Origin: a virus
Lineage: Duplodnaviria > Heunggongvirae > Uroviricota > Caudoviricetes
DNA: 42,015 bases
Reading direction: 5' to 3' (one strand)
IMG/VR virus record: IMGVR_UViG_2537562195_000009
Program-made: the position numbers and the translations under genes
Shown: piece after piece, positions 1-42,015 of the stretch
Numbering within the stretch: the first letter of the stretch is position 1
Layout of the letters: the number at the start of each line of letters is the position of its first letter
Notes under the pieces: model-generated
Databases searched by the model: none
Told to the model about the DNA's origin: nothing
The model's input: only the letters and a program-made list of their open reading frames with translations

Positions 1-275
1 ATGGCATATAACAAATTATTTACGAGAGTCGATGAAATAAAATGTGATAAAAGTACGATACTAGGCTTTCACCAAGGGAATGGTTTACTGATGAAACAGT
101 AAATCTATAAAAATATTGTTTTTATACTCTACATTGATTCGGCATTAACTCTGCAATTTGTGGGGTAATTAATGTCAATTATGAAAAAAACATCCAATCA
201 TTATACTAAGTAGACTTATTAATTACATTGTGTGCTTTTTACATGCGTAACTAATATTTGCTCATTCCCACAATT

Positions 276-1403
276 TTAACATGTTATCTTCATCCAGTTT
301 TTCCCACGATCATCATCATAACGATCAGTTTGCTGTTGTGTTTTATGCCCAAGTAGCTTCCTAGTATCTATCCCTTGTTCTTTGTACAGGCGTTCAGATA
401 AAGACCTTTGCTCATGGAATGTGGCAGGTGAGCCATCCCCCCAGTCAATCCCTGCTAAATCCCGTGCTTTACTAAAATTCATCGTCAATGTATTGGATTT
501 AACCTGTGCACCACGTTTTGCCTGTGAGGTTGAACGGAAAAAATGCACTAAGTATGGACTGACTGCATAATCACGGCAGCGGACTACTACATCGCGTAAA
601 CTCCAGCTAATCGCGTTGAGACGAAGGGAAAGCGGGATTGCGATTTTGCTCCCGGTCTTTTCCTGAATAACATGGAGATGATCATCCCAAATATCACTAA
701 ATTTCATACGCGAGATATCACCTAACCTCTGGCCAGTAACCAGTGCTAACAGCATGGCATTCCCCATATAACGATGACTGGCATCTGCGATATCAAAAAT
801 TTTTTGCCATTCTTCAAGACTTAACCGTTGTCGGGTAATTTTTCTTCTGGGTTGCTTCGTTGCAAGAGCAGGGTTATACCCTGGTGGAACTTCGCCGTAA
901 TGCTGTGCTTCTTTAAACACATCGATCAATACAGACCTTACGACCTGGGCCATTCTAGGCTGTCCAGCAGAGATATACTCATCAAGTAATTGTGCTATAT
1001 CTCTGACATCAACGGCTGATATCAACTTCAGTCCTGCTCGTTCCCTGAGCAAGGATACTGGTTTGGCTTTCTGTTTATAAGTGTTGAGCTTTATATCGCC
1101 ACTTTTCAGTCTGTCTTCCTGGATTGCTTGATAGCGATCTAACCAGGTTGACGTTGTGATTGCTTTTCCTTTGCTGGTTGCGATCCTGTCACTGATAGCT
1201 AGAATCTGCCGGGTTCTTTGCTCAGCTAGGCGTGTATTGGCCTCAGTGGCAATAGCAATGGCTTCAGCTTCGTTTGTGCCCAAAGAATGAAACTTCCCGG
1301 TCACTGGATGCTTATATCGCCAATAAACTTTATTTACTTTTCTGCTATAGAGCGGATACAAGTTCGGGACTGAAACATTATTCTTACGTGGTCTGGCTGC
1401 CAT
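276..1403 (-). CDS. int: phage tyrosine integrase (lambda Int family)
   Basis: 375-aa ORF; C-terminal region (HEQRSLSERLY...LLGHKTQQQTDRYDDDRG) resembles the lambda Int catalytic C-terminus; overlapped by an excisionase ORF; AAGGA about 9 nt upstream of ATG. Confidence 0.9.
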   Translation of the reverse strand: MAARPRKNNVSVPNLYPLYSRKVNKVYWRYKHPVTGKFHSLGTNEAEAIAIATEANTRLAEQRTRQILAISDRIATSKGKAITTSTWLDRYQAIQEDRLKSGDIKLNTYKQKAKPVSLLRERAGLKLISAVDVRDIAQLLDEYISAGQPRMAQVVRSVLIDVFKEAQHYGEVPPGYNPALATKQPRRKITRQRLSLEEWQKIFDIADASHRYMGNAMLLALVTGQRLGDISRMKFSDIWDDHLHVIQEKTGSKIAIPLSLRLNAISWSLRDVVVRCRDYAVSPYLVHFFRSTSQAKRGAQVKSNTLTMNFSKARDLAGIDWGDGSPATFHEQRSLSERLYKEQGIDTRKLLGHKTQQQTDRYDDDRGKNWMKITC

Positions 1404-1629
1404 TACTTAAAATCCTTTGTAGAATAATAGAATCACTTTTCTTAATGACAGGAGTAACTAATTCTCCAACTAACTCTGCGTCCTCACGTACTCGCCATAG
1501 TCGACCTTGTTTCATTGCCGGTGGACAAAATAAATTCTGCTTAGCATAACGACGCAATGTGGACACACTTGGAGGGTTACTCCTAAATTTTTCCGCAGCC
1601 CATTCCTCAAGTGTCAGCATTTGAAGCAT
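1384..1629 (-). CDS. xis: excisionase (lambda Xis-like)
   Basis: 81-aa ORF overlapping int by 20 nt; LTLEEW...RR...PP..K.GR pattern like lambda Xis (YLTLQEW...RRW...PPP.KDGR); GAGG upstream. Confidence 0.8.
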   Translation of the reverse strand: MLQMLTLEEWAAEKFRSNPPSVSTLRRYAKQNLFCPPAMKQGRLWRVREDAELVGELVTPVIKKSDSIILQRILSNGSQTT

Positions 1630-1683
1630 TTTGATAACCTCATTTCTTTTGCTACAAAACTATTTCACTAGTTAATTTCGCAG

Positions 1684-2220
1684 TTAGGATTGCTTATGCA
1701 TCTTATGCAGCTCTTTAAAACGTTCCATAAACATCCCGTAGGCATGGCCCGGTGCCAGTGGAATCACGTTGAACATCTCTGTTGCCTGGATACCTTCCAG
1801 TACAGGCCAGAAAGAGCCATCATCAAGCCCGAGATCGCGGCGTTCGGTTGCCAGCATGATGAGATCGGCATATTTCACAGGCGTGCTTATAACCGGGGGT
1901 AACCCGTATTTCTCACGGATTATGGTGTCTATTTTTTCTTCCATCCGTTTATAGTCAGGAAGAAGGCGTTTCAGTGGTGCGGGGATGTCCTGGCAATACG
2001 CTTCTGTTGCATCATGCATTAACGCTTCAAAAGCAAATTCCTGCGGTACCAGCTGGCTGCAAAGCACCGCATGTTGGGCGACGCTGTAGAAGTGCGAAAG
2101 ATGACCGGCAAAGCGACAGATATTTGAAAGGGAAACCGCGATATCGTTAATATCGATGTCGTCTTTATTTATCCTGTCATAATAAAAATGCTTCCCAGAA
2201 AAAGTTTTAATAAATGACAT
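1684..2220 (-). CDS. yfdR: HD-domain phosphohydrolase/nucleotidase (YfdR-like, CPS-53 type)
   Basis: Start taken at internal ATG (MSFIKTFSG) preceded by GAGGAG; 178 aa; H...HD metal-binding signature (LSHFYSVAQHA ... LMHDATEAY). Confidence 0.7.
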   Translation of the reverse strand: MSFIKTFSGKHFYYDRINKDDIDINDIAVSLSNICRFAGHLSHFYSVAQHAVLCSQLVPQEFAFEALMHDATEAYCQDIPAPLKRLLPDYKRMEEKIDTIIREKYGLPPVISTPVKYADLIMLATERRDLGLDDGSFWPVLEGIQATEMFNVIPLAPGHAYGMFMERFKELHKMHKQS

Positions 2221-2348
2221 TTTGTTCTCCTCGTTATATGCGCTGCACCGCGCTGAATTTGGGTTAAAGAAAACCCTCGCCATCAGGCGATTATTGAGTC
2301 AATTACGTTTCCATAAATGCCCCCGCAGGGGCATTTGCAGTAATGAAA

Positions 2349-3173
2349 TCAGGCGGTGAAAGTACCAATAAAGGTTTCTACTTTGCTGTCCTTGAATTTC
2401 TCAACAAGCAGATCACGAAATTCGTTAGCCATTTCTTCCTGCACTGCTTCCAGCTGAATAATGCGCAGAACCAGTACAGGACGATCGCCAGTGATAATGC
2501 TGAGGCGTAATTTAAATGGACGTTCTTTCAGGCCTTCAAACGGAACGCATTTAAATTCAAATGCCACTGGCATAATGTCTTTGGTCTTCGCTTCGACAGA
2601 CTCCATCAGGGAGCGTTTGCCGCTGAAGTCATTATCTTCAAAATCAGCGGTCTGGTTTGCTTCAATCGTGATTTTACGGACAGCCGCAGCCGCTTTTGTT
2701 GCCTGAATAGCGTCACCATTAGCATCAAAGCCCACAAGGTAGTCGGCCCAGTCTTCAATCCATTCTGCCAGTGACTTCTGGGAATTACGCTCGCCATTAA
2801 CAGACAACAGAGCAGAGAACGGTGCTGTCTTTTTCAGTTTGAGAGTGGCGGTGTTATCTGCGTGACCTGGCTCATCAATAGTACCCAGGTTAAGCACACT
2901 GACGGCACGCATATTATCGGCATCGATAAAGCAGCGGGTGCCTTCATCTGCAAGATCTTTAGAATAACGGGTAAAGTCATCGATGCTGGCAGTGGAAAGC
3001 GCACCACGGAAACGGAAACGATTTAAATTAAATTTTTCCAGATCATGAATGCGGAAATTCTCAGGCAATGCCACAGCATCGGCACCAATCTTACTGATAA
3101 TTTCATTAACACCCTGAGCAGAAATAAGGGCATGGATTTGATTAATTGCGGTTGCGTCTAAGTTCTGAGACAT
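2349..3173 (-). CDS. YfdQ-like phage protein (DUF2303-type), function unknown
   Basis: 274-aa ORF, same strand and operon as the HD protein; recalled similarity to CPS-53 YfdQ (length match). Confidence 0.6.
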
Positions 3174-3238
3174 AATAAGTCCTCACTATATAAAGATATT
3201 CAGTGATGAGATAAATAATCAGTTTATTAAGAACGATA

Positions 3239-3601
3239 TTAACGACCTGCTGCGCGGAGTTTTCCGTCAGGTTCACCGGCAAGAGTCAGTAATTGTCCCT
3301 GGTCTTCCTGCAGAATAGTCAGGCGACCACCGCGATTGACATACATCGGCGTTTCGGTGGTGTCTTCTTCGGAAATTTTCCCGCGGTTAGTCGGGCGGAC
3401 ATATGAGAGTTTGTGTTTGATTTTCACACGGTTCTCATCAAACGGTTCGATTTCCAGATTGAGTGAGACCTTCCCTTTGGTTTTCGTGTTCATCACACCG
3501 GAAGCGACTTCACTGAGAACTGCGCCGATTTTGGTTTCAAATACGCCGCCGTCCAGCTCCCCGATAAATGCCTGCACATCAGTACTGCGTTCGCTAGCCA
3601 T
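3239..3601 (-). CDS. hypothetical early protein (YfdP-like)
   Basis: Longer ORF 3239..3919 trimmed to third ATG (MASERSTDV...) which has a GAGGAG RBS; 120 aa. Confidence 0.5.
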   Translation of the reverse strand: MASERSTDVQAFIGELDGGVFETKIGAVLSEVASGVMNTKTKGKVSLNLEIEPFDENRVKIKHKLSYVRPTNRGKISEEDTTETPMYVNRGGRLTILQEDQGQLLTLAGEPDGKLRAAGR

Positions 3602-4038
3602 TTTGCTGCTCCTCATCATATCGACCCTGCAAGGTCGGTTGGTTTCTCCACAAAACAGAGAAGAACACCTGCGGTGGCAGCCGCCCGGATGGATTGGGTT
3701 ATGAGCCCGTCGTCCGGTGATGCTCTTCTCTGTTTTGTAAAAAGAGCGGTACCAGCCGGAAGCAAGGGTACAAACTGGTACAGCCAGGACTACACACAGC
3801 ATAAAGTTGTGGTGCCGGGTGCCTCCCGGTGCCTGGCGAAGGTTGCACACCAGGCGGGTGGGTATCCACAGAAGGTCGACTGTCAGCCTCAACCTTAACC
3901 CGCGTGCGCTGAGCCGCATTCACCACAACGCTAAGGATTCTCTCTGGTTGAAAATACTTAGCTGTTATGTGCCTGTCTTTTCACCACTTCAGGCTCGGTG
4001 GTATCCTTTTAAGCCCGTATACATAAAAGGAAAATCAA

Positions 4039-4284
4039 ATGACTTTTGATGAAAAAGAACTTGATAATGCAATTAATAAAATCATCGTAACGTCGCTCTT
4101 TTCCTGTCTCAGCGACACTCAGCAGAAACAGTTCTACGAATCGGCTTTCAACATGATCGAGCGTTGTTGTTTCTGCGATGCCGACGAGTTACCTGAAAAA
4201 ATCAGGAAACAGTTGGCTGATGCTCTTCGAGTGCGACTTTCTGACCAATTTTCTGAAATGTACTCTCCGAATTTGGACAAATAG
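4039..4284 (+). CDS. hypothetical protein (81 aa), opposite strand to the early-left operon
   Basis: ORF with AAGGAAAA upstream of ATG; acidic, helical-looking product; overlaps 3' end of the convergent ORF 4202..4477. Confidence 0.4.
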   Translation: MTFDEKELDNAINKIIVTSLFSCLSDTQQKQFYESAFNMIERCCFCDADELPEKIRKQLADALRVRLSDQFSEMYSPNLDK

Positions 4285-4477
4285 AAAAAGGCCATTTCCA
4301 TTCAGGGTCTGATGGAAAGACTTCAGCCTGTTCCAAAGCACGGCGTAAAGAGAATACAACTCCAGCCATAATCTGATGTTTCCCATTGGTCCAGCTATCG
4401 CCGCTCTGATCTACAGGAGCGGCTATGTCGTATGACCAAACGACTTCATCACTATTGTTTAAAATCTGGACTTTCAT
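4202..4477 (-). CDS. hypothetical protein (91 aa)
   Basis: ORF with GGAGG upstream; in line with the leftward early operon. Confidence 0.4.
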   Translation of the reverse strand: MKVQILNNSDEVVWSYDIAAPVDQSGDSWTNGKHQIMAGVVFSLRRALEQAEVFPSDPEWKWPFSICPNSESTFQKIGQKVALEEHQPTVS

Positions 4478-4485
4478 TTTGTTCT

Positions 4486-4689
4486 TTAACCTCCAGATTT
4501 CCGCGCATCTAAAGGCGCATTCTCATTTGGTGTGAACCGAATAGTTGTGCTGCTATTGATTAATGCCCCGACACACAAGACTACGCACTCAGAGCAGATA
4601 GCAACTTCATCTTTTCCGCCTTTGGCGATGATTTTTTTTGCCTGCAGCTCGTTTGCGCCACAAAACGAGCATGTGAAATAACGGTTCAT
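4486..4689 (-). CDS. ClpX N-terminal zinc-binding-domain-like small protein
   Basis: MNRYFTCSFCGANELQAKKIIAKGGKDEVAICSECVVLCV closely mirrors the ClpX zinc-binding domain (CSFCGK...KLIAG...YICDECVDLC); start chosen at second ATG with AGAGAG upstream. Confidence 0.65.
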   Translation of the reverse strand: MNRYFTCSFCGANELQAKKIIAKGGKDEVAICSECVVLCVGALINSSTTIRFTPNENAPLDARKSGG

Positions 4690-4874
4690 TTGCGCTCTCT
4701 TACACATAGTATTTAACGAATCATCCGGTCATTCATACGCCACCGGCGGCTACTTCGTGGGCGTCCTGCCTGTTCGTTTTTGACATTTACTGACTGCTTA
4801 CGACACATGCACCGTGTTGCAACCAGATTTTGTTGTAATCCTGTAGTTGGTCTGGAACAAAAGATAAAATTAAA

Positions 4875-4911
4875 TTGCGAGATATGCAAGTGATATTTGC
4901 GAGATATGCAA
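4875..4911. promoter_or_regulatory. candidate OL operators: two copies of TTGCGAGATATGCAA spaced 22 bp
   Basis: Exact 15-bp direct repeat at 4875..4889 and 4897..4911 in the region between cI and the leftward early genes; TTGC..GCAA dyad ends. Confidence 0.5.
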
Positions 4912-4965
4912 ATTTATAGGTAATAAAAAGCCACCTTTCGGTGGCCGATGGATGGGATATTGAGG

Positions 4966-5658
4966 TTAATTATGTCTCTTAAGGGTTTGCGACTGACTGA
5001 TTAAGACCTTTCCAAAGACCATGAATCGGTGTTCGTTTTCGCTAGTAATTCCCCATTCACGGTAAATCTGGTTATCAGAAATCACCAGCAGTTTGTCAGG
5101 AATCATTTGAAGTCTTTTAACGTATATTTTGTCATCAAAACCAAAGACATATATACCATCACCATCAAACTGATTGATGCTGACATCAACGAAGATGAGA
5201 TCTCCGGGCTCAATGGTTGGACACATACTGTCCCCACGAACGTTGATAACTTTGATGTGATTGGCTGGTCGTCCGCCGAACATTGATACAGCATTATCAG
5301 TTCTGTATTCGATGGCATGAATCACATCAATGACATCACCGCCCTGGATAAGGCCATTTCCCGCACTGGCACTGATATCCAGCATTTCAATACGGAACAC
5401 ATCCTTCACCTGCGCAACATCCTCATTATTACTGTTTTTATATACAGTATTACTTTTGTGGGCAGAGGTAAAGAGATCAGCAATATCAACACCTAAGCTC
5501 CTGGCAATATTACTCAGTGTTTGTTCGGTAAATTGTTTTTGCTTACCCGTTTCTAAGCGCGAGATGTTCGCCGCATCTACTCCTATCGCTTCAGCGAGAT
5601 CGGCGATTTTCATGTTCTTCGCTTGGCGAAGTTGTCTGACTCGGTTTCCTATGTTCAT
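4966..5658 (-). CDS. cI: CI-type repressor (XRE HTH N-terminal plus S24 LexA-like peptidase C-terminal)
   Basis: 230 aa; N-terminal HTH (IADLAEAIGVDAANISRLETGK); C-terminal S24 fold with VRGDSMCPTIEPGDLIFVD and KIYVKRL; divergent from a cro-like gene. Confidence 0.85.
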   Translation of the reverse strand: MNIGNRVRQLRQAKNMKIADLAEAIGVDAANISRLETGKQKQFTEQTLSNIARSLGVDIADLFTSAHKSNTVYKNSNNEDVAQVKDVFRIEMLDISASAGNGLIQGGDVIDVIHAIEYRTDNAVSMFGGRPANHIKVINVRGDSMCPTIEPGDLIFVDVSINQFDGDGIYVFGFDDKIYVKRLQMIPDKLLVISDNQIYREWGITSENEHRFMVFGKVLISQSQTLKRHN

Positions 5659-5755
5659 GCGTTTATTACATTTCTTTATTGCGTGATAAGCAAATCAACT
5701 TGCGCAAAATAATTGCGTGAAATAACATGCATAACGCGCAATATTTGGAGGGCAT
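5659..5755. promoter_or_regulatory. candidate OR/PR/PRM divergent control region with operator-like motifs
   Basis: 97-bp gap between divergent cI and cro; contains TTGCGTGATAAGCAA (5679..5693) and related TTGCG...GCAA motifs resembling the OL repeat. Confidence 0.5.
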
Positions 5756-6016
5756 ATGCAATCACCATTACGAAATGTGCGTAAGGCGCATGGTTTCACT
5801 TTGCAGCATGTTGCTGCGGGTGTTCAAGTCAATCCAGCGACGTTGAGTCGTATTGAGAGGCTGGAGCAGATTCCATCTATCGAGCTTGCAGAACGTTTAG
5901 CCAATTTTTTTAAGGGTGAAGTCAGCGAAATGCAGATTCTTTATCCGGCACGTTTTCAATCTAGCCAAAACCAGAATGGGTTTAAACCACAGGAACAGGA
6001 GGTGAACCGTGGGTAA
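5756..6016 (+). CDS. cro: Cro-like HTH regulator
   Basis: 86 aa, GGAGG RBS, HTH (FTLQHVAAGVQVNPATLSRIER), divergent from cI. Confidence 0.75.
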   Translation: MQSPLRNVRKAHGFTLQHVAAGVQVNPATLSRIERLEQIPSIELAERLANFFKGEVSEMQILYPARFQSSQNQNGFKPQEQEVNRG

Positions 6017-6560
6017 GCATCACTGGAAAGTAGAAAAACAGCCTGAGTGGTACGTGAAAGCTGTCAGAAAAACTATCGCAGCGTTGCCGGGGGGGTACGC
6101 TGAAGCTGCTGACTGGCTGGATGTAACAGAGAACGCATTATTTAACCGCCTTCGTGCCGATGGCGATCAGATTTTCCCGCTGGGATGGGCAATGATTTTG
6201 CAACGTGCTGGTGGAACTCACTTCATTGCTGACGCTGTGGCGCAGTCTGCAAATGGCGTCTTTGTGTCTCTTCCTGATGTCGAGGATGTGGACAACGCCG
6301 ATATCAACCAACGCCTGCTGGAGGTCATTGAACAGATCGGCAGTTATTCAAAACAGATTCGTTCAGCAATTGAAGACGGTGTAGTGGAACCGCATGAGAA
6401 GACAGCAATTAACGATGAGCTGTACCTCTCAATTTCGAAGCTGCAGGAGCATGCAGCACTGGTCTACAAAATCTTTTGCGTTTCAGAAAGTAGTGACGCC
6501 CGCGAGTGTGCAGCTCCGGGCGCCGTGGCGTGTCGTGACTGTGGAGAAACTAACGCATGA
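6009..6560 (+). CDS. CII-like regulatory protein (CP76 family, YmfL-like)
   Basis: 183 aa, GTG start with AGGAGG RBS, directly after cro. Confidence 0.5.
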
Positions 6561-6895
6561 ACAGTTTAACAACACACTACCGTCGCTCGCAACTGATTGC
6601 GCTTCCTGTACCGGGTGGAAAAGCGAAGGTGGAGTATTGCTATGCAGTAAATGTACCAGGTGACAGGGAAATTGTAACCCACAGCTTTGCAGAGTGGGCT
6701 GTGGGTGATTTCAACCGGCAGAAGGAGACAGTCCTTTGCGACAAGTTAACCGCTGGTTCAAAGATCACTACGGAGTGCCCGTCAGAGTCATTCGTTGGGA
6801 GCCGGAAACACAACGGGTTATCTACCTCCGTGAAGGCTATGAGCATGAGTGCTTCAGCCCGCTCGAACAGTTTCGTCGTAAATTCAGGGAAATAG
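6557..6895 (+). CDS. YmfM-like protein (112 aa)
   Basis: ATGA overlap with upstream gene; length and position match e14 ymfM as recalled; 3' part also has a protein-like alternative frame (see findings). Confidence 0.45.
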
Positions 6896-6904
6896 AGGTC
6901 GGTC

Positions 6905-7846
6905 ATGAGCACTAAATTAACCGGCTATGTATGGGATGGTTGCGCTGCGTCAGGCATGAAATTATCCAGCGTGGCAATTATGGCCCGCCTGGCTGATTTC
7001 AGTAATGACGAAGGTGTGTGCTGGCCATCAATTGAAACCATTGCCCGTCAGATTGGCTCGGGGATGAGTACCGTCAGAACGGCTATCGCACGGCTGGAAG
7101 CAGAAGGCTGGTTAACGCGTAAGGCGCGTCGCCAGGGTAACCGCAATGCGTCGAATGTTTATCAGCTTAACGTTGCGAAGCTTCAGGCAGCGGCATTTTC
7201 TCAACTGTCAGATTCTGACCCGTCAAAATCTGACGCATCAAAATCTGACCCGTCAAAATTTGATGCGTCGAAATCTGGCAAAAAAGCGGGTTTTCACCCG
7301 TCAGAATCTGGCGGGGATCCGTCAGTAAAATCAAAACATGATCCGTCAGATAAAAAAACTTCTCGTCCGGACGCTTCGCAACCGGACACGCAGACGGCTG
7401 AACAGGAGTTTTTAACTCGCCATCCTGATGCGGTTGTATTCAGCCCTAAAAAGCGCCAGTGGGGAACGCAGGATGATTTGACCTGCGCACAGTGGCTCTG
7501 GAAAAAAATCATCGCCCTGTACGAGCAGGCCGCCGAATGTGACGGCGAGGTGGTTCGTCCCAAAGAACCGAACTGGACAGCCTGGGCAAACGAAATTCGC
7601 CTGATGTGTGTGCAGGATGGTCGTACTCATAAACAAATCTGCGAGATGTACAGCCGCGTCAGCCGCGATCCGTTCTGGTGCCGTAACGTGCTCAGCCCGT
7701 CGAAGCTGCGGGAAAAATGGGATGAGCTTTCCCTGCGCTTATCGCCGTCCGTCAGCACGTACACCGAAAAACGCGAAGACCCGTACTTCAAATCCAGTTA
7801 CGACAATGTGGACTACAGCCAGATCCCGGCAGGATTCAGGGGGTGA
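6905..7846 (+). CDS. replication initiator (lambda O-like) with internal origin repeats
   Basis: 313 aa; N-terminal HTH-like region (SIETIARQIGSGMSTVRTAIARLEAEGWL); central SK(S/F)D(P/A) peptide repeats encoded by DNA iterons; GAGGT RBS. Confidence 0.7.
   Translation: MSTKLTGYVWDGCAASGMKLSSVAIMARLADFSNDEGVCWPSIETIARQIGSGMSTVRTAIARLEAEGWLTRKARRQGNRNASNVYQLNVAKLQAAAFSQLSDSDPSKSDASKSDPSKFDASKSGKKAGFHPSESGGDPSVKSKHDPSDKKTSRPDASQPDTQTAEQEFLTRHPDAVVFSPKKRQWGTQDDLTCAQWLWKKIIALYEQAAECDGEVVRPKEPNWTAWANEIRLMCVQDGRTHKQICEMYSRVSRDPFWCRNVLSPSKLREKWDELSLRLSPSVSTYTEKREDPYFKSSYDNVDYSQIPAGFRG
7214..7273. repeat. iteron array (4 x 15 bp, with degenerate copies to about 7350), candidate replication origin
   Basis: tctgacccgtcaaaa / tctgacgcatcaaaa / tctgacccgtcaaaa / tttgatgcgtcgaaa in tandem inside the O-like gene, then further CCGTCAGA-containing copies and an A-rich stretch. 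Confidence 0.6.
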
Positions 7847-7848
7847 TC

Positions 7849-8337
7849 ATGAGTCTTTTGAATGACGTTCAGAAATTCATTGAAGCCCATCCGGGGTGTA
7901 CTTCCGGAGACATTGCGGATGCTTTTGCAGGTTACTCACGACAGCGCGTTCTGCAGTCAGCAAGCAAGTTACGTCAGAGTGGGCGTGTGGCTCACCGTTG
8001 TGAAGGGGATACACGCAGACATTTCCCGCGGCTGACTGAGATACCGCAGGAGCCGGAACCGCAACCAGTTCGTGAATCCAGACCTGTGCGCAATTTCTAT
8101 GTCGGCACTAACGATCCCCGGGTGATTTTGTGCCTGACCTGCCAGGCGGAAGAACTGGAGTCCAGGGGCTTATACCGTCGTGCTGCAACGGTGTGGATGG
8201 CGGCATTCCGTGAAAGCCACTCCCAGCCAGAACGAAATAATTTTCTGGCGCGTCGTGAACGGTGTTTACGGAAAAGCAGCAAGCGGGCTGCATCAGGTGA
8301 AGAGTGGTATCTGTCAGGGAATTACGTGGGGGCTTAA
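7849..8337 (+). CDS. hypothetical protein (YfdN-like)
   Basis: ORF after the O-like gene; start at ATG 7849 after AGGGGG; no domain recognised. Confidence 0.45.
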   Translation: MSLLNDVQKFIEAHPGCTSGDIADAFAGYSRQRVLQSASKLRQSGRVAHRCEGDTRRHFPRLTEIPQEPEPQPVRESRPVRNFYVGTNDPRVILCLTCQAEELESRGLYRRAATVWMAAFRESHSQPERNNFLARRERCLRKSSKRAASGEEWYLSGNYVGA

Positions 8338-8990
8338 TGAGTAATAAATATTGCCAGGCGCTGGTGGAACTACGGAACAAACCAGCCCATGAACTGAAGG
8401 AAGTGGGCGATCAGTGGCGCACGCCGGATAACATTTTCTGGGGAATTAACACCCTGTTTGGCCCGTTTGTTCTGGATCTGTTCACTGATGGTGATAACGC
8501 CAAATGTGCTGCGTATTACACGGCGGAAGACAACGCGCTGGCGCATGACTGGTCAGAACGTCTTGTGGAGCTTAAAGGTGCTGCCTTTGGTAATCCCCCA
8601 TACAGCCGCGCCAGTCAGCATGAGGGGCAATACATCACTGGCATGCGTTACATCATGAAGCATGCCAGTGCCATGCGTGATAAGGGCGGGCGCTATGTTT
8701 TCCTGATCAAAGCTGCCACCAGCGAAGTGTGGTGGCCGGAAGATGCAGATCATATTGCTTTTATTCGCGGGCGTATTGGTTTTGAACTGCCTGCCTGGTT
8801 TATCCCGAAAGACGAGAAGCAGGTGCCGACAGGAGCGTTCTTCGCTGGTGCTATTGCTGTTTTCGACAAGACCTGGAAGGGACCGGCAATCAGCTACATC
8901 GGGCGCGATGAACTTGAGGCATGTGGTGAGGCGTTTCTGGCGCAGGTTCGCCAGCAGGCGGAAAAACTGGTCAGGGAGATGGCGGCATGA
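8337..8990 (+). CDS. phage DNA N6-adenine methyltransferase (Dam type, orphan)
   Basis: 217 aa; catalytic NPPY motif (AAFGNPPYSRA); TAATG overlap with upstream gene; no adjacent restriction gene. Confidence 0.8.
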   Translation: MSNKYCQALVELRNKPAHELKEVGDQWRTPDNIFWGINTLFGPFVLDLFTDGDNAKCAAYYTAEDNALAHDWSERLVELKGAAFGNPPYSRASQHEGQYITGMRYIMKHASAMRDKGGRYVFLIKAATSEVWWPEDADHIAFIRGRIGFELPAWFIPKDEKQVPTGAFFAGAIAVFDKTWKGPAISYIGRDELEACGEAFLAQVRQQAEKLVREMAA

Positions 8991-9313
8991 CGACGTTAAC
9001 TCAATGCCAGCAGCAGGTGCTGGATATGCTGATTTCTTTCCAGCAAGAACGTGGCTTCCCGCCAACTAATCAGGAGGTGGCAACCATGCTGGGATACCGT
9101 TCAGTGAATGCAGCGGTGGAGCATCTTCGCGCACTGGAGAAAAAAGGCGTCATCACGATAAAGCGTGGCGTGGCCCGGGGGATAACGCTTCATACCGCGG
9201 TGAAGGACGACGACAGCGAGGCGGTCGGGATTATCCGCGCACTGCTTGCCGGTGAGGAAAACGCCAGGCTGCGTGCAGCCCACTGGTTACATGAGAGGGG
9301 CCTGAAAGTATGA
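8987..9313 (+). CDS. LexA N-terminal DNA-binding domain protein (no peptidase domain)
   Basis: 108 aa; QQQVLDMLISFQQERGFPPTNQEVATMLGYRSVNAAVEHLRALEKKGVI parallels the LexA DNA-binding domain; lacks the S24 C-terminal domain. Confidence 0.7.
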   Translation: MTTLTQCQQQVLDMLISFQQERGFPPTNQEVATMLGYRSVNAAVEHLRALEKKGVITIKRGVARGITLHTAVKDDDSEAVGIIRALLAGEENARLRAAHWLHERGLKV

Positions 9314-9699
9314 AGCTGATTCTGCCTTTTCCGCCCAGCGTGAACACGTACTGGCGACACCCCAACAAAGGGGCGTTTGCTGGTAAGAGCCTGATAAGCG
9401 CAGCGGGGCGCAAATTCCAGAGCGCGGCGTGTGCAGCAATAGTTGAGCAGTTACGCCGTCTGCCGAAACCAACGTCGGCACCTGCTTCAGTGGAGATCGT
9501 GTTGTTTCCTCCGGATAACCGGATCCGCGATCTGGACAACTATAACAAGGCGCTGTTTGACGCCCTGACCCACGCGGGTGTGTGGGAAGACGACAGTCAG
9601 GTGAAAAGAATGCTGGTGGAGTGGGGACCGGTTATCCCGGAAGGGAAGGTCGAGATCACTATCAGTAAGTACGAGAAAACGGCGGGTGCAGCCGCCTGA
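9310..9699 (+). CDS. rusA: Holliday junction resolvase RusA
   Basis: 129 aa; RusA signature RDLDNYNKALFDALTHAGVWEDDSQV. Confidence 0.85.
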   Translation: MKLILPFPPSVNTYWRHPNKGAFAGKSLISAAGRKFQSAACAAIVEQLRRLPKPTSAPASVEIVLFPPDNRIRDLDNYNKALFDALTHAGVWEDDSQVKRMLVEWGPVIPEGKVEITISKYEKTAGAAA

Positions 9700-9718
9700 T
9701 TAAGAGGAGAAACGAAGT

Positions 9719-10561
9719 ATGAATAATCTGATGGTCATTGATGGTATTGAAGTTCGTCGTGATGCTTATGGACGTTACAGCCTGAACGATCTGCATCGCG
9801 CAGCAGTAGCATCTGGTGCAAATGCCAGAACCAAGGAGCCGGGAAAGTTTCTTTCCAGCCAACAGATTACTGAGCTGGTTCAGGAATTGATCGATACCCA
9901 AAATCTGGGTGTCGGTTCATTCAATGAAACTACCCAAAATTTGGGTAGTAAACCTGTCAGTAAAATAGAAGGGCGGAATGGCGGAACATATGTCTGTAAG
10001 GAACTGGTGTATGCCTATGCAATGTGGATCAGCCCGTCATTCCATCTGAAGGTGATCCGCACTTTCGACATGGTAACCAGCGCACCGGAAAAATTATCCG
10101 GGCAGGCTGCTGACAAGATGCAGGCTGGCGTGATTCTGCTGGACTTTATGCGCCGGGAGTTAAATCTGTCTAACTCATCAGTGCTTGGTGCCTGTCAGAA
10201 ACTCCAGGAGGCTGTTGGCTTACCGAATCTGGCACCGCGCTATGCCATTGATGCTCCTGCTGACGCGCCTGATGGCTCAAGTCGCCCGACACTGTCGCTG
10301 AGTGCACTGCTGAAACAGTATGGTATCCGCCTTACGGCTAATCAGGCATATCACCAGATGGCGAAGCTGGGGATCGTCGAGCAGCGCGAACGATACAGCC
10401 GTACCTCGATTAACAACATCAAAAAATTCTGGTCGCTGACAGCGAAAGGTTGCATGTTCGGCAAGAACATCACCAGTCCCGCAAATCCGCGCGAGACGCA
10501 GCCGCATTTCTTCGAATCCCGATTCCCTGAGCTGTTAAAGCTGCTCGATACCGTTCATTGA
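9719..10561 (+). CDS. KilA-N domain protein (antirepressor-like)
   Basis: 280 aa; strong RBS AGAGGAGA; N-terminal KilA-N-like region (IDGIEVRRDAYGRYSLNDLHRAA). Confidence 0.55.
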   Translation: MNNLMVIDGIEVRRDAYGRYSLNDLHRAAVASGANARTKEPGKFLSSQQITELVQELIDTQNLGVGSFNETTQNLGSKPVSKIEGRNGGTYVCKELVYAYAMWISPSFHLKVIRTFDMVTSAPEKLSGQAADKMQAGVILLDFMRRELNLSNSSVLGACQKLQEAVGLPNLAPRYAIDAPADAPDGSSRPTLSLSALLKQYGIRLTANQAYHQMAKLGIVEQRERYSRTSINNIKKFWSLTAKGCMFGKNITSPANPRETQPHFFESRFPELLKLLDTVH

Positions 10562-10562
10562 G

Positions 10563-11427
10563 GTGACCGTGAGAGCACTACTGACCCCTGAAATTGCCCC
10601 GCGTATGGGGATCGTATTGTTCAGGCCCGGTTCAGAGCTGATGCCCCTGTTTATGCAGGGGCGTGTACTGCTGGAGCCTGAGCCGGAGCATTATTCATCT
10701 TTCGCCAGTGGTGCCGTTCCGGCGGCATCACAACCGCTGGCGGATGATCCTGCCGTTCAGGCCGTGTTCCGCAATGAGGCAGTGATCCGTCGTGCTGGTG
10801 GCGTGGAATGTCTTGAAAGCTGGTTACTTCGTGAAAAAGGCTGCCAGTGGCCTCATTCCGACTGGCACAGCGAGAACATGACCACAATGCGACACGCTCC
10901 GGGCGCAATCCGTCTGTGCTGGCACTGCGATAACCAGCTGCGCGATCAGTTCACGGAACGGCTGGAATCAATGGCAACGGATAACTGTGCCCGCTGGGTG
11001 TTGTCTGTTGTGCGTCGGGATCTCGGTTTTGATGACAGTCACGTTGTGACAATGCCGGAACTGTGCTGGTGGCTGATTCGTAATGATCTGGCGGATGCCT
11101 TACCGGAAAGTGCAGCCCGTAAGGCACTGAGATTACCGAAGCCTGTTGTGCCGTCTGTTACCCGGGAAAGTGACCTTGTGCCTTCGGTTCCTGCCACTAG
11201 CATCATCCAGGATAAGGCGAAAAAGGTGCTGGCGCTGAAAGTGGATCCGGAGTCGCCGGAGTCTTTTATGTTACGCCCAAAACGTCGCCGCTGGGTTAAT
11301 GAAAAGTACACGCGCTGGGTTAAGACACAGCCGTGTGCATGTTGTGGAAAGCCTGCTGATGATCCCCACCACCTGATAGGCCACGGTCAGGGTGGGATGG
11401 GTACAAAAGCGCATGACCTCTTTGTGT
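10563..11427 (+). pseudogene. DUF968-family phage gene, 5' portion, interrupted by IS66-family insertion
   Basis: GTG-start ORF whose reading frame runs into the IS end at 11428; with the IS and one duplication copy removed the frame continues into 14126..14264 (…DLFV|LPLCRKHHDELH…). Confidence 0.75.
11420..11427. repeat. target-site duplication (CTTTGTGT), left copy
   Basis: Identical 8-mer immediately flanks both IS ends. Confidence 0.8.
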
Positions 11428-11457
11428 GTAAGCGGCTCGCCAGAACCGTCTTAATAT

Positions 11458-13028
11458 TTACTGAGAGCTCAGATCAACTTTCCAGGGCAACAGATCGCGT
11501 ACCCGATTTGCCGGCCAGTCCTGGATATGCTCAATGACGTAACGCAGCCATTTTTCTGGCTCTACATTGTTCAGACGGCATGTGCCGATCAGCGAGTACA
11601 ACACCGCCGCATGTTCGCCACCGCTGTCGGAACCCGCGAACAACCAGTTCTTCCGGCCCACGGCCACACCCCGTAAGGCGTTCTCTGCGATGTTGTTGTC
11701 GATTTCCACCCAGCCATTGCTGCAGTACACGTTCAGGGCCTCCCACTGTTTCAGCAGGTATGCGAACGCTTTCGCCGTATCCGAGTGACGCGACAGGGTT
11801 TTCATCTGAGTCTGTATCCAGTCATACAGTGACTGCATCAGTGGCGCAGCTCTGGCTTTTCTTGCCGCCAGACGCTGTTCTGCTGTACATCCCCGGACTT
11901 CTGCCTCTATGGCATACAGTTCACCGATACGCTGCAGGGCTTCTGTGGTGATGTCGGTGGGCACTCTTGCATGCACATCGTGGATTTTTCTCCGGGCATG
12001 AGCCATACACGCGGCTTCCGTTATTCTGCCGGATTCGTATAACGCCCGGTAACCACCGTAAGCATCGGCCTGAAGCACTCCGCTGTAACCGGCCAGGTGA
12101 TTCTGTGGATGGATACCTTTCCGGTCCGGACTGTACGCGAACCAGACCGCCGGGGGCATCTGTGAACCGGCGTTACGGTCATCACGGACGTAGACCCACA
12201 GCCGGGCGGTCCGGGTTTTACCGCTGCCCGGCTCCTGGACCGGACGGGGATATCATCAGCATGGACTTTACCGGGCATCAGCACATACTGGCGCAGGACG
12301 TCATACAGCGGCTCCAGCAGTTCAGCAACGGCACCTGTCCAGCGCCCCAGTGTGGCACGGCTCAGCTCCACTCCCTGACGACGGTATATTTCTGACTGAC
12401 GGTATAACGGCAGATGGTCTGCATATTTCCCGGTGACAACATGGGCCAGAAGCCCCGCTCCGGCATAGCTGCGTACAATGGGTTTTGAAGGCACCGGCGC
12501 CTGCACGATATGGTCACAACGGCAACAGGCCAGTTTCGGACGTTGTGTTTCGATAACCTTAAAGGCGCTGCTGATAAGCTCCAGTTGCTCTGACACATCA
12601 CATCCCAGTGGACTGAGTTCACCACCACAGGCCGGACAGCATTCCTCTTCCGGCCGGATGACCCGGGTTTCACGGGGAAGTGAGGCCGGTAACGGTTTAC
12701 GGGCTGAAGACTGGCGCAGGGCGGATGGCAGTGCCGGGTCATATTGCTCACCCAGCGTTTCCGCCATTTCTTCCTGAAGTGCGCTGATTCGCTCCTGTGC
12801 TTCCTGTATCTGTCGTTCGGTTTTTGCGCGAAGTTTTTCTGAGCTTTTACCGAACTGCATGCGCTGCAGTTTTGCAACCAGCGCCTTCAGCCGGTTGATT
12901 TCGGAAGCATAAGCCGCCACCCGCTGTGAGAGCAGGCGGTTGTATTCAGCCATCTGGCGGATGGTGTCCTGTTGCGTCTGCAACAGTGCCCGCAGGCGGG
13001 CATTCTCATGAGCAAGTGAGGTATCCAT
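11458..13028 (-). pseudogene. tnpC: IS66 transposase TnpC, frameshifted into two ORFs (12021..13028 and 11458..12159)
   Basis: N-terminal ORF (zinc-finger CPACG...CCRC) and C-terminal ORF (DDE region) are in different frames; frame breaks near 12230..12250 (…DDIPV then out-of-frame text). Confidence 0.8.
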
Positions 13029-13047
13029 ATCCTCACTTTACAACGGG

Positions 13048-13395
13048 TTATATGCGGATTCCAGCGCGTTCCGTTCGTTTCGGGTGCTTCCAGTTGATGC
13101 CCTCAAGAAGCATGGATAACTGAGCCGGAGTAAGGTGAACCTTACCATCGCGGGTGACCGGCCAGACGAAGCGGCCCCGCTCCAGGCGTTTGGTGAAGAG
13201 GCACAGTCCGTCGCTGTCAGCCCACAACACTTTTATCTGGTCACCCCGGCGTCCGCGGAAGATGAACAGGTGTCCGGAGAACGGGTCATCCTTCAGGACG
13301 TTCTGAACTTTTGAGGCCAGGCCGTTAAAGCCATTTCGCATGTCGGTGATGCCGGCAACCAGCCAGATACGCGAACCTGCAGGGAGAGATATCAT
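13048..13395 (-). CDS. tnpB: IS66 Orf2 (TnpB)
   Basis: 115 aa, typical IS66 TnpB sequence (MISLPAGSRIWLVAGITDMRNGFNGLA…). Confidence 0.85.
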   Translation of the reverse strand: MISLPAGSRIWLVAGITDMRNGFNGLASKVQNVLKDDPFSGHLFIFRGRRGDQIKVLWADSDGLCLFTKRLERGRFVWPVTRDGKVHLTPAQLSMLLEGINWKHPKRTERAGIRI

Positions 13396-14072
13396 CAGTG
13401 GCTGCTCCCTTTCATTTCGCGGATAAGTGTCTGTAATAACGCCGGCGTCAGTTTACCTTTAAGCCTGAGAGTTCCGGTCGGCAGAACCAGCTCACAGCAC
13501 AGACTGTCGGACGGTGTATTTATCTGCTCTGGTTCCTGTGCCGGAGCCGGGATTTTATTATCCGGCTCCGGCGTTAACGTCACGGGAAGCAGTGCAGGCA
13601 TATTTTTTCCGGAAGGCAGCAGGCCACCTTTCCGGTATTGATGGCGCCAGTTGAAGAGCAGGTTATCGTTGATTCCGTTTTCACGGGCGATCTGCGCCAC
13701 ACAGGCTCCGGGCTGCAGTGACTGCTCCACTAAGGCGATTTTAAACGCATAAGGAAAATTAGGCCGCCGGGGACGTTTTTTTACCACCGGGACTTCGGAC
13801 ATAACGGTGTTTTCAGTAAGTACGACAGGTACTGTGGAGGCACTCCCGTAAAGACAGGCATCAAGTTCCCGCTCCGACATACTTGCGGGCAGAGGCCATG
13901 AAAGGCCAGCTTTGCGGAAGCGCACGAACATACCACAAACTGTTGATTTTGGTACGCCCAGGCGACGTCCGGCCACAATCCGTGGTAAATGTTCTTCAAA
14001 GTGAAGACGTAAAGCTTCGGTGATCCAGGTCCGGTATTCCATACGATAGTGTCCATTAAAAATGATGGACAT
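13395..14072 (-). CDS. tnpA: IS66 Orf1 (TnpA) with N-terminal HTH extension
   Basis: C-terminal half has the IS66 Orf1 pattern (KKRPRRPNFPYAFKIALVEQSLQPGACVAQIARENGINDNLLFNWRHQYR); true start may be internal. Confidence 0.7.
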   Translation of the reverse strand: MSIIFNGHYRMEYRTWITEALRLHFEEHLPRIVAGRRLGVPKSTVCGMFVRFRKAGLSWPLPASMSERELDACLYGSASTVPVVLTENTVMSEVPVVKKRPRRPNFPYAFKIALVEQSLQPGACVAQIARENGINDNLLFNWRHQYRKGGLLPSGKNMPALLPVTLTPEPDNKIPAPAQEPEQINTPSDSLCCELVLPTGTLRLKGKLTPALLQTLIREMKGSSH

Positions 14073-14125
14073 TATTTTTGTGGAGCCGGAGGAAACAGAC
14101 CAGACGGTTCAGATGAGGCGCTTAC

Positions 14126-14133
14126 CTTTGTGT
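14126..14133. repeat. target-site duplication (CTTTGTGT), right copy
   Basis: Identical to 11420..11427. Confidence 0.8.
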
Positions 14134-14264
14134 TGCCTTTGTGCAGAAAGCATCACGACGAGCTGCATGCGGATACCGTGGCATTTGAAGAGAAGTATGG
14201 CTCCCAGCTGGAGCTGATATTTCGTTTTATCGATCGTGCGCTGGCAATTGGCGTGCTGGCCTGA
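14126..14264 (+). pseudogene. DUF968-family gene, 3' remnant after the IS
   Basis: In-frame continuation of 10563..11427 once the IS is removed; the track ORF 14049..14264 is a chimera of IS end plus this remnant. Confidence 0.75.
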
Positions 14265-14281
14265 TTTTGTGGAGAAAGTTG

Positions 14282-14629
14282 ATGCGTGATATGTATGAAG
14301 TATTGGACCGCTGGGGAGCATGGGCTGCAGCAGATAACAGTGGCGTGGACTGGCAGCCGATAGCAGCAGGCTTCAAGGGGCTTTTACCTCATGGCAAAAA
14401 GTCCCGGATTCAGTGTGATGATGATGAGGGGCTCATGATCGATGGGTGCGTAGCTAGATTAAGAAAGTACAAACCAGAAGAGTATGAACTTATCGTTGCC
14501 CATTTTGTTATAGGAGTATCAATACGTACCATTGCAAAGAAAAGGAAATGTTCAGATGGGACTGTCAGAAAAGAATTGCAAGCCGCAATTGGATTTGTGG
14601 AAGGCGTATTTAGTATTTTAAATATGTAA
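14282..14629 (+). CDS. late-gene antiterminator Q-like protein
   Basis: 115 aa from ATG 14282 (GGAG 7 nt upstream); last early gene before the lysis region; family assignment from memory of Q-like proteins. Confidence 0.55.
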   Translation: MRDMYEVLDRWGAWAAADNSGVDWQPIAAGFKGLLPHGKKSRIQCDDDEGLMIDGCVARLRKYKPEEYELIVAHFVIGVSIRTIAKKRKCSDGTVRKELQAAIGFVEGVFSILNM

Positions 14630-14644
14630 GGGGCGGTGCCCCTT
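14628..14644. terminator. GC hairpin at the convergent Q / MBL gene junction
   Basis: AAGGGGC-ggt-GCCCCTT overlaps both stop codons; weak U-tract on either strand. Confidence 0.4.
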
Positions 14645-15734
14645 ATAAGCAAACAGCAGCGTAATGTGTTTCAACCTTAGGACTAGACGTTAAGCAATTA
14701 CTAACAGCAACTATTCCAAATTTATTGTTATTATTTGAAAATGAAACTGAACTTTTCATCTTCGCTAATATGCTCCGTGCTTCAGCAATCGCAGGTGATT
14801 TTTCTTGAGCGTTATCACTTTTAGGCATCGATGTACAGTATAATGCTGATGATTTTGATTTGTAGAGGTCGATCATATCCTGCCGTGGTAGTGATGATTT
14901 ATCATAAGTGGTTAAAATCGAAATAGGGTCTTTTTTGATTAGCTTGTTCCATGTTTCCTCATGAAAGCCTGTTTGGGAACCGTGGTGTGGAAGTTTGAAA
15001 ATACCTGCTAAGTTTGGTTCTGGACGATTTATTGCATTGCAAACGGAATTCCATCCAGTGTTTTTACTAACTTCTAAATCTGCGCCTAATAATACTTCAT
15101 TATTTTCTGATGTTGGAGAGCATATTCTGATTACAACGCAGTAGTGATTAGGATTAACTAATTTAGCAGACATGGCTATTTCGCTAAAATTTGATGATAA
15201 TTTTGTAGAGTTTGCGAATTCAAGATCAGAGTTTGTTATATCCATATCAGAAGGCGATAACGAATGTACTTGAATATTCTCGCTGCTTTTGAATAGTATG
15301 CAGTCTTTTTTTGCATGGACAAGACGATCATTTTTGTGCAAATCATAGAATAAAGACATGACCTTGTTTATTTCTTTAGTTTTTGCCATATCCTCACCAT
15401 TAACACTTAGTGCATTAATATATCCTCTAAATTCAGATGTGTTCAATGCTGCGCTAATTACAACTTTTGCATTTTTGCAACTATTAATAATTTCGGCTAT
15501 CCCTTTAATATGATCATCGTGAAAATGACTAATGACTATCAGTTTTACTTCATCTTGTGGATTAACACCTTTTTCTTTCAGATAATCTAATGCTGCGGGG
15601 CGTTTATTATCATTTAAACAGGAATCAATAATCATCCATTCATTTAACCCAAGACGAACGGCAATTGATTCGCCAATACCTTTACCAAAAACAATTGTTT
15701 CACAGATAGAGTTTTGAACAGTAGGCACCTGCAT
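14643..15734 (-). CDS. MBL-fold metallo-hydrolase, probable nuclease-type; third gene of the AT-rich island
   Basis: 363 aa; HxHxDH motif (VISHFHDDHIKG) and downstream KLPHHGSQ motif as in ComEC/beta-CASP-type MBL enzymes; no signal peptide; low GC. Confidence 0.7.
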   Translation of the reverse strand: MQVPTVQNSICETIVFGKGIGESIAVRLGLNEWMIIDSCLNDNKRPAALDYLKEKGVNPQDEVKLIVISHFHDDHIKGIAEIINSCKNAKVVISAALNTSEFRGYINALSVNGEDMAKTKEINKVMSLFYDLHKNDRLVHAKKDCILFKSSENIQVHSLSPSDMDITNSDLEFANSTKLSSNFSEIAMSAKLVNPNHYCVVIRICSPTSENNEVLLGADLEVSKNTGWNSVCNAINRPEPNLAGIFKLPHHGSQTGFHEETWNKLIKKDPISILTTYDKSSLPRQDMIDLYKSKSSALYCTSMPKSDNAQEKSPAIAEARSILAKMKSSVSFSNNNNKFGIVAVSNCLTSSPKVETHYAAVCL

Positions 15735-15757
15735 TCACCGTATTGCGTAATTTCTAA

Positions 15758-16330
15758 TTATTGTTTAAAAATTCTTCTTAGGCGAAATTCGGATACTCTT
15801 TTTTCTTGTCCAAATAAAGTTTTTTCCATACCAACATACCAATAAAAAATAGCGTTTTCGACAAGTTTTTGTTGATCGCTTTTACTAAATTCATCTGAAG
15901 AGAACGTTATCTCATCAATGAATTCATGAGAGTTTATATCATATACTCTAGCATGTATTTCTTTATTTGATTTCATATTGACAATTTTGTCAATTATACC
16001 ATAAGTATCTAATGCCTTTTCAAGAAAGGTTATTTTTTCTTTAAGTCTTGCCTTGAGTTTTTTATGCTGAGTTCTATTTTTCACTCCTTTTTGTGTAGAT
16101 GGGAATGGTTGCGGAGTAGGTATTTCAATTATATTTGTTGAATATTTTGTGCTGCAAGTTTCTTGCTGCTGTTCAAATGTTTCAGAATAATTTTCAAAAC
16201 CTGTCTTAATTATACAGGAAAGAGTTATGTTGTGGGTCTTTACAAATGTTTCAATGTTTTTTTCTTTTTTTGTTACGCAACGTGTATTACTAAGGCTGGA
16301 AGAATTTTCAGGATAGGTTAATATATTCAT
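15758..16330 (-). CDS. hypothetical protein (190 aa); second gene of the AT-rich island
   Basis: 4-nt overlap with upstream gene and 23-nt gap to the MBL gene suggest an operon; no recognisable motif. Confidence 0.5.
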   Translation of the reverse strand: MNILTYPENSSSLSNTRCVTKKEKNIETFVKTHNITLSCIIKTGFENYSETFEQQQETCSTKYSTNIIEIPTPQPFPSTQKGVKNRTQHKKLKARLKEKITFLEKALDTYGIIDKIVNMKSNKEIHARVYDINSHEFIDEITFSSDEFSKSDQQKLVENAIFYWYVGMEKTLFGQEKRVSEFRLRRIFKQ

Positions 16331-17043
16331 GATAGAATCCGCTTAAACATTTGTTCATGGCTGAGGATATCATTCTTAATTGCTGCGGAAATATGTTTTT
16401 GAATTATATTTGGGAGTAATTGAGTGAATGCAACAGCGTCACGAATATCTTTCAAAGCTAGATCGTGATTGTATTGAACATTTAAACCAAATACATCTGG
16501 ACTAACTTTTCTATACGAAGCATAAGAGACATTGATAGCCTCTTTGTAAATTGATTTATCTTCCTTGTTAGAGTTTTCTATTGCAATGACTAAATTTCTC
16601 ATCCCATAATGATATTCAACTTCATCCTGAAGTATTTCTGATTTATTGTGTTCTTGCCAATAAATTTTGGGGACTAATGCATCTCCTAACTGATTCCAGT
16701 TGGTTTCATTATTAAAATGATAATCAAAAAGGGTGTTTATTCCAACAGCTTGTGTCTCAGAATGAGGAAACATAGAAAATATTGATGACACTAAGTCTGC
16801 CAAGGAATTTTCAAGCCCTGTTTTTTTCAGTTGAAATACTACTTTTGTTGGTATGCACGTAATCTCAATCCAACCGTAATCTGTTGTTATTGAATCACCA
16901 TCAAAAGTTGTGTTTGAATTTGCTATATCTTCCTCTCTTAGCAAATCGTATCTTCTAAACCATTCAGATGAAAACATCAATGGAGTAATGATGTTAGAGA
17001 TCCATACAACATTAATCGTATGCTTAATAAGTTTGAAAGTCAT
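16327..17043 (-). CDS. hypothetical protein (about 238 aa); first gene of the AT-rich island
   Basis: Track ORF 16327..17082; start moved to second ATG (MTFKLIK) which has a GAGGG RBS; no recognisable motif. Confidence 0.5.
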   Translation of the reverse strand: MTFKLIKHTINVVWISNIITPLMFSSEWFRRYDLLREEDIANSNTTFDGDSITTDYGWIEITCIPTKVVFQLKKTGLENSLADLVSSIFSMFPHSETQAVGINTLFDYHFNNETNWNQLGDALVPKIYWQEHNKSEILQDEVEYHYGMRNLVIAIENSNKEDKSIYKEAINVSYASYRKVSPDVFGLNVQYNHDLALKDIRDAVAFTQLLPNIIQKHISAAIKNDILSHEQMFKRILS

Positions 17044-17248
17044 AAATTGTTCTTGGCCCTCAGAATGAAAACCTAAGTGCATTTAGGCATAGCTACCGCA
17101 CGACTGTTTTTAATAAAACAATCCGATTGATAGCTATAACATATTGATGTCTAACGTTATAGTGCATAAGAAACATAGCAAAAATCTAACGCGTACGCAA
17201 AAATTCTTGTAATCTGTTAAGAGTGGTTACTTTGCCACGCAGATTAAC

Positions 17249-17275
17249 CCCGCCGATGAGCGGGTTTTGTTGTTT
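17249..17275 (+). terminator. tR'-like intrinsic terminator upstream of the lysis genes
   Basis: CCCGC-cgatga-GCGGG stem followed by TTTTGTTGTTT, about 150 nt upstream of the holin start. Confidence 0.35.
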
Positions 17276-17418
17276 CTAGGCCTGGGTGTTCGTTGGGGTT
17301 GGTCTATCCCGTAGTTACCTGTGGCTCGGCTTCTTTTACGTTTCCGCTTCTGATTTGCGGTTCGTGGTACTCCCTCAATTTGCACCTCCTGTATCGGCGA
17401 GGTGAGAGATAACTACAA

Positions 17419-17745
17419 ATGCCTCATAACCCAAATACCTGGCTGGAGTTGGTCCAGAGCTGGTGGCGTGGAGACACACCGCTGGGCGCAGTGATTATGT
17501 CGATCGTTATGGCTGGCTTGCGCATTGCCTATTTTGGCGGTGGTGGTGGCTGGAAGCGAAAAACGCTCGAGATTTTGCTCTGCGGCGCTTTGACGCTGAC
17601 CTTTGCATCCGCTCTTGAGTATGTCGGATGGCCTAAATCGCTTTCTGTTGCCATTGGTGGCGGTGTTGGGCTGATCGGTGTCGATGCTATTCGTGGGGCT
17701 GCAATGCGAGTAATCGGTAACAAATTTGGTAGCACGAAGGAGTAA
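17419..17745 (+). CDS. holin
   Basis: 108 aa, first gene of lysis cassette; hydrophobic segments (AVIMSIVMAGLRIAYFGGGGGW, LCGALTLTFASALEYVGW); lambda S-like architecture. Confidence 0.7.
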   Translation: MPHNPNTWLELVQSWWRGDTPLGAVIMSIVMAGLRIAYFGGGGGWKRKTLEILLCGALTLTFASALEYVGWPKSLSVAIGGGVGLIGVDAIRGAAMRVIGNKFGSTKE

Positions 17746-17748
17746 TTT

Positions 17749-18225
17749 ATGCAGGCACTAAATTCCCAGCGTAAAGCTTTCCTCGATATGGTGGCATGGT
17801 CAGAAGGAACGGATAACGGGCGACAACCGACACGTAACCACGGTTATGACGTTATTGTCGGTGGTGAACTGTTTACTGATTACTCCGATCATCCTCGCAA
17901 ACTTGTCACGCTAAACCCGAAACTCAAATCAACAGCAGCCGGACGTTACCAGCTTCTTTCCCGTTGGTGGGATGCCTACCGCAAGCAGCTAGGGCTGAAA
18001 GACTTCTCTCCCAGAAGCCAGGACTCCGTGGCATTACAGCAGATTAAAGAGCGTGGCGCTTTAACGATGATTGATCGCGGTGATATCCGTCAGGCTATCG
18101 ACCGTTGCAGCAATATCTGGGCGTCGCTACCTGGTGCAGGTTACGGTCAGTATGAACATAAAATCGGTGACCTGATTTCCCGGTTTAAAGAGGCTGGTGG
18201 GGTGGTAAATGAAGTTGAGCTATAA
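17749..18225 (+). CDS. R: endolysin (lambda R-type lytic transglycosylase)
   Basis: 158 aa; near-identical to recalled lambda R over long stretches (NQRKAFLDM.AWSEGTDNGRQ.TRNHGYDVIVGGELFTDYSDHPRKLVTLNPKLKST). Confidence 0.9.
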   Translation: MQALNSQRKAFLDMVAWSEGTDNGRQPTRNHGYDVIVGGELFTDYSDHPRKLVTLNPKLKSTAAGRYQLLSRWWDAYRKQLGLKDFSPRSQDSVALQQIKERGALTMIDRGDIRQAIDRCSNIWASLPGAGYGQYEHKIGDLISRFKEAGGVVNEVEL

Positions 18226-18601
18226 GCTGGTTATCGCTGCATTCTTCTTTACCGTCATCGGTTCTTTCATCTGGTCTGCCAACCACTACTACAGCAAATA
18301 TCAGCACGAAAAGAAACGTGCTGATGAGGCTGTACGAAATGCTGAATCAGCAACAGCCATTACCAATAACGTCCTGCAATCACTACAAATCGTCAATACA
18401 GTTCTGGAGGCTAACCAGCATGCAAAACAGCAGATCGCACTGGAGTCACAGAGAACCCAGGAAGATATCAAAGTGGCTGTTGAGAATGATGATTGCGCTT
18501 CACGTGCTGTGCCTGCTGCCGCTGCTGACCGGTTGCGGAAGTACGCGGACAGTTTACGTGCAGGTTCCAACGATGCCGTTACCGGCGAACCTGCTCGCTG
18601 A
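18209..18601 (+). CDS. Rz: i-spanin (Rz-like)
   Basis: 130 aa; N-terminal TM helix (LVIAAFFFTVIGSFIW) then charged coiled-coil-like region; overlaps R stop. Confidence 0.65.
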   Translation: MKLSYKLVIAAFFFTVIGSFIWSANHYYSKYQHEKKRADEAVRNAESATAITNNVLQSLQIVNTVLEANQHAKQQIALESQRTQEDIKVAVENDDCASRAVPAAAADRLRKYADSLRAGSNDAVTGEPAR

Positions 18602-18761
18602 AACTCCACAGCCAGTTATCCCCAATCCTCTGACTTATGGAGGTAGCCTGGATTTAAATGTCAGTTTATTGTCGGCATTATGGCAGTGCAATTTGGATAA
18701 AGCGGGGATTAGAAAGATAGAGGCGAGCCGGTCAGGTAGAAGTGAATCAGGCTCAAAGTGA
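18486..18761 (+). CDS. Rz1: o-spanin lipoprotein (Rz1-like), overlapped arrangement
   Basis: Out-of-frame ORF inside and extending beyond Rz; lipobox LLTGC followed by proline-rich segment; start at MMIALHV. Confidence 0.55.
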   Translation: MMIALHVLCLLPLLTGCGSTRTVYVQVPTMPLPANLLAETPQPVIPNPLTYGGSLDLNVSLLSALWQCNLDKAGIRKIEASRSGRSESGSK

Positions 18762-18831
18762 AGCGGAAAAGCTCTTTGGCATAAGGTGACGTAATAATAA
18801 TTACAGTCAACTGACTTTTGGAACGAAACAT
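18709..18831 (-). CDS. candidate small ORF (40 aa) with strong Shine-Dalgarno
   Basis: AAGGAGGT 5 nt upstream of ATG; product MFRSKSQLTVIIITSPYAKELFRFTLSLIHFYLTGSPLSF; below the ORF-track length cutoff; overlaps Rz1 3' end on the opposite strand. Confidence 0.25.
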   Translation of the reverse strand: MFRSKSQLTVIIITSPYAKELFRFTLSLIHFYLTGSPLSF

Positions 18832-19053
18832 GTTTAACCTCCTTAATTGATGTTATTCGAGTGATGAAGGCATTCTGTCCTTCTGTAGTGTCCAGTAAAT
18901 CAAACAGGAAACTTGTCCAACGTGTTGGACAAGCCTCTCCATTAGTGAGTTGTATTGATCACAACTCTACAAAGAATTCATTACTGGGTAGATGAAAATA
19001 GTTTCACGATGAATGGAGGAGGCTATGTCGGTGGCTTCTTCATTGGAGTACAT

Positions 19054-19404
19054 ATGCCATCACGAATCCCAAAAGCCTGCCGTGTTCGTGGCTGCCGCCA
19101 TACCACCACAGACCCGTCAGGCTACTGCGAAAGCCACAAAAGCGAAGGCTGGAAGCAATACAAGCCAGGCCAGTCCCGTCATCAGCGCGGCTACGGTTCG
19201 AAATGGGATGCTATCCGTGAACGTGTACTGCAACGTGACAAAGGCCTGTGTCAGTTATGTCTGCGTGCCGGTGTGGTGCGTGAGGCGAAAACCGTTGACC
19301 ACATCATCCCTAAAGCACATGGCGGCACTGATGCCGACAGTAATCTGCAGAGTCTGTGCTGGCCGTGTCATAAGGCGAAGACGGCCCGTGAACGGTTAAA
19401 GTGA
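19054..19404 (+). CDS. HNH endonuclease (terminase-associated)
   Basis: CxxxGC...DHIIPKAHGG...N...LCWPCH motif; start at ATG 19054 with GGAG RBS; immediately upstream of TerS. Confidence 0.85.
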   Translation: MPSRIPKACRVRGCRHTTTDPSGYCESHKSEGWKQYKPGQSRHQRGYGSKWDAIRERVLQRDKGLCQLCLRAGVVREAKTVDHIIPKAHGGTDADSNLQSLCWPCHKAKTARERLK

Positions 19405-19520
19405 TAATAATTCTCAACTGTCTGTGGGGGAGGGGCGGGTCAAATCCCTGTGACCTGACGTCTTCCGGACTGCCCGCCCCATCGTTTTTTTATACCCGCG
19501 AAAAATGAAATTTAACCAGG
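19405..19520. other. candidate cos region between HNH and TerS
   Basis: GC-rich element GGGGAGGGGCGGGTCAAATCCCTGTGACCTGACG...CCCGCCCC; HK97-like cos phages place cos between the HNH gene and the small terminase gene. Confidence 0.35.
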
Positions 19521-19530
19521 AGTGCCGCAT

Positions 19531-20025
19531 ATGGCTGGAACGGCGGGGCGTTCCGGGCGTCGCCCCAAGCCAACGGCGCGCAAGGCGCTGGCCGGAAACC
19601 CCGGCAAGCGAGCCCTGAATAAAGATGAACCTGTTTTTACGCCCATCAAAGGTGTTGAGCCACCGGAGTGGTTCGCTGAAGAAGATCTCCCTCTTGCTAC
19701 GATCATGTGGCAACTGACAACTAAAGAACTCTGCGGTCAGGGCCTGCTGTGCGTGACTGACCTCGCGGTGCTTGAGCGGTGGTGCGTGGCCTACGAGTTC
19801 TGGCGACGTGCCGTGAAAAATATTGCCAGACAGGGCAACACCATCACCGGTGCAATGGGCGGTATGGTCAAAAATCCGGAGCTGACCGCCAAAAAAGAAC
19901 AGGAGTCCGAGATGAGCAGTACGGGGGCAATGCTCGGACTCGACCCCAGCAGCCGCCAGCGTCTGATTGGCCTGGCGGGGAAGAAGAAAGCCACTAACCC
20001 GTTTCTGAAAATCATCGAATCATGA
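19531..20025 (+). CDS. terminase small subunit (P27-family-like)
   Basis: 164 aa from ATG 19531 (AGGAG 9 nt upstream); precedes TerL with ATGA overlap. Confidence 0.7.
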
Positions 20026-21755
20026 GCCGGAAATCTTACCCCAACGTAAATGCTGCCAATCAGTATGCCCGGGATGTCGTGCGCGGAAAGATTGTGGCCT
20101 GCCAGTTTGTGATTCAGGCCTGCCAGCGCCATCTTGATGACCTGATGGCGGAAAAAAGTAAGTCGTTTCGTTACCGCTTCGACAAGGACCTGGCTGAACG
20201 GGCCGCCAAATTTATTCAGCTGTTGCCGCACACCAAGGGTGAGTGGGCATTTAAGAGGATGCCCATCACGCTGGAGCCGTGGCAGCTCTTTGTGATCTGC
20301 TGCGCGTTTGGCTGGGTCAATAAAGGCTCCCGGCTGCGTCGCTTCCGTGAGGTGTATACCGAAATCCCCCGTAAGAACGGCAAATCGGCAATCTCTGCCG
20401 GTGTCGCCCTGTATTGTTTTGCCTGTGATAACGAGTTCGGCGCGGAAGTGTATTCCGGTGCCACGACGGAGAAACAGGCATGGGAAGTCTTTCGTCCGGC
20501 AAGACTGATGTGTAAACGCACACCCATGCTGACGGAAGCGTTCGGGATTGAGGTTAACGCCTCAAACATGAACCGTCCGGAGGATGGTGCGCGTTTTGAA
20601 CCGCTGATCGGTAACCCCGGTGATGGTTCATCACCCCACTGTGCGGTGGTGGATGAATATCACGAGCACGCCACAGATGCGCTTTACACCACGATGCTTA
20701 CCGGGATGGGGGCGCGACGTCAGCCACTGATGTGGGCTATCACTACCGCCGGGTACAACATTGAGGGGCCGTGCTACGACAAACGGCGGGAAGTCATCGA
20801 GATGCTCAACGGCTCGGTGCCTAACGATGAACTGTTCGGGATCATCTATACCGTTGATGAAGGTGACGACTGGACCGACCCGCAGGTGCTGGAAAAAGCC
20901 AATCCAAATATTGGCGTGTCGGTTTATCGCGAATTTTTGTTAAGTCAGCAGCAGCGTGCGAAAAATAACGCCCGTCTGGCAAACGTCTTTAAAACAAAAC
21001 ACCTCAATATCTGGGTGTCGGCGCGTTCGGCGTATTTCAACCTGGTGAGCTGGCAGAGCTGCGAGGATAAATCACTGACCCTTGAGCAGTTCGAGGGGCA
21101 GCCGTGCATTCTGGCCTTTGACCTGGCGCGTAAGCTGGATATGAACAGCATGGCGCGACTTTATACCCGCGAGATTGACGGTAAAACGCATTACTACAGT
21201 GTGGCCCCGCGTTTCTGGGTACCGTATGACACGGTGTACAGCGTCGAGAAAAATGAAGATCGACGGACAGCCGAACGCTTTCAGAAATGGGTGGAAATGG
21301 GCGTTCTGACCGTTACCGATGGTGCGGAGGTGGATTATCGCTACATCCTCGAGGAGGCCAAAGCGGCGAACAAAATCAGCCCGGTCAGTGAGTCACCCAT
21401 CGACCCCTTCGGGGCGACCGGGTTGTCACATGACCTTGCTGATGAAGACCTGAACCCCATCACTATCATTCAGAACTACACCAACATGTCCGACCCGATG
21501 AAAGAGCTGGAAGCGGCAATTGAATCGGGGCGCTTTCATCATGATGGCAATCCCATCATGACCTGGTGTATAGGCAACGTGGTCGGCAAAACCATTCCGG
21601 GTAACGATGATGTGGTGAAGCCCGTCAAAGAGCAGGCGGAAAACAAAATCGATGGTGCAGTTGCGCTGATTATGGCGGTTGGCAGAGCCATGCTGTACGA
21701 GAAAGAAGACACGCTGTCTGACCACATTGAGTCCTATGGGATCCGCTCGCTTTAA
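20022..21755 (+). CDS. terminase large subunit
   Basis: 577 aa; position after TerS; ATPase and nuclease-length architecture typical of TerL. Confidence 0.9.
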
Positions 21756-21766
21756 CTGAGGTAATT

Positions 21767-21949
21767 ATGATCATGCTGATTCTCGCGCCTCTGGTGGGCG
21801 TGCTGGGGGCGCTTTTGCTGGCGTATGGTGCCTGGCTGATTTATCCCCCGGCGGGGTTTGTTGTTGCCGGGGCGTTGTGCCTGTTCTGGTCGTGGCTGGT
21901 GGCGCGATATCTCGACCGTACACAGTCGTCTGTCGGCGGAGGTAAATAG
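21767..21949 (+). CDS. small two-TM membrane protein between TerL and portal
   Basis: 60 aa; two hydrophobic helices ([26 protein letters not shown]; [16 protein letters not shown]); GAGG upstream. Confidence 0.45.
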
Positions 21950-23190
21950 TGTTCTTTTCGGGATTATTTCAACGAAAAAGTGACGCACCGGTGACCACGC
22001 CAGCAGAGCTGGCGGATGCTATCGGGTTGTCCTACGACACCTATACCGGAAAGCAGATCAGCAGCCAGCGGGCCATGCGACTGACGGCGGTTTTTTCCTG
22101 TGTCAGGGTGCTGGCGGAGTCGGTCGGGATGTTGCCCTGCAACCTGTATCACCTGAACGGCAGCCTGAAGCAGAGAGCCACCGGCGAACGTCTGCATAAG
22201 CTGATCTCCACGCATCCCAATGGCTATATGACGCCGCAGGAGTTCTGGGAGCTGGTGGTCACCTGTCTGTGCCTGCGGGGAAACTTTTACGCCTACAAAG
22301 TGAAAGCATTTGGCGAAGTGGCTGAACTGCTGCCCGTCGATCCCGGCTGTGTGGTACCGAAGCTTAACAGTAGCTGGGAGCCGGTCTATCAGGTCACATT
22401 CCCGGATGGCTCCACGGATGTACTGAGCCAGGAGGATATCTGGCATGTGCGCACGCTGACGCTGGACGGACTGGTGGGGCTGAATCCCATCGCCTATGCC
22501 CGCGAGGCAATATCGCTGGCGGCAGCGACCGAAGAGCACGGGGCCAGACTGTTCAGCAATGGCGCGGTGACGTCGGGTGTGTTGCGTACAGAGCAGACGC
22601 TGTCAGATCAGGCTTATGAGCGCCTGAAGAAAGATTTTGAGGAGCGTCATACCGGGCTTGGTAATGCTCACCGCCCGATGATCCTTGAGATGGGGCTGGA
22701 CTGGAAGTCGATGGCGCTGAACGCCGAGGACAGCCAGTTCCTGGAAACCCGCAAGTTTCAGCTTGAAGAAATCTGTCGTCTGTTCCGGGTGCCGTTGCAC
22801 ATGGTGCAGAACACCGATCGCGCCACCTTCAACAATATCGAAGAGCTGGGGCTGGGATTTATCAACTATTCACTGGTGCCGTATCTGACCCGCATTGAGC
22901 AGCGGATCAACACCGGACTGGTACGAAAAAGTAAGCAGGGCATTTATTACGCCAAATTTAACGCCGGGGCGTTACTGCGCGGGGATATGAAGTCCCGTTT
23001 TGAAGCCTACGCCACCGGGATCAACTGGGGAATTTACTCTCCCAATGACTGCCGCGACCTGGAAGATATGAATCCGCGTCCCGGTGGTGATGTCTATCTC
23101 ACACCGATGAACATGACCACGAAACCCTCCGATGGCAGTAAAGCCGGTAAGCAGAAGGATAACGCCAATGCAGACGAAACAACGTCTTGA
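21949..23190 (+). CDS. portal protein (HK97 family)
   Basis: 413 aa, GTG start with GGAGG RBS, after TerL and before prohead protease. Confidence 0.85.
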   Translation: MFFSGLFQRKSDAPVTTPAELADAIGLSYDTYTGKQISSQRAMRLTAVFSCVRVLAESVGMLPCNLYHLNGSLKQRATGERLHKLISTHPNGYMTPQEFWELVVTCLCLRGNFYAYKVKAFGEVAELLPVDPGCVVPKLNSSWEPVYQVTFPDGSTDVLSQEDIWHVRTLTLDGLVGLNPIAYAREAISLAAATEEHGARLFSNGAVTSGVLRTEQTLSDQAYERLKKDFEERHTGLGNAHRPMILEMGLDWKSMALNAEDSQFLETRKFQLEEICRLFRVPLHMVQNTDRATFNNIEELGLGFINYSLVPYLTRIEQRINTGLVRKSKQGIYYAKFNAGALLRGDMKSRFEAYATGINWGIYSPNDCRDLEDMNPRPGGDVYLTPMNMTTKPSDGSKAGKQKDNANADETTS

Positions 23191-23818
23191 TGTACCGCTG
23201 AGTCTGAAATCTGTCAGTGACTCCGGTGAGTTTGAAGGGTATGGCTCCGTCTTTGGTGTAAAGGACAGCCACGATGATGTGGTGATGTCCGGGGCATTTG
23301 CTGCTTCCCTGCGGGCGTGGAGTGACAGAAAAGCGTTACCTGCGCAGCTCTGGCAGCACCGCATGGATGAACCCATCGGTGTTTACACCGAAATGAAGGA
23401 AGACGATGTCGGGCTTTACGTCAGGGGACGGTTGCTTATTGATGATGATCCCCTCGCAAAACGCGCACATGCACACATGAAGGCCGGTTCGTTAACCGGT
23501 CTTTCTATTGGGTACGTCCTGAAAGACTGGGAATACGACCGGAGCAAAGAAGCCTTTCTGCTGAAAGAAATCGACCTCTGGGAAGTCAGTCTGGTGACGT
23601 TCCCGTCTAACGACGAGGCGCGGATCAGCGACGTCAAGAACGCACTGGCCCGCGGGGAAATCCCCGAAGAGAAAAAAATCGAAAGAGTCCTGCGTGATGT
23701 CGGACTCTCCCGTACCCAGGCCAAAGCATTCATGGCCGGGGGCTATGGCGCACTGTCCCTGCGCGACGCTGAGGATGTGGGCTCTGCACTGAATGTACTG
23801 AAAAATCTGAACTTCTAA
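23168..23818 (+). CDS. prohead maturation protease (HK97-type)
   Basis: Start at internal ATG (AAGGA RBS); VFGVKDSHDDVVMSGAF motif typical of S78/U35 prohead proteases. Confidence 0.8.
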   Translation: MQTKQRLDVPLSLKSVSDSGEFEGYGSVFGVKDSHDDVVMSGAFAASLRAWSDRKALPAQLWQHRMDEPIGVYTEMKEDDVGLYVRGRLLIDDDPLAKRAHAHMKAGSLTGLSIGYVLKDWEYDRSKEAFLLKEIDLWEVSLVTFPSNDEARISDVKNALARGEIPEEKKIERVLRDVGLSRTQAKAFMAGGYGALSLRDAEDVGSALNVLKNLNF

Positions 23819-23832
23819 TCAGGAGAAATACG

Positions 23833-25038
23833 ATGGCGGTTGATATTAAAGATGTCGAACAGGTCGCGCAGGAGCTGCAGCAGAAGTTTGACGACTTCAA
23901 AGCAAAGAACGACAAGCGCGTGGATGCGATTGAGCAGGAAAAAGGCAAACTTGCCGGGCAGGTGGAAACCCTGAACGGGAAACTCAGCGAGCTGGAAAAC
24001 CTCAAAAGCGATCTTGAAAAAGAGCTGCTTGAGCTGAAACGTCCGGCAGGTGGAGCGCAAAATAAACTGGCCACCGAGCATAAAGAGGCGTTTGTGGGCT
24101 TCCTGCGTAAAGGCCGTGAAGACGGTCTGCGCGATCTGGAGCGTAAGGCATTGCAGGTGGGCACCAATGAAGACGGTGGCTACGCCGTGCCGGAAGAACT
24201 GGATCGCAACATTCTTAACCTGCTGAAAGATGAAGTGGTGATGCGTCAGGAAGCCACGGTGATCACCGTTGGCGGTTCCGACTACAAAAAACTGGTGAAT
24301 CTGGGCGGTACGGCTTCCGGATGGGTGGGGGAAACGGATACGCGATCCCAGACTGCCACCTCCAGACTGGAGCTGATTGAACCTCTCATGGGGGAAATCT
24401 ACGGCAACCCGCAGGCTACCCAGAAAATGCTGGACGATGCCTTCTTCAACGTGGAGGCCTGGATCAACAGCGAGCTGGCAACCGAATTTGCCGAACAGGA
24501 AGAAATTGCCTTTACCTCAGGCGATGGTACCAAGAAGCCGAAAGGGTTCCTGGCGTATGAATCCACCGATGAAACCGATAAGGTCCGGGCGTTCGGCAAA
24601 CTTCAGCATATTGTATCCGGCGAAGCGACGGGGGTGACCGCAGACGCCATTATCAAACTGATTTACACGCTGCGAAAGGCACACCGCACCGGCGCGAAGT
24701 TCATGATGAACAACAACAGCCTGTTTGCCATCCGTTTGCTGAAAGACACCGAGGGTAACTATCTGTGGCGTCCGGGGCTGGAACTGGGGCAGCCGTCCTC
24801 TCTGGCGGGTTACGGTATCGCTGAAAACGAACAGATGCCGGATATCGCCGCTGATGCGAAAGCCATTGCATTTGGTAACTTCAAACGGGGTTACACCATC
24901 GTTGACCGTATCGGCACCCGCATTCTGCGCGACCCGTACACCAATAAACCGTTTGTCGGTTTTTATACCACCAAGCGCACCGGCGGGATGCTGGTCGATT
25001 CGCAGGCCATCAAACTGCTGAAGATTGCAGCGGCGTAA
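23833..25038 (+). CDS. major capsid protein (HK97 fold) with N-terminal coiled-coil delta domain
   Basis: 401 aa; AGGAGA RBS; N-terminal coiled coil (…KLSELENLKSDLEKELLELK…) then capsid-like body. Confidence 0.85.
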   Translation: MAVDIKDVEQVAQELQQKFDDFKAKNDKRVDAIEQEKGKLAGQVETLNGKLSELENLKSDLEKELLELKRPAGGAQNKLATEHKEAFVGFLRKGREDGLRDLERKALQVGTNEDGGYAVPEELDRNILNLLKDEVVMRQEATVITVGGSDYKKLVNLGGTASGWVGETDTRSQTATSRLELIEPLMGEIYGNPQATQKMLDDAFFNVEAWINSELATEFAEQEEIAFTSGDGTKKPKGFLAYESTDETDKVRAFGKLQHIVSGEATGVTADAIIKLIYTLRKAHRTGAKFMMNNNSLFAIRLLKDTEGNYLWRPGLELGQPSSLAGYGIAENEQMPDIAADAKAIAFGNFKRGYTIVDRIGTRILRDPYTNKPFVGFYTTKRTGGMLVDSQAIKLLKIAAA

Positions 25039-25045
25039 TCACTCA

Positions 25046-25066
25046 GGGGCGCGGAACCGCGCACCC
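25046..25066 (+). terminator. GC-rich stem-loop after the major capsid gene
   Basis: GGGGCGCGG-aa-CCGCGCaCCC hairpin just past the capsid stop; weak U-tract, possible attenuator or mRNA stabiliser. Confidence 0.35.
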
Positions 25067-25087
25067 TGTTCTGACGGGTGAAGAATC

Positions 25088-25288
25088 ATGATCCTGAAAC
25101 AAGATCTGAAATGGTCACCGGACGGTATGCGTGTTGAGGTCATTCGGGCCGGTGAGTATGACGACGGAGCGCTTCCTGCCCGGGTGCAGGAGATTGCACT
25201 TCAGGCCGGGTTAGCAGAGCGCGGAATCAGTGCAAAAAGCAGTAAAGCGGCAAAAGAGAAAAAAGCCACGACCAGTAAAGAGGGCTGA
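25088..25288 (+). CDS. hypothetical small head-module protein (66 aa)
   Basis: ORF between capsid and connector genes; weak RBS. Confidence 0.4.
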   Translation: MILKQDLKWSPDGMRVEVIRAGEYDDGALPARVQEIALQAGLAERGISAKSSKAAKEKKATTSKEG

Positions 25289-25290
25289 GT

Positions 25291-25614
25291 ATGCTTCTGA
25301 CAATGGAAGAGATTAAAGCCCAACTCCGGCTGGATGAGGATTTCGATACTGATGACCGCCATCTGCAACTGCTGGCATGTGCGGCACAAAAGCGGACGGA
25401 AACGTATCTGAACCGGAAGCTCTATGCACCGGATGAAACCATTCCGGACAGCGATCCGGACGGGCTGCACCTGCCGGATGATATTCGTCTGGGGATGCTG
25501 ATGCTTATCAGCCATTTTTACGAAAACCGCTCGTCGGTTACGGAAGTGGAGAAACTCGACATGCCGCAGAGTTTTGGCTGGCTTGTCGGCCCGTACAGGT
25601 ACTTTCCGCAATGA
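25291..25614 (+). CDS. head-tail connector (gp6-like)
   Basis: 107 aa; AAGAGGG RBS; position and size typical. Confidence 0.65.
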   Translation: MLLTMEEIKAQLRLDEDFDTDDRHLQLLACAAQKRTETYLNRKLYAPDETIPDSDPDGLHLPDDIRLGMLMLISHFYENRSSVTEVEKLDMPQSFGWLVGPYRYFPQ

Positions 25615-26021
25615 AAATTCGTCAGGCGCAGACCAGCGCAACCTACATTCTGCCGGACCCCGGTGAACTGAATAAACGCGTCCTGATCCGCCTGCGGGTG
25701 GATATGCCCGCGGATAACTTTGGCGTGGAGCCTCAATACCCGGTTACGTTCCGGACATGGGCGAAGGTTATCCAGACCAGTGCCACCACCTGGCAGGAAA
25801 CCGCGCAGACCGGGGACGCCATCACCCATTACATCACCATTCGTTACCGCCGGGGGATCACCGCTGATTATGAGGTGGTCTGCGGTGACAGTGTGTACCG
25901 GGTGAAACGTCAGCGCGATCTGAACGGGGCGCGGCGCTTTCTGCTGCTGGAGTGTACGGAGCTGGGCGAATGTAGGCAGAGTCACGGAGGCAACAATGAC
26001 GACTTCCTTTTTGCACGTTGA
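25611..26021 (+). CDS. head closure / head-tail adaptor protein
   Basis: 136 aa, ATGA overlap with upstream gene. Confidence 0.55.
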   Translation: MKIRQAQTSATYILPDPGELNKRVLIRLRVDMPADNFGVEPQYPVTFRTWAKVIQTSATTWQETAQTGDAITHYITIRYRRGITADYEVVCGDSVYRVKRQRDLNGARRFLLLECTELGECRQSHGGNNDDFLFAR

Positions 26022-26502
26022 TTTTCAGCAGCCCGCGGAGATGCGCTTTAACCGCGCCCGTGTCCGGCGGGCGTTTGTCACGATTGGTCAGCGTCATATG
26101 CGTGATGCCCGTCGGCTGGTGATGCGCCGTGCGCGGTCGGCACCGGGTGAAAACCCCGGTTATCAGACCGGACGCCTGGCTCGTTCGATTGGTTACATGG
26201 TACCCAGAGCCAGTAAACATCGCCCTGGTTTTATGGCACGTATAGCCCCTAACCAGCGTAATGGAGAGGGAAACCGCCGTATCACCGGTGATTTTTATCC
26301 GGCTTTTTTGTTCTATGGCGTGAGGCGAGGGGCAAAGCGTCGTCGCAGCCATCATCGTGGTGCATCCGGTGGCAGCGGCTGGCGACTGGCTCCACGTAAT
26401 AACTTCATGGTGGAAACGCTTGAAAAGAACCGCAGTTGGACACGCTATTTTCTGGCGCGGGAATTGCGTAAATCACTGAAGCCGGAGCGACGACACAGAT
26501 GA
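25996..26502 (+). CDS. HK97 gp10-like virion protein
   Basis: 168 aa, GGAGG RBS, basic C-terminus. Confidence 0.55.
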   Translation: MTTSFLHVDFQQPAEMRFNRARVRRAFVTIGQRHMRDARRLVMRRARSAPGENPGYQTGRLARSIGYMVPRASKHRPGFMARIAPNQRNGEGNRRITGDFYPAFLFYGVRRGAKRRRSHHRGASGGSGWRLAPRNNFMVETLEKNRSWTRYFLARELRKSLKPERRHR

Positions 26503-27059
26503 AACTGACGCCTGTTATTGCTGCGCTGCGTGCCCGCTGCCCGTATTTTGAAAACCGGGTGGCAGGCGCGGCACAGTTCAAAAATCTGCCGGAGGTCGGA
26601 AAGCTGAGACTCCCGGCGGCGTATGTGGTACCGGGGGATGATTCTCCGGGAGAAAACAAAAGCCAGACCGACTACTGGCAGGAGCTGAAAGAGGGCTTCT
26701 CCGTGGTTGTCATACTGAGTAACGGGCGTGATGAGCGCGGTCAGTTTGCCTCGTATGATGTGGTGGACGATGTCCGGCAGATGCTCTTTAAGGCCCTGCT
26801 GGGCTGGAACCCGGAAGCGTGCGGTAACCCGATTACCTATGACGGCGGCACGCTGCTGGATCTGAATCGTCATGAGCTGATTTATCAGTTCGATTTTTCG
26901 GTCATCAGCGAGCTGACTGAAGACGATACCCGCCAGCAGGATGATCTGAACAGTCTGGATGAACTGCAAACGCTGGCGATTGATGTTGATTATCTCGAGC
27001 CCGGTAACGGGCCTGACGGCGATATCGAACATCACACCGAAATAACCCTTCCTTCCTGA
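26499..27059 (+). CDS. tail completion/terminator-like protein (Mu-like tail module)
   Basis: 186 aa, ATGA overlap, immediately upstream of sheath module. Confidence 0.5.
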   Translation: MKLTPVIAALRARCPYFENRVAGAAQFKNLPEVGKLRLPAAYVVPGDDSPGENKSQTDYWQELKEGFSVVVILSNGRDERGQFASYDVVDDVRQMLFKALLGWNPEACGNPITYDGGTLLDLNRHELIYQFDFSVISELTEDDTRQQDDLNSLDELQTLAIDVDYLEPGNGPDGDIEHHTEITLPS

Positions 27060-27067
27060 GGATCCTC

Positions 27068-27238
27068 ATGTTTGTCAAACCTGTTAAAGGGCGGTCAGTT
27101 CCTGACCCTGCCCGCGGCGACCTTTTGCCCGCCGAAGGGCGAAATGTTGACGAGAACAACTACTGGCTGCGCCGTGAAGCAGCGGGTGATATCCGGCGCG
27201 TGAATAAAAAGGTGAACACCGATGACGATAAGCTTTAA
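27068..27238 (+). CDS. small conserved tail-module protein (56 aa) preceding the sheath
   Basis: ORF MFVKPVKGRSVPDPARGDLLPAEGRNVDENNYWLRREAAGDIRRVNKKVNTDDDKL overlapping the sheath start; below track cutoff. Confidence 0.4.
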   Translation: MFVKPVKGRSVPDPARGDLLPAEGRNVDENNYWLRREAAGDIRRVNKKVNTDDDKL

Positions 27239-28718
27239 CACCATTCCGTCGAATACGCTGGTTCCGCTGTTTTATGCGGAAATGGATAACCAGGCGGCGA
27301 ATACTGCACAGGACAGCGGAGCATCGCTGCTGATTGGTCATGCCAATAACGGTGCAGAGATTGTTGCCAACAGTCTGGTACTGATGCCGTCGGCAGACTA
27401 TGCACGCCAGATTTGTGGTGCGGGAAGTCAGCTGGCGCGTATGGTCGAGGCTTATCGCCAGACCGACCCGTTTGGCGAGCTGTATGTGATTGCCGTTCCT
27501 GAATCCACAGGCGCGGCGGCAACGGTTACGCTGACGGTGACCGGGGCGGCAACCGAAACCGGCACGGTGAATGTCTATGTGGGACGTACCCGCGTGCAGG
27601 CTCCGGTGACCAACGGCGATAACGTCACGACGATTGCCAGCAGTATCCAGGATGCCATCAATGCCGTTCCGGCCCTGCCGTTTACGGCTTCATCTTCGGC
27701 AGGCGTGGTCACACTGACCGCGCGTCATAAGGGGCTTTGCGGGAATGAAATTCCTGTCAGCCTCAATTACTACGGCTTTGGTGGGGGCGAAGTGCTGCCA
27801 GCGGGCGTACAGATTGCCGTGGCGACGGGGACCGCCGGAACGGGCTCTCCTGTTCTCACCGGCGCGGTGGCTGCAATGGCGGATGAGCCGTTTGATTATA
27901 TCGGCCTGCCGTTCAACGACACGGCCTCCGTTAACACGCTGGTGACCGAGATGAACGATACCAGCGGTCGCTGGAGCTATGCGCGTCAGCTGTATGGTCA
28001 TGTGTATACGGCAAAGATCGGCACGCTGTCAGAACTGGTGACCGCAGGTGACCAGTTTAACCAGCAGCACATTACCCTGGCGGGGTACGAAAAAGAGACC
28101 CAGACGCCTGCCGACGAACTGGCGGCAAGCCGTACCGCCCGCGCAGCGGTGTTTATTCGCAACGATCCGGCACGTCCCACGCAGACCGGTGAGCTGGTGG
28201 GTATGCTGCCTGCGCCGAAGGGGAAACGGTTCACGATGACCGAACAACAGACCCTGCTGTCTCATGGCGTGGCAACGGCGTATGTCGAAAGCGGGGTACT
28301 GCGCATTCAGCGTGATGTCACCACGTACAGGAAAAACGCTTACGGGGTTGCGGATAACAGCTACCTAGACAGTGAGACTCTGCATACCAGCGCGTATGTA
28401 CTGCGCAAACTGAAATCTGTCATTACCAGTAAGTACGGGCGTCACAAGCTTGCCAGTGACGGTACCCGCTTTGGTCCCGGTCAGGCGATTGTCACCCCGG
28501 CGGTGATCAAAGGGGAACTGCTGGCAACCTACCGTCAGCTTGAGCGTGCGGGGATCGTGGAAAACTACGAACTGTTTAAGCAGTACCTGGTTGTGGAGCG
28601 TGATGCCAGCGATCCGAACCGCCTGAACACGCTGTTCCCGCCTGACTATGTTAACCAGTTGCGTGTCTTTGCCGTGGTTAACCAGTTCCGTCTTCAGTAT
28701 TCAGAGGAGTCCGCATAA
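27222..28718 (+). CDS. contractile tail sheath protein
   Basis: 498 aa, followed by tube, chaperone with frameshift and tape measure genes. Confidence 0.85.
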   Translation: MTISFNTIPSNTLVPLFYAEMDNQAANTAQDSGASLLIGHANNGAEIVANSLVLMPSADYARQICGAGSQLARMVEAYRQTDPFGELYVIAVPESTGAAATVTLTVTGAATETGTVNVYVGRTRVQAPVTNGDNVTTIASSIQDAINAVPALPFTASSSAGVVTLTARHKGLCGNEIPVSLNYYGFGGGEVLPAGVQIAVATGTAGTGSPVLTGAVAAMADEPFDYIGLPFNDTASVNTLVTEMNDTSGRWSYARQLYGHVYTAKIGTLSELVTAGDQFNQQHITLAGYEKETQTPADELAASRTARAAVFIRNDPARPTQTGELVGMLPAPKGKRFTMTEQQTLLSHGVATAYVESGVLRIQRDVTTYRKNAYGVADNSYLDSETLHTSAYVLRKLKSVITSKYGRHKLASDGTRFGPGQAIVTPAVIKGELLATYRQLERAGIVENYELFKQYLVVERDASDPNRLNTLFPPDYVNQLRVFAVVNQFRLQYSEESA

Positions 28719-29074
28719 TGGCCCGTATCGGGGGAACCTGTTATTTCAAAATTGACGGTCAGCAGCTATCGCTGACCGGCGGCATTGAGGTGCCCATGAA
28801 CAGGACGGTCAATGATGACATCATCGGCCTGGACGGTTCAGTGGACCGCAAGGAAACTCACCGTGCGCCTTATGTCAAAGGGACCTTCAAGGTGCCGAAG
28901 AATTTTCCGGTGAGCAAAATCACCTCGTCTGATGAGATGACCATCACTGCCGAGCTGGCGAACGGTCAGGTCTATGTACTGTCGTCTGCCTGGCTGCACG
29001 GCGAAGCGAACCATAATGCCGAAGAAGGCACGGTCGATCTTGAGTTCCACGGTGAAGAAGGGGATTACCAGTAA
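28718..29074 (+). CDS. tail tube protein
   Basis: 118 aa, ATGA overlap with sheath. Confidence 0.75.
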   Translation: MARIGGTCYFKIDGQQLSLTGGIEVPMNRTVNDDIIGLDGSVDRKETHRAPYVKGTFKVPKNFPVSKITSSDEMTITAELANGQVYVLSSAWLHGEANHNAEEGTVDLEFHGEEGDYQ

Positions 29075-29343
29075 TGAAAGAGCTTGAGTTAAAGAAACCG
29101 ATTACCGCTCATGGCGAGACACTCTCCGTACTGGAGTTTGATGAGCCCACCGGGAAAGATGTCCGCGAGCTGGGGTATCCCTACCAGATGAATCAGGATG
29201 AGTCCGTCAGACTTCTGGCGCATGTGGTGTCGAAATACATTGTGCGGCTGGCGAAAGTGCCGCAAAGCTCTGTCGACCAGATGTCTCCGGCAGACCTGAA
29301 TGCAGCGGCGTGGCTTGTGGCTGGTTTTTTCCTCCAGGCCTGA
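29074..29343 (+). CDS. tail assembly chaperone (G-like)
   Basis: 89 aa; canonical slippery heptamer T_TTT_TTC near its 3' end. Confidence 0.75.
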   Translation: MKELELKKPITAHGETLSVLEFDEPTGKDVRELGYPYQMNQDESVRLLAHVVSKYIVRLAKVPQSSVDQMSPADLNAAAWLVAGFFLQA

Positions 29344-29498
29344 CGGCTGAATACCTCACTGATCGCTTCTTTGACTGCGCCAGCTACTGGCGCATTAATC
29401 CTTTCGAATTGCTGAATATGCCGATCAGTGAAATTCCCTTGCTGGTCAGTCAGGCAAACAGGATAGAGCAGGAGAAACGCACACATGGCGGAATTTGA
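29074..29498 (+). CDS. tail chaperone frameshift fusion (GT-like) via -1 ribosomal frameshift at 29325..29331
   Basis: -1 frame after T_TTT_TTC is open to 29498 (FFPPGLTAEYLTDRFFDCASYWRINPFELL…), ending inside the start of the tape measure gene. Confidence 0.65.
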
Positions 29499-31320
29499 GC
29501 TTAAGGCGTTGATCACCGGTGTCGACAGGCTTTCTCCCGCGCTGTCGAAAATGCAAAAGAAAATCCGGGGATTTAAACGCCAGGCGGAAGAAGCGTCACA
29601 GGGTGGGCTGGCGCTTGGTGGCGGACTGGCAGCGGGTCTGACGCTTTCCCTGAAATCTTATGCCGATCAGGAAAACGCCGCCACCGGGCTGAAGGTCGCC
29701 ATGATGGATGCGAACGGCGAGGTTGGAAAGAGCTTTCAGGACATCAATAAACTGGCTATTGGCCTGGGTAACCAGCTACCCGGTACAACGGCTGATTTCC
29801 AGAACATGATGCAGATGCTGGTGCGTCAGGGGATCCCGGCAGAAAACATTCTTGGCGGTGTGGGTAAAGCGACAGCTTATCTTGCGGTACAACTGAAAAA
29901 AACACCGGAAGCGGCTGCTGAGTTTGCTGCAAAGATGCAGGATGCTACCGGAACGGCGTCAGAAGACATGATGGGGCTGTTCGACACTATCCAGAAGGCG
30001 TTTTATCTGGGTGTTGACGATACCAACATGTTGTCCTTCTTCACTAAAACCAGCTCTGTTCTGAAGATGGTGAACAAGGACGGTCTTCAGGCTGCACAGA
30101 GCCTTGCCCCCATCAGCGTCATGATGGATCAGATGGGGATGAACGGGGAGTCGGCAGGTAACGCCCTGCGAAAAGTTATCCAGTCCGGATTAAGCGTTAA
30201 GAAAATCAGGGACGTCAATAAAATCATGGCCCGCCAGAAACTCGGGGTACAGCTCGATTTTACTGACGGCAAAGGAAGTTTTGGCGGTCTTGATAACATG
30301 TTCAGGCAACTGGCAAAGCTGCGAAAACTGACCGACGTTAAGCGAACAGGTGTACTTAAGGCAATATTTGGTGATGATGCCGAAACCCTTCAGGTGGTCA
30401 ATGCACTAATCGATAAAGGAAAGGATGGCTACGATCAGATCCAGCAGAAGATGAATAAACAGGCCAGCCTGAATAAACGTGTTCAGGCCCAGCTTGGTAC
30501 GCTGTCCAACCTGTGGGAGGCAATGACGGGGACCGCAACTAACGGCCTTGCGGCTATTGGCGGCGCATTTTCTGGTGACGCCAAAAATATCACGCAATGG
30601 CTGGGGGAGTTAGGGGAAAAATTCACGAAGTTTGCGGATGAAAATCCCCGGGTTATTCGCGGCGTCGTCGGGCTTGCTGCCGGTCTTGCGATTCTGAAAC
30701 TGGGATTGATGGGCGTTGGCGGTGCCATCAGTATTGTCAGCAGGATCATGTCGATGACGCCGATTGGAATGATTGCGACGGCGATAGCCCTGGCTGCGGG
30801 ATTAATTATCACTAACTGGGATGTTGTCGGACCTTATTTCAAGAAGCTCTGGGAAACCATTGGTCCTTATTTTGAGGCTGGCTGGGAACTTCTGAAGAAG
30901 GTTTTTGCCTGGTCGCCGCTGGGGATGGTAATCAATAACTGGGGACCGGTTGTTAAGTGGTTTCAGGATATGTGGGACAAACTGAAGCCAATTATTGCGT
31001 GGTTTACCGACAGTTCCGGTGACACGGTCGATGCCATTAACTCTGCGCAGTGGGGCGCGGGTGCTTATGATGCTTATGGGACGGGAATACCGGCACGGGG
31101 ATACACACCTTATCAGGCGGTAGATCCGGCTCAGTCAAACAACGCCTCCGGTGCCACAGGCCCGAATCCCTTCATGATTAACAAAGCTTCTGCGCCAAAA
31201 GTTGATGGTGAGATCAAGGTCTCTTTTGTGAATTCGCCTCCGGGTATGCGGGTTATGGAAACGCGATCCAGCGGTTTTGATGTCAGCCATGATGTTGGCT
31301 ATACGCGCTTTGGCAGGTAA
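29485..31320 (+). CDS. tail tape measure protein
   Basis: 611 aa; Gly/Ala-rich helical and hydrophobic segments; position after chaperone pair. Confidence 0.85.
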   Translation: MAEFELKALITGVDRLSPALSKMQKKIRGFKRQAEEASQGGLALGGGLAAGLTLSLKSYADQENAATGLKVAMMDANGEVGKSFQDINKLAIGLGNQLPGTTADFQNMMQMLVRQGIPAENILGGVGKATAYLAVQLKKTPEAAAEFAAKMQDATGTASEDMMGLFDTIQKAFYLGVDDTNMLSFFTKTSSVLKMVNKDGLQAAQSLAPISVMMDQMGMNGESAGNALRKVIQSGLSVKKIRDVNKIMARQKLGVQLDFTDGKGSFGGLDNMFRQLAKLRKLTDVKRTGVLKAIFGDDAETLQVVNALIDKGKDGYDQIQQKMNKQASLNKRVQAQLGTLSNLWEAMTGTATNGLAAIGGAFSGDAKNITQWLGELGEKFTKFADENPRVIRGVVGLAAGLAILKLGLMGVGGAISIVSRIMSMTPIGMIATAIALAAGLIITNWDVVGPYFKKLWETIGPYFEAGWELLKKVFAWSPLGMVINNWGPVVKWFQDMWDKLKPIIAWFTDSSGDTVDAINSAQWGAGAYDAYGTGIPARGYTPYQAVDPAQSNNASGATGPNPFMINKASAPKVDGEIKVSFVNSPPGMRVMETRSSGFDVSHDVGYTRFGR

Positions 31321-31380
31321 TGAAAAATTAATCTGTTAATGAGTCCCACTCCGGTGGGATTTTTTATGTACGGAGTTTAT

Positions 31381-32709
31381 ATGACGTGGAAAGACAGACT
31401 TCAGGACGCGTCATTTCGCGGTGTGCCGTTTAAGGTTGAAGAAGAAAGTGCGGGAACCGGTCGTCGTGTGGAAACGCACGAATACCCGAACCGCGACAAA
31501 CCCTATACCGAAGACCTGGGGAAAATCACTTTCCGCCCGTCCATCACAGCTTATGTGGTGGGAGATGACTGCTTTGACCAGCGCGATCGCCTGATTGACG
31601 CGCTGAATAAACCCGGTCCCGGCACGCTTGTCCATCCGACTTACGGTGAGCTGAAAGTCTGTGTTGACGGGGAAGTTCGGGTCAGCACATCGAAGAGTGA
31701 AGGGCGTATTGTCCGCTTTGACCTGAAGTTTGTCGAAGCGGGAGAACTCTCTTACCCCACTTCAGGTGCGGCGACGGCGCAGACGCTGATGTCATCCTGT
31801 TCTGCACTGGATGACTGCATCAGTGACAGCTTCAGTGGTTTCAGTATCGATGGCGTGGCAGATTTTGTGCAGAACGACGTCGTCGGTAATGCCAGCACAA
31901 TGCTTGGGTATGTTTCTGATGCGATGAAAGTGGTGGATTCTGCCGTATCGGATGCCGCCAGGCTGTTGCAGGGGGATATCTCGGTACTTCTGCCGCCACC
32001 ATCGTCAGGCAAAAATTTCGTTGAGCAGGTGCAGAAAATGTGGCGTACCGGGAAACGCCTTTATGGTAACGCCAGCGACCTGGTCACCATGATCAAAACG
32101 CTTTCCGGTGTCAGCCTCGGCAGCGATCTGCAACCGCGCGGCGTCTGGAAAACGGACAGTAAAACTACCGCCACGGCGACGCAGCAGCGTAACGTGGTTG
32201 CCAGCACCCTTCGTACGACCGCAATCAGCGAAGCGGCGTATGCCGTCACACGATTGCCTGCGCCCACAACTTCCGCGGTGATGCAGAATGCCACAGTAGG
32301 GCAGTCAACAACACCCGCGCAGAGCACCGGCTGGCCTTCTGTCACGCATCCGGCACTGAACAATGCACCGGCGGTGAAAAACACGGTTGACCTGCCAACG
32401 TGGGAAGAACTGACCGACATTCGCGACACACTGAATACGGCAATTGATAAGGAGTTGTCCCGTACAACCAGTGATGCGCTGTTTCTGGCGCTGCGCCGGG
32501 TGAAAGCAGATCTGAATGCGGATATCAACACGCGCCTTGAACAGTCTGCACGGATCATTCAGCGCACGCCGGATGAGGTTTTACCCGCGCTGGTGCTGGC
32601 GGCGACCTGGTTTGATAACGCGGCGCGTGACGCGGACATTATCCGGCGTAATGCCATTACGCATCCCGGCTTTGTGCCGGTGATCCCTCTGAAGGTGCCA
32701 GTGCAATGA
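31381..32709 (+). CDS. Mu gpN-like DNA circulation protein
   Basis: About 442 aa from ATG 31381 (ACGGAG RBS); first gene of baseplate block. Confidence 0.65.
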   Translation: MTWKDRLQDASFRGVPFKVEEESAGTGRRVETHEYPNRDKPYTEDLGKITFRPSITAYVVGDDCFDQRDRLIDALNKPGPGTLVHPTYGELKVCVDGEVRVSTSKSEGRIVRFDLKFVEAGELSYPTSGAATAQTLMSSCSALDDCISDSFSGFSIDGVADFVQNDVVGNASTMLGYVSDAMKVVDSAVSDAARLLQGDISVLLPPPSSGKNFVEQVQKMWRTGKRLYGNASDLVTMIKTLSGVSLGSDLQPRGVWKTDSKTTATATQQRNVVASTLRTTAISEAAYAVTRLPAPTTSAVMQNATVGQSTTPAQSTGWPSVTHPALNNAPAVKNTVDLPTWEELTDIRDTLNTAIDKELSRTTSDALFLALRRVKADLNADINTRLEQSARIIQRTPDEVLPALVLAATWFDNAARDADIIRRNAITHPGFVPVIPLKVPVQ

Positions 32710-33785
32710 ACGACAATGTCACGCTACGGGTAAATGGCCGGGAGTGGAATGGCTGGACATCGGTGCGCATCGGTGCCGGTATTGAACGGCTGGCGCGGGA
32801 TTTCAGTGTGGAGATCACTCGCCAGTGGCCGGGAGATGAGGGTATCACCACGCTTCAGCCGCGCATTAAAAACGGTTCAAAAGTGGAAGTGCTGATTGGT
32901 GATGAGCTGGTGATCACCGGCTGGGTGGAGGCGACTCCCGTTCGTTACGATGCCCGTTCGGTCAGCACCGGTATTGCCGGACGTAGTCTGACGGCTGACC
33001 TGATTGACTGTGCAGCCGAACCGACACAGTTTAACGGACGCTCGCTGGTGCAGATTGCGCAGGCGCTTGCTGCGCCTTTCGGCATTGAGGTGGTGAACAG
33101 CGGTGCGCCGTCGGGTGTTATTCCTGATGTTCAGCCTGATCACGGTGAAACGGTGATTGAGGTAATCAACAAAATACTCGGTCAGCAGCAGGCGCTGGCT
33201 TACGACGACCCGCACGGCAGGCTGGTGATTGGCGGTATTGGCTCAACGCGGGCACATACCGCGCTGGTACTTGGGGAAAACATCCTTTCCTGTGATACGG
33301 AGAAGAGTATCCGGGAGCGGTTTTCTGTTTACCAGGTGGCGGGGCAGCGTGCCGGAAACGACGATGATTTCGGTGAGGCCACCACCACCGCGCTGCGGGC
33401 CCGCACAGAGGACGCATTTATTGCCCGTTACCGTCCGATGTATATCAGGCAGACAGGGCAGGCCACGGGGGCAGGCTGTATTGCGCGTGCTGACTTTGAA
33501 GCCCGGCAACGGGCGGCGCGGACGGATGAAACCACCTATTTGGTGCAGGGCTGGCGACAGGGTAACGGTACGCTGTGGCAGCCCAACCAGCGGGTGATTG
33601 TCTTCGATCCGGTCTGTGGTTTCGACAATACCGAACTGCTTGTCTCGGAAGTCACGTTTACTCAGGACCAGAACGGCACCCTGACGGAAATCTGTGTCGG
33701 CCCGCCTGATGCTTATCTGCCTGAACCCGAAGCCCCCGGCGCGCGGAAAAAGAAAAAAGCCAGAGTACAGGAGGACCCGTTCTGA
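32706..33785 (+). CDS. Mu gpP-like baseplate hub protein
   Basis: 359 aa, ATGA overlap, gene order. Confidence 0.65.
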   Translation: MNDNVTLRVNGREWNGWTSVRIGAGIERLARDFSVEITRQWPGDEGITTLQPRIKNGSKVEVLIGDELVITGWVEATPVRYDARSVSTGIAGRSLTADLIDCAAEPTQFNGRSLVQIAQALAAPFGIEVVNSGAPSGVIPDVQPDHGETVIEVINKILGQQQALAYDDPHGRLVIGGIGSTRAHTALVLGENILSCDTEKSIRERFSVYQVAGQRAGNDDDFGEATTTALRARTEDAFIARYRPMYIRQTGQATGAGCIARADFEARQRAARTDETTYLVQGWRQGNGTLWQPNQRVIVFDPVCGFDNTELLVSEVTFTQDQNGTLTEICVGPPDAYLPEPEAPGARKKKKARVQEDPF

Positions 33786-34333
33786 TGAGGACGATTGAAG
33801 CCATGCAGCGACAACTTCTCGGCCTGATTGGACGGGCCGTGGTGAAAAGCATCAGTGCCGCCACGAAATGTCAGACCGTGGATGTGTCCCTGATTGCCGG
33901 TGAACCCAAAGCCGGGGTTGAACATCTTGAACCCTACGGTTTTACCGCAAGGGCAAACAGCGGTGCGGAAGCGGTGGTGTTGTTTCCGGATGGCGACCGT
34001 TCTCATGCGGTGGTTGTTACGGTGTCGGACCGGCGCTACCGCCTGAAAGGGCTGCAGACGGGTGAGGTGGCTGTCTATGACGATCAGGGGCAGTCCGTGA
34101 CGCTGACCCGGGAGGGGATCGTGGTGGACGGTGCAGGGAAAACGATCACGTTTCGCAATGCACCTGAAGCACGTTTTGAAATGGACCTGGAAGTGACAGG
34201 ACAGGTGAAAGACCTGTGCGACTCCAGCGGCACCACCATGTCAGCGATGCGGCTTGCCTATAACGGCCATCGTCACAGAGAGAACGGTCAGGGCAGTAAC
34301 ACCGACAAACCTGATAAAGCGATGGAGGCATGA
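33785..34333 (+). CDS. baseplate spike/assembly protein (Mu gp45-like)
   Basis: 182 aa, gene order and size. Confidence 0.6.
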   Translation: MRTIEAMQRQLLGLIGRAVVKSISAATKCQTVDVSLIAGEPKAGVEHLEPYGFTARANSGAEAVVLFPDGDRSHAVVVTVSDRRYRLKGLQTGEVAVYDDQGQSVTLTREGIVVDGAGKTITFRNAPEARFEMDLEVTGQVKDLCDSSGTTMSAMRLAYNGHRHRENGQGSNTDKPDKAMEA

Positions 34334-34758
34334 TGGAACTGTGGCTGACGGTGAACGGTAAACGCACCTGCGCCAGCGCACCGCTGGATCCGCTGACCCG
34401 CGCCGTGGTGATTTCCCTGTTTACCTGGCGGCGGGCGGAGCCTGATGACAACGCCGACGTCCCGATGGGATGGTGGGGGGATACCTGGCCTGCGGTACAG
34501 AATGACCGTTACGGCTCCCGACTGTGGCTGCTTCAGCGCAGCAAACTGACCAATCAGCTGGTGCAGACGGTAAGGGGGTATATCCGCGAATGCCTGCAAT
34601 GGATGATTGATGATGGCGTGGTGTCCCGTATTGATCTGGATATCCGCCGCACCGGGATTAATGAACTGGGTAACAGTATCACTCTCTGGCGTCGTGACGG
34701 ACCGGTAATGATTTCTTTTGATGATCTGTGGAGTGCGATAACGCATGGCGGACAGTGA
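34330..34758 (+). CDS. baseplate protein (Mu gp46 / gpW-like)
   Basis: 142 aa, gene order and size. Confidence 0.6.
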   Translation: MMELWLTVNGKRTCASAPLDPLTRAVVISLFTWRRAEPDDNADVPMGWWGDTWPAVQNDRYGSRLWLLQRSKLTNQLVQTVRGYIRECLQWMIDDGVVSRIDLDIRRTGINELGNSITLWRRDGPVMISFDDLWSAITHGGQ

Positions 34759-35803
34759 ATTTCAGCGCCCGACGCTGGCAGAAAATATCAGTATGCTCCG
34801 TAACGATTTATTCGCCAGGCTGGACGTCAGCGACACGCTCCGGCGCATGGATGAAGACGTGCGGGCAAAGGTGTATGCGGCGGCGCTGCATACGGTTTAC
34901 GGTTACATCGATTATCTGGCAATGAACATGCTGCCTGACCTGTGCGATGAGTCCTGGCTGGCGCGACATGCTGCGATGAAACGGTGTCCGCGCAAGGGGG
35001 CCACGGCTGCCAGCGGGTATATGCGCTGGGAAGGTGTCAGCGATGGCCTGAAGGTGACCGCCGGGAGTGTTATTCAGCGCGATGACCTGGTTCAGTACAC
35101 GGCAACTGCCGATGCAACCAGCTCCGGTGGTGTCCTGCGCGTGCCGATCGCCTGCTCAAGTTCAGGCGCGGTCGGTAACGCTGACGACGGTACGTCATTA
35201 ATCCTGGTCACGCCGGTGAATGGTCTGCCGTCTTCCGGTGTGGCTGACACCCTGACAGGCGGATTTGATACTGAAGATCTGGAAACGTGGCGCGCCCGCA
35301 TCATTGAGCGGTATTACTGGACGCCGCAGGGCGGGGCTGACGTGGACTATGTCGTCTGGGCTAAAGAAGTGCCCGGCATTACCCGCGCATGGACATACCG
35401 TCACTGGATGGGAACGGGAACTGTCGGTGTGATGATTGCCAGCAGTGACCTGATTAATCCCATTCCGGAAGAATCAACGGAAACGGCGGCAAGACAACAC
35501 ATTGAGCCACTGGCCCCGGTGGCAGGCTCTGATTTGTATGTATTCAGGCCGGTGGCGCATAAAGTGGATTTTCATATCCGCGTGACGCCGGACACACCGG
35601 AAATACGGGCTGCCATCACCGCAGAGTTGCGTTCGTTCCTGCTGCGTGATGGTTATCCTCAGGGAGAACTGAAGGTGTCGCGTATCAGTGAGGCGATTTC
35701 CGGTGCGAACGGGGAATACAGCCATCAGTTGCTTGCCCCGGCGGACAATATCTCCATTGCAAAAAATGAACTGGCGGTTCTGGGGACGATTTCATGGACG
35801 TGA
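34745..35803 (+). CDS. baseplate J-like protein (Mu gp47-like)
   Basis: 352 aa, gene order and size. Confidence 0.7.
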
Positions 35804-36378
35804 CAAACGATGATTACATCCGCCTGTTATCGGCACTGTTGCCGCCCGGTCCTGCATGGTCAGCCAGCGATCCGGCGATTGCCGGTGCGGCACCTTCATT
35901 AACCCGCGTTCATCAGCGTGCGGATGCCCTGATGCGGGAGCTGGATCCGCGCACCACCACTGAACTGATAAACCGCTGGGAGCGTCTGTGCGGTCTGCCG
36001 GATGAATGTATTCCCGCAGGGACACAGACCCTTCGCCAGCGTCAGCAACGGCTGGATGCGAAGGTTAATCTGGCGGGCGGCATCAATGAGGATTTTTACC
36101 TTGCACAGCTTGCTGCCCTGGGCAGACCAGACGCTACTATCACGCGATACGATAAAAGCACGTTCACCTGCTCATCGGCCTGTACTGACGCAGTGAATGC
36201 GCCGGAATGGCGGTATTACTGGCAGGTCAACATGCCAGCCGCCACCAACACCACCTGGATGACATGTGGCGATCCCTGTGATTCCGCGCTGCGCTTCTGG
36301 GGGGACACCGTTGTCGAGTGCGTGCTTAACAAACTCTGCCCTTCGCATACCTACGTAATTTTTAAATATCCGGAGTAA
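35794..36378 (+). CDS. tail protein (Mu gp48 / YmfQ-like)
   Basis: 194 aa, precedes the tail fibre. Confidence 0.6.
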
Positions 36379-36381
36379 TCC

Positions 36382-37164
36382 ATGCATCGTATAGACACGA
36401 AAACCGCGCAGAAGGATAAGTTCGGCGCGGGTAAGAACGGTTTTACCCGTGGTAACCCCCAGACCGGCACACCTGCCACCGATCTGGATGATGACTACTT
36501 TGACATGTTGCAGGAAGAACTTTGTAGCGTGGTGGAGGCCTCCGGTGCCAGCCTGGAGAAAGGGCGGCATGACCAGCTACTTACCGCGCTTCGCGCGCTG
36601 CTGTTAAGCCGCAAGAATCCGTTTGGCGATATCAAATCGGATGGCACGGTGAAAACGGCTCTCGAAAACCTTGGTTTGGGAGAAGGCTCAGCATTACCCG
36701 TTGGTGTGCCTGTTCCGTGGCCTTCAGCCACTCCGCCAACAGGCTGGCTGAAATGCAACGGAGCAGCTTTTTCTGCTGAAGAATACCCGGAACTGGCAAA
36801 GGCTTATCCGACAAATAAATTACCTGATTTACGCGGTGAGTTTATTCGTGGCTGGGATGACGGACGTGGAGTGGATAACGGAAGGGGATTATTAACGCTT
36901 CAGGACGGTGCGATTGTCAGTCATAACCACTATTGGGGAATCTGGACTTCACGAACTAACGACCAGACTCTGGGAAGTTTTACAGGCACCACGATTTTAA
37001 AACAAATCACGCCCCTGTCTCCGGCCATTGACTTCGATAATTACCCAATTCCCAACCCGGCTATTACAGAGGGTGGTGTTGTTGCGGCAACGACTAAACC
37101 TGCAGGTGCGAATGAAACACGCCCACGAAATGTCGCTTTTAACTATATTGTGAGGGCTGCATAA
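36382..37164 (+). CDS. tail fibre protein; constant N-terminus plus variable C-terminus inside an invertible segment
   Basis: 260 aa; crossover site lies in codons ENLGLGEGS (36661..36690); C-terminal GEFIRG...[13 protein letters not shown] collar-like motif. Confidence 0.8.
36662..36686. repeat. invertase crossover site, left (gix/pix-like)
   Basis: TCGAAAACCTTGGTTTGGGAGAAGG; inverted copy at 38516..38539 shares the TTGGTTTGGGAGAAG core in the same codon phase. Confidence 0.75.
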
Positions 37165-37766
37165 TGAATAACGCAGAATTAAACAGTGAATTAATTGCCA
37201 CTATGGCAGGAGAAATTACTGTTTATAACTTTGACGTCATGAGTCGGGAGTATATTTCAGCTTCAACTGAATATCTTGCTGTTGGTGTCGGCATTCCGGC
37301 ATATTCCTGTTTAGATGCTCCAGGCACCTACAAAGCTGGTTATGCAATCTGCCGCTCTGCAGATTTTAACTCATGGGAATATGTACCAGACCATCGCGGT
37401 GAAATCGTCTATAACACCGAAACGGGAGACGCCAAAGAAATCACAACTCCGGGTGATTACCCCGAAAAAACAACCACTATCGCCCCGTTAACGCCATACG
37501 ATAAATGGGATGGTGAGAAATGGGTGACGGATACTGAGACACAGCATAGCGCCGCAGTAGACGCGGCAGAAGCACAACGTCAGTCACTGATTGATACTGC
37601 AATGGCTTCCATTAGTCTGATTCAACTGAAATTGCAGGCCGGGCGGAAGCTGATGCAGGCAGAGACCACCCGACTTAACACTGTGCTGGATTACATTGAC
37701 GCGGTGACGGCAACAGATACCAGTACCGCGCCGGATGTCATCTGGCCTGAACTGCCGGAGGAGTAG
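37164..37766 (+). CDS. tail fibre assembly protein (Tfa)
   Basis: 200 aa; conserved Tfa C-terminus (…LDYIDAVTATDTSTAPDVIWPELP). Confidence 0.8.
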   Translation: MNNAELNSELIATMAGEITVYNFDVMSREYISASTEYLAVGVGIPAYSCLDAPGTYKAGYAICRSADFNSWEYVPDHRGEIVYNTETGDAKEITTPGDYPEKTTTIAPLTPYDKWDGEKWVTDTETQHSAAVDAAEAQRQSLIDTAMASISLIQLKLQAGRKLMQAETTRLNTVLDYIDAVTATDTSTAPDVIWPELPEE

Positions 37767-38169
37767 GCCATTCAATATCTGGCGCACTGGAAGTATCGAC
37801 CAGTTCCAGTGCGTCCAGATAATCCAGCCACAAATTATATTGCGCCAGTTCCTCACCTTTCAGACGACCAATCGCCGCTTTACCAGGCCATTGTTTACTG
37901 TTCATGTATTCGTTGGCCTGATTAACTAATCGCTGTTTATTTGATTCAGCGATTGAGATTAATTCTTCGCTGGTAAGTGGTGGCGCATCCTGCCATGCTG
38001 GAAAACCATTTTTATCTGAACCAAGTATTTTACCATCAGGCCATGCAACTCCTGCGAACTCAGAATAAATAGTAAAGTTTATTTTCGTAGCGTTCTCAGG
38101 AATGGTTTGGCTATCTGGTGAAATATAAAATCCCGAATCAGAGGGATTAAAATAATATGTCTTTTCCAT
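37738..38169 (-). CDS. alternative tail fibre assembly protein (Tfa'), inverted orientation
   Basis: 143 aa; same Tfa C-terminal motif (…LDYLDALELVDTSSAPDIEWPTPP). Confidence 0.8.
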   Translation of the reverse strand: MEKTYYFNPSDSGFYISPDSQTIPENATKINFTIYSEFAGVAWPDGKILGSDKNGFPAWQDAPPLTSEELISIAESNKQRLVNQANEYMNSKQWPGKAAIGRLKGEELAQYNLWLDYLDALELVDTSSAPDIEWPTPPAVQAR

Positions 38170-38171
38170 AG

Positions 38172-38527
38172 TTAATACCCCACAGCCATCCAGTAAATTG
38201 AATTTGTTGTAGCAGAAGTGTAAGTAAATCTGATTTTAGTTCTGTTGGTACTTCCAATATCAAAGCCCACAGAACGGGCAGAAGGATCATTAGTTGAAAT
38301 AAGAGCGTTTACCGAACGACAAGCAGCAGGGAAAGCTACAGGTAATGTTATATCAACTGTTCCAACACTTCCTCCGGTTGGTGAGACAGAAAAACTCCCC
38401 CATTGAATAATCATCCCCCCAGGTAATTTCTGGTATCCATTGGCGGTCAATGAGTTACCAAAGCTGTTCATATCCGGTACCTGATTTTCTCCTGTCCCCA
38501 CATTCCTCTTTGCCGCTTCTCCCAAAC
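38172..38527 (-). CDS. alternative tail fibre C-terminal cassette, expressed only after inversion
   Basis: Minus-strand ORF whose 5' end contains the inverted crossover core (…NVGLGEAAKR…) in frame with the constant fibre N-terminus. Confidence 0.7.
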
Positions 38528-38539
38528 CAACGTTTATGA
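38516..38539. repeat. invertase crossover site, right (inverted copy)
   Basis: Reverse complement TCATAAACGTTGGTTTGGGAGAAG matches the left site at about 21 of 24 positions. Confidence 0.75.
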
Positions 38540-38596
38540 AAATGCAGAAATAACGAGCAAATGGCATCATTCCTGCTTTTGTCAGGGAGATCTACC

Positions 38597-39151
38597 ATGC
38601 TTATTGGCTATGTACGTGTGTCAACAAATGACCAGAACACAGATCTACAACGTAATGCGCTGAACTGTGCAGGATGCGAGCTGATTTTTGAAGACAAGAT
38701 AAGCGGTACAAAGTCCGAAAGGCCGGGACTGAAAAAACTGCTCAGGACATTATCGGCAGGTGATACGCTGGTGGTCTGGAAACTGGACCGACTGGGGCGC
38801 AGTATGCGGCATCTTGTCGTGCTGGTGGAGGAGTTGCGCGAACGAGGCATCAACTTTCGTAGTCTGACGGATTCAATTGATACCAGTACCCCAATGGGGC
38901 GCTTTTTCTTTCATGTGATGGGTGCCCTGGCTGAAATGGAGCGTGAACTGATTGTTGAAAGAACAAAAGCTGGACTGGAAGCTGCTCGCGCACAGGGACG
39001 AATTGGTGGACGTCGTCCCAAACTTACACCAGAACAATGGGAACAGGCCGGACGATTAATTGCATCAGGAGTTCCTCGCCAGAAGGTGGCGATTATCTAT
39101 GATGTTGGTGTGTCAACTTTGTATAAGAGGTTTCCTGCAGGGGATAAATAA
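38597..39151 (+). CDS. pin: serine DNA invertase (Pin/Gin/Hin family)
   Basis: Start at internal ATG (MLIGYVRVSTNDQNTDLQ); resolvase catalytic N-terminus plus C-terminal HTH; adjacent to invertible fibre segment. Confidence 0.9.
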   Translation: MLIGYVRVSTNDQNTDLQRNALNCAGCELIFEDKISGTKSERPGLKKLLRTLSAGDTLVVWKLDRLGRSMRHLVVLVEELRERGINFRSLTDSIDTSTPMGRFFFHVMGALAEMERELIVERTKAGLEAARAQGRIGGRRPKLTPEQWEQAGRLIASGVPRQKVAIIYDVGVSTLYKRFPAGDK

Positions 39152-39257
39152 AGTTAAAGACACTTTGTGTACAAAAGAAAGTAAAACAACAGCAACTTGT
39201 TGCAATTTTATCAATAAAAGTAGTATTGTCGTGAAAAATTGATTAAAGATTAATATT

Positions 39258-40091
39258 ATGCATGTTTTTGATAATAATGGAATTGAACTGAAAGCTGAGT
39301 GTTCGATAGGTGAAGAGGATGGTGTTTATGGTCTAATCCTTGAGTCGTGGGGGCCGGGTGACAGAAACAAAGATTACAATATCGCTCTTGATTATATCAT
39401 TGAACGGTTGGTTGATTCTGGTGTATCCCAAGTCGTAGTATATCTGGCGTCATCATCAGTCAGAAAACATATGCATTCTTTGGATGAAAGAAAAATCCAT
39501 CCTGGTGAATATTTTACTTTGATTGGTAATAGCCCCCGCGATATACGCTTGAAGATGTGTGGTTATCAGGCTTATTTTAGTCGTACGGGGAGAAAGGAAA
39601 TTCCTTCCGGCAATAGAACGAAACGAATATTGATAAATGTTCCAGGTATTTATAGTGACAGTTTTTGGGCGTCTATAATACGTGGAGAACTATCAGAGCT
39701 TTCACAGCCTACAGATGATGAATCGCTTCTGAATATGAGGGTTAGTAAATTAATTAAGAAAACGTTGAGTCAACCCGAGGGCTCTAGGAAACCAGTTGAG
39801 GTAGAAAGACTACAAAAAGTTTATGTCCGAGACCCGATGGTAAAAGCTTGGATTTTACAGCAAAGTAAAGGTATATGTGAAAACTGTGGTAAAAATGCTC
39901 CGTTTTATTTAAATGATGGAAACCCATATTTGGAAGTGCATCATGTAATTCCCCTGTCTTCAGGTGGTGCTGATACAACAGATAACTGTGTTGCCCTTTG
40001 TCCGAATTGCCATAGAGAATTGCACTATAGTAAAAATGCAAAAGAACTAATCGAGATGCTTTACGTTAATATAAACCGATTACAGAAATAA
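39258..40091 (+). CDS. mcrA: McrA-like HNH nuclease (Type IV modification-dependent restriction)
   Basis: 277 aa, low GC; C-terminal HNH motif (CENCG…EVHHVIPLSSGG…NCVALCPNCH); pin-mcrA-icd-fragment order matches the e14 right end as recalled. Confidence 0.7.
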   Translation: MHVFDNNGIELKAECSIGEEDGVYGLILESWGPGDRNKDYNIALDYIIERLVDSGVSQVVVYLASSSVRKHMHSLDERKIHPGEYFTLIGNSPRDIRLKMCGYQAYFSRTGRKEIPSGNRTKRILINVPGIYSDSFWASIIRGELSELSQPTDDESLLNMRVSKLIKKTLSQPEGSRKPVEVERLQKVYVRDPMVKAWILQQSKGICENCGKNAPFYLNDGNPYLEVHHVIPLSSGGADTTDNCVALCPNCHRELHYSKNAKELIEMLYVNINRLQK

Positions 40092-40324
40092 AATTATTTA
40101 TTAAAGTCACATTTAAGACGTAATACCCTACAGGGTAAAATTTTTCTCTGATCTTAACTTCTGCAAATGTTAACTGCTATTTTTATGCTAAAAATGGTTA
40201 TCAAAACTCAAAAACACATGTTTATAATCAATGAGTTATAGAAATGCTAAGGGCTAATGAGTTATATGCAAATTAGTAAAATTATGTTGCTATGTCAAAT
40301 AGTTACGATTTAGTCATCTAACTA

Positions 40325-40489
40325 ATGTTACGCCATATGGGCTGGACTGAAGCCGCAGACCTGATTGTTAAAGGTATGGAAGGCGCAATCAATGCGAAGA
40401 CCGTAACCTATGACTTCGAGCGTCTGATGGAAGGCGCTAAACTGCTGAAATGTTCAGAATTTGGTGATGCGATCATCAAGAACATGTAA
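40325..40489 (+). pseudogene. icdC: isocitrate dehydrogenase 3' fragment (icdC-like), prophage right attachment junction
   Basis: Translates as [54 protein letters not shown], matching the recalled Icd C-terminus; an in-frame stop lies immediately upstream, so no icd body. Confidence 0.8.
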
Positions 40490-40511
40490 TCACTACATGT
40501 GTTTAATATTG

Positions 40512-40544
40512 CAACGGGCGTATAACACGCCCGTTGTTTTATTT
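40512..40544 (+). terminator. rho-independent terminator after the icd fragment
   Basis: CAACGGGCG-tataaca-CGCCCGTTG stem then TTTTATTT. Confidence 0.8.
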
Positions 40545-40591
40545 ATGTAGGTATTATTAATAGCATATCGAGCATATTTATATAAAACCCT

Positions 40592-40915
40592 TTACTTGAG
40601 CCCATATGGGCATATTTTTATAATGCAACTATTATGCAAACATTTATTTGTTATTTTGCTTTCTCCTGGAGGACACTCTTGACTGCTTTTGAGTAGACTC
40701 CATAAATCCTTGTTGAATGGTGCGATGTTATAAATAGTAATAGGATATTCTTTATCTTTAAGGATAATTCCAGATTTAACCGGTGTAAATATACTGCCAG
40801 GAGGGAGAAATATAGTAGATTGATACCAGATGATCATTTTCATATTACCCCATATGGCTGAAAAAGATATGCCGCATGAAGGTTGAATTATCGTGTCAAT
40901 TACTATCCACTTCAT
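40592..40915 (-). CDS. iraM: IraM-like anti-adaptor protein (host gene)
   Basis: 107-aa AT-rich ORF matching recalled IraM (MKWIVIDT…ICPYGLK); downstream of icdC as in E. coli K-12. Confidence 0.6.
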
Positions 40916-41372
40916 TTGTTATGTCTTATCCCACGGTATTTAATATAGTTCATTTGGATGTTCATTTCTTTATTTTGCATATGAGTATATTACCCCTTCA
41001 AAAAATAAATTAATTAAAACGATTGCTTATATAAAACAAAATTTAAAGCAAGGAATCTCAATGGATGTTAAACAAAATGAGATTTAGTGAAAACAATAAA
41101 TTATTCACTTCGTTTTAGATTTGTTTAGCTATAATGTTATACATTCAAATGACTGAACATCCTGTAATTAAAACATAGCCTTTATGCTACTTTGTGCCAA
41201 TTTGCTAAACATTATGGTTGCCTTTTTATATAACGATAATAATGAATATAAGCATGACATGAGAATAAGGTTTCAATTTTTGAGTTATATAGGAAAGGTT
41301 TAACCTGTTCCTGGCTAAAATACATATAACTGGATGATGACTAAACCAAAACACATGTGCGTTAAGTATTGA

Positions 41373-41401
41373 AACGGGCGTATGGCACACCCGTTGTTTT
41401 T
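41373..41401 (+). terminator. second, diverged copy of the icd-type terminator hairpin
   Basis: AACGGG…CCCGTT stem plus TTTTT; the surrounding 45 bp are about 85% identical to 40495..40544. Confidence 0.45.
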
Positions 41402-41610
41402 ATAAATATATTAACCGTTATAAAATAACGTATAGAAAGTCAAGTGATCACATTTCAAATATCAATTTGATAGTATTGGCATGGTGATTATTTATGGGTA
41501 GCAATAAAAGGACAGTATTTATCATCCATAGGGATAGTCTCTGTACTTTTATTCCCATTATGCTAATGCCTTACTGAATTATGAAGCATTTCTTAAGCAT
41601 CCAACTTTAG

Positions 41611-42015
41611 CTAGATTAATGGTTTATTATTTTCTACATCTTCAATATATAAAAGCGTATTATCAATGGCGTAGTAACTGCGTTTGTTATGATTAACATC
41701 AGTAACCCACCGGAAAACGCCCGCGCCTGCTAGTGTTGAACAGTATTCCCGAAATGTAGATTTTCCGCAAATATGAAGCAATGCGGCCTCTTTTATTTTA
41801 GCAGGGTTCTTGGTCGTACTAACTTTTAACAGGTTCCTGGTTCCTCTTAATAACAAAACCGTGTCATCGTGAGTAATAATTCTGATGTTATCCGTAGCCA
41901 GATAATAAATGTAATGTGCAATACGGTGATGTTTTAATTCTGAATAAAACCAGGAGAAGTTTTGCTCTTTTCTCACTTGCTCAAACATCTTTTGAAAAAC
42001 AACGACCTGATCCAT
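41611..42015 (-). CDS. ycgX: YcgX-like host protein (DUF1398-type)
   Basis: 134-aa ORF whose start codon is at the window edge; gene order icdC-iraM-ycgX as recalled for K-12. Confidence 0.5.
   Translation of the reverse strand: MDQVVVFQKMFEQVRKEQNFSWFYSELKHHRIAHYIYYLATDNIRIITHDDTVLLLRGTRNLLKVSTTKNPAKIKEAALLHICGKSTFREYCSTLAGAGVFRWVTDVNHNKRSYYAIDNTLLYIEDVENNKPLI

Follow-up and report, generated by a model that had tools for sequence, protein, structure and literature searches.

Judged by its sequence and its conserved folds, the ORF-poor gap near the left end of the window (the whole 42,015-nt stretch of viral DNA analysed, IMG/VR record IMGVR_UViG_2537562195_000009) is a conserved non-coding RNA locus in a prophage early-left operon, composed of a chain of RNA modules on the minus strand (Table 1). 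On balance, the gap is probably the counterpart of the dicF region in the dicBF operon of Qin, i.e. a non-coding RNA section of the pL operon that would be processed and terminated in the same way as DicF. Direct support comes from the conservation of sequence and structure, from covariation and from homology links; transcription from pL, termination, the participating nucleases, Hfq binding and any target are inferred by analogy.

In agreement with the original description of a GC-rich, structured segment, the GC content is 0.535-0.565 across 3501-4000 compared with 0.38-0.49 in both flanks. RNA folding of the gap gave z = -5.26 for the minus strand and -3.61 for the plus strand, and the minus-strand MFE fold contains the hairpin of a DicF-like terminator (3746-3784), located directly before a U-tract. 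The perfect 15-bp inverted repeat that had been described also exists, two nucleotides away from the positions originally assigned to it (3648..3662 and 3722..3736): ACAAAACAGAGAAGA is located at 3650-3664 on the plus strand and its exact reverse complement at 3724-3738, separated by a spacer of 59 nt. None of 100 dinucleotide shuffles produced two matches. The arms stretch to 25 nt with 84% complementarity (3650-3674 and 3714-3738), and a search of the 42-kb window for inverted repeats that share an exact seed of 12 nt no more than 150 nt apart gave the pair at 3650-3738 alone.

Table 1. Positions of the RNA modules, genes and regulatory elements in and around the gap.
Feature	Position	Strand	Details
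yfdP-like gene, 120 aa	3239-3601	-	phrog_204, E 1e-49; corresponds to SfV orf32 and ST64B sb37; first gene downstream of the gap
ORF-poor gap	3602-4038		between yfdP-like ATG (3599-3601, minus) and plus-strand gene ATG at 4039
Proximal yfdP leader	3602-3649	-	GGAGAAAC 3642-3649; small hairpin CGACCUUGCAGGGUCG 3622-3637; SD GAGGAG 3609-3614
Three-way-junction hairpin	3650-3738	-	20-bp basal stem, 3650-3669 with 3719-3738
Apical hairpin A of three-way junction		-	CCGGA...UCCGG, inner GGG-CUCAUAA-CCC
Apical hairpin B of three-way junction		-	GCGG-CUGCCA-CCGC
Intrinsic terminator	3739-3786	-	stem GGCUGUACCAG/CUGGUACCGCU, 19-nt loop, tail CUCUUUUU; with seed, DicF-like unit 3739-3803
Conserved single-stranded stretch	3787-3805	-	UUUAUGCUGUGUGUAGUCC; between core and terminator; candidate sRNA seed
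Structured core, STnc100/PasD-like 'type B'	3806-3929	-	124 nt, pseudoknotted, multi-helix
Core P1	3921-3929 with 3806-3814	-	9-bp closing helix
Core P2	3905-3918	-	
Core P3	3898-3902 with 3854-3858	-	
Core P5	3832-3854	-	
Core P6	3815-3829	-	CCGGG-AGGCA-CCCGG
Core pseudoknot	3890-3896 with 3839-3845	-	AAGGUUG with P5 loop CAACCUU
Short leader hairpin	3930-3963	-	AGCUAAG...CUUAGC; directly 5' of core
Promoter-like cassette and 5' UTR of divergent gene	3962-4038	+	extended -10 TGGTATCCT 3999-4007; SD AAGGA 4027-4031
Divergent gene	4039-4284	+	full-length phrog_3311 match
Early-left promoter pL (predicted from sequence)	4861-4889	-	TTGCAT-17-TATCTT
CI operator repeats	4875-4889, 4897-4911		TTGCATATCTCGCAA; overlap pL
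cI terminator	4946-4929		just before pL/operator region

The location of pL and its operators at 4861-4911 places the gap inside a leftward operon, with the RNA modules ~0.9-1.25 kb downstream of pL on the minus strand. This pL/operator arrangement is common to ST64B and mEp460, and the operator motif TTGC-N7-GCAA is also present in the cI-cro spacer. Between pL and the gap two small genes are found, one for a ClpX-type zinc-finger protein and one without assignment; neither an N-like protein nor an arginine-rich motif is encoded by the ORFs in this interval. The genes downstream of the gap also include yfdQ, and among relatives the first downstream gene varies (yfdP-like, rdgC-like, others). 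At the opposite end, 3962-4038 resembles a promoter that would serve the divergent gene. A block at 3962-4016 is conserved with 82-96% identity in Klebsiella, Cronobacter and Salmonella phages and in e14, and in relatives the SD and ATG of a plus-strand gene, which differs from case to case, come 20-30 nt after the sequence TGGTAT(A/G/C)(C/T)T. A -35 element was not found by the consensus scan, which makes the promoter call one drawn from context.

The element is present in 2786 of the 5426 complete E. coli genomes (about half) and in many temperate phages, among them SfV, SfII, SfIV, ST64B, mEp460 and Stx2 phages, covering several genera. The K-12 copy, in prophage e14 between xisE and ymfI, is 91% identical and bears the protein annotation ymfH, and phage records put hypothetical ORFs on this stretch. 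A literature search for the conserved 20-mer, ymfH or an e14 sRNA retrieved no earlier description, and the published list of RNase III cleavages that names the dicF-dicB site contains nothing in e14 ymfH.

The homology of the structured core was evaluated with covariance models. Rfam STnc100 (RF02076) aligns over its entire length (model positions 1-206 of 206) with 3737-3959 on the minus strand, with a score of 41.1 bits (E 2.7e-7) that is below the gathering cut-off of 47; at this threshold nothing is reported for the window. Comparable sub-threshold matches are located at the equivalent operon position in SfV, ST64B, 118970_sal3, phiES15 and a Klebsiella phage, and another one in K-12, between dicF and dicB. 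Our model R2, trained on window-type sequences only, scores 61.8 bits with this Qin dicF-dicB spacer and 29-49 bits with type A STnc100-like copies. In alignment A6, comprising 35 sequences of types A and B, 92.7% of the cells were paired compared with 70.1% after shuffling and at most 44% in slid controls, with compensatory changes in 22 of 30 pairs; as A6 was fitted to the model structure, these pairing counts are inflated. The two partners of the pseudoknot covary over 24 sequence classes, with 6.75 bp formed by own partners and 4.87 bp by cross combinations (p = 7e-8). This cross-sequence test was used instead of a per-sequence loop-shuffle test, which was weak (p <= 0.05 in 15% of sequences), while fixed-column counting on A6 was dropped, as the subtypes differ in register by one column.

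At the position of the short leader hairpin, relatives and Qin have a 12-bp helix, GAAGCGCA.../...UGCGCUUC. In our reading of the sequence, the 5' end that RNase III gives to the 190-nt DicF species, as mapped earlier (bioRxiv 10.1101/2023.04.14.536235), lies at this helix in Qin. With only 6-7 bp in the window, the role of the leader hairpin there is uncertain. A riboswitch-like switch between core P1 and the terminator was rejected: the terminator stems vary (GGUACC, GGCGUC, UUAUCC, GCCCGC) and the core 3' strand is constant, hence a conserved alternative pairing is impossible.

The unit 3739-3803 is a diverged relative of DicF according to our own covariance models, which connect it reciprocally with K-12 DicF. 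Model R1, made from K-12 DicF and relatives none of which carries the window-type loop, finds 3739-3803 on the minus strand with 42.1 bits (E 1.5e-8), the next best match in the 42 kb having an E-value of 0.85, and model R3, from which K-12 DicF was left out, recovers K-12 dicF with 33.3 bits (E 2.3e-6) as the sole match with E < 1 in 5 kb; both models are self-built, include close relatives of the window and had a shortened calibration, so that their E-values are rough. The Rfam DicF model (RF00039) scores 29.6 bits (E 2.7e-4) with the relative L190 and 76.7 bits with K-12 dicF. With its cut-off of 48 bits it did not match the window, and searches of 1 kb and of a 91-nt slice that allowed E-values up to 10 gave no match either. 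RNAduplex comparison of the DicF-like RNAs with the ftsZ leader was uninformative, as authentic DicF itself reached only z = -0.91.

Within this unit, the candidate seed sequence GCUGUGUG(U/A)AGU(C/U) is kept in E. coli, Salmonella, Cronobacter, Klebsiella and Citrobacter relatives, even with different terminators. In ST64B, Kp4866-6 and phiES15 the stem sequence of the terminator has changed, with hairpin and U-tract retained. The large loop explains why a simple terminator scan misses 3739-3786. Together with a U-C mismatch in the stem (GGCUG; GGCGG in relatives), the 19-nt loop may render the terminator of the window weak.

The inverted repeat forms the basal stem of the three-way-junction hairpin. 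Alignment A2 (23 distinct sequences) showed 95.7% of the cells paired, compared with 39-53% in slid controls, and compensatory changes in 6 of 30 pairs that span Escherichia, Salmonella, Klebsiella and Citrobacter phages; both this and the core set of relatives were collected by exact motifs, and the invariance of those motifs is by construction. Apical hairpin B covaries (GCGG/CCGC, GCUG/CAGC, larger inserts), and G:U pairs occur at three basal-stem positions (31 alignment cells). At least 120 viral contigs contain the hairpin. In 124 of 126 loci it comes immediately behind the U-tract of the terminator, and the first gene that follows it varies; no Rfam family matched it. An antitermination (nut-like) element, a terminator/attenuator and a small RNA had originally been proposed for the segment. 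An sRNA module and a terminator do appear to be present, beside the repeat and not in it. The repeat itself was ruled out as an intrinsic terminator, since neither strand has a U-tract after the 3650-3738 hairpin (the minus strand continues with GGAGAAAC, the plus strand with AAAAAG) and the terminator scan is blank there.

We propose that the three-way-junction hairpin is probably an RNase III or mRNA-leader element. RNase III substrates have about two helical turns of near-perfect dsRNA; the 20 contiguous pairs of the hairpin are maintained by compensatory changes, and its cleavage is a prediction. The module following the terminator in Qin is a type B core and not this hairpin, which renders the RNase III analogy indirect. 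Further downstream, in the proximal yfdP leader, GGAGAAA is nearly invariant, and the small hairpin has a conserved GCAG loop and a covarying stem (CGACC/GGUCG, GGCGG/CCGCC, GCGCC/GGCGC, GCCCC/GGGGC).

As a counterpart of the dicF region, the locus would function in the following way. After induction, RNA polymerase would start at pL (~4860), pass the two small genes and then transcribe the STnc100/PasD-type domain, the single-stranded seed and the DicF-type terminator, in that order. A stop at the terminator would release an RNA of ~190-220 nt, consisting of the core and the DicF-like tail, while read-through transcripts would carry the three-way-junction hairpin, with its 20-bp stem most likely serving as an RNase III processing site or as a stabilising 5' structure. 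In this way the hairpin would part the sRNA from the yfdP-yfdQ mRNA and determine where the latter begins; the terminator would thereby attenuate the downstream genes as well.

A more far-reaching and rather doubtful interpretation is that STnc100, PasD, the 190-nt DicF precursor and the window element belong to one prophage RNA superfamily. Its pseudoknotted 5' domain would go back to a tRNA-like fold in which P1 corresponds to the acceptor stem and P6 to the T-arm, and would act as a processing or protection module in cis. The three-way-junction hairpin would be a second, so far undescribed module, and the downstream mRNA would owe its 5' end to it. In the relatives L190 and L214, the slot between UUGUGG...CCACAAC is occupied by a tRNA-like element (Rfam tRNA 29.5 bits), whose T-arm stem CCGGG/CCCGG corresponds to the P6 stem and whose acceptor stem corresponds to P1. 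The P6 loop of the window reads AGGCA and is not a T-loop, the window core has no Rfam tRNA match, and ARAGORN detects no tRNA in the window or the relatives. If such a superfamily exists, the 5' domain could, for example by recruitment of RNase P or RNase III or by keeping RNase E away, release interchangeable seed-plus-terminator cassettes from long phage transcripts and stabilise them.

It is unlikely that the core and its DicF-like tail constitute an autonomous 'moron' sRNA gene of the STnc100/PasD type, expressed in the lysogen from its own promoter in 3960-4016, with the hairpin on a separate downstream transcript. Such a gene would be in line with the abundance of STnc100 and PasD in uninduced lysogens, with the TTGTTAAAA-type -10 just upstream of P1 in type A copies, and with the conserved block found immediately upstream of the core in several unrelated phages. 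This block, however, fits the plus-strand extended -10 promoter of the divergent genes better, and ST64B and mEp460 do not have it, although their core is still within an ORF-free pL leader. On the minus strand a sigma-70-like site was not found by the scan, the candidate -10 hexamers CATAAC, AATAAC and CACAAC lack the final T, and DicF itself has no internal promoter (bioRxiv 10.1101/2023.04.14.536235).

Still harder to reconcile with the data, and quite improbable, is a function of the structured RNAs as cis-acting processive antiterminators, analogous to HK022 put or lambda nut, in an operon without N. Like put and nut, they are RNA elements of an early operon upstream of terminators, positioned between pL and the first long genes; expression of yfdP requires passing a terminator, no N-like protein precedes the gap, and the core with its pseudoknot and almost invariant 3' hairpin is unusually elaborate for a base-pairing sRNA. 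Unlike lambda nut, however, the gap has no conserved boxA/boxB, and no cognate N protein is encoded between pL and the gap. The boxA-like sequence CGCUCUUUUUACAA at 3748-3735 turned out to be the terminator tail and is not conserved: relatives read ACCUUUUU, CCCUUUUU or UCCUUUUU, with a variable GCUC part, and the nut-like reading was abandoned. HK022 put RNA consists of two stem-loops of ~70 nt, with putL just past PL and putR ~270 nt from the PR start (PMC9378689), and thus differs from the gap elements in size, architecture and promoter distance; a comparison of the HK022 early region (24500-30100) with the gap gave only chance matches of 10-21 nt. In addition, the three-way-junction hairpin follows the terminator and cannot act on it, type A copies are located in late operons already served by Q, and the homologues accumulate as discrete Hfq-bound sRNAs.

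That the inverted repeat acts at the DNA level, for example as a cruciform, as a recombination site or as a palindrome to which a protein binds, is very improbable. The 15-bp arms are a perfect palindromic pair, the compensatory changes preserve the symmetry of the DNA too, and the MFE of the hairpin does not tell the strands apart (-45.2 kcal/mol for the minus and -47.9 kcal/mol for the plus strand, the minus strand not being favoured). The G:U pairs of the stem, however, would be mismatches in DNA and in the opposite strand, the 59-nt spacer itself forms two covarying hairpins, and the element is always operon-oriented, between terminator and ribosome-binding site. We attach hardly any credence to a small YmfH-like protein or to functionless, decaying junk: ymfH, the hypothetical ORFs and a window frame open from 3919 into yfdP (a 226-aa ORF, 3239-3919, in frame with yfdP) would speak for a protein, but the e14 frames differ from that of the window, indels of 1, 2 and 25 nt are not multiples of three, ST64B, 118970_sal3, phiNP, Kp4866-6 and phiES15 have stops in all three frames, and covariation in core and hairpin as well as the occurrence in about half of the complete E. 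coli genomes and in several genera contradict decay. The original observation that the gap lacks a coherent frame thus holds, as the extension of the 226-aa ORF reads as junk with a frame that is not conserved. Both the lack of a conserved coding frame in relatives and the retention of the repeat through compensatory changes favour a functional RNA.

The counterpart of the dicF region would be a testable identity for a stretch that is now unannotated or called a hypothetical protein, including ymfH of K-12 e14; as the K-12 copy is 91% identical, the predictions can be tested in standard strains. DicF-type sRNA cassettes appear not to be restricted to defective prophages. The shared structured domains connect DicF with the STnc100/PasD family, and a pseudoknot is added to their structural model. 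With the conserved three-way-junction hairpin, early-left operons gain a further candidate element for processing or as a leader, one that is new.

Among known systems, leftward transcripts of lambda contain RNase III sites in the N leader and sib. The window hairpin resembles these in having a long, near-perfect stem that lies in an untranslated part of the pL transcript and shortly precedes a ribosome-binding site, but there is no sequence similarity, and a simple RNase III site would have no need of its conserved branched apex. With STnc100 and PasD, prophage sRNAs that associate with Hfq, the window shares the full-length alignment to the STnc100 model, P1, the GAAU junction, the GCG-containing P2 loop, P5, the hairpin CCGGG-AGGCA-CCCGG and the 3' terminator. 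P2/P3 are rearranged relative to STnc100, with GCGGCUCAGCGCACGCGGG in the window instead of CCCCCUGUGCGGAGGGGCG. Moreover, STnc100 and PasD are found near Q, stx and lysis genes, i.e. in late regions, whereas the window copy is part of the early-left operon, has a DicF-like 3' part and, unlike them, no evident promoter of its own.

The closest parallel is with DicF of Qin, which is Hfq-dependent and represses ftsZ, xylR and pykA. It arises by processing of the polycistronic dicBp transcript, in which RNase III yields a 190-nt and RNase E a 53-nt species, and lacks an internal promoter (bioRxiv 10.1101/2023.04.14.536235); an RNase III site is also known in the dicF-dicB spacer (PMC5371410). A survey from 2016 reported DicF matches to be absent from about 2,000 phage genomes (PMC5069750). 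The curated DicF model does not match the window. The two loci differ in the seed (GCUGUGUGUAGUC in the window, UUUCUGGUGACG in DicF), in the terminator loop (19 nt compared with 11 unpaired positions in the Rfam DicF consensus) and in module order, the type B core being upstream in the window and downstream in Qin. There is no dicB downstream in the window, where yfdP and yfdQ are found instead, and Qin has no three-way-junction hairpin. On the other hand, both loci are part of a CI/Cro-controlled leftward polycistronic operon, between small ORFs and the first effector genes, and the window transcript likewise would end in an intrinsic terminator. Both have a U/G-rich single strand before a terminator hairpin of the UUGGCGGUAYCAG...CCGCCCUUUUU type, and the covariance models match reciprocally. 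In Qin, a structured domain, dicF with its terminator, a second structured domain and the first gene follow one another; structured domains flank the terminator unit on both sides in the two loci, and the domain in the Qin spacer is homologous to the core of the window.

The gap (3605-4038) in the early-left operon was predicted to be GC-rich and structured, and both properties are borne out by a GC content of 0.535-0.565 over 3501-4000 (flanks 0.38-0.49) and by a z of -5.26 for the folding of the minus-strand RNA. The element in this RNA is an STnc100-type 5' domain joined to a DicF-type 3' cassette, and a three-way-junction hairpin follows. Of 5426 complete E. coli genomes, 2786 carry parts of the gap, as do 75 phage records.

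Features of the gap and its surroundings
Feature	Position	Strand	Remarks
yfdP-like gene, left bound of gap	3239-3601	-	phrog_204; SD GAGGAG 3609-3614
Three-way-junction hairpin	3738-3650	-	inverted repeat forms its 20-bp base
DicF-like cassette	3803-3739	-	R1 match
Structured core	3929-3806	-	STnc100-like
Promoter-like right edge	3962-4038	+	conserved 55-nt block (3962-4016)
Right-bound gene of gap	4039-4284	+	phrog_3311
Putative pL	4861-4911		promoter-like site TTGCAT-17-TATCTT and two copies of TTGCATATCTCGCAA, after the cI terminator
cI terminator	4946-4929

Judged from the promoter-like site, the gap lies ~0.9-1.25 kb downstream of pL. The arrangement of the pL region is the same in ST64B and mEp460, and its repeats agree with the TTGC-N7-GCAA motifs found between cI and cro. 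Two small genes, one for a ClpX-type zinc-finger protein and one of no assigned function, lie between pL and the gap, and neither qualifies as coding for an N-like protein. The first, at 4486-4707 (-), encodes 73 aa with a ClpX-type C4 zinc finger (PF06689, 41 bits), which is unusual at the first-gene position after pL and is not an N-like antiterminator. Genes 4039-4284 (+) and 4202-4477 (-), both full-length PHROG matches, converge with an 83-nt overlap (4202-4284), and pL transcription would pass antisense through the former. An autonomous sRNA gene driven from a promoter of its own is a less likely alternative; on the minus strand no such promoter is evident.

The right edge of the gap probably serves gene 4039-4284 as promoter and does not belong to the RNA locus. 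Its 55-nt block is 82-96% identical in e14 and otherwise unrelated Klebsiella, Cronobacter and Salmonella phages. The plus strand resembles an extended -10 here (TGGTATCCT at 3999-4007; elsewhere TGGTATACT, TGGTATGCT or TGGTATCTT), and in each case another rightward gene begins, with SD and ATG, 20-30 nt further on. The promoter-like cassette TGGTATNCT, with an imperfect palindrome CACCAC-N10-GTGGT before it, was observed at 3962-4016 and in L005, L008, L135, L184, L185 and L233 (e14). In these unrelated phages the rightward 'moron' gene behind the cassette differs, being ymfI in e14; a regulator might bind at the palindrome.

No Rfam family passes its gathering threshold in the window, and neither IsrK nor C4 antisense RNA was matched there at this threshold; both lie above the Rfam cut-offs in the early-right regions of SfV (L001, 6486-6674) and ST64B (L002, 5732-5920). 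A relaxed Rfam scan gave a full-length STnc100 (RF02076) match at 3737-3959(-), with 41.1 bits (cut-off 47) and E 2.7e-7. The prophage sRNA STnc100 has lately been connected with PasD, which EPEC prophages encode and which associates with Hfq; the usual place of both is downstream of Q/stx. Sub-threshold STnc100 matches also occur on the leftward strand of SfV, ST64B, 118970_sal3, phiES15 and a Klebsiella phage, and in K-12 Qin between dicF and dicB. Viral contigs were searched with the 20-mer CCGGGAGGCACCCGGCACCA, whose invariance in the sample is therefore by construction, yielding at least 120 loci, and the architecture was derived from 88 unique cores. Helix P1 (GUUGUGGUG/CACCACAAC) and a GAAU junction are followed by P2, P3, P5 and P6 (CCGGG-AGGCA-CCCGG), which stacks on P1, and the P5 loop pairs with the strand 3' of P2/P3 in a pseudoknot. 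Our covariance model R2, trained on window-type sequences only, scores 61.8 bits on the Qin spacer and 29-49 bits on typical STnc100-like copies. In the alignment that came from R2, whose fit to the model inflates the pairing counts, 92.7% of cells are paired (70.1% shuffled, at most 44% slid), and 22 of 30 core pairs show compensatory changes, including P6 variants GGUGG/CCACC and CCUGG/CCAGG. The pseudoknot partners covary between the window (AAGGUUG/CAACCUU), phiES15 (AAGGCUG/CAGCCUU) and locus L018 (AGACUGACAAA/UUUGUCAGUCU), and among STnc100-like (type A) cores (CCAGUC/GACUGG, CUAGGC/GUCUAG and others); own pairs reach 6.75 bp vs 4.87 bp for cross-pairs (p = 7e-8). Our covariance model R2, trained on window-type sequences only, scores 61.8 bits on the Qin spacer and 29-49 bits on typical STnc100-like copies.

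The core is not always single. One viral contig (L016, 2325-3351 (-)) carries four STnc100-like cores in tandem within ~1 kb, and several further contigs have two copies ~270-950 nt apart. In some relatives (L190, 4364-4488 (-); L214) a tRNA-like element fills the slot, with 29.5 bits for Rfam tRNA (cut-off 29), a 57-nt insertion, a T-arm stem equal to the P6 stem and an acceptor stem equal to P1; ARAGORN called no tRNA in these relatives. Isolated GGUUCGAUUCC T-arm-like hairpins are seen in other leaders (L007 2830-2930, L129, L147, L213).

Downstream of P1, the cassette has a conserved single strand, GCUGUGUG(U/A)AGU(C/U), then a hairpin and U-tract; the stem sequence varies among relatives, while structure and CCUUUUU tail are kept. 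The curated Rfam DicF model did not match the window, even with a 91-nt slice, and the L190 cassette matched it at full length (29.6 bits, E 2.7e-4). Our model R1, built from K-12 DicF and 14 relatives without the window-type loop, scored 3739-3803 at 42.1 bits and E 1.5e-8 on shortened calibration, the next-best match in 42 kb having E 0.85. It scored 64.8 bits on the e14 copy, 49.3 on SfV, 40.8 on mEp460 and 32.3 on ST64B. With the reciprocal model R3, from which K-12 DicF was left out, K-12 dicF (33.3 bits, E 2.3e-6, likewise calibrated) stood alone as a significant match among 5 kb of Qin sequence.

The predicted 15-bp inverted repeat exists, 2 nt to the right of where it had been placed: ACAAAACAGAGAAGA spans 3650-3664, and 59 nt separate it from its perfect reverse-complement copy (3724-3738). 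No second inverted repeat of this kind (exact 12-nt seed, within 150 nt) occurs in the 42-kb window, two matches arose in 0 of 100 dinucleotide shuffles, and the arms lengthen to 25 nt at 84% complementarity. The hairpin is present in at least 120 viral contigs. Its conservation among relatives, on which the prediction had been staked, is evident from 23 distinct sequences, with 95.7% of cells paired (slid controls 39-53%) and compensatory changes at 6 pairs, one position being G:C in 12 and C:G in 11. Apical hairpin A is almost invariant (CGACGGGCUCAUWACCCAAUCCAYCCGG); apical hairpin B varies in sequence and always keeps its pairing. Minimum free energy did not discriminate between the strands, but G:U pairs at three stem positions, operon orientation and flanking signals favour action as minus-strand RNA, and a DNA-level role is unlikely. 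Since no U-tract follows 3', the hairpin is not the terminator that had been proposed. Instead, at 124 of 126 loci it stands directly 3' of a terminator U-tract. Behind it come invariant GGAGAAAC, a small hairpin that covaries (GCAG loop), and the SD and ATG of a first gene that varies (yfdP-like, rdgC-like or other); hence we take it to be a portable element in the leader of the read-through mRNA, with RNase III processing or 5' stabilisation as its most likely, inferred role. No prior description was found in the literature searched.

A coding role is unlikely, as is junk. An in-frame ORF starts at 3919 and continues into yfdP, and its product resembles junk. The e14 prophage of E. coli K-12 carries a 91% identical copy annotated ymfH, but the YmfH frames differ from those of the window; stops occur in all three frames of ST64B, 118970_sal3, phiNP, Kp4866-6 and phiES15, with similarity scattered over frames, and relatives differ by indels of 1, 2 and 25 nt. 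Hence no conserved frame exists in e14 or these five phages, in line with the predicted lack of a coherent frame, and because of this ymfH is, on comparative grounds, probably not a protein gene. Its annotation ('protein YmfH') lies wholly inside the e14 copy (E. coli DH1, L233 3502-3813, corresponding to window 3604-3915); no earlier account of an RNA from e14 ymfH turned up in the literature searched. Hypothetical gp36 and gp37 of mEp460 (L004 2572-3125) and the gp049 extension and gp050 of 118970_sal3 (L003 2095-3230), which the deposited annotations put on this GC-rich non-coding leader, are probably spurious.

An antiterminator, whether nut-like as suggested or of put type, is not supported: the boxA-like string coincides with the terminator tail and varies among relatives, no N protein is encoded between pL and the gap, similarity to the HK022 early region is lacking, and architecture and promoter distance differ.

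Neither the DicF nor the STnc100 curated cut-off is reached by the element, but sub-threshold matches over the full length, reciprocal models and synteny link it to both. Different structured domains flank dicF in K-12 Qin (L234 2750-2870 and 2950-3090): upstream a 'type D' element common to many Stx-phage leaders, downstream a window-type (type B) core immediately 5' of the dicB SD. Inside this core lies the known RNase III site of the dicF-dicB spacer, listed at 1649470 (PMC5371410). DicF has no internal promoter and is excised from a polycistronic transcript, by RNase III to a 190-nt and by RNase E to a 53-nt form (bioRxiv 10.1101/2023.04.14.536235). The element is of use in re-annotation, and it helps to explain the make-up and release of prophage sRNAs. 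We rate it as a variation of known kinds and not a new kind of system; Qin dicBF follows the same logic as the gap operon, with a repressor-controlled leftward promoter, small ORFs and a structured domain, then dicF with its terminator, the type B core and dicB.

Follow-up and report, generated by a model that had tools for sequence, protein, structure and literature searches.

A Stand-Alone Homologue of the ClpX Zinc-Binding Domain Encoded by an Optional Early-Left Gene of a Lambdoid Prophage

Introduction

Host ATP-dependent proteases are modulated by several small phage inhibitors: lambda CIII acts on FtsH, T4 PinA and T7 gp4.5 act on Lon, and RexB stabilizes lambda O against ClpXP. CIII is encoded in the pL operon of lambda and RexB between cI and pL, and small modulators of host proteases are a known theme of this genomic neighborhood. 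Some of the Ira anti-adaptors are encoded in horizontally acquired regions. For the N-domain of ClpX, an isolated zinc-binding domain (ZBD) supplied in trans was reportedly used by Wojtyra et al. in 2003 as an experimental competitor of the N-domain site.

The docking of adaptors and substrates, lambda O included, on the ClpX ZBD, from which an earlier note on the locus described here had started, is established (PMC3983244, PMC7804408). In detail, one hydrophobic site of the N-domain binds lambda O, MuA, UmuD, and FtsZ as well as the SspB and RssB tails (PMC3983244, PMC7804408), and lambda O, trigger factor, SspB, and RssB share a hydrophobic pocket of the N-domain dimer that includes F16 and I46 (PMC7804408). 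Filling of the pocket in trans by the SspB XB peptide inhibits the degradation of lambda O and FtsZ by ClpXP (PMC3983244). It is the axial channel of ClpX that reads the lambda O degron itself, and the N-domain only tethers the substrate (PMC12723719).

In this study, a small gene of the ClpX ZBD type was analyzed in a viral DNA of 42,015 nucleotides (IMG/VR record IMGVR_UViG_2537562195_000009), which as a whole is referred to as the window. A literature search on stand-alone ClpX zinc-finger proteins found no functional study, and the annotation phrase occurred in one paper, which set aside a contig bearing the domain.

Results

The ZBD Gene and Its Start Codon

The window represents a lambdoid E. 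coli prophage of the e14/SfV/SfII/ST64B type. It begins with the integrase, excisionase, HD hydrolase, YfdQ, YfdP, and ZBD genes, then carries cI and cro, followed by a YmfL-type CII-like gene, a DUF4222 gene, and the gene of an O-like initiator, and later by PerC, Dam, RusA, and KilA-N and then the morphogenesis genes. The features around the ZBD gene are listed in Table 1.

Table 1. Coordinates of the ZBD gene and its surrounding features in the window.
Feature	Position	Strand	Remarks
CDS of the stand-alone ClpX-type ZBD protein, 67 aa	4486..4689	minus	ATG at 4689; TAA stop at 4486-4488
Conserved ZBD core, residues 4-46	4552..4680	minus	Ligand cysteines, F9, and C-terminal hydrophobic helix; from Pfam, alignment, AF2, and Foldseek
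Variable tail, residues 47-67, predicted disordered	4489..4551	minus	From AF2 pLDDT and tail diversity among subtypes
Six extra codons of the 73-aa model, carrying the Shine-Dalgarno sequence	4690..4707	minus	Sequence here unrelated in other subtypes
Three-helix leader RNA, 68 nt	4713..4780	minus	Covariance model 96.6 bits; single copy in the window
Putative pL	4861..4889	minus	-35 TTGCAT at 4889..4884, 17-nt spacer, -10 TATCTT at 4866..4861; read by eye, by analogy with pR
oL, two 15-bp operator-like repeats TTGCATATCTCGCAA	4897..4911 and 4875..4889	.	Resemble oR half-sites
Rho-independent terminator of the cI transcript	4929..4946	minus	7-bp stem with 5 GC pairs, T run; annotated in SfII too
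CI-type repressor	4966..5658	minus	Pfam HTH and Peptidase_S24; 99.6% identical to SfII CI
Next gene, 91 aa, phrog_3195	4202..4477	minus	Starts 8 nt past the ZBD stop, behind GGAGG

Two start codons were considered for the gene. The 67-aa product is MNRYFTCSFCGANELQAKKIIAKGGKDEVAICSECVVLCVGALINSSTTIRFTPNENAPLDARKSGG, while the program-made ORF and the RefSeq PGAP model start six codons earlier, at ATG 4707, and give 73 aa. The Shine-Dalgarno sequence GAGAG lies 5 nt upstream of ATG 4689, and none was found before ATG 4707. Further, MN(R/S/N/H)(Y/L)(F/Y)TC is the N-terminus in all homologues of the ZBD gene, which fall into three subtypes with unrelated 5′ UTRs. Because of the single Shine-Dalgarno sequence and the homologue N-termini, the 67-aa form is likely the product of the gene, as judged from the sequence, and the six extra codons are probably untranslated 5′ UTR.

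An identical gene is named “ClpX C4-type zinc finger protein” in RefSeq (WP_250559297.1), and a PHROG scan placed the protein in PHROG 5259, a family without assigned function. The homology call of the earlier note is correct, yet it is already annotated in RefSeq.

Domain Identity and Predicted Fold of the ZBD Protein

The zf-C4_ClpX family of Pfam (PF06689) matched residues 12-46 of the 73-aa form, corresponding to profile positions 2-34 of 39, and scored 41.3 bits (E 1.4e-10; gathering cutoff 27). Consistently, phmmer against the PDB sequences returned the E. coli ClpX ZBD entries 2ds5 (E 1.4e-4) and 1ovx (E 2.2e-4), and then full-length ClpX chains. The NCBIfam ClpX equivalogs NF003745 and TIGR00382 scored 26.6 and 24.0 bits vs. 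cutoffs of 359 and 371, respectively, with the match confined to the first ~50 profile positions, and the 67-aa protein carries no AAA+ module.

The structure was modeled by AF2 from a 12-sequence alignment as a single-chain monomer, with moderate confidence; the pLDDT was about 80 over residues 1-45 and below 50 for residues 52-67, a tail that is predicted to be disordered. The seven best Foldseek matches in the PDB were six ClpX ZBD crystal chains (2ds5, 2ds6, 2ds8, and 2ds7), 2ds8 being the ZBD-XB complex, and the integrative ClpX-ClpP model 9a5x. On the crystal chains, the model gave an rmsd of 1.8-2.0 Å over 41-45 columns, a target-normalized TM of 0.71-0.75, and a probability of 0.99-1.00, so the predicted structure is a treble-clef fold superposable on the solved ZBD structures.

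The candidate zinc ligands are C7, C10, C32, and C35 (codons 4669-4671, 4660-4662, 4594-4596, and 4585-4587), which, as C7-x2-C10 and C32-x2-C35, align with C14, C17, C36, and C39 of ClpX and are invariant in the phage family. The equivalent of ClpX F16, F9 in the phage protein, is kept and invariant as well. At two other pocket positions of ClpX, Y34 and I46, the phage protein has the alanines A30 and A42, and relative to ClpX it bears a 3-residue insertion after the I-A-K-G strand; because of these differences, its partner specificity may differ from that of ClpX. The identity to the E. coli ClpX ZBD is about 37%.

Taken together, the sequence comparisons and the predicted structure confirmed that the ZBD protein is a free-standing homologue of ClpX's N-terminal zinc-binding domain without the motor. 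The earlier note had read it as such a homologue lacking the AAA+ module, and this reading was borne out by the Pfam, phmmer, and Foldseek matches, by the length and the low equivalog scores, by the four cysteines and conserved motifs that line up with the ClpX N-domain, and by the ClpX-type zinc-finger fold that the prediction recovered.

Family, Selection, and C-Terminal Tails

The phage ZBD family is small and enterobacterial. The motifs C-S-F-C-G, K-I-I-A-x-G, and I-C-x-E-C-V-x-x-C, which are conserved in the ClpX ZBDs, are invariant in it, and the full set of invariant residues comprises M1, N2, Y4, T6, C7, S8, F9, C10, G11, A12, E14, K19, I20, A22, K23, G24, A30, I31, C32, S33, E34, C35, V36, V37, C39, V40, and N45. 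Between the subtypes, synonymous sites of the core were saturated at a dN of 0.16-0.27, and dN/dS was 0.11-0.25 wherever dS could be estimated, which indicated that the ZBD gene is real and that its core is under purifying selection. As a separate observation, a 1-nt frameshift near the start of the gene, with loss of the first zinc knuckle, was present in 5/83 loci (L054-L058, all on IMG/VR prophage contigs), indicating that the gene occasionally decays in prophages.

Among the subtypes, the C-terminal part is exchanged, giving proteins of 57-67, 101-127, and 121 aa (57 to 127 aa overall). On the three subtypes, Pfam zf-C4_ClpX scored 37.3 and 40.4 bits, which pass the cutoff of 27, and 26.2 bits for the 121-aa form, just under it. 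The long C-terminal extensions matched no Pfam domain, and the PHROGs returned only families of unknown function for them; AF2 modeled the long tail as a disordered linker followed by a weak, low-confidence helical hairpin. Because these extensions vary, specificity may lie outside the ZBD.

Exhaustive HMMER searching across 1.84 billion representatives showed that next in proximity came mostly proteins of 2-4 tandem ZBD units rather than ClpX. These distant relatives (P0016, P0018, and P0025-P0047) are for the most part uncharacterized multi-ZBD proteins without AAA+, one of which, of 2505 aa, has 22 matched stretches. A one-genome-per-species scan for relatives gave just 4 weak matches, in Clostridia or Terriglobia. 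Other phages also have small stand-alone ZBDs, for example the 65-aa protein of Pseudomonas phage PP9W2. From the identity of ~37% to the ClpX ZBD and the multi-ZBD repeats as nearest outside relatives, sequence comparison indicated that the phage ZBD is an old free-standing lineage and not a recent capture of the 5′ end of a host clpX.

Position in the Early-Left Operon

The cI terminator separates cI from the ZBD gene. The two oL repeats overlap the putative pL, and the ZBD gene is the first ORF of that transcript. TTGC-N7-GCAA sites related to the TTGCATATCTCGCAA repeats are present between cI and cro, and SfII keeps both repeats with one base differing in the first copy. A consensus promoter scan did not call the putative pL. 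In Salmonella phages 118970_sal3 and F1055, as at 80 IMG/VR loci, the repressor gene has a homologue directly downstream of it, and these homologues are the first ORF behind at least 8 different operator/promoter (immunity) types. The order of cI terminator, operators, pL-like promoter, leader, and ORF, together with the same position of the homologues, upholds the placement in an early-left operon that the earlier note had given, and we infer that CI should silence the ZBD gene in the lysogen.

A coupling of the ZBD gene to the following 91-aa phrog_3195 gene was rejected, each being found without the other. No strong intrinsic terminators demanding antitermination were found within the early-left operon, and PADLOC gave no match at E ≤ 0.1 for the ZBD protein or its neighbors. 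Elsewhere in the window, a program-made ORF of 226 aa at 3239..3919 (minus) joins the YfdP-like gene (3239..3601) and an upstream frame, and the latter is a frameshifted pseudogene according to PGAP in the identical prophage of NZ_CP045209.

A Leader RNA Between pL and the ZBD Gene

The leader RNA listed in Table 1 is kept behind every immunity type examined. The repressor gene and a pL-like promoter always lie just upstream of it, and the first genes that come after it vary. It is present in 1386/5426 complete E. coli genomes (26%), about ten times more commonly than the ZBD gene, and is unannotated in 53 phage records. Its carriers include ST64B, SfII, SfV, SfIV, mEp460, mEp237, SPN3UB, phiNP, YeP1-3, and ZF40, and also an Aeromonas phage and T5-like Providencia phages (besides the window, loci L002, L003, L004, L010-L089, and L092-L099).

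In the proposed structure, P1 is a closing helix (AACGAA/UUCGUU), P2 a short hairpin (GGC[AGGAC]GCC), and P3 a hairpin CCGGU[GGCRUAYGAAnn]ACCGG, and the two single-stranded junctions, CACGAAGUAGCC and AUGA, are conserved. Across 19 distinct sequences, 93.6% of cells were paired and 11/14 pairs showed double compensatory changes, P2 being supported by one compensatory pair type only; 0/500 shuffles reached this covariation, and slid controls paired 19-43%. The Providencia and Aeromonas copies were recovered at 69 and 63 bits by a covariance model from whose construction they had been left out. Folding of the single sequence was unexceptional (z-score -0.29), with an MFE structure that differs from the covariation-supported one except in P1.

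The covariance model found nothing in HK022 or Rac, Rfam gave no match to the leader RNA at E ≤ 10, and a literature search with its core sequence returned only unrelated human gene primers. Homology to HK022 putL was rejected, as there was neither sequence similarity nor a covariance-model match in HK022. The place just after pL in phages without a recognizable N protein suggests a cis-acting leader, and a put-like, anti-Rho, or translational role is our speculation. The leader RNA is independent of the ZBD gene, for which it is context only; as a common, unannotated structured RNA at the early-left start of many temperate phages of enterobacteria, it may hold wider interest.

Two further observations were made near this RNA. 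In ST64B (L092, 2565..3190) and phiNP (L093, 2565..3370), ~600-800 nt of G+C-rich sequence follow the leader RNA and precede the YfdP-like gene, with no annotated gene and short ORFs only; this stretch could be a non-coding RNA or hold unannotated small genes. In the window, the reverse complement of P2 with an A-run (4757..4773, plus) reads as a weak terminator facing a convergent 81-aa ORF (4039..4284), probably incidentally, since the A-run is specific to the immunity type of the window and is not conserved in others.

The ZBD Gene as an Optional Cassette

The ZBD gene is present in 131/5426 complete E. coli genomes, in 98 of them nearly identical. From 4715 through cro and further on, the window and Shigella phage SfII share 98.7% identity, with identities of 99.6% for cI, 100% for cro, 98.4% for the CII-like gene, and 98.4% for the O-like initiator. 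The ZBD gene is absent from SfII, where about 45 nt stand in the place of the ORF, followed by a truncated homologue of the next gene. Elsewhere, homologues adjoin replication modules whose similarity to the O-like protein is absent or only about 30%, and at several loci the replication proteins are unrelated or undetectable (L059-L061, L066, L070, L030, L032, and L062). No co-variation of the ZBD gene with any candidate client in the phage was found.

In the Pfam scan, the initiator, encoded at 6905..7846 (plus), matched HTH_36 and, weakly, DnaD_N but not Phage_rep_O, so only its role is O-like. The HTH_36 lies at its N-terminal end, a low-complexity linker (DPSKSDASKSDPSKFDASKS) is present, and the N-terminus MSTKLT only loosely recalls the N-motif-1 degrons of lambda O and Dps.

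The earlier note had proposed that a decoy domain could protect this initiator from ClpXP or otherwise retune the protease. A dedicated protection is not supported, as SfII keeps the initiator without the ZBD gene and homologues stand beside unrelated replication modules. By the same SfII comparison and homologue neighborhoods, a coupling to the O-like initiator or to a single immunity type was rejected. Based on the absence from SfII, the frequency of the gene relative to the leader RNA (131 vs. 1386 genomes), and the varied replication modules, the ZBD gene is an accessory, optional cassette, neither an N-like essential regulator nor tied to the O-like initiator.

Discussion

The best explanation that can be offered for the ZBD protein, on sequence and model grounds and held only tentatively, is a trans-acting mimic or competitor of the ClpX N-domain. 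It is favored by the domain and its predicted fold, the conserved motifs, the F16 equivalent, and the purifying selection, and by the place as first ORF behind the pL of at least eight immunity types, which is an early and high-level position. The alteration of ClpXP specificity that pocket occupation in trans by the XB peptide does bring about, and the recurrence of small stand-alone ZBDs in other phages, point the same way. Against a mimic of the host domain stand the limited identity to ClpX and the nearest outside relatives, which are multi-ZBD proteins and not ClpX, and the lack of co-variation with any candidate phage client also speaks against it.

As a competitor, the ZBD protein would be made early after induction or infection from the pL transcript, would fold and presumably bind zinc like the ClpX N-domain, would probably dimerize through its hydrophobic C-terminal helix, and would keep part of the hydrophobic docking site. 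It may then compete with the ClpX hexamer's own N-domains for proteins that need to dock on them, both the tails of SspB/RssB-type adaptors and substrates tethered by the N-domain (for example initiators, transposase-like assemblies, FtsZ, and UmuD), or it may alternatively pair directly with a ClpX N-domain. Overall, ClpXP substrates would shift transiently during early lytic development, probably in a direction that leaves ssrA-type degradation unblocked, and the role would be an accessory fitness function rather than an essential step of the phage cycle. A more far-reaching and more doubtful proposal is that the protein is the first natural virus-borne detached copy of a host unfoldase docking domain, a pL-expressed decoy that would switch off adaptor- and tether-dependent ClpXP activity in the first minutes, keep ssrA control intact, and by its tails give different alleles different clients.

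Other explanations were weighed against the same evidence. The treble-clef finger may have been re-used for a partner, protein or nucleic acid, outside ClpXP biology, with the likeness to ClpX reflecting common descent; the diverged pocket positions and the inserted loop, the closest non-family relatives being tandem ZBD repeat proteins of unknown role, and the versatility of treble-clef fingers as binding modules would all fit, but the residues most conserved in true ClpX ZBDs are invariant here too, and we regard such a re-use as unlikely. It is improbable that the protein is a recruiting adaptor, whose ZBD would join the ClpX N-domain layer by heterodimerization or docking and whose variable tail would capture a target to deliver or shield it. 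The constant 45-residue core with swapped C-terminal modules (57 to 127 aa in total) matches how tethering adaptors are built, and the long tail is predicted to be helical after a disordered linker; however, the 67-aa form has just a 20-residue tail that is predicted to be disordered, and the tails match no Pfam family and have no identifiable target. Subunit exchange would also run counter to the high stability of the ClpX ZBD dimer.

A Kil-like division modulator, in which the ZBD scaffold would bind FtsZ and delay division early in lytic growth independently of ClpP, appears distinctly improbable. The degradation of FtsZ does require the ClpX N-domain and is blocked when the SspB-binding site is occupied (PMC3983244), and in mEp237 a protein annotated as Kil occupies the slot immediately after this leader RNA. 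However, a slot shared among mosaic phages is weak evidence, PHROG and Pfam scans gave no similarity to Kil proteins, and an isolated ZBD is not known to bind FtsZ. The first place after pL, immediately downstream of a structured RNA, would also suit an N-like transcription factor acting with the conserved leader RNA from the N position; that reading is very improbable and is largely refuted by the distribution, as the RNA is found in 1386/5426 E. coli genomes and the gene in 131, the RNA occurs without the gene in SfII, ST64B, SPN3UB, ZF40, and others, and the protein has no arginine-rich motif.

For the competitor explanation, the value lies in the hypothesis and not in the homology call, the gene being an already catalogued accessory phage gene. 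General retuning of ClpXP, the wider proposal of the earlier note, is plausible, and the protein is small, easy to purify, and amenable to ClpXP assays that already exist; for comparison, SfII serves as a natural knockout phage, and tail variants also occur naturally. If the ZBD protein is a competitor, it would modulate ClpXP as a genetically encoded factor selective for substrate class, and domain mimicry of a docking module would join the known ways in which phages manipulate host proteolysis.

Compared with known systems, the closest likeness is to the ClpX ZBD itself, with which the phage protein shares the C4 treble-clef, the four cysteines, the F16 equivalent, the C-terminal helix, and the motifs C-S-F-C-G, (K/R)-(I/L)-I-A-G, and I-C-x-E-C-V-x-L-C; it differs in being phage-encoded and pL-expressed, in its more hydrophobic helix and variable tail, and in not being fused to an AAA+ module. 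YdaE of the Rac prophage, which is annotated as zinc-binding, is likewise a small cysteine-rich protein from the early-left region of a lambdoid prophage, and it was rejected as a relative because BLASTP gave no alignment at E ≤ 100. This different small zinc protein, the YdaE type (C-x2-C ... C-x3-C ... DQMAHE), is found repeatedly close to where the early-left operon begins in other lambdoid phages (SPN3UB, L095, 2731..2889; mEp237, L099, 2939..3100; Rac, L005, 6839..7009), its homologues lying just after Kil in SPN3UB and mEp237, directly so in mEp237.

Functionally, IraP, IraD, and IraM, the E. coli anti-adaptors, are also small proteins that retune the substrate choice of ClpXP and leave the protease active site untouched, whereas they bind the adaptor RssB and are unrelated to the ZBD in sequence and fold. 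CIII, RexB, PinA, and gp4.5 are similar as small phage proteins modulating a host ATP-dependent protease, but they have no sequence or fold relation to the ZBD protein and none copies a domain of its target protease. In its proposed mode, occupation or duplication of the docking site leading to altered ClpXP substrates, the phage protein would most resemble the SspB XB peptide (PMC3983244) and the isolated ZBD supplied in trans; in contrast to these laboratory reagents, it would by analogy be the natural version.

Follow-up and report, generated by a model that had tools for sequence, protein, structure and literature searches.

An ISCro1-family insertion interrupts a predicted DUF968 nuclease gene upstream of the Q antiterminator gene in an Escherichia coli prophage

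Results

A lambdoid prophage carries an ISCro1-family element in its nin-like region

The window, that is, the whole 42,015-nucleotide stretch analysed here (IMG/VR record IMGVR_UViG_2537562195_000009), derives from a lambdoid E. coli prophage with a contractile tail (SfII/mEp460-like), whose integration site adjoins icd in its closest relatives. In its nin-like region lie the two parts of a DUF968 gene, an insertion sequence (IS) between them, and the Q gene:

10569..11427, + strand: DUF968 / His-Me finger (HNH) nuclease gene, 5' part, with the CxxC...HH half-motif (Pfam, RefSeq annotation)
11420..11427: target-site duplication, left copy, 8 bp, CTTTGTGT (sequence)
11428..14125, genes on the - strand: complete IS element, ISCro1 family (IS66 family), 2,698 bp (nucleotide identity and profile matches)
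11428..11451: terminal inverted repeat, tnpC end, GTAAGCGGCTCGCCAGAACCGTCT (sequence)
11458..13028, - strand: tnpC, DDE transposase, 1,571 nt (1,572 nt in intact copies), frameshifted (ORFs, Pfam, alignment)
11458..12159, - strand: tnpC downstream ORF, 233 aa (ORF list)
12021..13028, - strand: tnpC upstream ORF, 335 aa, authentic for residues 1-262 (ORF list)
12242..12243: frameshift site, GG here and GGG in every intact copy compared (alignment)
13048..13395, - strand: tnpB, 115 aa, IS66 Orf2-like accessory protein (Pfam, NF033819)
13395..14072, - strand: tnpA, 225 aa, IS66-like accessory TnpA, E109A allele, G at 13747 (NF038385)
14102..14125: terminal inverted repeat, tnpA end, reverse complement GTAAGCGCCTCATCTGAACCGTCT (sequence)
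14126..14133: target-site duplication, right copy, 8 bp, CTTTGTGT (sequence)
14134..14264, + strand: DUF968 gene, 3' part, with the CxxHH half-motif, LPLCRKHHDELH (sequence, Pfam)
14282..14629, + strand: Q-family antiterminator, 115 aa, intact (PF06530, phrog_79)

The sequence-only reading had placed an IS66-family element at 11428..14125, and its boundaries, inverted repeats, target duplication and gene profiles all agree with this. The repeats at both ends start with GTAAGCG, and hence with the GTAA expected of the family, and match at 20 of 24 positions; the 8-bp direct duplication CTTTGTGT on either side is perfect and has the length described for IS66 targets (PMC6778807). The genes tnpA, tnpB and tnpC follow one another on one strand, as in the three-ORF organization of the family, where tnpC is the presumed transposase (PMC6778807). 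NCBIfam profiles match above their curated cut-offs for TnpA (NF038385, 3.7e-86), TnpB (NF033819, 5.2e-38) and, with the frameshift repaired, the transposase (NF033517, 8.2e-143), and Pfam recognizes TnpB_IS66, DDE_Tnp_IS66, zf-IS66 and LZ_Tnp_IS66.

Along its whole length, the element shares 99.9% identity with intact 2,699-bp copies from E. coli, and we assign it to ISCro1 on the basis of copies with the RefSeq annotation "IS66-like element ISCro1 family transposase" rather than of the ISfinder type sequence. The two differences from intact copies are one absent G and a T to G change at 13747. The latter gives the E109A allele of tnpA, which also occurs in other strains, there next to an intact tnpC; the TnpB protein is identical to that translated from an intact copy (annotated WP_000624622.1). 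At least 80% of the element is present in 2,182 records, and what lies here is an already catalogued, common IS behaving in a known way.

The insertion splits a single predicted nuclease gene

Removal of the element together with one copy of the duplication restores a continuous 996-nt frame encoding 329 or 331 residues, bearing out the earlier proposal of one uninterrupted DUF968 gene. The shorter product starts at 10569, following the RefSeq annotation of an identical intact gene, with an alternative GTG at 10563. The restored protein matches Pfam DUF968 (PF06147) at 3.5e-81 and 271.7 bits (cut-off 27.8) and, at residues 253-310, HNHc_6 at 26.9 (cut-off 26.6), a stretch that spans the insertion point. 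It carries the motif CACCGKPADDPHH...CRKHH, whose halves are separated by the IS in the window. DUF968 is placed in group 7 of the His-Me finger nucleases, along with YdfU (PMC5714182), and both marks of this YdfU-like group, a PF06147 score above the gathering threshold and the complete CxxC...HH...CxxHH pattern, are present after restoration. In the window, the interrupted frame instead continues into the IS as far as a stop at 11537. Because the element splits the HNH zinc-finger/catalytic motif, the predicted nuclease gene is inactivated.

We also considered whether DUF968 is naturally two genes with an IS between them, a possibility raised at the outset to which we now give practically no credence; nothing turned up in its favour. 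Every relative among the matches listed is annotated with one gene of 329 aa, the phrog_96 profile ("HNH endonuclease") is covered end to end (positions 1-334 of 334), and the DUF968 and HNHc_6 matches both cross the junction. The Pfam, PHROGs and empty-site results together refute it.

The rest of the prophage matches IS-free relatives

Seven complete E. coli genomes carry the restored 1,995-nt empty site, with a single CTTTGTGT, at 100% identity, and 1,144 genomes have 80% or more of it in one continuous place, where all matches listed have the annotation KilA-N / DUF968 / Q. A search of 5,426 complete E. coli genomes for the junction between the IS and DUF968 returned no match covering it. 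Given flanks that share 100% identity with empty sites and an IS with only two differences from intact copies, the insertion appears to be recent. Over 39.3 kb, this otherwise intact prophage departs from the IS-free prophage of RM10466 in 15 substitutions and one invertible segment, without any indel, and because the remainder is essentially identical to IS-free copies, the insertion looks incidental as well as recent. The suggestion that it fits prophage domestication is without support in a prophage otherwise so little changed. One further candidate difference, a 226-aa ORF at 3239..3919 annotated as "frameshifted" in RM10466, was dismissed, as the two translations are identical.

A one-base deletion truncates TnpC in the deposited sequence

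As first read, tnpC is split into two frames, visible as the 335-aa and 233-aa ORFs on the - strand. The lesion was originally taken for a 5-bp insertion near 12240. Alignment to three intact copies shows instead that a G3 run has lost a single base (on the coding strand, CCC has become CC), and restoring one G yields a 523-aa TnpC identical to the intact transposase WP_000381335.1; together, these results exclude the 5-bp insertion. In the deposited sequence, TnpC is truncated after residue 262 of 523 and the uninterrupted tnpC of an autonomous IS66-family element is missing, so the copy would be unable to supply its own transposase and, if the sequence is correct, is a defective member of its family. 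Across 5,426 complete E. coli genomes, no match to the deletion reached 99% identity, the best being 98.6%, i.e. one gap, and it is absent from all 5,018 places in such genomes.

A second copy of the IS, at a plasmid-like locus in the same assembly (GCA_000215245.2), has both the tnpC deletion and the A109 allele of tnpA, and the two copies differ from each other only at a position 42 nt away from the IS end. In a gene-position index, the truncated product called at 335 aa occurs only in GCA_000215245.2, at the second copy; for the window's own locus, the index has the same ORF with a later start, giving 310 aa. Plasmid p65-4 of strain 4 carries an IS at the same plasmid-like site with the A109 allele but an intact GGG, and over 4.7 kb the tnpC deletion is the only gap between the two plasmid loci. 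From these alignments, the plasmid-like site is ancestral. The deletion common to both copies can be explained by mobilization in trans, gene conversion or an artefact of repeat consensus.

In the first case, the frameshift would be real and older than the insertion, and the defective copy would have been moved by an IS66-family transposase supplied in trans, leaving it non-autonomous but not immobile. The shared deletion and A109 allele, the ancestral plasmid-like site with its intact counterpart on p65-4, and the fresh 8-bp duplication and unaltered ends of the prophage copy are all consistent with this, as is the frequent presence of several ISCro1- or IS679-family copies per E. coli genome (median 2, up to 33 places). 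Gene conversion after transposition or a repeat-consensus artefact would, however, look alike, and we know of no report of trans-mobilization in the IS66 family. We regard this course of events as tentative and on the unlikely side; if true, it would show an IS66-family element that has lost its autonomy still moving in nature.

Rather more doubtful is an artefact of sequencing or of repeat consensus as the source of the frameshift, with the prophage copy really intact and autonomous. Such an error could arise because the homopolymer is buried deep within a repeated element and the assembly is a draft: what is missing is one nucleotide of a three-base run, the change is confined to one assembly (0 of 5,018 places), and both copies share it while differing only at a position 42 nt from the end that junction-spanning reads can reach, a pattern expected when the interior of a repeat is given a shared consensus. 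Against this, the assembly is not generally prone to indels, with none in 39.3 kb relative to RM10466 and only the one gap in 4.7 kb relative to p65-4, and three-base runs are seldom miscalled at consensus depth. The earlier verdict that the copy is "probably immobile" needs narrowing to "not autonomous": both of its ends match those of intact copies exactly, and the same allele sits at a second site. The fresh duplication and this second copy speak only indirectly for transposition activity.

Q is intact but lies downstream of the element

The Q gene itself is undamaged, with matches to PF06530 (1.7e-45, 154.2 bits, cut-off 26) and to phrog_79, "anti-termination protein Q-like" (3.6e-46). The distance of about 150 bp first estimated between IS and Q proves to be 156 bp, measured to the ATG at 14282, and a GGAG Shine-Dalgarno-like motif 8 nt before this ATG is left untouched. 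Upstream of the holin gene at 17419, a promoter-like site (17136-17163) and a terminator-like site (17249-17264) were found as consensus matches only; this pair is probably the target of Q.

Polarity on Q is plausible from the arrangement of the genes. An IS stretch of 2.7 kb, which would be transcribed in antisense to the IS genes, now parts Q from the early-right operon, and beyond the premature stop at 11537 the transcript would cross a stretch of IS without any frame from the phage operon. The likeliest result would be Rho-type polarity with less read-through into Q, which may in turn weaken or delay late-gene expression on induction. Just past the premature stop, the + strand is C-rich and G-poor: 100-nt windows that begin at 11528-11628 have a C/G of 1.35-1.67. 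Within the IS, 7 terminator-like hairpins lie on the + strand, which is not above chance (4.7 +/- 3.0 in shuffled sequence).

A minority possibility that we take seriously is that Q and the late genes are not affected at all, either because early-right transcription is resistant to termination or because Q has its own promoter, so that only a dispensable nin-region nuclease is lost. In lambda, the region from P to Q is dispensable, as the nin5 deletion shows, and N overcomes polarity when an IS has inserted into an early operon. Polarity would be suppressed here if a processive antiterminator like lambda N modifies the early-right transcript, and Q retains its GGAG motif. However, the first leftward genes, compared with PHROGs, belong only to families of unknown function and include no recognized N homologue, and Rfam RNA and tRNA scans of the whole window gave no match to a known antitermination RNA or any other, though such absences count only lightly; and no sigma-70-like match faces Q on the + strand between 13900 and 14290, a range that includes the interval between IS and Q, in a standard or a relaxed (8/12) scan.

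Outward promoter activity is known in some IS families. The converse proposal, that the element brings an outward or hybrid promoter and drives Q, and through it the late genes, independently of the repressor-controlled early operon, draws on such cases, which are discussed in PMC8764528. Activation is nevertheless less likely than polarity, and we consider it very improbable: the scan of 13900..14290 yielded no promoter-like match on the + strand even at 8/12, in the afa case ISCro1 decreased downstream transcription instead of increasing it (PMC8764528), and constitutive Q would be expected to turn on the lysis genes and hurt the lysogen.

Discussion

The best explanation of the locus, to which we assign a probability of roughly 0.9, is a recent ISCro1-family insertion that inactivates a predicted DUF968 nuclease gene and likely reduces read-through into Q. 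A full-length element transposed into the gene and made the family's usual 8-bp duplication in doing so. A more elaborate scenario, in which a frameshifted ISCro1 was moved in by a helper in trans and, with Q cut off, left an otherwise intact, inducible prophage with inefficient lysis and particle production, strikes us as improbable. For annotation, the locus is best described as one DUF968/HNH gene broken by a defective ISCro1, not as two small genes and split transposase ORFs. Should the polar effect on Q be true, the lysogen would give less phage than its IS-free relatives, which is of local interest for strain comparison. Beyond annotation, the significance is slight, and no new question is opened.

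Finally, we would like to place the insertion beside known systems. ISCro1 itself has the same tnpA-tnpB-tnpC order, the same ends and the same 8-bp duplication, and annotated copies share 99.9% full-length identity with the one described here, which differs in being one G short in tnpC, with the transposase truncated, and in carrying E109A in tnpA. The element was named from Citrobacter rodentium and is widespread in E. coli. IS66 of the Agrobacterium Ti plasmid and IS679 of the EPEC plasmid pB171 likewise have tnpABC and an 8-bp duplication, but are different family members; Han et al. reportedly found in 2001 that all three IS679 ORFs are required for transposition. ISCro1 is known to have expanded, with most copies situated on other mobile elements (PMC3072379).

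The one published expression test found for the same IS upstream of a gene comes from E. coli ST131, where ISCro1 upstream of afaA reduced the transcript by 2.5 log2 and also lowered promoter-reporter activity (PMC8764528). There, the IS sits 440 bp upstream, within a promoter/regulatory region and not inside an operon. Parallels in lambda are the polar IS insertions in its early operons and, for position, the ninR region (orf, ninG/rap, rusA-type resolvases), which likewise has the replication genes on one side and Q on the other. The neighbours here, a RusA resolvase and recombination/nuclease genes, are of the kind found in lambda ninR (PMC4118853, PMC5714182), whereas the gene hit by the insertion is DUF968 (YdfU-like) and not NinG.

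An ISCro1 copy within the DUF968 gene

The DUF968 gene upstream of Q is interrupted by an IS66-family element, whose anatomy and footprint are as follows.

Insertion element and target-site duplication (window coordinates)
11428..14125, genes on the - strand: IS element, 2,698 bp
Left terminal end of the IS: GTAAGCGGCTCGCCAGAACCGTCT
Right terminal end of the IS, reverse complement: GTAAGCGCCTCATCTGAACCGTCT
11420-11427 and 14126-14133: 8-bp direct duplication CTTTGTGT, abutting both IS ends

The two ends match at 20 of 24 positions, with the first seven bases identical. The - strand encodes TnpA (225 aa), TnpB (115 aa) and TnpC, the last in two ORFs (335 and 233 aa), and Pfam and NCBIfam profiles recover the expected IS66 domains in all four; every defining feature of the family that was tested is present except an uninterrupted tnpC. 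Over its full length, the element is 99.9% identical to numerous copies from E. coli plasmids and chromosomes labelled ‘IS66-like element ISCro1 family’, and at least 80% of it is held in 2,182 records.

Removal of the IS and one duplicate yields an unbroken 996-nt frame, whose product matches Pfam DUF968 (3.5e-81), covers phrog_96 (‘HNH endonuclease’) end to end and has a weaker HNHc_6 match over residues 253-310. The element, terminal repeats, duplication and restored frame are all seen in the sequence, as the sequence-only reading had described them. The restored 1,995-nt KilA-N/DUF968/Q stretch occurs with 100% identity in seven complete genomes with an empty site (RM10466, RM9245, O113:H21 FWSEC0010, strain 4, strain 10, JNE120393 and JNE131328), at least 80% of it lies in one continuous place in 1,144 genomes, and DUF968 is annotated as a single gene in every relative among the matches listed. 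DUF968 belongs to group 7 of the His-Me finger nucleases, as does YdfU of the Qin prophage (PMC5714182), and DUF968 genes occur in the company of recombination genes, in the interval from the replication genes to Q (PMC4118853). The insertion point lies between ...CACCGKPADDPHH...HDLFV and LPLCRKHH... of the protein; consequently, the IS cuts the zinc-finger/HNH motif in two, and the gene is inactivated.

The tnpC lesion and the mobility of the element

The split of TnpC had been put down to a 5-bp insertion. Aligned to three intact copies, the window IS has the same ends and just two differences: a GGG run short of one G at 12242-12243, and a G in place of T at 13747, which results in TnpA E109A. 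TnpC reads true for 262 residues and then continues out of frame for 73, and putting one G back restores the exact intact 523-aa transposase. The frameshift is therefore a 1-nt deletion instead, and the 5,018 places matched in complete genomes all lack it. The A109 tnpA allele is found with an intact 523-aa TnpC in further assemblies.

Contig AEZW02000002.1 of assembly GCA_000215245.2 matches the window with 100% identity over the 12,969 nt compared, and a 151-kb contig of this assembly contains another copy.

Second ISCro1 copy
L006 (a locus from contig AEZW02000003.1, GCA_000215245.2), 4904..7601

This copy features the same tnpC deletion and the same 13747G. It is flanked by unmatched 8-bp sequences (GCTCAGCC vs AATTATAT) and adjoins Tn3 and IS3 fragments, in a plasmid-like site common to plasmid p65-4 of strain 4, whose own copy has 13747G with GGG intact. 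Three readings of the shared deletion remain: a defective copy was mobilised in trans, the two copies were homogenised by gene conversion, or the repeat interior is a shared consensus in the assembly. The copies differ in a single base, at window 11469; it is just 42 nt away from the end of the IS, a distance that reads crossing the junction can cover. A random homopolymer error as the source of the deletion is at odds with an assembly otherwise indel-free over 39.3 kb, but this absence of indels does not argue against a collapsed repeat. ‘Probably immobile’, the earlier verdict, should therefore be changed to ‘not autonomous’, provided that the deposited sequence is correct: tnpC is frameshifted, but the ends match those of intact copies, and the deletion allele is also present at a second site in the same assembly.

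Age of the insertion and state of the prophage

Compared with the IS-free prophage of strain RM10466, the window as a whole differs by 15 substitutions and not a single indel; besides the IS, an inverted Pin-type segment is all that sets the two apart in structure. The IS/DUF968 junction is absent from the complete E. coli genomes searched, and an IS-DUF968 fusion protein is recorded in GCA_000215245.2 only. Together, these observations mark a recent, strain-specific insertion in an otherwise intact prophage; no sign of decay was seen that would justify the term prophage domestication. In RM10466, intE/xisE adjoin icd, and the far end carries pinE, mcrA and an icd fragment.

Features towards the prophage end
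36666..38535: invertible tail-fibre segment of the Pin type, with 20-nt inverted repeats at its borders and a pinE-like recombinase gene beside it; its orientation is opposite to that in RM10466, whose prophage is otherwise identical
39258..40091: mcrA, at the prophage end (projected from RM10466 annotation)
~40322..40489: icd fragment (projected likewise)

The presence of mcrA and the icd fragment indicates that the e14/icd integration module is in use, yet with a full phage genome aboard. A related prophage in E. coli strain ES8 (NZ_CM184330.1, 1296813..1300133) has an IS150 in the KilA-N/DUF968/Q neighbourhood; IS insertion near Q is therefore not unique to the window's strain.

Inferred consequences for Q

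The Q-family antiterminator gene (PF06530, 1.7e-45) lies downstream of the IS, with its start at ATG 14282, 156 bp from the IS end, as RefSeq annotates the identical gene in relatives. Because the IS genes are directed away from Q, early-right transcription has to traverse the element antisense. The interrupted DUF968 frame ends at 11537, leaving ~2.6 kb without a frame inherited from the phage operon, and 100-nt windows starting at 11528-11628 have C/G ratios of 1.35-1.67, a C-rich, G-poor composition that suits Rho loading. A promoter scan of 13900-14290 returned no promoter-like site towards Q; hairpin terminator matches within the IS were at chance level only. The insertion could leave Q unaffected if the phage uses processive antitermination; neither an N-like protein (PHROGs on the first leftward genes) nor a known antitermination RNA (Rfam on the window) was recognised. 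In ST131, ISCro1 insertion upstream of afaA reduced transcription (PMC8764528), and this case, together with the antisense transit, the frameless stretch, the C-rich windows and the lack of a Q-facing promoter, leads us to favour reduced Q expression over activation.

Elements between Q and the holin gene
14643..17082, - strand: three-gene cassette, antisense to the phage operons, encoding an MBL-fold protein and two proteins of unknown function
17136-17264, + strand: promoter-like site ATAACA-16-TATAGT, followed by a GC-rich hairpin and T run, ~150 bp upstream of the holin gene

The promoter-like/terminator-like pair is probably the site of Q action, comprising a candidate late promoter and Q-controlled terminator. 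The MBL-fold protein has weak PADLOC matches to DRT-associated MBL (1.6e-11) and LmuA (3.3e-07), and the cassette may be a moron or defence cargo.

Relation to known systems

Overall, the main points of the sequence-only reading hold, while the nature of the frameshift had been misjudged and the biology over-read. Neither the IS element nor the family of the target gene nor this type of event is new, and close relatives of the prophage, such as vB_EcoM-689R6, SfII and mEp460, have been isolated as phages.

Follow-up and report, generated by a model that had tools for sequence, protein, structure and literature searches.

Inversion of the P segment of prophage e14 by Pin was reportedly described by Plasterk and van de Putte in 1985, and a 2004 report by Mehta et al. 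is likewise cited for the e14 element of Escherichia coli K-12. The inversion was re-examined in 2014 and in 2025. Both forms of the K-12 segment were detected within single clones by whole-genome sequencing and PCR (PMC4272514), and wild-type K-12 was approximately 30% inverted as determined by qPCR, with deletion of pinE locking the segment in the non-inverted orientation (PMC12529663). PinQ, encoded by the Qin prophage, also inverts this K-12 segment (PMC12529663). Comparable switches are the G segment of phage Mu, served by the invertase Gin, and the C segment of phage P1, served by Cin. In Mu, a constant fibre part (Sc) with a recombination site in the fibre gene is followed by the S-U and U'-S' pairs, a second site, and the 5' end of the invertase gene beside the segment. 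The G segment is approximately 3 kb long, its fibres are comparatively long (S, 504 aa), and its sites have TC as the core dinucleotide. The P1 C segment spans 4.2 kb and lies beside the 3' end of cin, which points to the site cixL.

The locus described here is a known system whose exact sequence RefSeq already contains, together with annotation of pinE and the fibre genes, and it differs from the textbook K-12 case only in prophage completeness, captured orientation, and cargo alleles. The window, that is, the whole 42,015-nt stretch of DNA that was analysed, contains an e14-like prophage of roughly 38 kb at icd, which retains the integrase, the early and lysis genes, and the terminase, and which encodes a head of the HK97 type and a contractile tail and baseplate of the Mu type. 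Towards its right end, the window reaches the right junction of e14 with the E. coli chromosome, marked by pinE, mcrA, a fragment of the 3' part of icd (40325-40489), iraM, and ycgX; neither attL nor the intact icd falls within the window limits. The right-arm order, ymfQ-stf-[P segment]-pinE-mcrA, is as in e14, and nucleotide identity between K-12 and the window is 96-97% across jayE-ymfQ-Sc and pinE-mcrA-icdC-iraM. The K-12 e14 is a 15-kb remnant, whereas the prophage in the window is full length, with its lysis, head, and tail modules all present. Strain 00-3076 of E. coli (NZ_CP027584.1) is 99.98% identical to the window across positions 14126-42015, and positions 1-11427 match the same record at 99.9% with a 2.7-kb shift. 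We rejected the possibility that the window is exactly the 00-3076 sequence, since the two are distinguished by a 2.7-kb IS insertion and a shifted start.

The invertible segment is bounded by the following features:

36671-38530, no strand: invertible P segment, 1,860 bp from core to core and 1,830 bp between the exact 15-mers
36659-36684, no strand: left recombination site pixL, CTCTCGAAAACC-TT-GGTTTGGGAGAA, with the core TT at 36671-36672 in codon 97 of the fibre gene
38517-38542, no strand: right recombination site pixR, TTCTCCCAAACC-AA-CGTTTATGAAAA, with the core AA at 38529-38530

An earlier note on this DNA had proposed two inverted copies of a site of approximately 24 bp, and their presence was borne out: positions 36662-36685 match the reverse complement of 38516-38539 at 21 of 24 positions, and the coordinates agree within approximately 3 nt at each end. 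The length required revision, since the functional unit is instead 26 bp with a 2-bp core; we set these limits from the annotated Mu G-segment boundaries and the P1 cixL and cixR crossover points. Each site consists of two imperfect 12-bp half-sites flanking the core (12-2-12), and the right site, written as its reverse complement, reads TTTTCATAAACG-TT-GGTTTGGGAGAA, so that both cores are the same dinucleotide (TT/AA) in inverted orientation. The near-perfect inverted repeat extends no further than the inner half-site and the core plus 5 nt of the outer half-site. Its exact part is the 15-mer TTGGTTTGGGAGAAG, of which the window has only two copies, at 36671-36685 on the plus strand and 38516-38530 on the minus strand (chance expectation approximately 0.11 matches with two mismatches tolerated), and a repeat finder returned 20-nt arms at 36666-36685 and 38516-38535, complementary at 19 of 20 positions (95%) and 1,830 nt apart.

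The sites align to known invertase substrates, a check that the earlier note had proposed. Both are identical at 26 of 26 positions to their left and right counterparts in e14 of K-12 MG1655, and they match Mu gix or P1 cix at 17-20 of 26 positions. The left site alone matches gix at 18 and cixL at 20 positions. When the 42-kb window was scanned with the consensus TTNTCNNAAACCNNGGTTTNNGANAA, allowing at most three mismatches, these two inverted sites were the only matches (0.03 expected); no third or cryptic site that would permit multiple inversions in the style of shufflons or p15B Min was found in the window at this threshold. Exactly two sites of the same kind flank the cassette in every related locus examined. 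The right site lies upstream of the invertase gene, as proposed, and ends 54 nt before its ATG at 38597.

Between and beside these sites lie the two halves of a fibre module:

36382-36684, plus strand: constant 5' part (Sc) of the tail-fibre gene, residues 1-101, through ...ENLGLGE
36685-37164, plus strand: variable fibre C-terminus Sv, now joined to Sc, residues 102-260 (Pfam Collar, PF07484, E=1.6e-15)
37164-37766, plus strand: tfa, tail-fibre assembly chaperone cognate to Sv, 200 aa (Pfam Caudo_TAP, E=4.8e-30)
37738-38169, minus strand: tfa', alternative chaperone, 143 aa (Pfam Caudo_TAP, E=4.7e-30)
38172-38516, minus strand: alternative, unfused fibre C-terminus Sv' (Pfam Gp53-like_C, PF21882, E=9.1e-19)

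This arrangement agrees with the proposal that the segment holds a fibre C-terminus plus Tfa in one orientation and Tfa' plus an alternative C-terminus in the other, with the Collar and Caudo_TAP domains on the plus strand and the Caudo_TAP and Gp53-like_C domains on the minus strand. The tfa and tfa' genes are convergent, and their 3' ends overlap by 29 nt. Sv matches the T4 gp37 tip (PDB 2xgf, 1e-16) and chains of the T4 gp12 short fibre, and is a predicted collar-type receptor-binding region. Sv' matches PDB 4mtm (8.5e-9) and the R1 pyocin fibre (6cxb), and is a predicted gp53-like receptor-binding domain. The baseplate genes have a GC content of 0.58, which drops to 0.42-0.43 in tfa' and Sv'. 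Rfam and tRNA scans across the whole window returned no RNA genes.

The K-12 e14 P segment shares with the window its locus (icd ... pinE-mcrA-icd'-iraM) and its gene order (Sc, site, Sv-tfa/tfa'-Sv', site, pin), and its Sc is 96% identical at the nucleotide level (ycfK/stfP, up to the site). The cargo alleles differ. Sv is identical to K-12 stfE at 102 of 175 positions and differs in the distal half of the collar tip, whereas Tfa is identical to TfaE at 171 of 199; Tfa' resembles TfaP in its C-terminal half only (53/78), its N-terminal half being unrelated, and Sv' matches the StfP C-terminus at just 43 of 131 positions (33%). The segment measures 1,830 nt between exact 15-mers here, compared with 1,797 bp between the 16-nt repeats in K-12 (PMC12529663), and its orientation is opposite to that of the MG1655 reference.

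More distant systems share the same plan. In both Mu and the window, the cassette has the layout given above for the G segment and lies downstream of Mu-type baseplate genes (gp47/gp48 homologues); the Mu sites have the same 12-2-12 architecture and match at 17-18 of 26 positions, but the core is TC rather than TT, the segment and fibres are longer, and the fibre tips are unrelated. The P1 sites cixL and cixR match at 18-20 of 26 positions and have the TT/AA core, whereas the P1 segment is longer and the invertase gene is placed differently, the 5' end of pin facing the segment here. P2-like prophages and phages, as in E. coli ST866 (L010) and Klebsiella phage Kp4870-2 (L012), carry an Sv/Tfa/Tfa'/Sv' cassette approximately 93% identical to that in the window, two sites of the same type, and an adjacent invertase; they differ in having a P2 gpH-type fibre N-terminus, a P2-type tail module, and a different invertase allele. 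A cassette in strain R12 that appeared expanded, with four annotated tail-fibre assembly genes, was rejected as such, and consists of tfa fragments with two sites only.

The tail-fibre open reading frame in the window (36382-37164, plus strand) encodes 260 aa, with the crossover dinucleotide in codon 97 (Leu). The minus-strand copy of the site reads ...NVGLGE... in the frame of the fibre gene, and since the left site lies in codon 97 and ...GLGE... is encoded in the same frame at both segment ends, inversion replaces the fibre from residue 102 onwards while Sc stays in place in both orientations. The claim of the earlier note that the sites share one codon phase and allow an in-frame swap was upheld by flipping 36671-38530 in silico, which produced an uninterrupted 215-aa open reading frame sharing residues 1-101 with the 260-aa product. 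In the orientation of the window, the collar-type tip would thus complete a 260-aa fibre, with the cognate chaperone Tfa encoded next; after inversion, the fibre would have 215 aa and end in the gp53-like tip, with Tfa' encoded next. As the tips come from unrelated receptor-binding families (Collar, T4 gp37/gp12-like, and gp53/R-pyocin-like), the switch should alternate receptor specificity.

Both orientations are present in public genomes. Using a coverage threshold of at least 80% of the 2,901-nt cassette sequence, either as is or flipped in silico, we found the as-is form in 20 complete E. coli genomes and the flipped form in 10, with 100%-identity matches in each orientation. With 36671-38530 flipped, the window agrees with the sequence of RM10466 at all but one of 8,716 nt. 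A second case is that of L006 and L007, pig isolates that share a sampling site and have chromosomes of 5,270,552 and 5,270,553 bp: a direct comparison of 8,855 nt around the cassette gives 1,382 differences, and none is left after the equivalent interval has been flipped. Thus the two forms exist in otherwise identical genomes, and the expectation that would have spoken against a switch, namely only one orientation ever being observed, does not hold. A pair differing over 8,855 bp by the flip alone requires recent inversion, and so do the genomes that are 100% identical over 2,901 nt in both orientations. The switch is real and almost certainly active, and we infer that it also operates in the strain from which the window derives.

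The gene adjacent to the right site, and a candidate regulatory element within it, are as follows:

38597-39151, plus strand: pin, serine DNA invertase, 184 aa (Pfam Resolvase, 1.5e-51, and HTH_7, 1.4e-13)
38615-38686, no strand: putative recombinational (Fis) enhancer within the 5' end of pin (nt 19-90), assigned by homology only

The identification of this invertase as Pin was confirmed by its serine recombinase domains and by its identity to K-12 PinE at 180 of 184 residues (98%); it is 83% identical to Cin and 79% identical to Gin. The open reading frame is intact, and the catalytic Ser9, in the motif YVRVST, is invariant with Gin and Cin. Positions 38615-38686 align with the stretch of P1 cin (nt 19-90) annotated as the enhancer of Cin-mediated C-segment inversion, with 55 of 72 nucleotides identical to cin and 54 of 72 to gin, compared with 64 and 60 of 94, respectively, over the next 94 nt; third-codon-position conservation in this stretch showed no excess over the rest of pin. 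Two candidate 15-mers of the form G-N13-C at pin nt 22-36 and 71-85, shared with gin, are 49 nt apart from centre to centre, and the Fis sites of the Hin enhancer are spaced by approximately 48 nt. We regard this stretch as a putative recombinational enhancer. Pin residues Q150, R153, and L154 are invariant across the Pin, PinE, Gin, and Cin alignment and are the equivalents of Hin Q151, R154, and L155, which contact Fis and the enhancer and are conserved only in Fis-dependent invertases (PMC3798978). By analogy with these invertases, inversion in the window would depend on Fis and the enhancer. A simple sigma-70 scan of 38543-38596 gave no convincing promoter for pin or for the minus-strand leader described below.

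Taken together, the locus is very probably the classical P-segment/Pin inversion switch of an e14-family prophage at icd in E. coli, exchanging a fibre tip and its chaperone in frame, and the mechanism that the earlier note had named from the Mu G and e14 P segments is supported by sites, domains, invertase, and orientations alike. In the mechanism that we propose, Pin dimers would bind the two inverted 26-bp sites, and, as for Hin, Gin, and Cin, the bound sites would form a synapse with the enhancer in the 5' part of pin, itself occupied by Fis. Cutting at the 2-bp core (TT/AA) and strand exchange would then invert the 1,860 bp between the cores.

One further feature bears on what the host may gain from the switch:

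38529-38570, minus strand: 14-codon leader MMPFARYFCIFINV, outside the segment, providing an in-frame ATG for Sv'

Joined to Sv', this leader forms an annotated 132-aa open reading frame (38172-38570) with a predicted product, in which the leader is a 14-residue hydrophobic stretch. Its K-12 counterpart, created by inversion, is StfE2 (PMC12529663). The IS66-family insertion that interrupts the prophage, together with the frameshifts annotated in three early-region genes of the near-identical strain 00-3076, indicates that the prophage may be unable to produce virions; a switch of host range would then have no consequence at the phage level. The record vB_EcoM-689R6 was considered as an isolated e14-like phage and rejected; the contig, labelled "partial genome", is flanked by chromosomal sequence and breaks at the invertible segment, and so offers no evidence for a viable virion.

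These observations raise the alternative that the element is a domesticated defence switch in a defective prophage, the 132-aa protein of leader and tip blocking adsorption of other phages. In K-12, the product of inversion, StfE2, likewise joins the leader to a gp53-like tip, and it blocks T2 adsorption when expressed from a plasmid (PMC12529663). The orientation in the window places the leader before the gp53-like tip, and the external ATGATG start, 13-14 codons outside the segment, is kept in K-12, in the related loci L006 and L009, in a P2-like E. coli prophage, and in a Klebsiella P2-like phage. However, the leader is absent from L011 and from the Yersinia phage L013, and the ATGATG may be conserved for another reason, as part of the pin promoter or 5' UTR on the opposite strand. 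An AGGA directly abuts the first ATG of the leader, which is a poor Shine-Dalgarno spacing, and the simple promoter scan was negative. The 33% identity of the tip to its K-12 counterpart means that the K-12 specificity is not transferable, and the structural module from terminase to fibre is annotated as intact in 00-3076, consistent with a functional tail. On balance we consider this alternative unlikely. It is compatible with the inversion mechanism, and only the pay-off assigned to the switch would change. Somewhat more doubtful still is the specific proposal that the unfused tip is a host-benefiting adsorption blocker like StfE2, presumably with a different phage target given the divergent tip. 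If it were true, the switch would toggle defence specificity in addition to the virion fibre, possibly also in P2-like or Mu-like elements that keep the external start.

As to the enzyme, Pin need not be the only invertase acting on the segment, because PinQ also inverts the K-12 counterpart, and a PinQ- or PinR-like invertase from another prophage could in principle account for most inversion in trans, leaving a minor role to the adjacent pin. Over-produced PinQ inverted 88% of the K-12 segment, compared with 49% for PinE, yet the locking of the K-12 segment upon pinE deletion means that PinE is needed at native expression levels (PMC12529663), and we hold a mainly trans-acting source of inversion to be improbable. 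Finally, a frozen relic, in which repeats and pin persist, inversion has ceased in the lineage, and the database orientations are ancient and clonally inherited, would be consistent with the negative result of the simple scan for a pin promoter, but with an intact pin 98% identical to the experimentally active PinE, sites identical to those of K-12, and a near-isogenic pair of isolates whose identity after the flip a relic could not produce, it is highly improbable and effectively excluded.

The classical P-segment switch is thus represented here by a clean, full-length example of the e14 family whose segment is turned the other way from that of the K-12 reference. Short-read assemblers break or mis-orient this region, and annotation pipelines give the same two fibre genes different names according to orientation. 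Homology between the cassette and phage records, which include P2-like phages, the lambdoid phage HK106, and Klebsiella phages, begins at query positions 279-290 (window 36660-36671), either inside the left site or at it. The cargo therefore acts as a module that is exchanged horizontally and has the site as its boundary, and it is swapped between fixed sites among Mu-like, P2-like, and lambdoid phages.

Homology between phage records and the cassette of collar fibre tip and Tfa starts at window positions 36660-36671, in or at the left recombination site, in a region that codes for NLGLGE. The records with homology starting there comprised P2-like, lambdoid (HK106), Klebsiella, Citrobacter and Salmonella phages. 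Because homology starts in or at the site in these records, the left-site region doubles as a border of horizontal module exchange. The four-gene invertible cassette was also present, at ~93% identity, in a P2-like prophage of E. coli ST866 (L010, NZ_CP077646.1, positions 1500-4016), where by contrast it is joined to a 366-aa gpH-type fibre and accompanied by the prophage's own 192-aa invertase.

The start codon for the unfused fibre tip lies outside the invertible segment, as an in-frame ATGATG at 38565-38570 on the minus strand, 13-14 codons beyond the segment. Its position is kept in K-12, in two e14-like E. coli loci (L006 and L009), in the P2-like prophage of ST866 and in the Klebsiella P2-like phage Kp4870-2. 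In Mu, an ATG is found at -13 codons. Among the related loci compared, no ATGATG counterpart was found in L011, in which pin is frameshifted, or in a Yersinia phage. Conservation of the ATGATG may reflect either the leader ORF or the pin promoter and 5' UTR on the opposite strand.

Features outside the cassette were as follows, in window coordinates except for the first three, which are those of the near-identical prophage in strain 00-3076 (L001).

6324-6634, early-region gene annotated as frameshifted (L001)
8717-9267, early-region gene annotated as frameshifted (L001)
13276-14264, early-region gene annotated as frameshifted (L001)
13395-14072 and 13048-13395, TnpA/TnpB-like ORFs of an IS66-family element
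39258-40091, McrA, an HNH type IV restriction enzyme (GC 0.38)
40325-40489, duplicated icd 3' end

According to the annotation, the frameshifted trio comprises the gene of a hypothetical protein, ymfL and the DUF968 gene, and since these three early-region genes are frameshifted in 00-3076, the prophage element may be defective, despite a structural module annotated as intact. In the window, the DUF968 gene is interrupted by the 2.7-kb IS66-family element (11428-14125), whose transposase is split into two ORFs of 335 aa and 233 aa; strain 00-3076, 99.9% identical outside the insertion, does not carry it. McrA is a moron, flanked by pin on one side and by the duplicated icd 3' end on the other. 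The window does not reach the left attachment site or the intact icd gene.

The record ON470584.1, entered as a 'partial genome' of Escherichia phage vB_EcoM-689R6, represents a contig of an e14-like prophage that also contains the chromosomal genes icd, mnmA and hflD. The contig breaks at the invertible segment, illustrating how short-read assemblies are disrupted by the inversion switch. PGAP names for the same cassette genes also vary with segment orientation: depending on how the segment lies, the fused fibre is called either 'tail fiber protein' or 'gp53-like domain-containing protein', and the unfused copy either 'gp53-like domain-containing protein' or 'phage tail protein'. Such orientation-dependent naming could mislead pan-genome comparisons.

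Follow-up and report, generated by a model that had tools for sequence, protein, structure and literature searches.

We identified the open reading frame (ORF) at positions 39258–40091 (plus strand, 277 codons plus stop, ATG start) of the window, i.e. of the whole 42,015-nt stretch of viral DNA analysed here, as mcrA. We are highly confident that its product is EcoKMcrA, a modification-dependent restriction endonuclease of Type IV, and that the gene is lysogenic-conversion cargo of an e14-type prophage, which has icd as its integration site and carries mcrA at its attR end. mcrA is a well-known gene in an already sequenced context, and the finding is correct but ordinary.

Identification of mcrA and of its product

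The initial annotation had proposed an McrA-type enzyme. Direct comparison with the e14 region of MG1655 bore this out, as all 277 residues are shared with Escherichia coli K-12 McrA (b1159), i.e. 100% amino acid identity instead of the low identity that would have pointed elsewhere. The two genes differ at 2 of 834 nt, at gene positions 528 and 681, and both differences are synonymous. A phmmer search of the PDB with the mcrA product returned EcoKMcrA (6GHC) as the best match (E = 2.9e-190 over residues 1–277), with 276 of the 277 residues in common. The sole mismatch is K196 in the window protein, which is a Glu in the crystal. Since the 6GHC crystals are those of the K196E variant of EcoKMcrA (PMC6182155), the window protein has the wild-type residue at this position. 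Furthermore, the PADLOC model mREase_IV, which describes Type IV methyl-directed restriction, matches McrA over its entire length (1–277 of 277, E = 6.5e-203). No feature of the sequence speaks against this identification.

Both domains of the enzyme were recognized. The N-terminal NEco specificity domain, with boundaries as defined in PMC7145662, corresponds to residues 1–143 (39258–39686, plus strand) and matches the NEco crystal chains 6R64, 6T21 and 6T22 (E = 2.5e-94). The C-terminal HNH (beta-beta-alpha-Me) nuclease core was detected by Pfam HNH (PF01844) on residues 207–256 (39876–40025, plus strand; E = 3.5e-15). A residue check found H228, H229, N243, H252 and H256, as well as C207, C210, C248 and C251, all in place in the window protein. 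In EcoKMcrA, H228 is a metal ligand, H229 the general base, and the four Cys residues form a structural zinc site (PMC6182155).

The description of the gene product as a low-GC, 277-residue protein with a C-terminal HNH motif was likewise accurate, down to the coordinates of the ORF. The GC content of mcrA is 0.384, compared with 0.511 for window positions 1–38560 and 0.557 for the structural module. RefSeq labels the identical gene mcrA in many genomes, that of E. coli RM10466 among them. An antisense ORF of 85 codons found inside mcrA (39784–40041) was without supporting evidence and was taken as spurious.

Flanking sequences and the attR junction

On its 5' side, mcrA is preceded by pinE (38597–39151, plus strand), coding for a serine DNA invertase with Resolvase and HTH_7 domains. 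All 184 residues of PinE are common to the window and RM10466 proteins, and K-12 pinE occupies the equivalent place. The pinE–mcrA intergenic region (39152–39257, plus strand) presumably contains the promoter and the ribosome-binding region of mcrA. Positions 39100–39300 are base-for-base equal to K-12, and the 158 nt 5' of the mcrA start are identical. A consensus promoter scan gave only weak sigma-70-like matches near mcrA, at 39231–39259 and 39250–39278. The 10 matches around the gene do not exceed the number in shuffled sequence (7.2 ± 2.4), so that the scan is uninformative, and no strong sigma-70 promoter is recognizable upstream.

On the 3' side, a consensus scan revealed, 33 nt past the mcrA stop codon, a short hairpin with a T-rich run behind it (40124–40137, plus strand), which is a candidate terminator. 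It is located in the 233-nt, AT-rich spacer (GC 0.27) between mcrA and icdC. At gathering thresholds, Rfam gave no match anywhere in the window, and thus no known RNA element was found near mcrA.

The icdC fragment (40325–40489, plus strand; Iso_dh match) is the former 3' end of icd, now displaced, and its 5' edge marks the attR junction. Its 54 codons cover positions 363–416 of the 416 residues of NADP-isocitrate dehydrogenase (NADP-IDH). When the window was compared with K-12 attR and with attL from both K-12 and RM10466, the phage-side sequence was found to end at 40324 and the icd homology to begin at 40325, which places the prophage/chromosome junction there. The first ~60 nt of the RM10466 attL copy are the same as those of the attR copy of the window, as expected for the crossover region. 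The original icd gene has a terminator-like hairpin (40511–40537, plus strand), made of an 11-pair stem and a T run, which is kept in all four aligned att copies.

The first chromosomal gene past the prophage is iraM (40592–40915, minus strand; NCBIfam anti-adapter IraM, E = 3.3e-51), followed by ycgX. The order pinE–mcrA–icdC–iraM–ycgX is that of the right end of e14 as annotated in K-12, so that the pin–mcrA–icdC arrangement of e14, initially proposed for the window, holds. The position of icdC at attR next to iraM corresponds to integration in icd with replacement of the icd 3' end by a phage-borne copy; attL, which is outside the window, was seen in the RM10466 locus only.

The carrier prophage

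The prophage body spans positions 1–40324, with its left limit just downstream of intE and its right limit at attR, and is of the e14/SfV type, as established by transfer of the RM10466 annotation at 99.9–100% identity. The window begins 275 nt beyond the intE end, with attL, icd and the left-end cargo outside of it. Positions 1–275 correspond to the intergenic region upstream of a gene for a 775-residue TPR protein in RM10466 (locus L003, 4207–6534). The recombination module of an e14-type prophage is represented by intE (276–1403) and xisE (1387–1629). According to the RefSeq annotation of the RM10466 counterpart, both the lambdoid early region and the morphogenesis module are complete. The early genes code for IntE, XisE, cI-like and cro-like regulators, a replication protein, an N6-adenine methyltransferase, RusA, KilA-N and DUF968 proteins and Q. 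The late genes code for holin, lysozyme, Rz/Rz1, an HNH protein, the small and large terminase subunits, portal, protease, capsid and connectors. They are followed by the genes for sheath, tube, tape measure, Mu-like baseplate and tail fibres, and then by pinE and mcrA. The HNH endonuclease gene of the late region (19054–19401), which is unrelated to mcrA, directly precedes that of the P27-type small terminase, which is the usual arrangement for packaging-associated HNH genes.

Mapping of the translated RM10466 frames to the window showed 53 of the 54 prophage frames to be full length at 99–100% identity, the exception being DUF968. A 2.7-kb ISCro1 element (IS66 family; 11428–14125, minus strand), delimited by its breakpoints and an 8-bp target duplication, interrupts this gene just upstream of the antiterminator gene Q, leaving codons 1–286 of 329 and removing the last 43. 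The copy is 99.9% identical to annotated ISCro1 copies. Its transposase is present as two ORFs (12021–13028 and 11458–12159) with the IS66 domains divided between them, which suggests a frameshift. Eight otherwise near-identical prophages are without the ISCro1 insertion. The chromosome that best matches the window is that of strain 4, and a plasmid of this strain carries an intact, 99.9% identical ISCro1. Q retains its own reading frame (14282–14626).

The view of the carrier as a full-length prophage, put forward from the sequence at the outset, thus stands for its gene content, including two blocks of 13.5 and 12.7 kb missing in K-12 e14, but not for the DUF968 gene disrupted by ISCro1. From its predicted genes, the carrier is best described as a full-content myovirus prophage of the SfV/e14 type, and this description is largely right, with full length understood in terms of genes and not as implying inducibility.

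Two other regions of the prophage deserve mention. The Pin-invertible tail-fibre segment (36666–38535) is bounded by 20-nt inverted repeats (36666–36685 and 38516–38535) and includes tail-fibre and assembly domains. As determined by BLAST, its orientation is opposite to that in K-12 and RM10466. The present inversion state joins a 260-residue fibre ORF (36382–37164) to a TfaE-like assembly gene (37164–37766). A three-gene cargo block with a GC content of 0.33 is found between Q and the holin gene (14643–17082, minus strand). It codes for a 363-residue MBL-fold protein (Pfam Lactamase_B) with weak PADLOC matches to RTasMBL and LmuA, and for two other proteins that gave no confident family match. 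The block could be an uncharacterized defence or moron module. Stx phages carry toxin genes in the slot that corresponds to this position.

Distribution in E. coli genomes

A survey of 5426 complete E. coli genomes gave mcrA matches in 340, of which 331 reached a coverage of at least 80%, and the gene is chromosomal in every case. The deletion junction specific to K-12 e14 was detected in 283 genomes. By subtraction, roughly 48 mcrA-positive genomes would thus harbour another, mostly longer, form. Using positions 25000–40400 of the window as a query, i.e. the head–tail region through mcrA, 88–100% coverage was obtained in more than 30 genomes among the 60 matches listed. The window is 99.9–100% identical to the prophage of RM10466 and of seven other complete genomes. 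The phage collection contains one record with mcrA, ON470584.1, which is a predicted prophage region still holding icd, rluE and mnmA. The full-length prophage context of mcrA is therefore already public, in dozens of complete E. coli genomes where the gene is already annotated as mcrA.

A cargo slot downstream of the invertase gene

The tail and pin module was matched in 395 genomes, and in many genomes the match extends only to the end of pinE (position 14153 of the 25000–40400 query). In the two such prophages that we inspected, both at other chromosomal sites, the gene that follows pinE codes for a LEM-3-like GIY-YIG protein (locus L005, 3877–4650; locus L006, 3450–6634), with a gene for an ATP-dependent nuclease next to it in L006. 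In SfV, gtrV–gtrB–gtrA are found between the tail-fibre genes and int, which is the corresponding position. Given that related prophages and SfV fill the slot with other genes, mcrA appears to occupy an exchangeable, att-proximal cargo position, and its low GC content fits such a position. Going further, we tentatively propose, at somewhat below even probability, that the window represents a natural, possibly still inducible e14, i.e. a complete myovirus of the SfV family that carries mcrA from one E. coli strain to another by lysogenizing them at icd, and whose post-invertase position is open to the exchange of nuclease or defence genes.

Expected activity of McrA

EcoKMcrA dimerizes through its C-terminal HNH domains to form one DNA-binding and cleavage site, and each NEco domain separately reads 5mC or 5hmC within the sequence Y(5mC)GR, with no base flipping (PMC6182155; PMC7145662). 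Cleavage requires the HNH active site (H228, H229, H252 and H256) and, in vitro, Mn2+ (PMC6182155). In cells, EcoKMcrA restricts plasmids methylated by M.HpaII (CpG type) and the non-glucosylated hmC phage T4gt, but neither wild-type T4, which contains glucosyl-hmC, nor unmodified lambda (PMC6182155). The in vitro activity of EcoKMcrA is weak and not strictly methyl-dependent (PMC6182155), so that the mechanism proposed for cells is somewhat provisional, in K-12 as well. Methylation by the host Dcm enzyme (CCWGG) is compatible with McrA (PMC3874153). As McrA senses modified cytosine, the prophage's own N6-adenine methyltransferase should create no McrA substrates.

Loss of e14 causes a McrA-minus phenotype in K-12 (PMC4444293). 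Since the protein and the upstream sequences are identical to those of K-12, the same restriction activity is predicted for the window strain. mcrA is presumably expressed in the lysogen, and any benefit to the host or the prophage is likewise presumed.

Alternative interpretations

Phages often carry HNH genes, and a second one is present in this prophage next to the small terminase gene (19054–19401). The ORF might thus be taken for a phage housekeeping endonuclease of the packaging-associated or homing type. We rejected this identity based on the full-length identity to McrA, the protein of 19054–19401 being only 33% identical over 70 residues. The complete NEco sensor domain and the location of mcrA outside the packaging module, adjoining attR in low-GC cargo DNA, also argue against it, so that its probability is negligible. 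An intact mcrA might nevertheless confer no restriction in this strain, for example by being silenced in the background of this prophage or host, or redundant with McrBC and Mrr, and the gene would then be a passenger instead of an active defence determinant. The lack of a recognizable strong promoter upstream of mcrA is in line with this idea, as is the dose dependence of the phenotype, plasmid-borne catalytic mutants being able to restrict at high expression (PMC6182155). However, K-12 shares the protein, the upstream sequence and the same weak promoter picture, and it is phenotypically McrA+. Its single-copy, chromosomal e14 mcrA makes cells McrA+/RglA+ in the classical sense, and excision of e14 abolishes this phenotype (PMC4444293). 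In addition, the alleles differ by synonymous changes only, consistent with purifying selection. We therefore regard a passenger role as improbable and retain an active McrA as our interpretation.

Whether the carrier is a functional phage is a more balanced question. The prophage could be locked in the chromosome in spite of its full gene content, which would make mcrA as immobile as in K-12 e14, and we give this about an even chance. The ISCro1 element in DUF968, immediately upstream of Q, could be polar on late-gene activation, attL is beyond the window, and ON470584.1, the only record of the phage collection to include mcrA, is a prophage prediction with host genes and not the genome of an isolated virion. 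On the other hand, the other 53 frames compared with RM10466 are intact, the uncharacterized DUF968 gene loses no more than its final 43 codons (of 329) to the insertion while the Q frame is kept, and even K-12 e14 still excises (PMC4444293).

Significance

McrA is a textbook restriction enzyme with solved structures, and the gene of the window adds little in this respect. The modest value of the window is rather in its clean picture of what K-12 e14 has lost by internal deletion, about 13.5 kb at one place and 12.7 kb at another. It also indicates that mcrA in wild strains usually travels on a full-content phage, and it places the gene in a cargo slot filled by other nuclease genes in related phages. 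For strain engineering, the window strain is predicted to restrict CpG-methylated DNA.

Comparison with K-12 e14 and other relatives

The closest characterized system is EcoKMcrA itself (K-12 mcrA, b1159, formerly rglA), with the same protein and the same 158-nt upstream sequence, and with mcrA flanked by pinE and icdC in both cases. The carriers differ in size, 15.2 kb in K-12 versus about 40 kb for the window prophage. They have in common the icd site with its 3' duplication, intE/xisE (88% nucleotide identity), the ymfL–ymfM region, terminase, ymfR, ymfQ, the tail-fibre/pin module and mcrA. BLAST comparison of the window with K-12 e14 revealed collinear segments separated by two large gaps, of about 13.5 and 12.7 kb. 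K-12 e14 lacks window positions 7138–20619, which include most of the replication genes, the nin-like region, Q, cargo, lysis genes, the small terminase gene and the 5' end of the terminase gene, and positions 22356–35016, from portal through baseplate. The chimeric ymfN of K-12, in which a replication protein is fused to terminase, and the beeE/jayE remnants sit at the two gap points. From these alignments, the two intervals define the deletions that gave rise to the ymfN chimera and the beeE/jayE remnants. The slot between icd and intE at the left end also differs, with ymfD–ymfE–lit in K-12, which are not represented in the window, versus the TPR-protein gene in RM10466. In ON470584.1, this slot contains genes for a DUF262 protein and a hypothetical protein; it is thus also variable among relatives.

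Full-length e14-like prophages are found in RM10466 (NZ_CP028381.1), strain 4 (NZ_CP045209.1), 00-3076 and FWSEC0010, as well as in the GenBank record ON470584.1 ('vB_EcoM-689R6'). They share 99.9–100% nucleotide identity over the whole window, save for the IS and the inversion state, and mcrA is annotated in each of them. More distant relatives are the Shigella serotype-converting phages SfV, SfII, SfIV and SfI, in which the Mu-like tail module and the HK97-like head module are the same and the early regions are related. The parts shared with SfV, SfII and SfIV are about 95–96% identical at the nucleotide level. The SfV-type cargo is gtrA–gtrB–gtrV, for O-antigen glucosylation, where the window has pin–mcrA, and SfI integrates at tRNA-thrW, whereas the window prophage is at icd (PMC3636060). 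A long e14 prophage, that of strain S88, has already been described as closely related to SfV and SfI (PMC3636060).

Among other HNH Type IV enzymes, ScoMcrA (ScoA3McrA, PDB 5ZMM) has a homologous C-terminal HNH domain (E = 7.2e-11 over McrA residues 183–275). Nevertheless, the N-terminal sensor domains of ScoMcrA and of the other enzymes of this type are unrelated to that of McrA, and ScoMcrA additionally targets phosphorothioated DNA (PMC3874153).

Follow-up and report, generated by a model that had tools for sequence, protein, structure and literature searches.

The integration of e14 at icd in Escherichia coli K-12, and its excision, were described by Hill et al. 1989 (as cited in PMC13626634 and PMC6379469). 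Excision of e14 is SOS-inducible and restores icd from icdC (PMC13626634). In the K-12 annotation, e14 is shown as beginning with the final 165 bp of icd and ending at the base that precedes icdC (b4519), which is itself a 165-bp fragment starting at Met363 and is followed by the flank iraM-ymgK-ymgL-ycgX. Phage 21, a lambda-type siphovirus with another gene order, uses the same position in icd, and its virion genome carries a 165-bp icd pseudogene, a terminator, arm-type sites and int, the int gene lying directly beside the icd copy. According to Campbell and co-workers, the phage 21 and e14 integrases reportedly do not efficiently cross-excise. In many ExPEC strains icd is the insertion site of the sit-bearing "PAI-icd" (PMC7545054). 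This B2-type PAI-icd/sitABCD prophage is inserted at the icd position used by e14, and a displaced fragment of the same type marks its right end. The integrases that use the 3' ends of tRNA and tmRNA genes (P4, P22, HP1) follow the same logic as the icd-targeting element described here, with an attP copy that keeps the target intact and a displaced partial copy at the far junction. Unlike in those systems, the target here is a protein-coding gene, and the replacement copy is therefore constrained at the codon level.

We analysed a 42,015-bp stretch of DNA recorded as viral (IMGVR_UViG_2537562195_000009, hereafter the window), in which the stretch at 40325-40544 is almost certainly the attR of a temperate myovirus of the e14 family that has inserted into the 3' end of icd. 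An open reading frame on the plus strand at 40325-40489 consists of 54 codons and a stop, and its product matches residues 363-416 of E. coli Icd over its full length (E = 4.6e-30), 52 of the 54 residues being identical to K-12 isocitrate dehydrogenase. The homology to Icd begins at exactly 40325, the Met363 codon, with non-icd phage DNA directly 5' of it. This DNA is the P arm of attR, which extends from the mcrA stop to the core (40092-40324, plus strand), is nearly identical to the e14 attR arm of K-12 and contains no icd body; an in-frame TAA at 40319-40321 lies two codons ahead of the ATG of the fragment. The displaced fragment is without promoter, ribosome-binding site or gene body, and in a genome that is identical here the NCBI annotation lists it as a partial pseudogene, "isocitrate/isopropylmalate family dehydrogenase", with its N-terminus missing.

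Downstream of the fragment is the native intrinsic terminator of icd, T1 (40495-40544, plus strand), in which a hairpin at 40511-40537 with 11 pairs (7 of them G-C) is followed by a T-run and was called as a terminator. The hairpin folds with -21.8 kcal/mol (z = -4.2), a value reached by none of the shuffled sequences, and the T1 block directly after icd is kept across Enterobacteriaceae. The initial annotation had described this region, at the coordinates 40325-40544, as the last 54 icd codons plus terminator without the gene body and behind an in-frame stop, and had read it as the right junction of a phage that integrated into the icd 3' end. All of this holds, including the coordinates, and the arrangement is that of K-12 e14, with pinE and mcrA on one side and iraM and ycgX on the other. 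The right boundary of the prophage is fixed at 40324/40325. That the stretch might instead be a partial icd duplication unrelated to any phage, or a chance open reading frame, has the bare existence of a gene fragment in its favour and nothing more. It is refuted by the Icd match given above, by the match to the K-12 e14 junction and by the identity to empty sites described below; moreover, prophage genes flank the fragment, and its boundary is, to the base, the junction of e14, phage 21 and many other elements. The probability that we would assign to such an origin is negligible.

The left flank was deduced from close relatives. Thirteen complete genomes match the first 1700 bp of the window at 99% identity or more, and we used RM10466 and ML35, both of which are without the IS66 insertion of the window. 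ML35 is 100% identical over these 1700 bp, while RM10466 shows 99.9-100% identity over all shared sequence (BLAST) and differs from the window, beyond SNPs, in two respects: the IS66 copy, found only in the window, and an inverted tail-fibre segment. In RM10466 and, independently, in ML35 the order on the left is rluE, intact icd, a gene for a TPR protein and intE, with the stop of the intact icd 2,778 bp and the attL core 2,942 bp to the left of window position 1. The initial annotation had placed the left junction beyond the window start and had proposed a leftward extension to find it, with the absence of icd within a prophage length as the outcome that would speak against integration. The extension, carried out in these near-identical genomes, recovered both the intact icd, only 2.78 kb away, and attL at 2.94 kb. 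From core to core the prophage of RM10466 measures 40,560 bp, and that of the strain from which the window derives, with the IS included, would be about 43.3 kb.

The gene content of the window is that of one prophage. At its left end, where an integrase had been noted before, lies intE (276-1403, minus strand), which encodes a lambda-type tyrosine integrase with arm-binding (PF09003) and catalytic (PF00589) domains, with 94% identity to K-12 IntE and 59% identity to phage 21 Int. It adjoins the excisionase gene (1384-1629, minus strand; PF07825), named xisE in identical genomes. The right end of the prophage carries, on the plus strand, the invertase gene pinE (38561-39151; Pfam Resolvase/HTH_7) and mcrA for an HNH restriction enzyme (39258-40091; Pfam HNH), which abuts attR. 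The first chromosomal gene past attR, on the minus strand at 40592-40915, is named iraM in identical genomes and follows icd directly in genomes with an empty site; ycgX (41611-42015, minus strand) completes the right host flank. The window also carries early, lysis, head and contractile-tail genes related to those of SfV/SfII-type phages. Only one integrase gene and one excisionase gene are present, and the modules for replication, lysis, head and tail each occur once.

Tandem arrays at icd are known elsewhere (see below), and one could suppose that the window likewise contains two tandem elements, such that the fragment does not belong to the element of the left-hand integrase and attR pairs with an internal attL. 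Against this, the single module set is collinear with one 40.56-kb prophage in RM10466, the window has no second icd-like sequence (the sole second match, in locus L001, is attL, outside the window), and the P arm of the window is that of e14, the arm partnered by IntE in K-12. We consider two elements to be very improbable.

Two rearrangements distinguish the window from its relatives. The Pin-invertible tail-fibre segment (36686-38515), which adjoins pinE and contains alternative fibre tips and assembly genes, lies in the orientation opposite to that of RM10466, and the overlap at either end is 20 bp. A 2,698-bp insertion of the IS66 family (ISCro1-like) occupies 11428-14125, is bounded by an 8-bp target duplication (CTTTGTGT) and interrupts a DUF968/YdfU-family gene just upstream of the Q antiterminator. 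None of the complete genomes compared has an IS66 copy at this position, and the RM10466 prophage is also without it. Since the insertion is just upstream of Q, it may cripple late gene expression, and the prophage may have lost its viability as a phage. On the minus strand at 14643-17082, between Q and the lysis cassette, there are genes for an MBL-fold metallo-hydrolase and two hypothetical proteins, a trio that looks like a moron or cargo module.

Which of the two icd ends belongs to the host can be read from genomes without the prophage. To reconstruct attB, 400 bp of icd body from RM10466 was joined to the fragment of the window and its downstream flank. The reconstructed sequence was 100% identical over all 901 bp to many prophage-free E. 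coli genomes, in which icd is followed directly by iraM. Therefore, the fragment in the window (100% identical to the native end of prophage-free genomes, and of the icdC pseudogene type) is the resident host end and the copy at attL is that of the phage. This agrees with the earlier proposal that the phage supplies a replacement end, for the attL copy has all 54 codons and its own terminator. The two copies differ at 10 of 165 nucleotides in 8 codons, and every difference is synonymous, one of them a three-base TCA/AGC switch between serine codons. At the level of sequence, a pattern confined to synonymous changes is the mark of a phage copy under selection to provide a functional Icd C-terminus. 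The terminator of the phage copy is homologous to that of the host and is weaker (-13.1 kcal/mol), its stem being kept through a compensatory change from C-G to A-U.

The mcrA-fragment-iraM-ycgX junction was found over at least 80% of its length in 328 genomes. Across 5,426 complete genomes the icd site is uninterrupted in 3028 and contains an insertion or rearrangement in about 44%. In other genomes the e14-type arm abuts icd ends that were supplied by other elements, and in the viral contigs L044 and L049 the arm and fragment are followed by an iraM-less flank. The "displaced" end is thus whichever end was resident at the time of integration. In a further viral contig, IMGVR_UViG_3300029745_000183 (L038), an array at 2207-5617 consists of pinE, mcrA, the P arm and the fragment, followed by a phage-21-type P' arm, in which TTCCCCAAAA occurs three times, and by an integrase gene whose product is 99.7% identical to phage 21 Int.

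Such arrays raise the question of whether the junction in the window is one layer of a serial or tandem icd array, with a fragment that came from an element integrated earlier. The array in L038 is consistent with this, as is a second, decayed copy of the icd terminator, T2 (41353-41400, plus strand), a 48-bp block with 84-85% identity to T1 (40495-40540) that is not part of attR. T2 sits 860 bp downstream of T1, is oriented as T1 is and has no gene on the plus strand that it could terminate; it folds no better than shuffled sequence. Together T1 and T2 bracket the AT-rich iraM-ymgK segment (40545-41352, GC 0.30), and the flank to the right of T2 resembles an e14-type P' arm. However, the fragment and the iraM flank are 100% identical to the prophage-free arrangement, which means that the fragment is simply the resident end for the present prophage. 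Furthermore, no integrase or phage remnant lies between the fragment and ycgX, and there is no icd coding homology ahead of T2. A candidate remnant of icd coding sequence upstream of T2, seen by eye (about 23 of 38 positions matching), was rejected by a shuffle test: in an anchored alignment upstream of T2 with 2000 shuffles and control segments, the score was 5-6 against a shuffle mean of about 4, and 467-790 of the 2000 shuffles were as good as the observed sequence. Local alignment around T2 extended nothing past the 48-bp block. We therefore regard an earlier element as an unlikely source of the fragment and retain its assignment as the host end displaced by the present prophage.

The origin of T2 itself is a separate matter. 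The iraM-ymgK segment occurs in 3,939 of the 5,426 complete genomes and is missing from about 27%, and in 1,452 genomes one terminator is all that separates an icd fragment from ymgL. This iraM-less junction belongs to the sitABCD prophage in the B2-type strains BH100 and MP1. It is possible, although we would lean against it, that an older element integrated at the icd terminator, delivered iraM and then decayed, leaving T1 and T2 as its footprint. Alternatively, a deletion between the T1 and T2 repeats could have given rise to the genomes without iraM. Full-text literature searches returned nothing linking iraM to icd or a prophage, nor phage 21 to e14 or icd.

The position of the strand exchange was approached by comparison with K-12. 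The initial annotation had suggested that alignment of the two icd 3' ends would define the core. The alignment did place the homology boundary at 40325, but it did not delimit the core, since attL and attR in this lineage are identical for their first 62 bp and by themselves give no finer position for the crossover. The K-12 junctions have just ATGCTGCGCCA in common between the first base of the fragment and the point where they begin to differ. In resequenced K-12 lines that had lost e14, icd has gained icdC alleles at and beyond position 1196220, which is base 12 of the fragment (PMC13626634), and because transfer begins there, the exchange in K-12 falls inside the first 11 bp. From these excision data and the homology boundary we infer that the crossover core of the window is ATGTTACGCCA at 40325-40335 (plus strand), which corresponds to Icd codons 363-366 and is shared unchanged by the window and both junctions of RM10466. 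It differs from the K-12 sequence ATGCTGCGCCA at two synonymous positions. In 39 viral contigs with an e14-type P' arm, every readable non-icd arm stops 0-1 bp before TGCTGCGCCA; on these sequences the junction position is common to many different elements.

An exact copy of GTTATCAAAA lies in the P arm at 40197-40206, and three closely spaced sites of this type follow the attL terminator in the P' arm. By analogy with the three TTCCCCAAAA-type sites annotated in phage 21, GTTATCAAAA is a putative arm-type integrase site. The window has only two exact copies, and the other, at 1629-1638 on the minus strand, overlaps the ribosome-binding site and start of xisE, where it could be due to chance or be an autoregulatory site.

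Taken together, these features suggest how the element would integrate. Its attP would consist of a phage arm, the 11-bp core, the phage-borne last 54 codons of icd, a terminator and arm-type sites, and IntE, as a lambda-type tyrosine recombinase with an arm-binding domain, would exchange strands between core and core. After integration the icd body would read into the phage-borne end at attL, 2.9 kb left of the window, and would stay functional. The original host end would be stranded about 40-43 kb downstream beside iraM, with the in-frame stop of the phage DNA ahead of it. IntE and XisE are predicted to excise this prophage, which would rejoin the icd body to the fragment in the window.

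A free-phage attP of the mcrA-bearing arm was not among the viral contigs scanned with the P arm, which yielded only attR-type junctions with the e14-type arm against various host or other-phage ends. One of these contigs, L040, was considered as a P-O-P' attP and rejected, its downstream genes pointing to a Salmonella-like chromosomal flank. The scan of viral contigs with the P' arm gave many non-icd arms joined to the core, which look the same as the junctions of tandem arrays. ON470584.1 (L003, vB_EcoM-689R6), deposited as an "induced phage", was also rejected as a free-phage attP, since it has host genes and a mis-join inside. The match between this record and the window ends about 60 bp inside the fragment; the host genes are icd, rluE, nudJ, mnmA and hflD, and the mis-join is located at the repeated icd end. 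The record represents an assembly of a prophage with its flanks and not a virion genome.

The element of the window and K-12 e14 are alike in the IntE family, xisE, the pinE-mcrA right end, the P arm and the right flank. They differ in that e14 is a 15.2-kb deleted remnant, whereas the prophage here, at about 43 kb, has full SfV/SfII-like head, tail and lysis modules and the IS66 copy. They also differ in the genes between the replacement terminator and intE, where near-identical relatives of the window have the gene for a 775-aa TPR protein (L001, 5707-8034) and K-12 e14 has ymfD-ymfE-lit (L002, 2368-5089). In ON470584.1 the same interval (35567-37278) encodes a DUF262 protein and a hypothetical protein. 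This looks like a variable cargo slot, possibly defence-related. The differences from phage 21 lie in the distant Int and in the arm sites, which are of the TTCCCCAAAA type in phage 21 and of the GTTATCAAAA type at the cognate attL; the element is therefore outside the phage 21-type module as marked by a close Int and TTCCCCAAAA arm sites. The PAI-icd/sitABCD prophage has another phage arm and sitABCD cargo, and downstream of its fragment there is one terminator and then ymgL, with no iraM.

Related arrangements are found beyond these strains. IntE-like integrases are encoded beside icd in Scandinavium, Erwinia tracheiphila and E. albertii, and in Citrobacter icd is followed by P' arms of the e14 type. 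In Citrobacter murliniae CP163158.1 (L020; 1675-1870 and 4505-5807) a second, degenerate icd 3' fragment covering amino acids 370-414 with 64% identity lies 2.8 kb downstream of the intact icd and has its own terminator. No IntE-like integrase was detected in this 8-kb locus, and the second fragment is probably the relic of a decayed icd-integrated element.

The junction of the attR/icdC type is already known biology and is already annotated as a partial pseudogene in public genomes. The present case is a clean and fully resolved instance of a textbook mechanism, with no new biology, and phage integration explains the pseudogene call made by automated annotation. Since the phage brings a spare 3' end along, its insertion leaves a housekeeping gene working. 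What is mildly new is peripheral: the variable cargo slot, the tandem arrays of icd-targeting phages and the terminator duplication around iraM. If an older element did deliver iraM, then part of the RpoS circuit, the RpoS-stabilising anti-adaptor IraM, would be a fossil of an icd-targeted integration.
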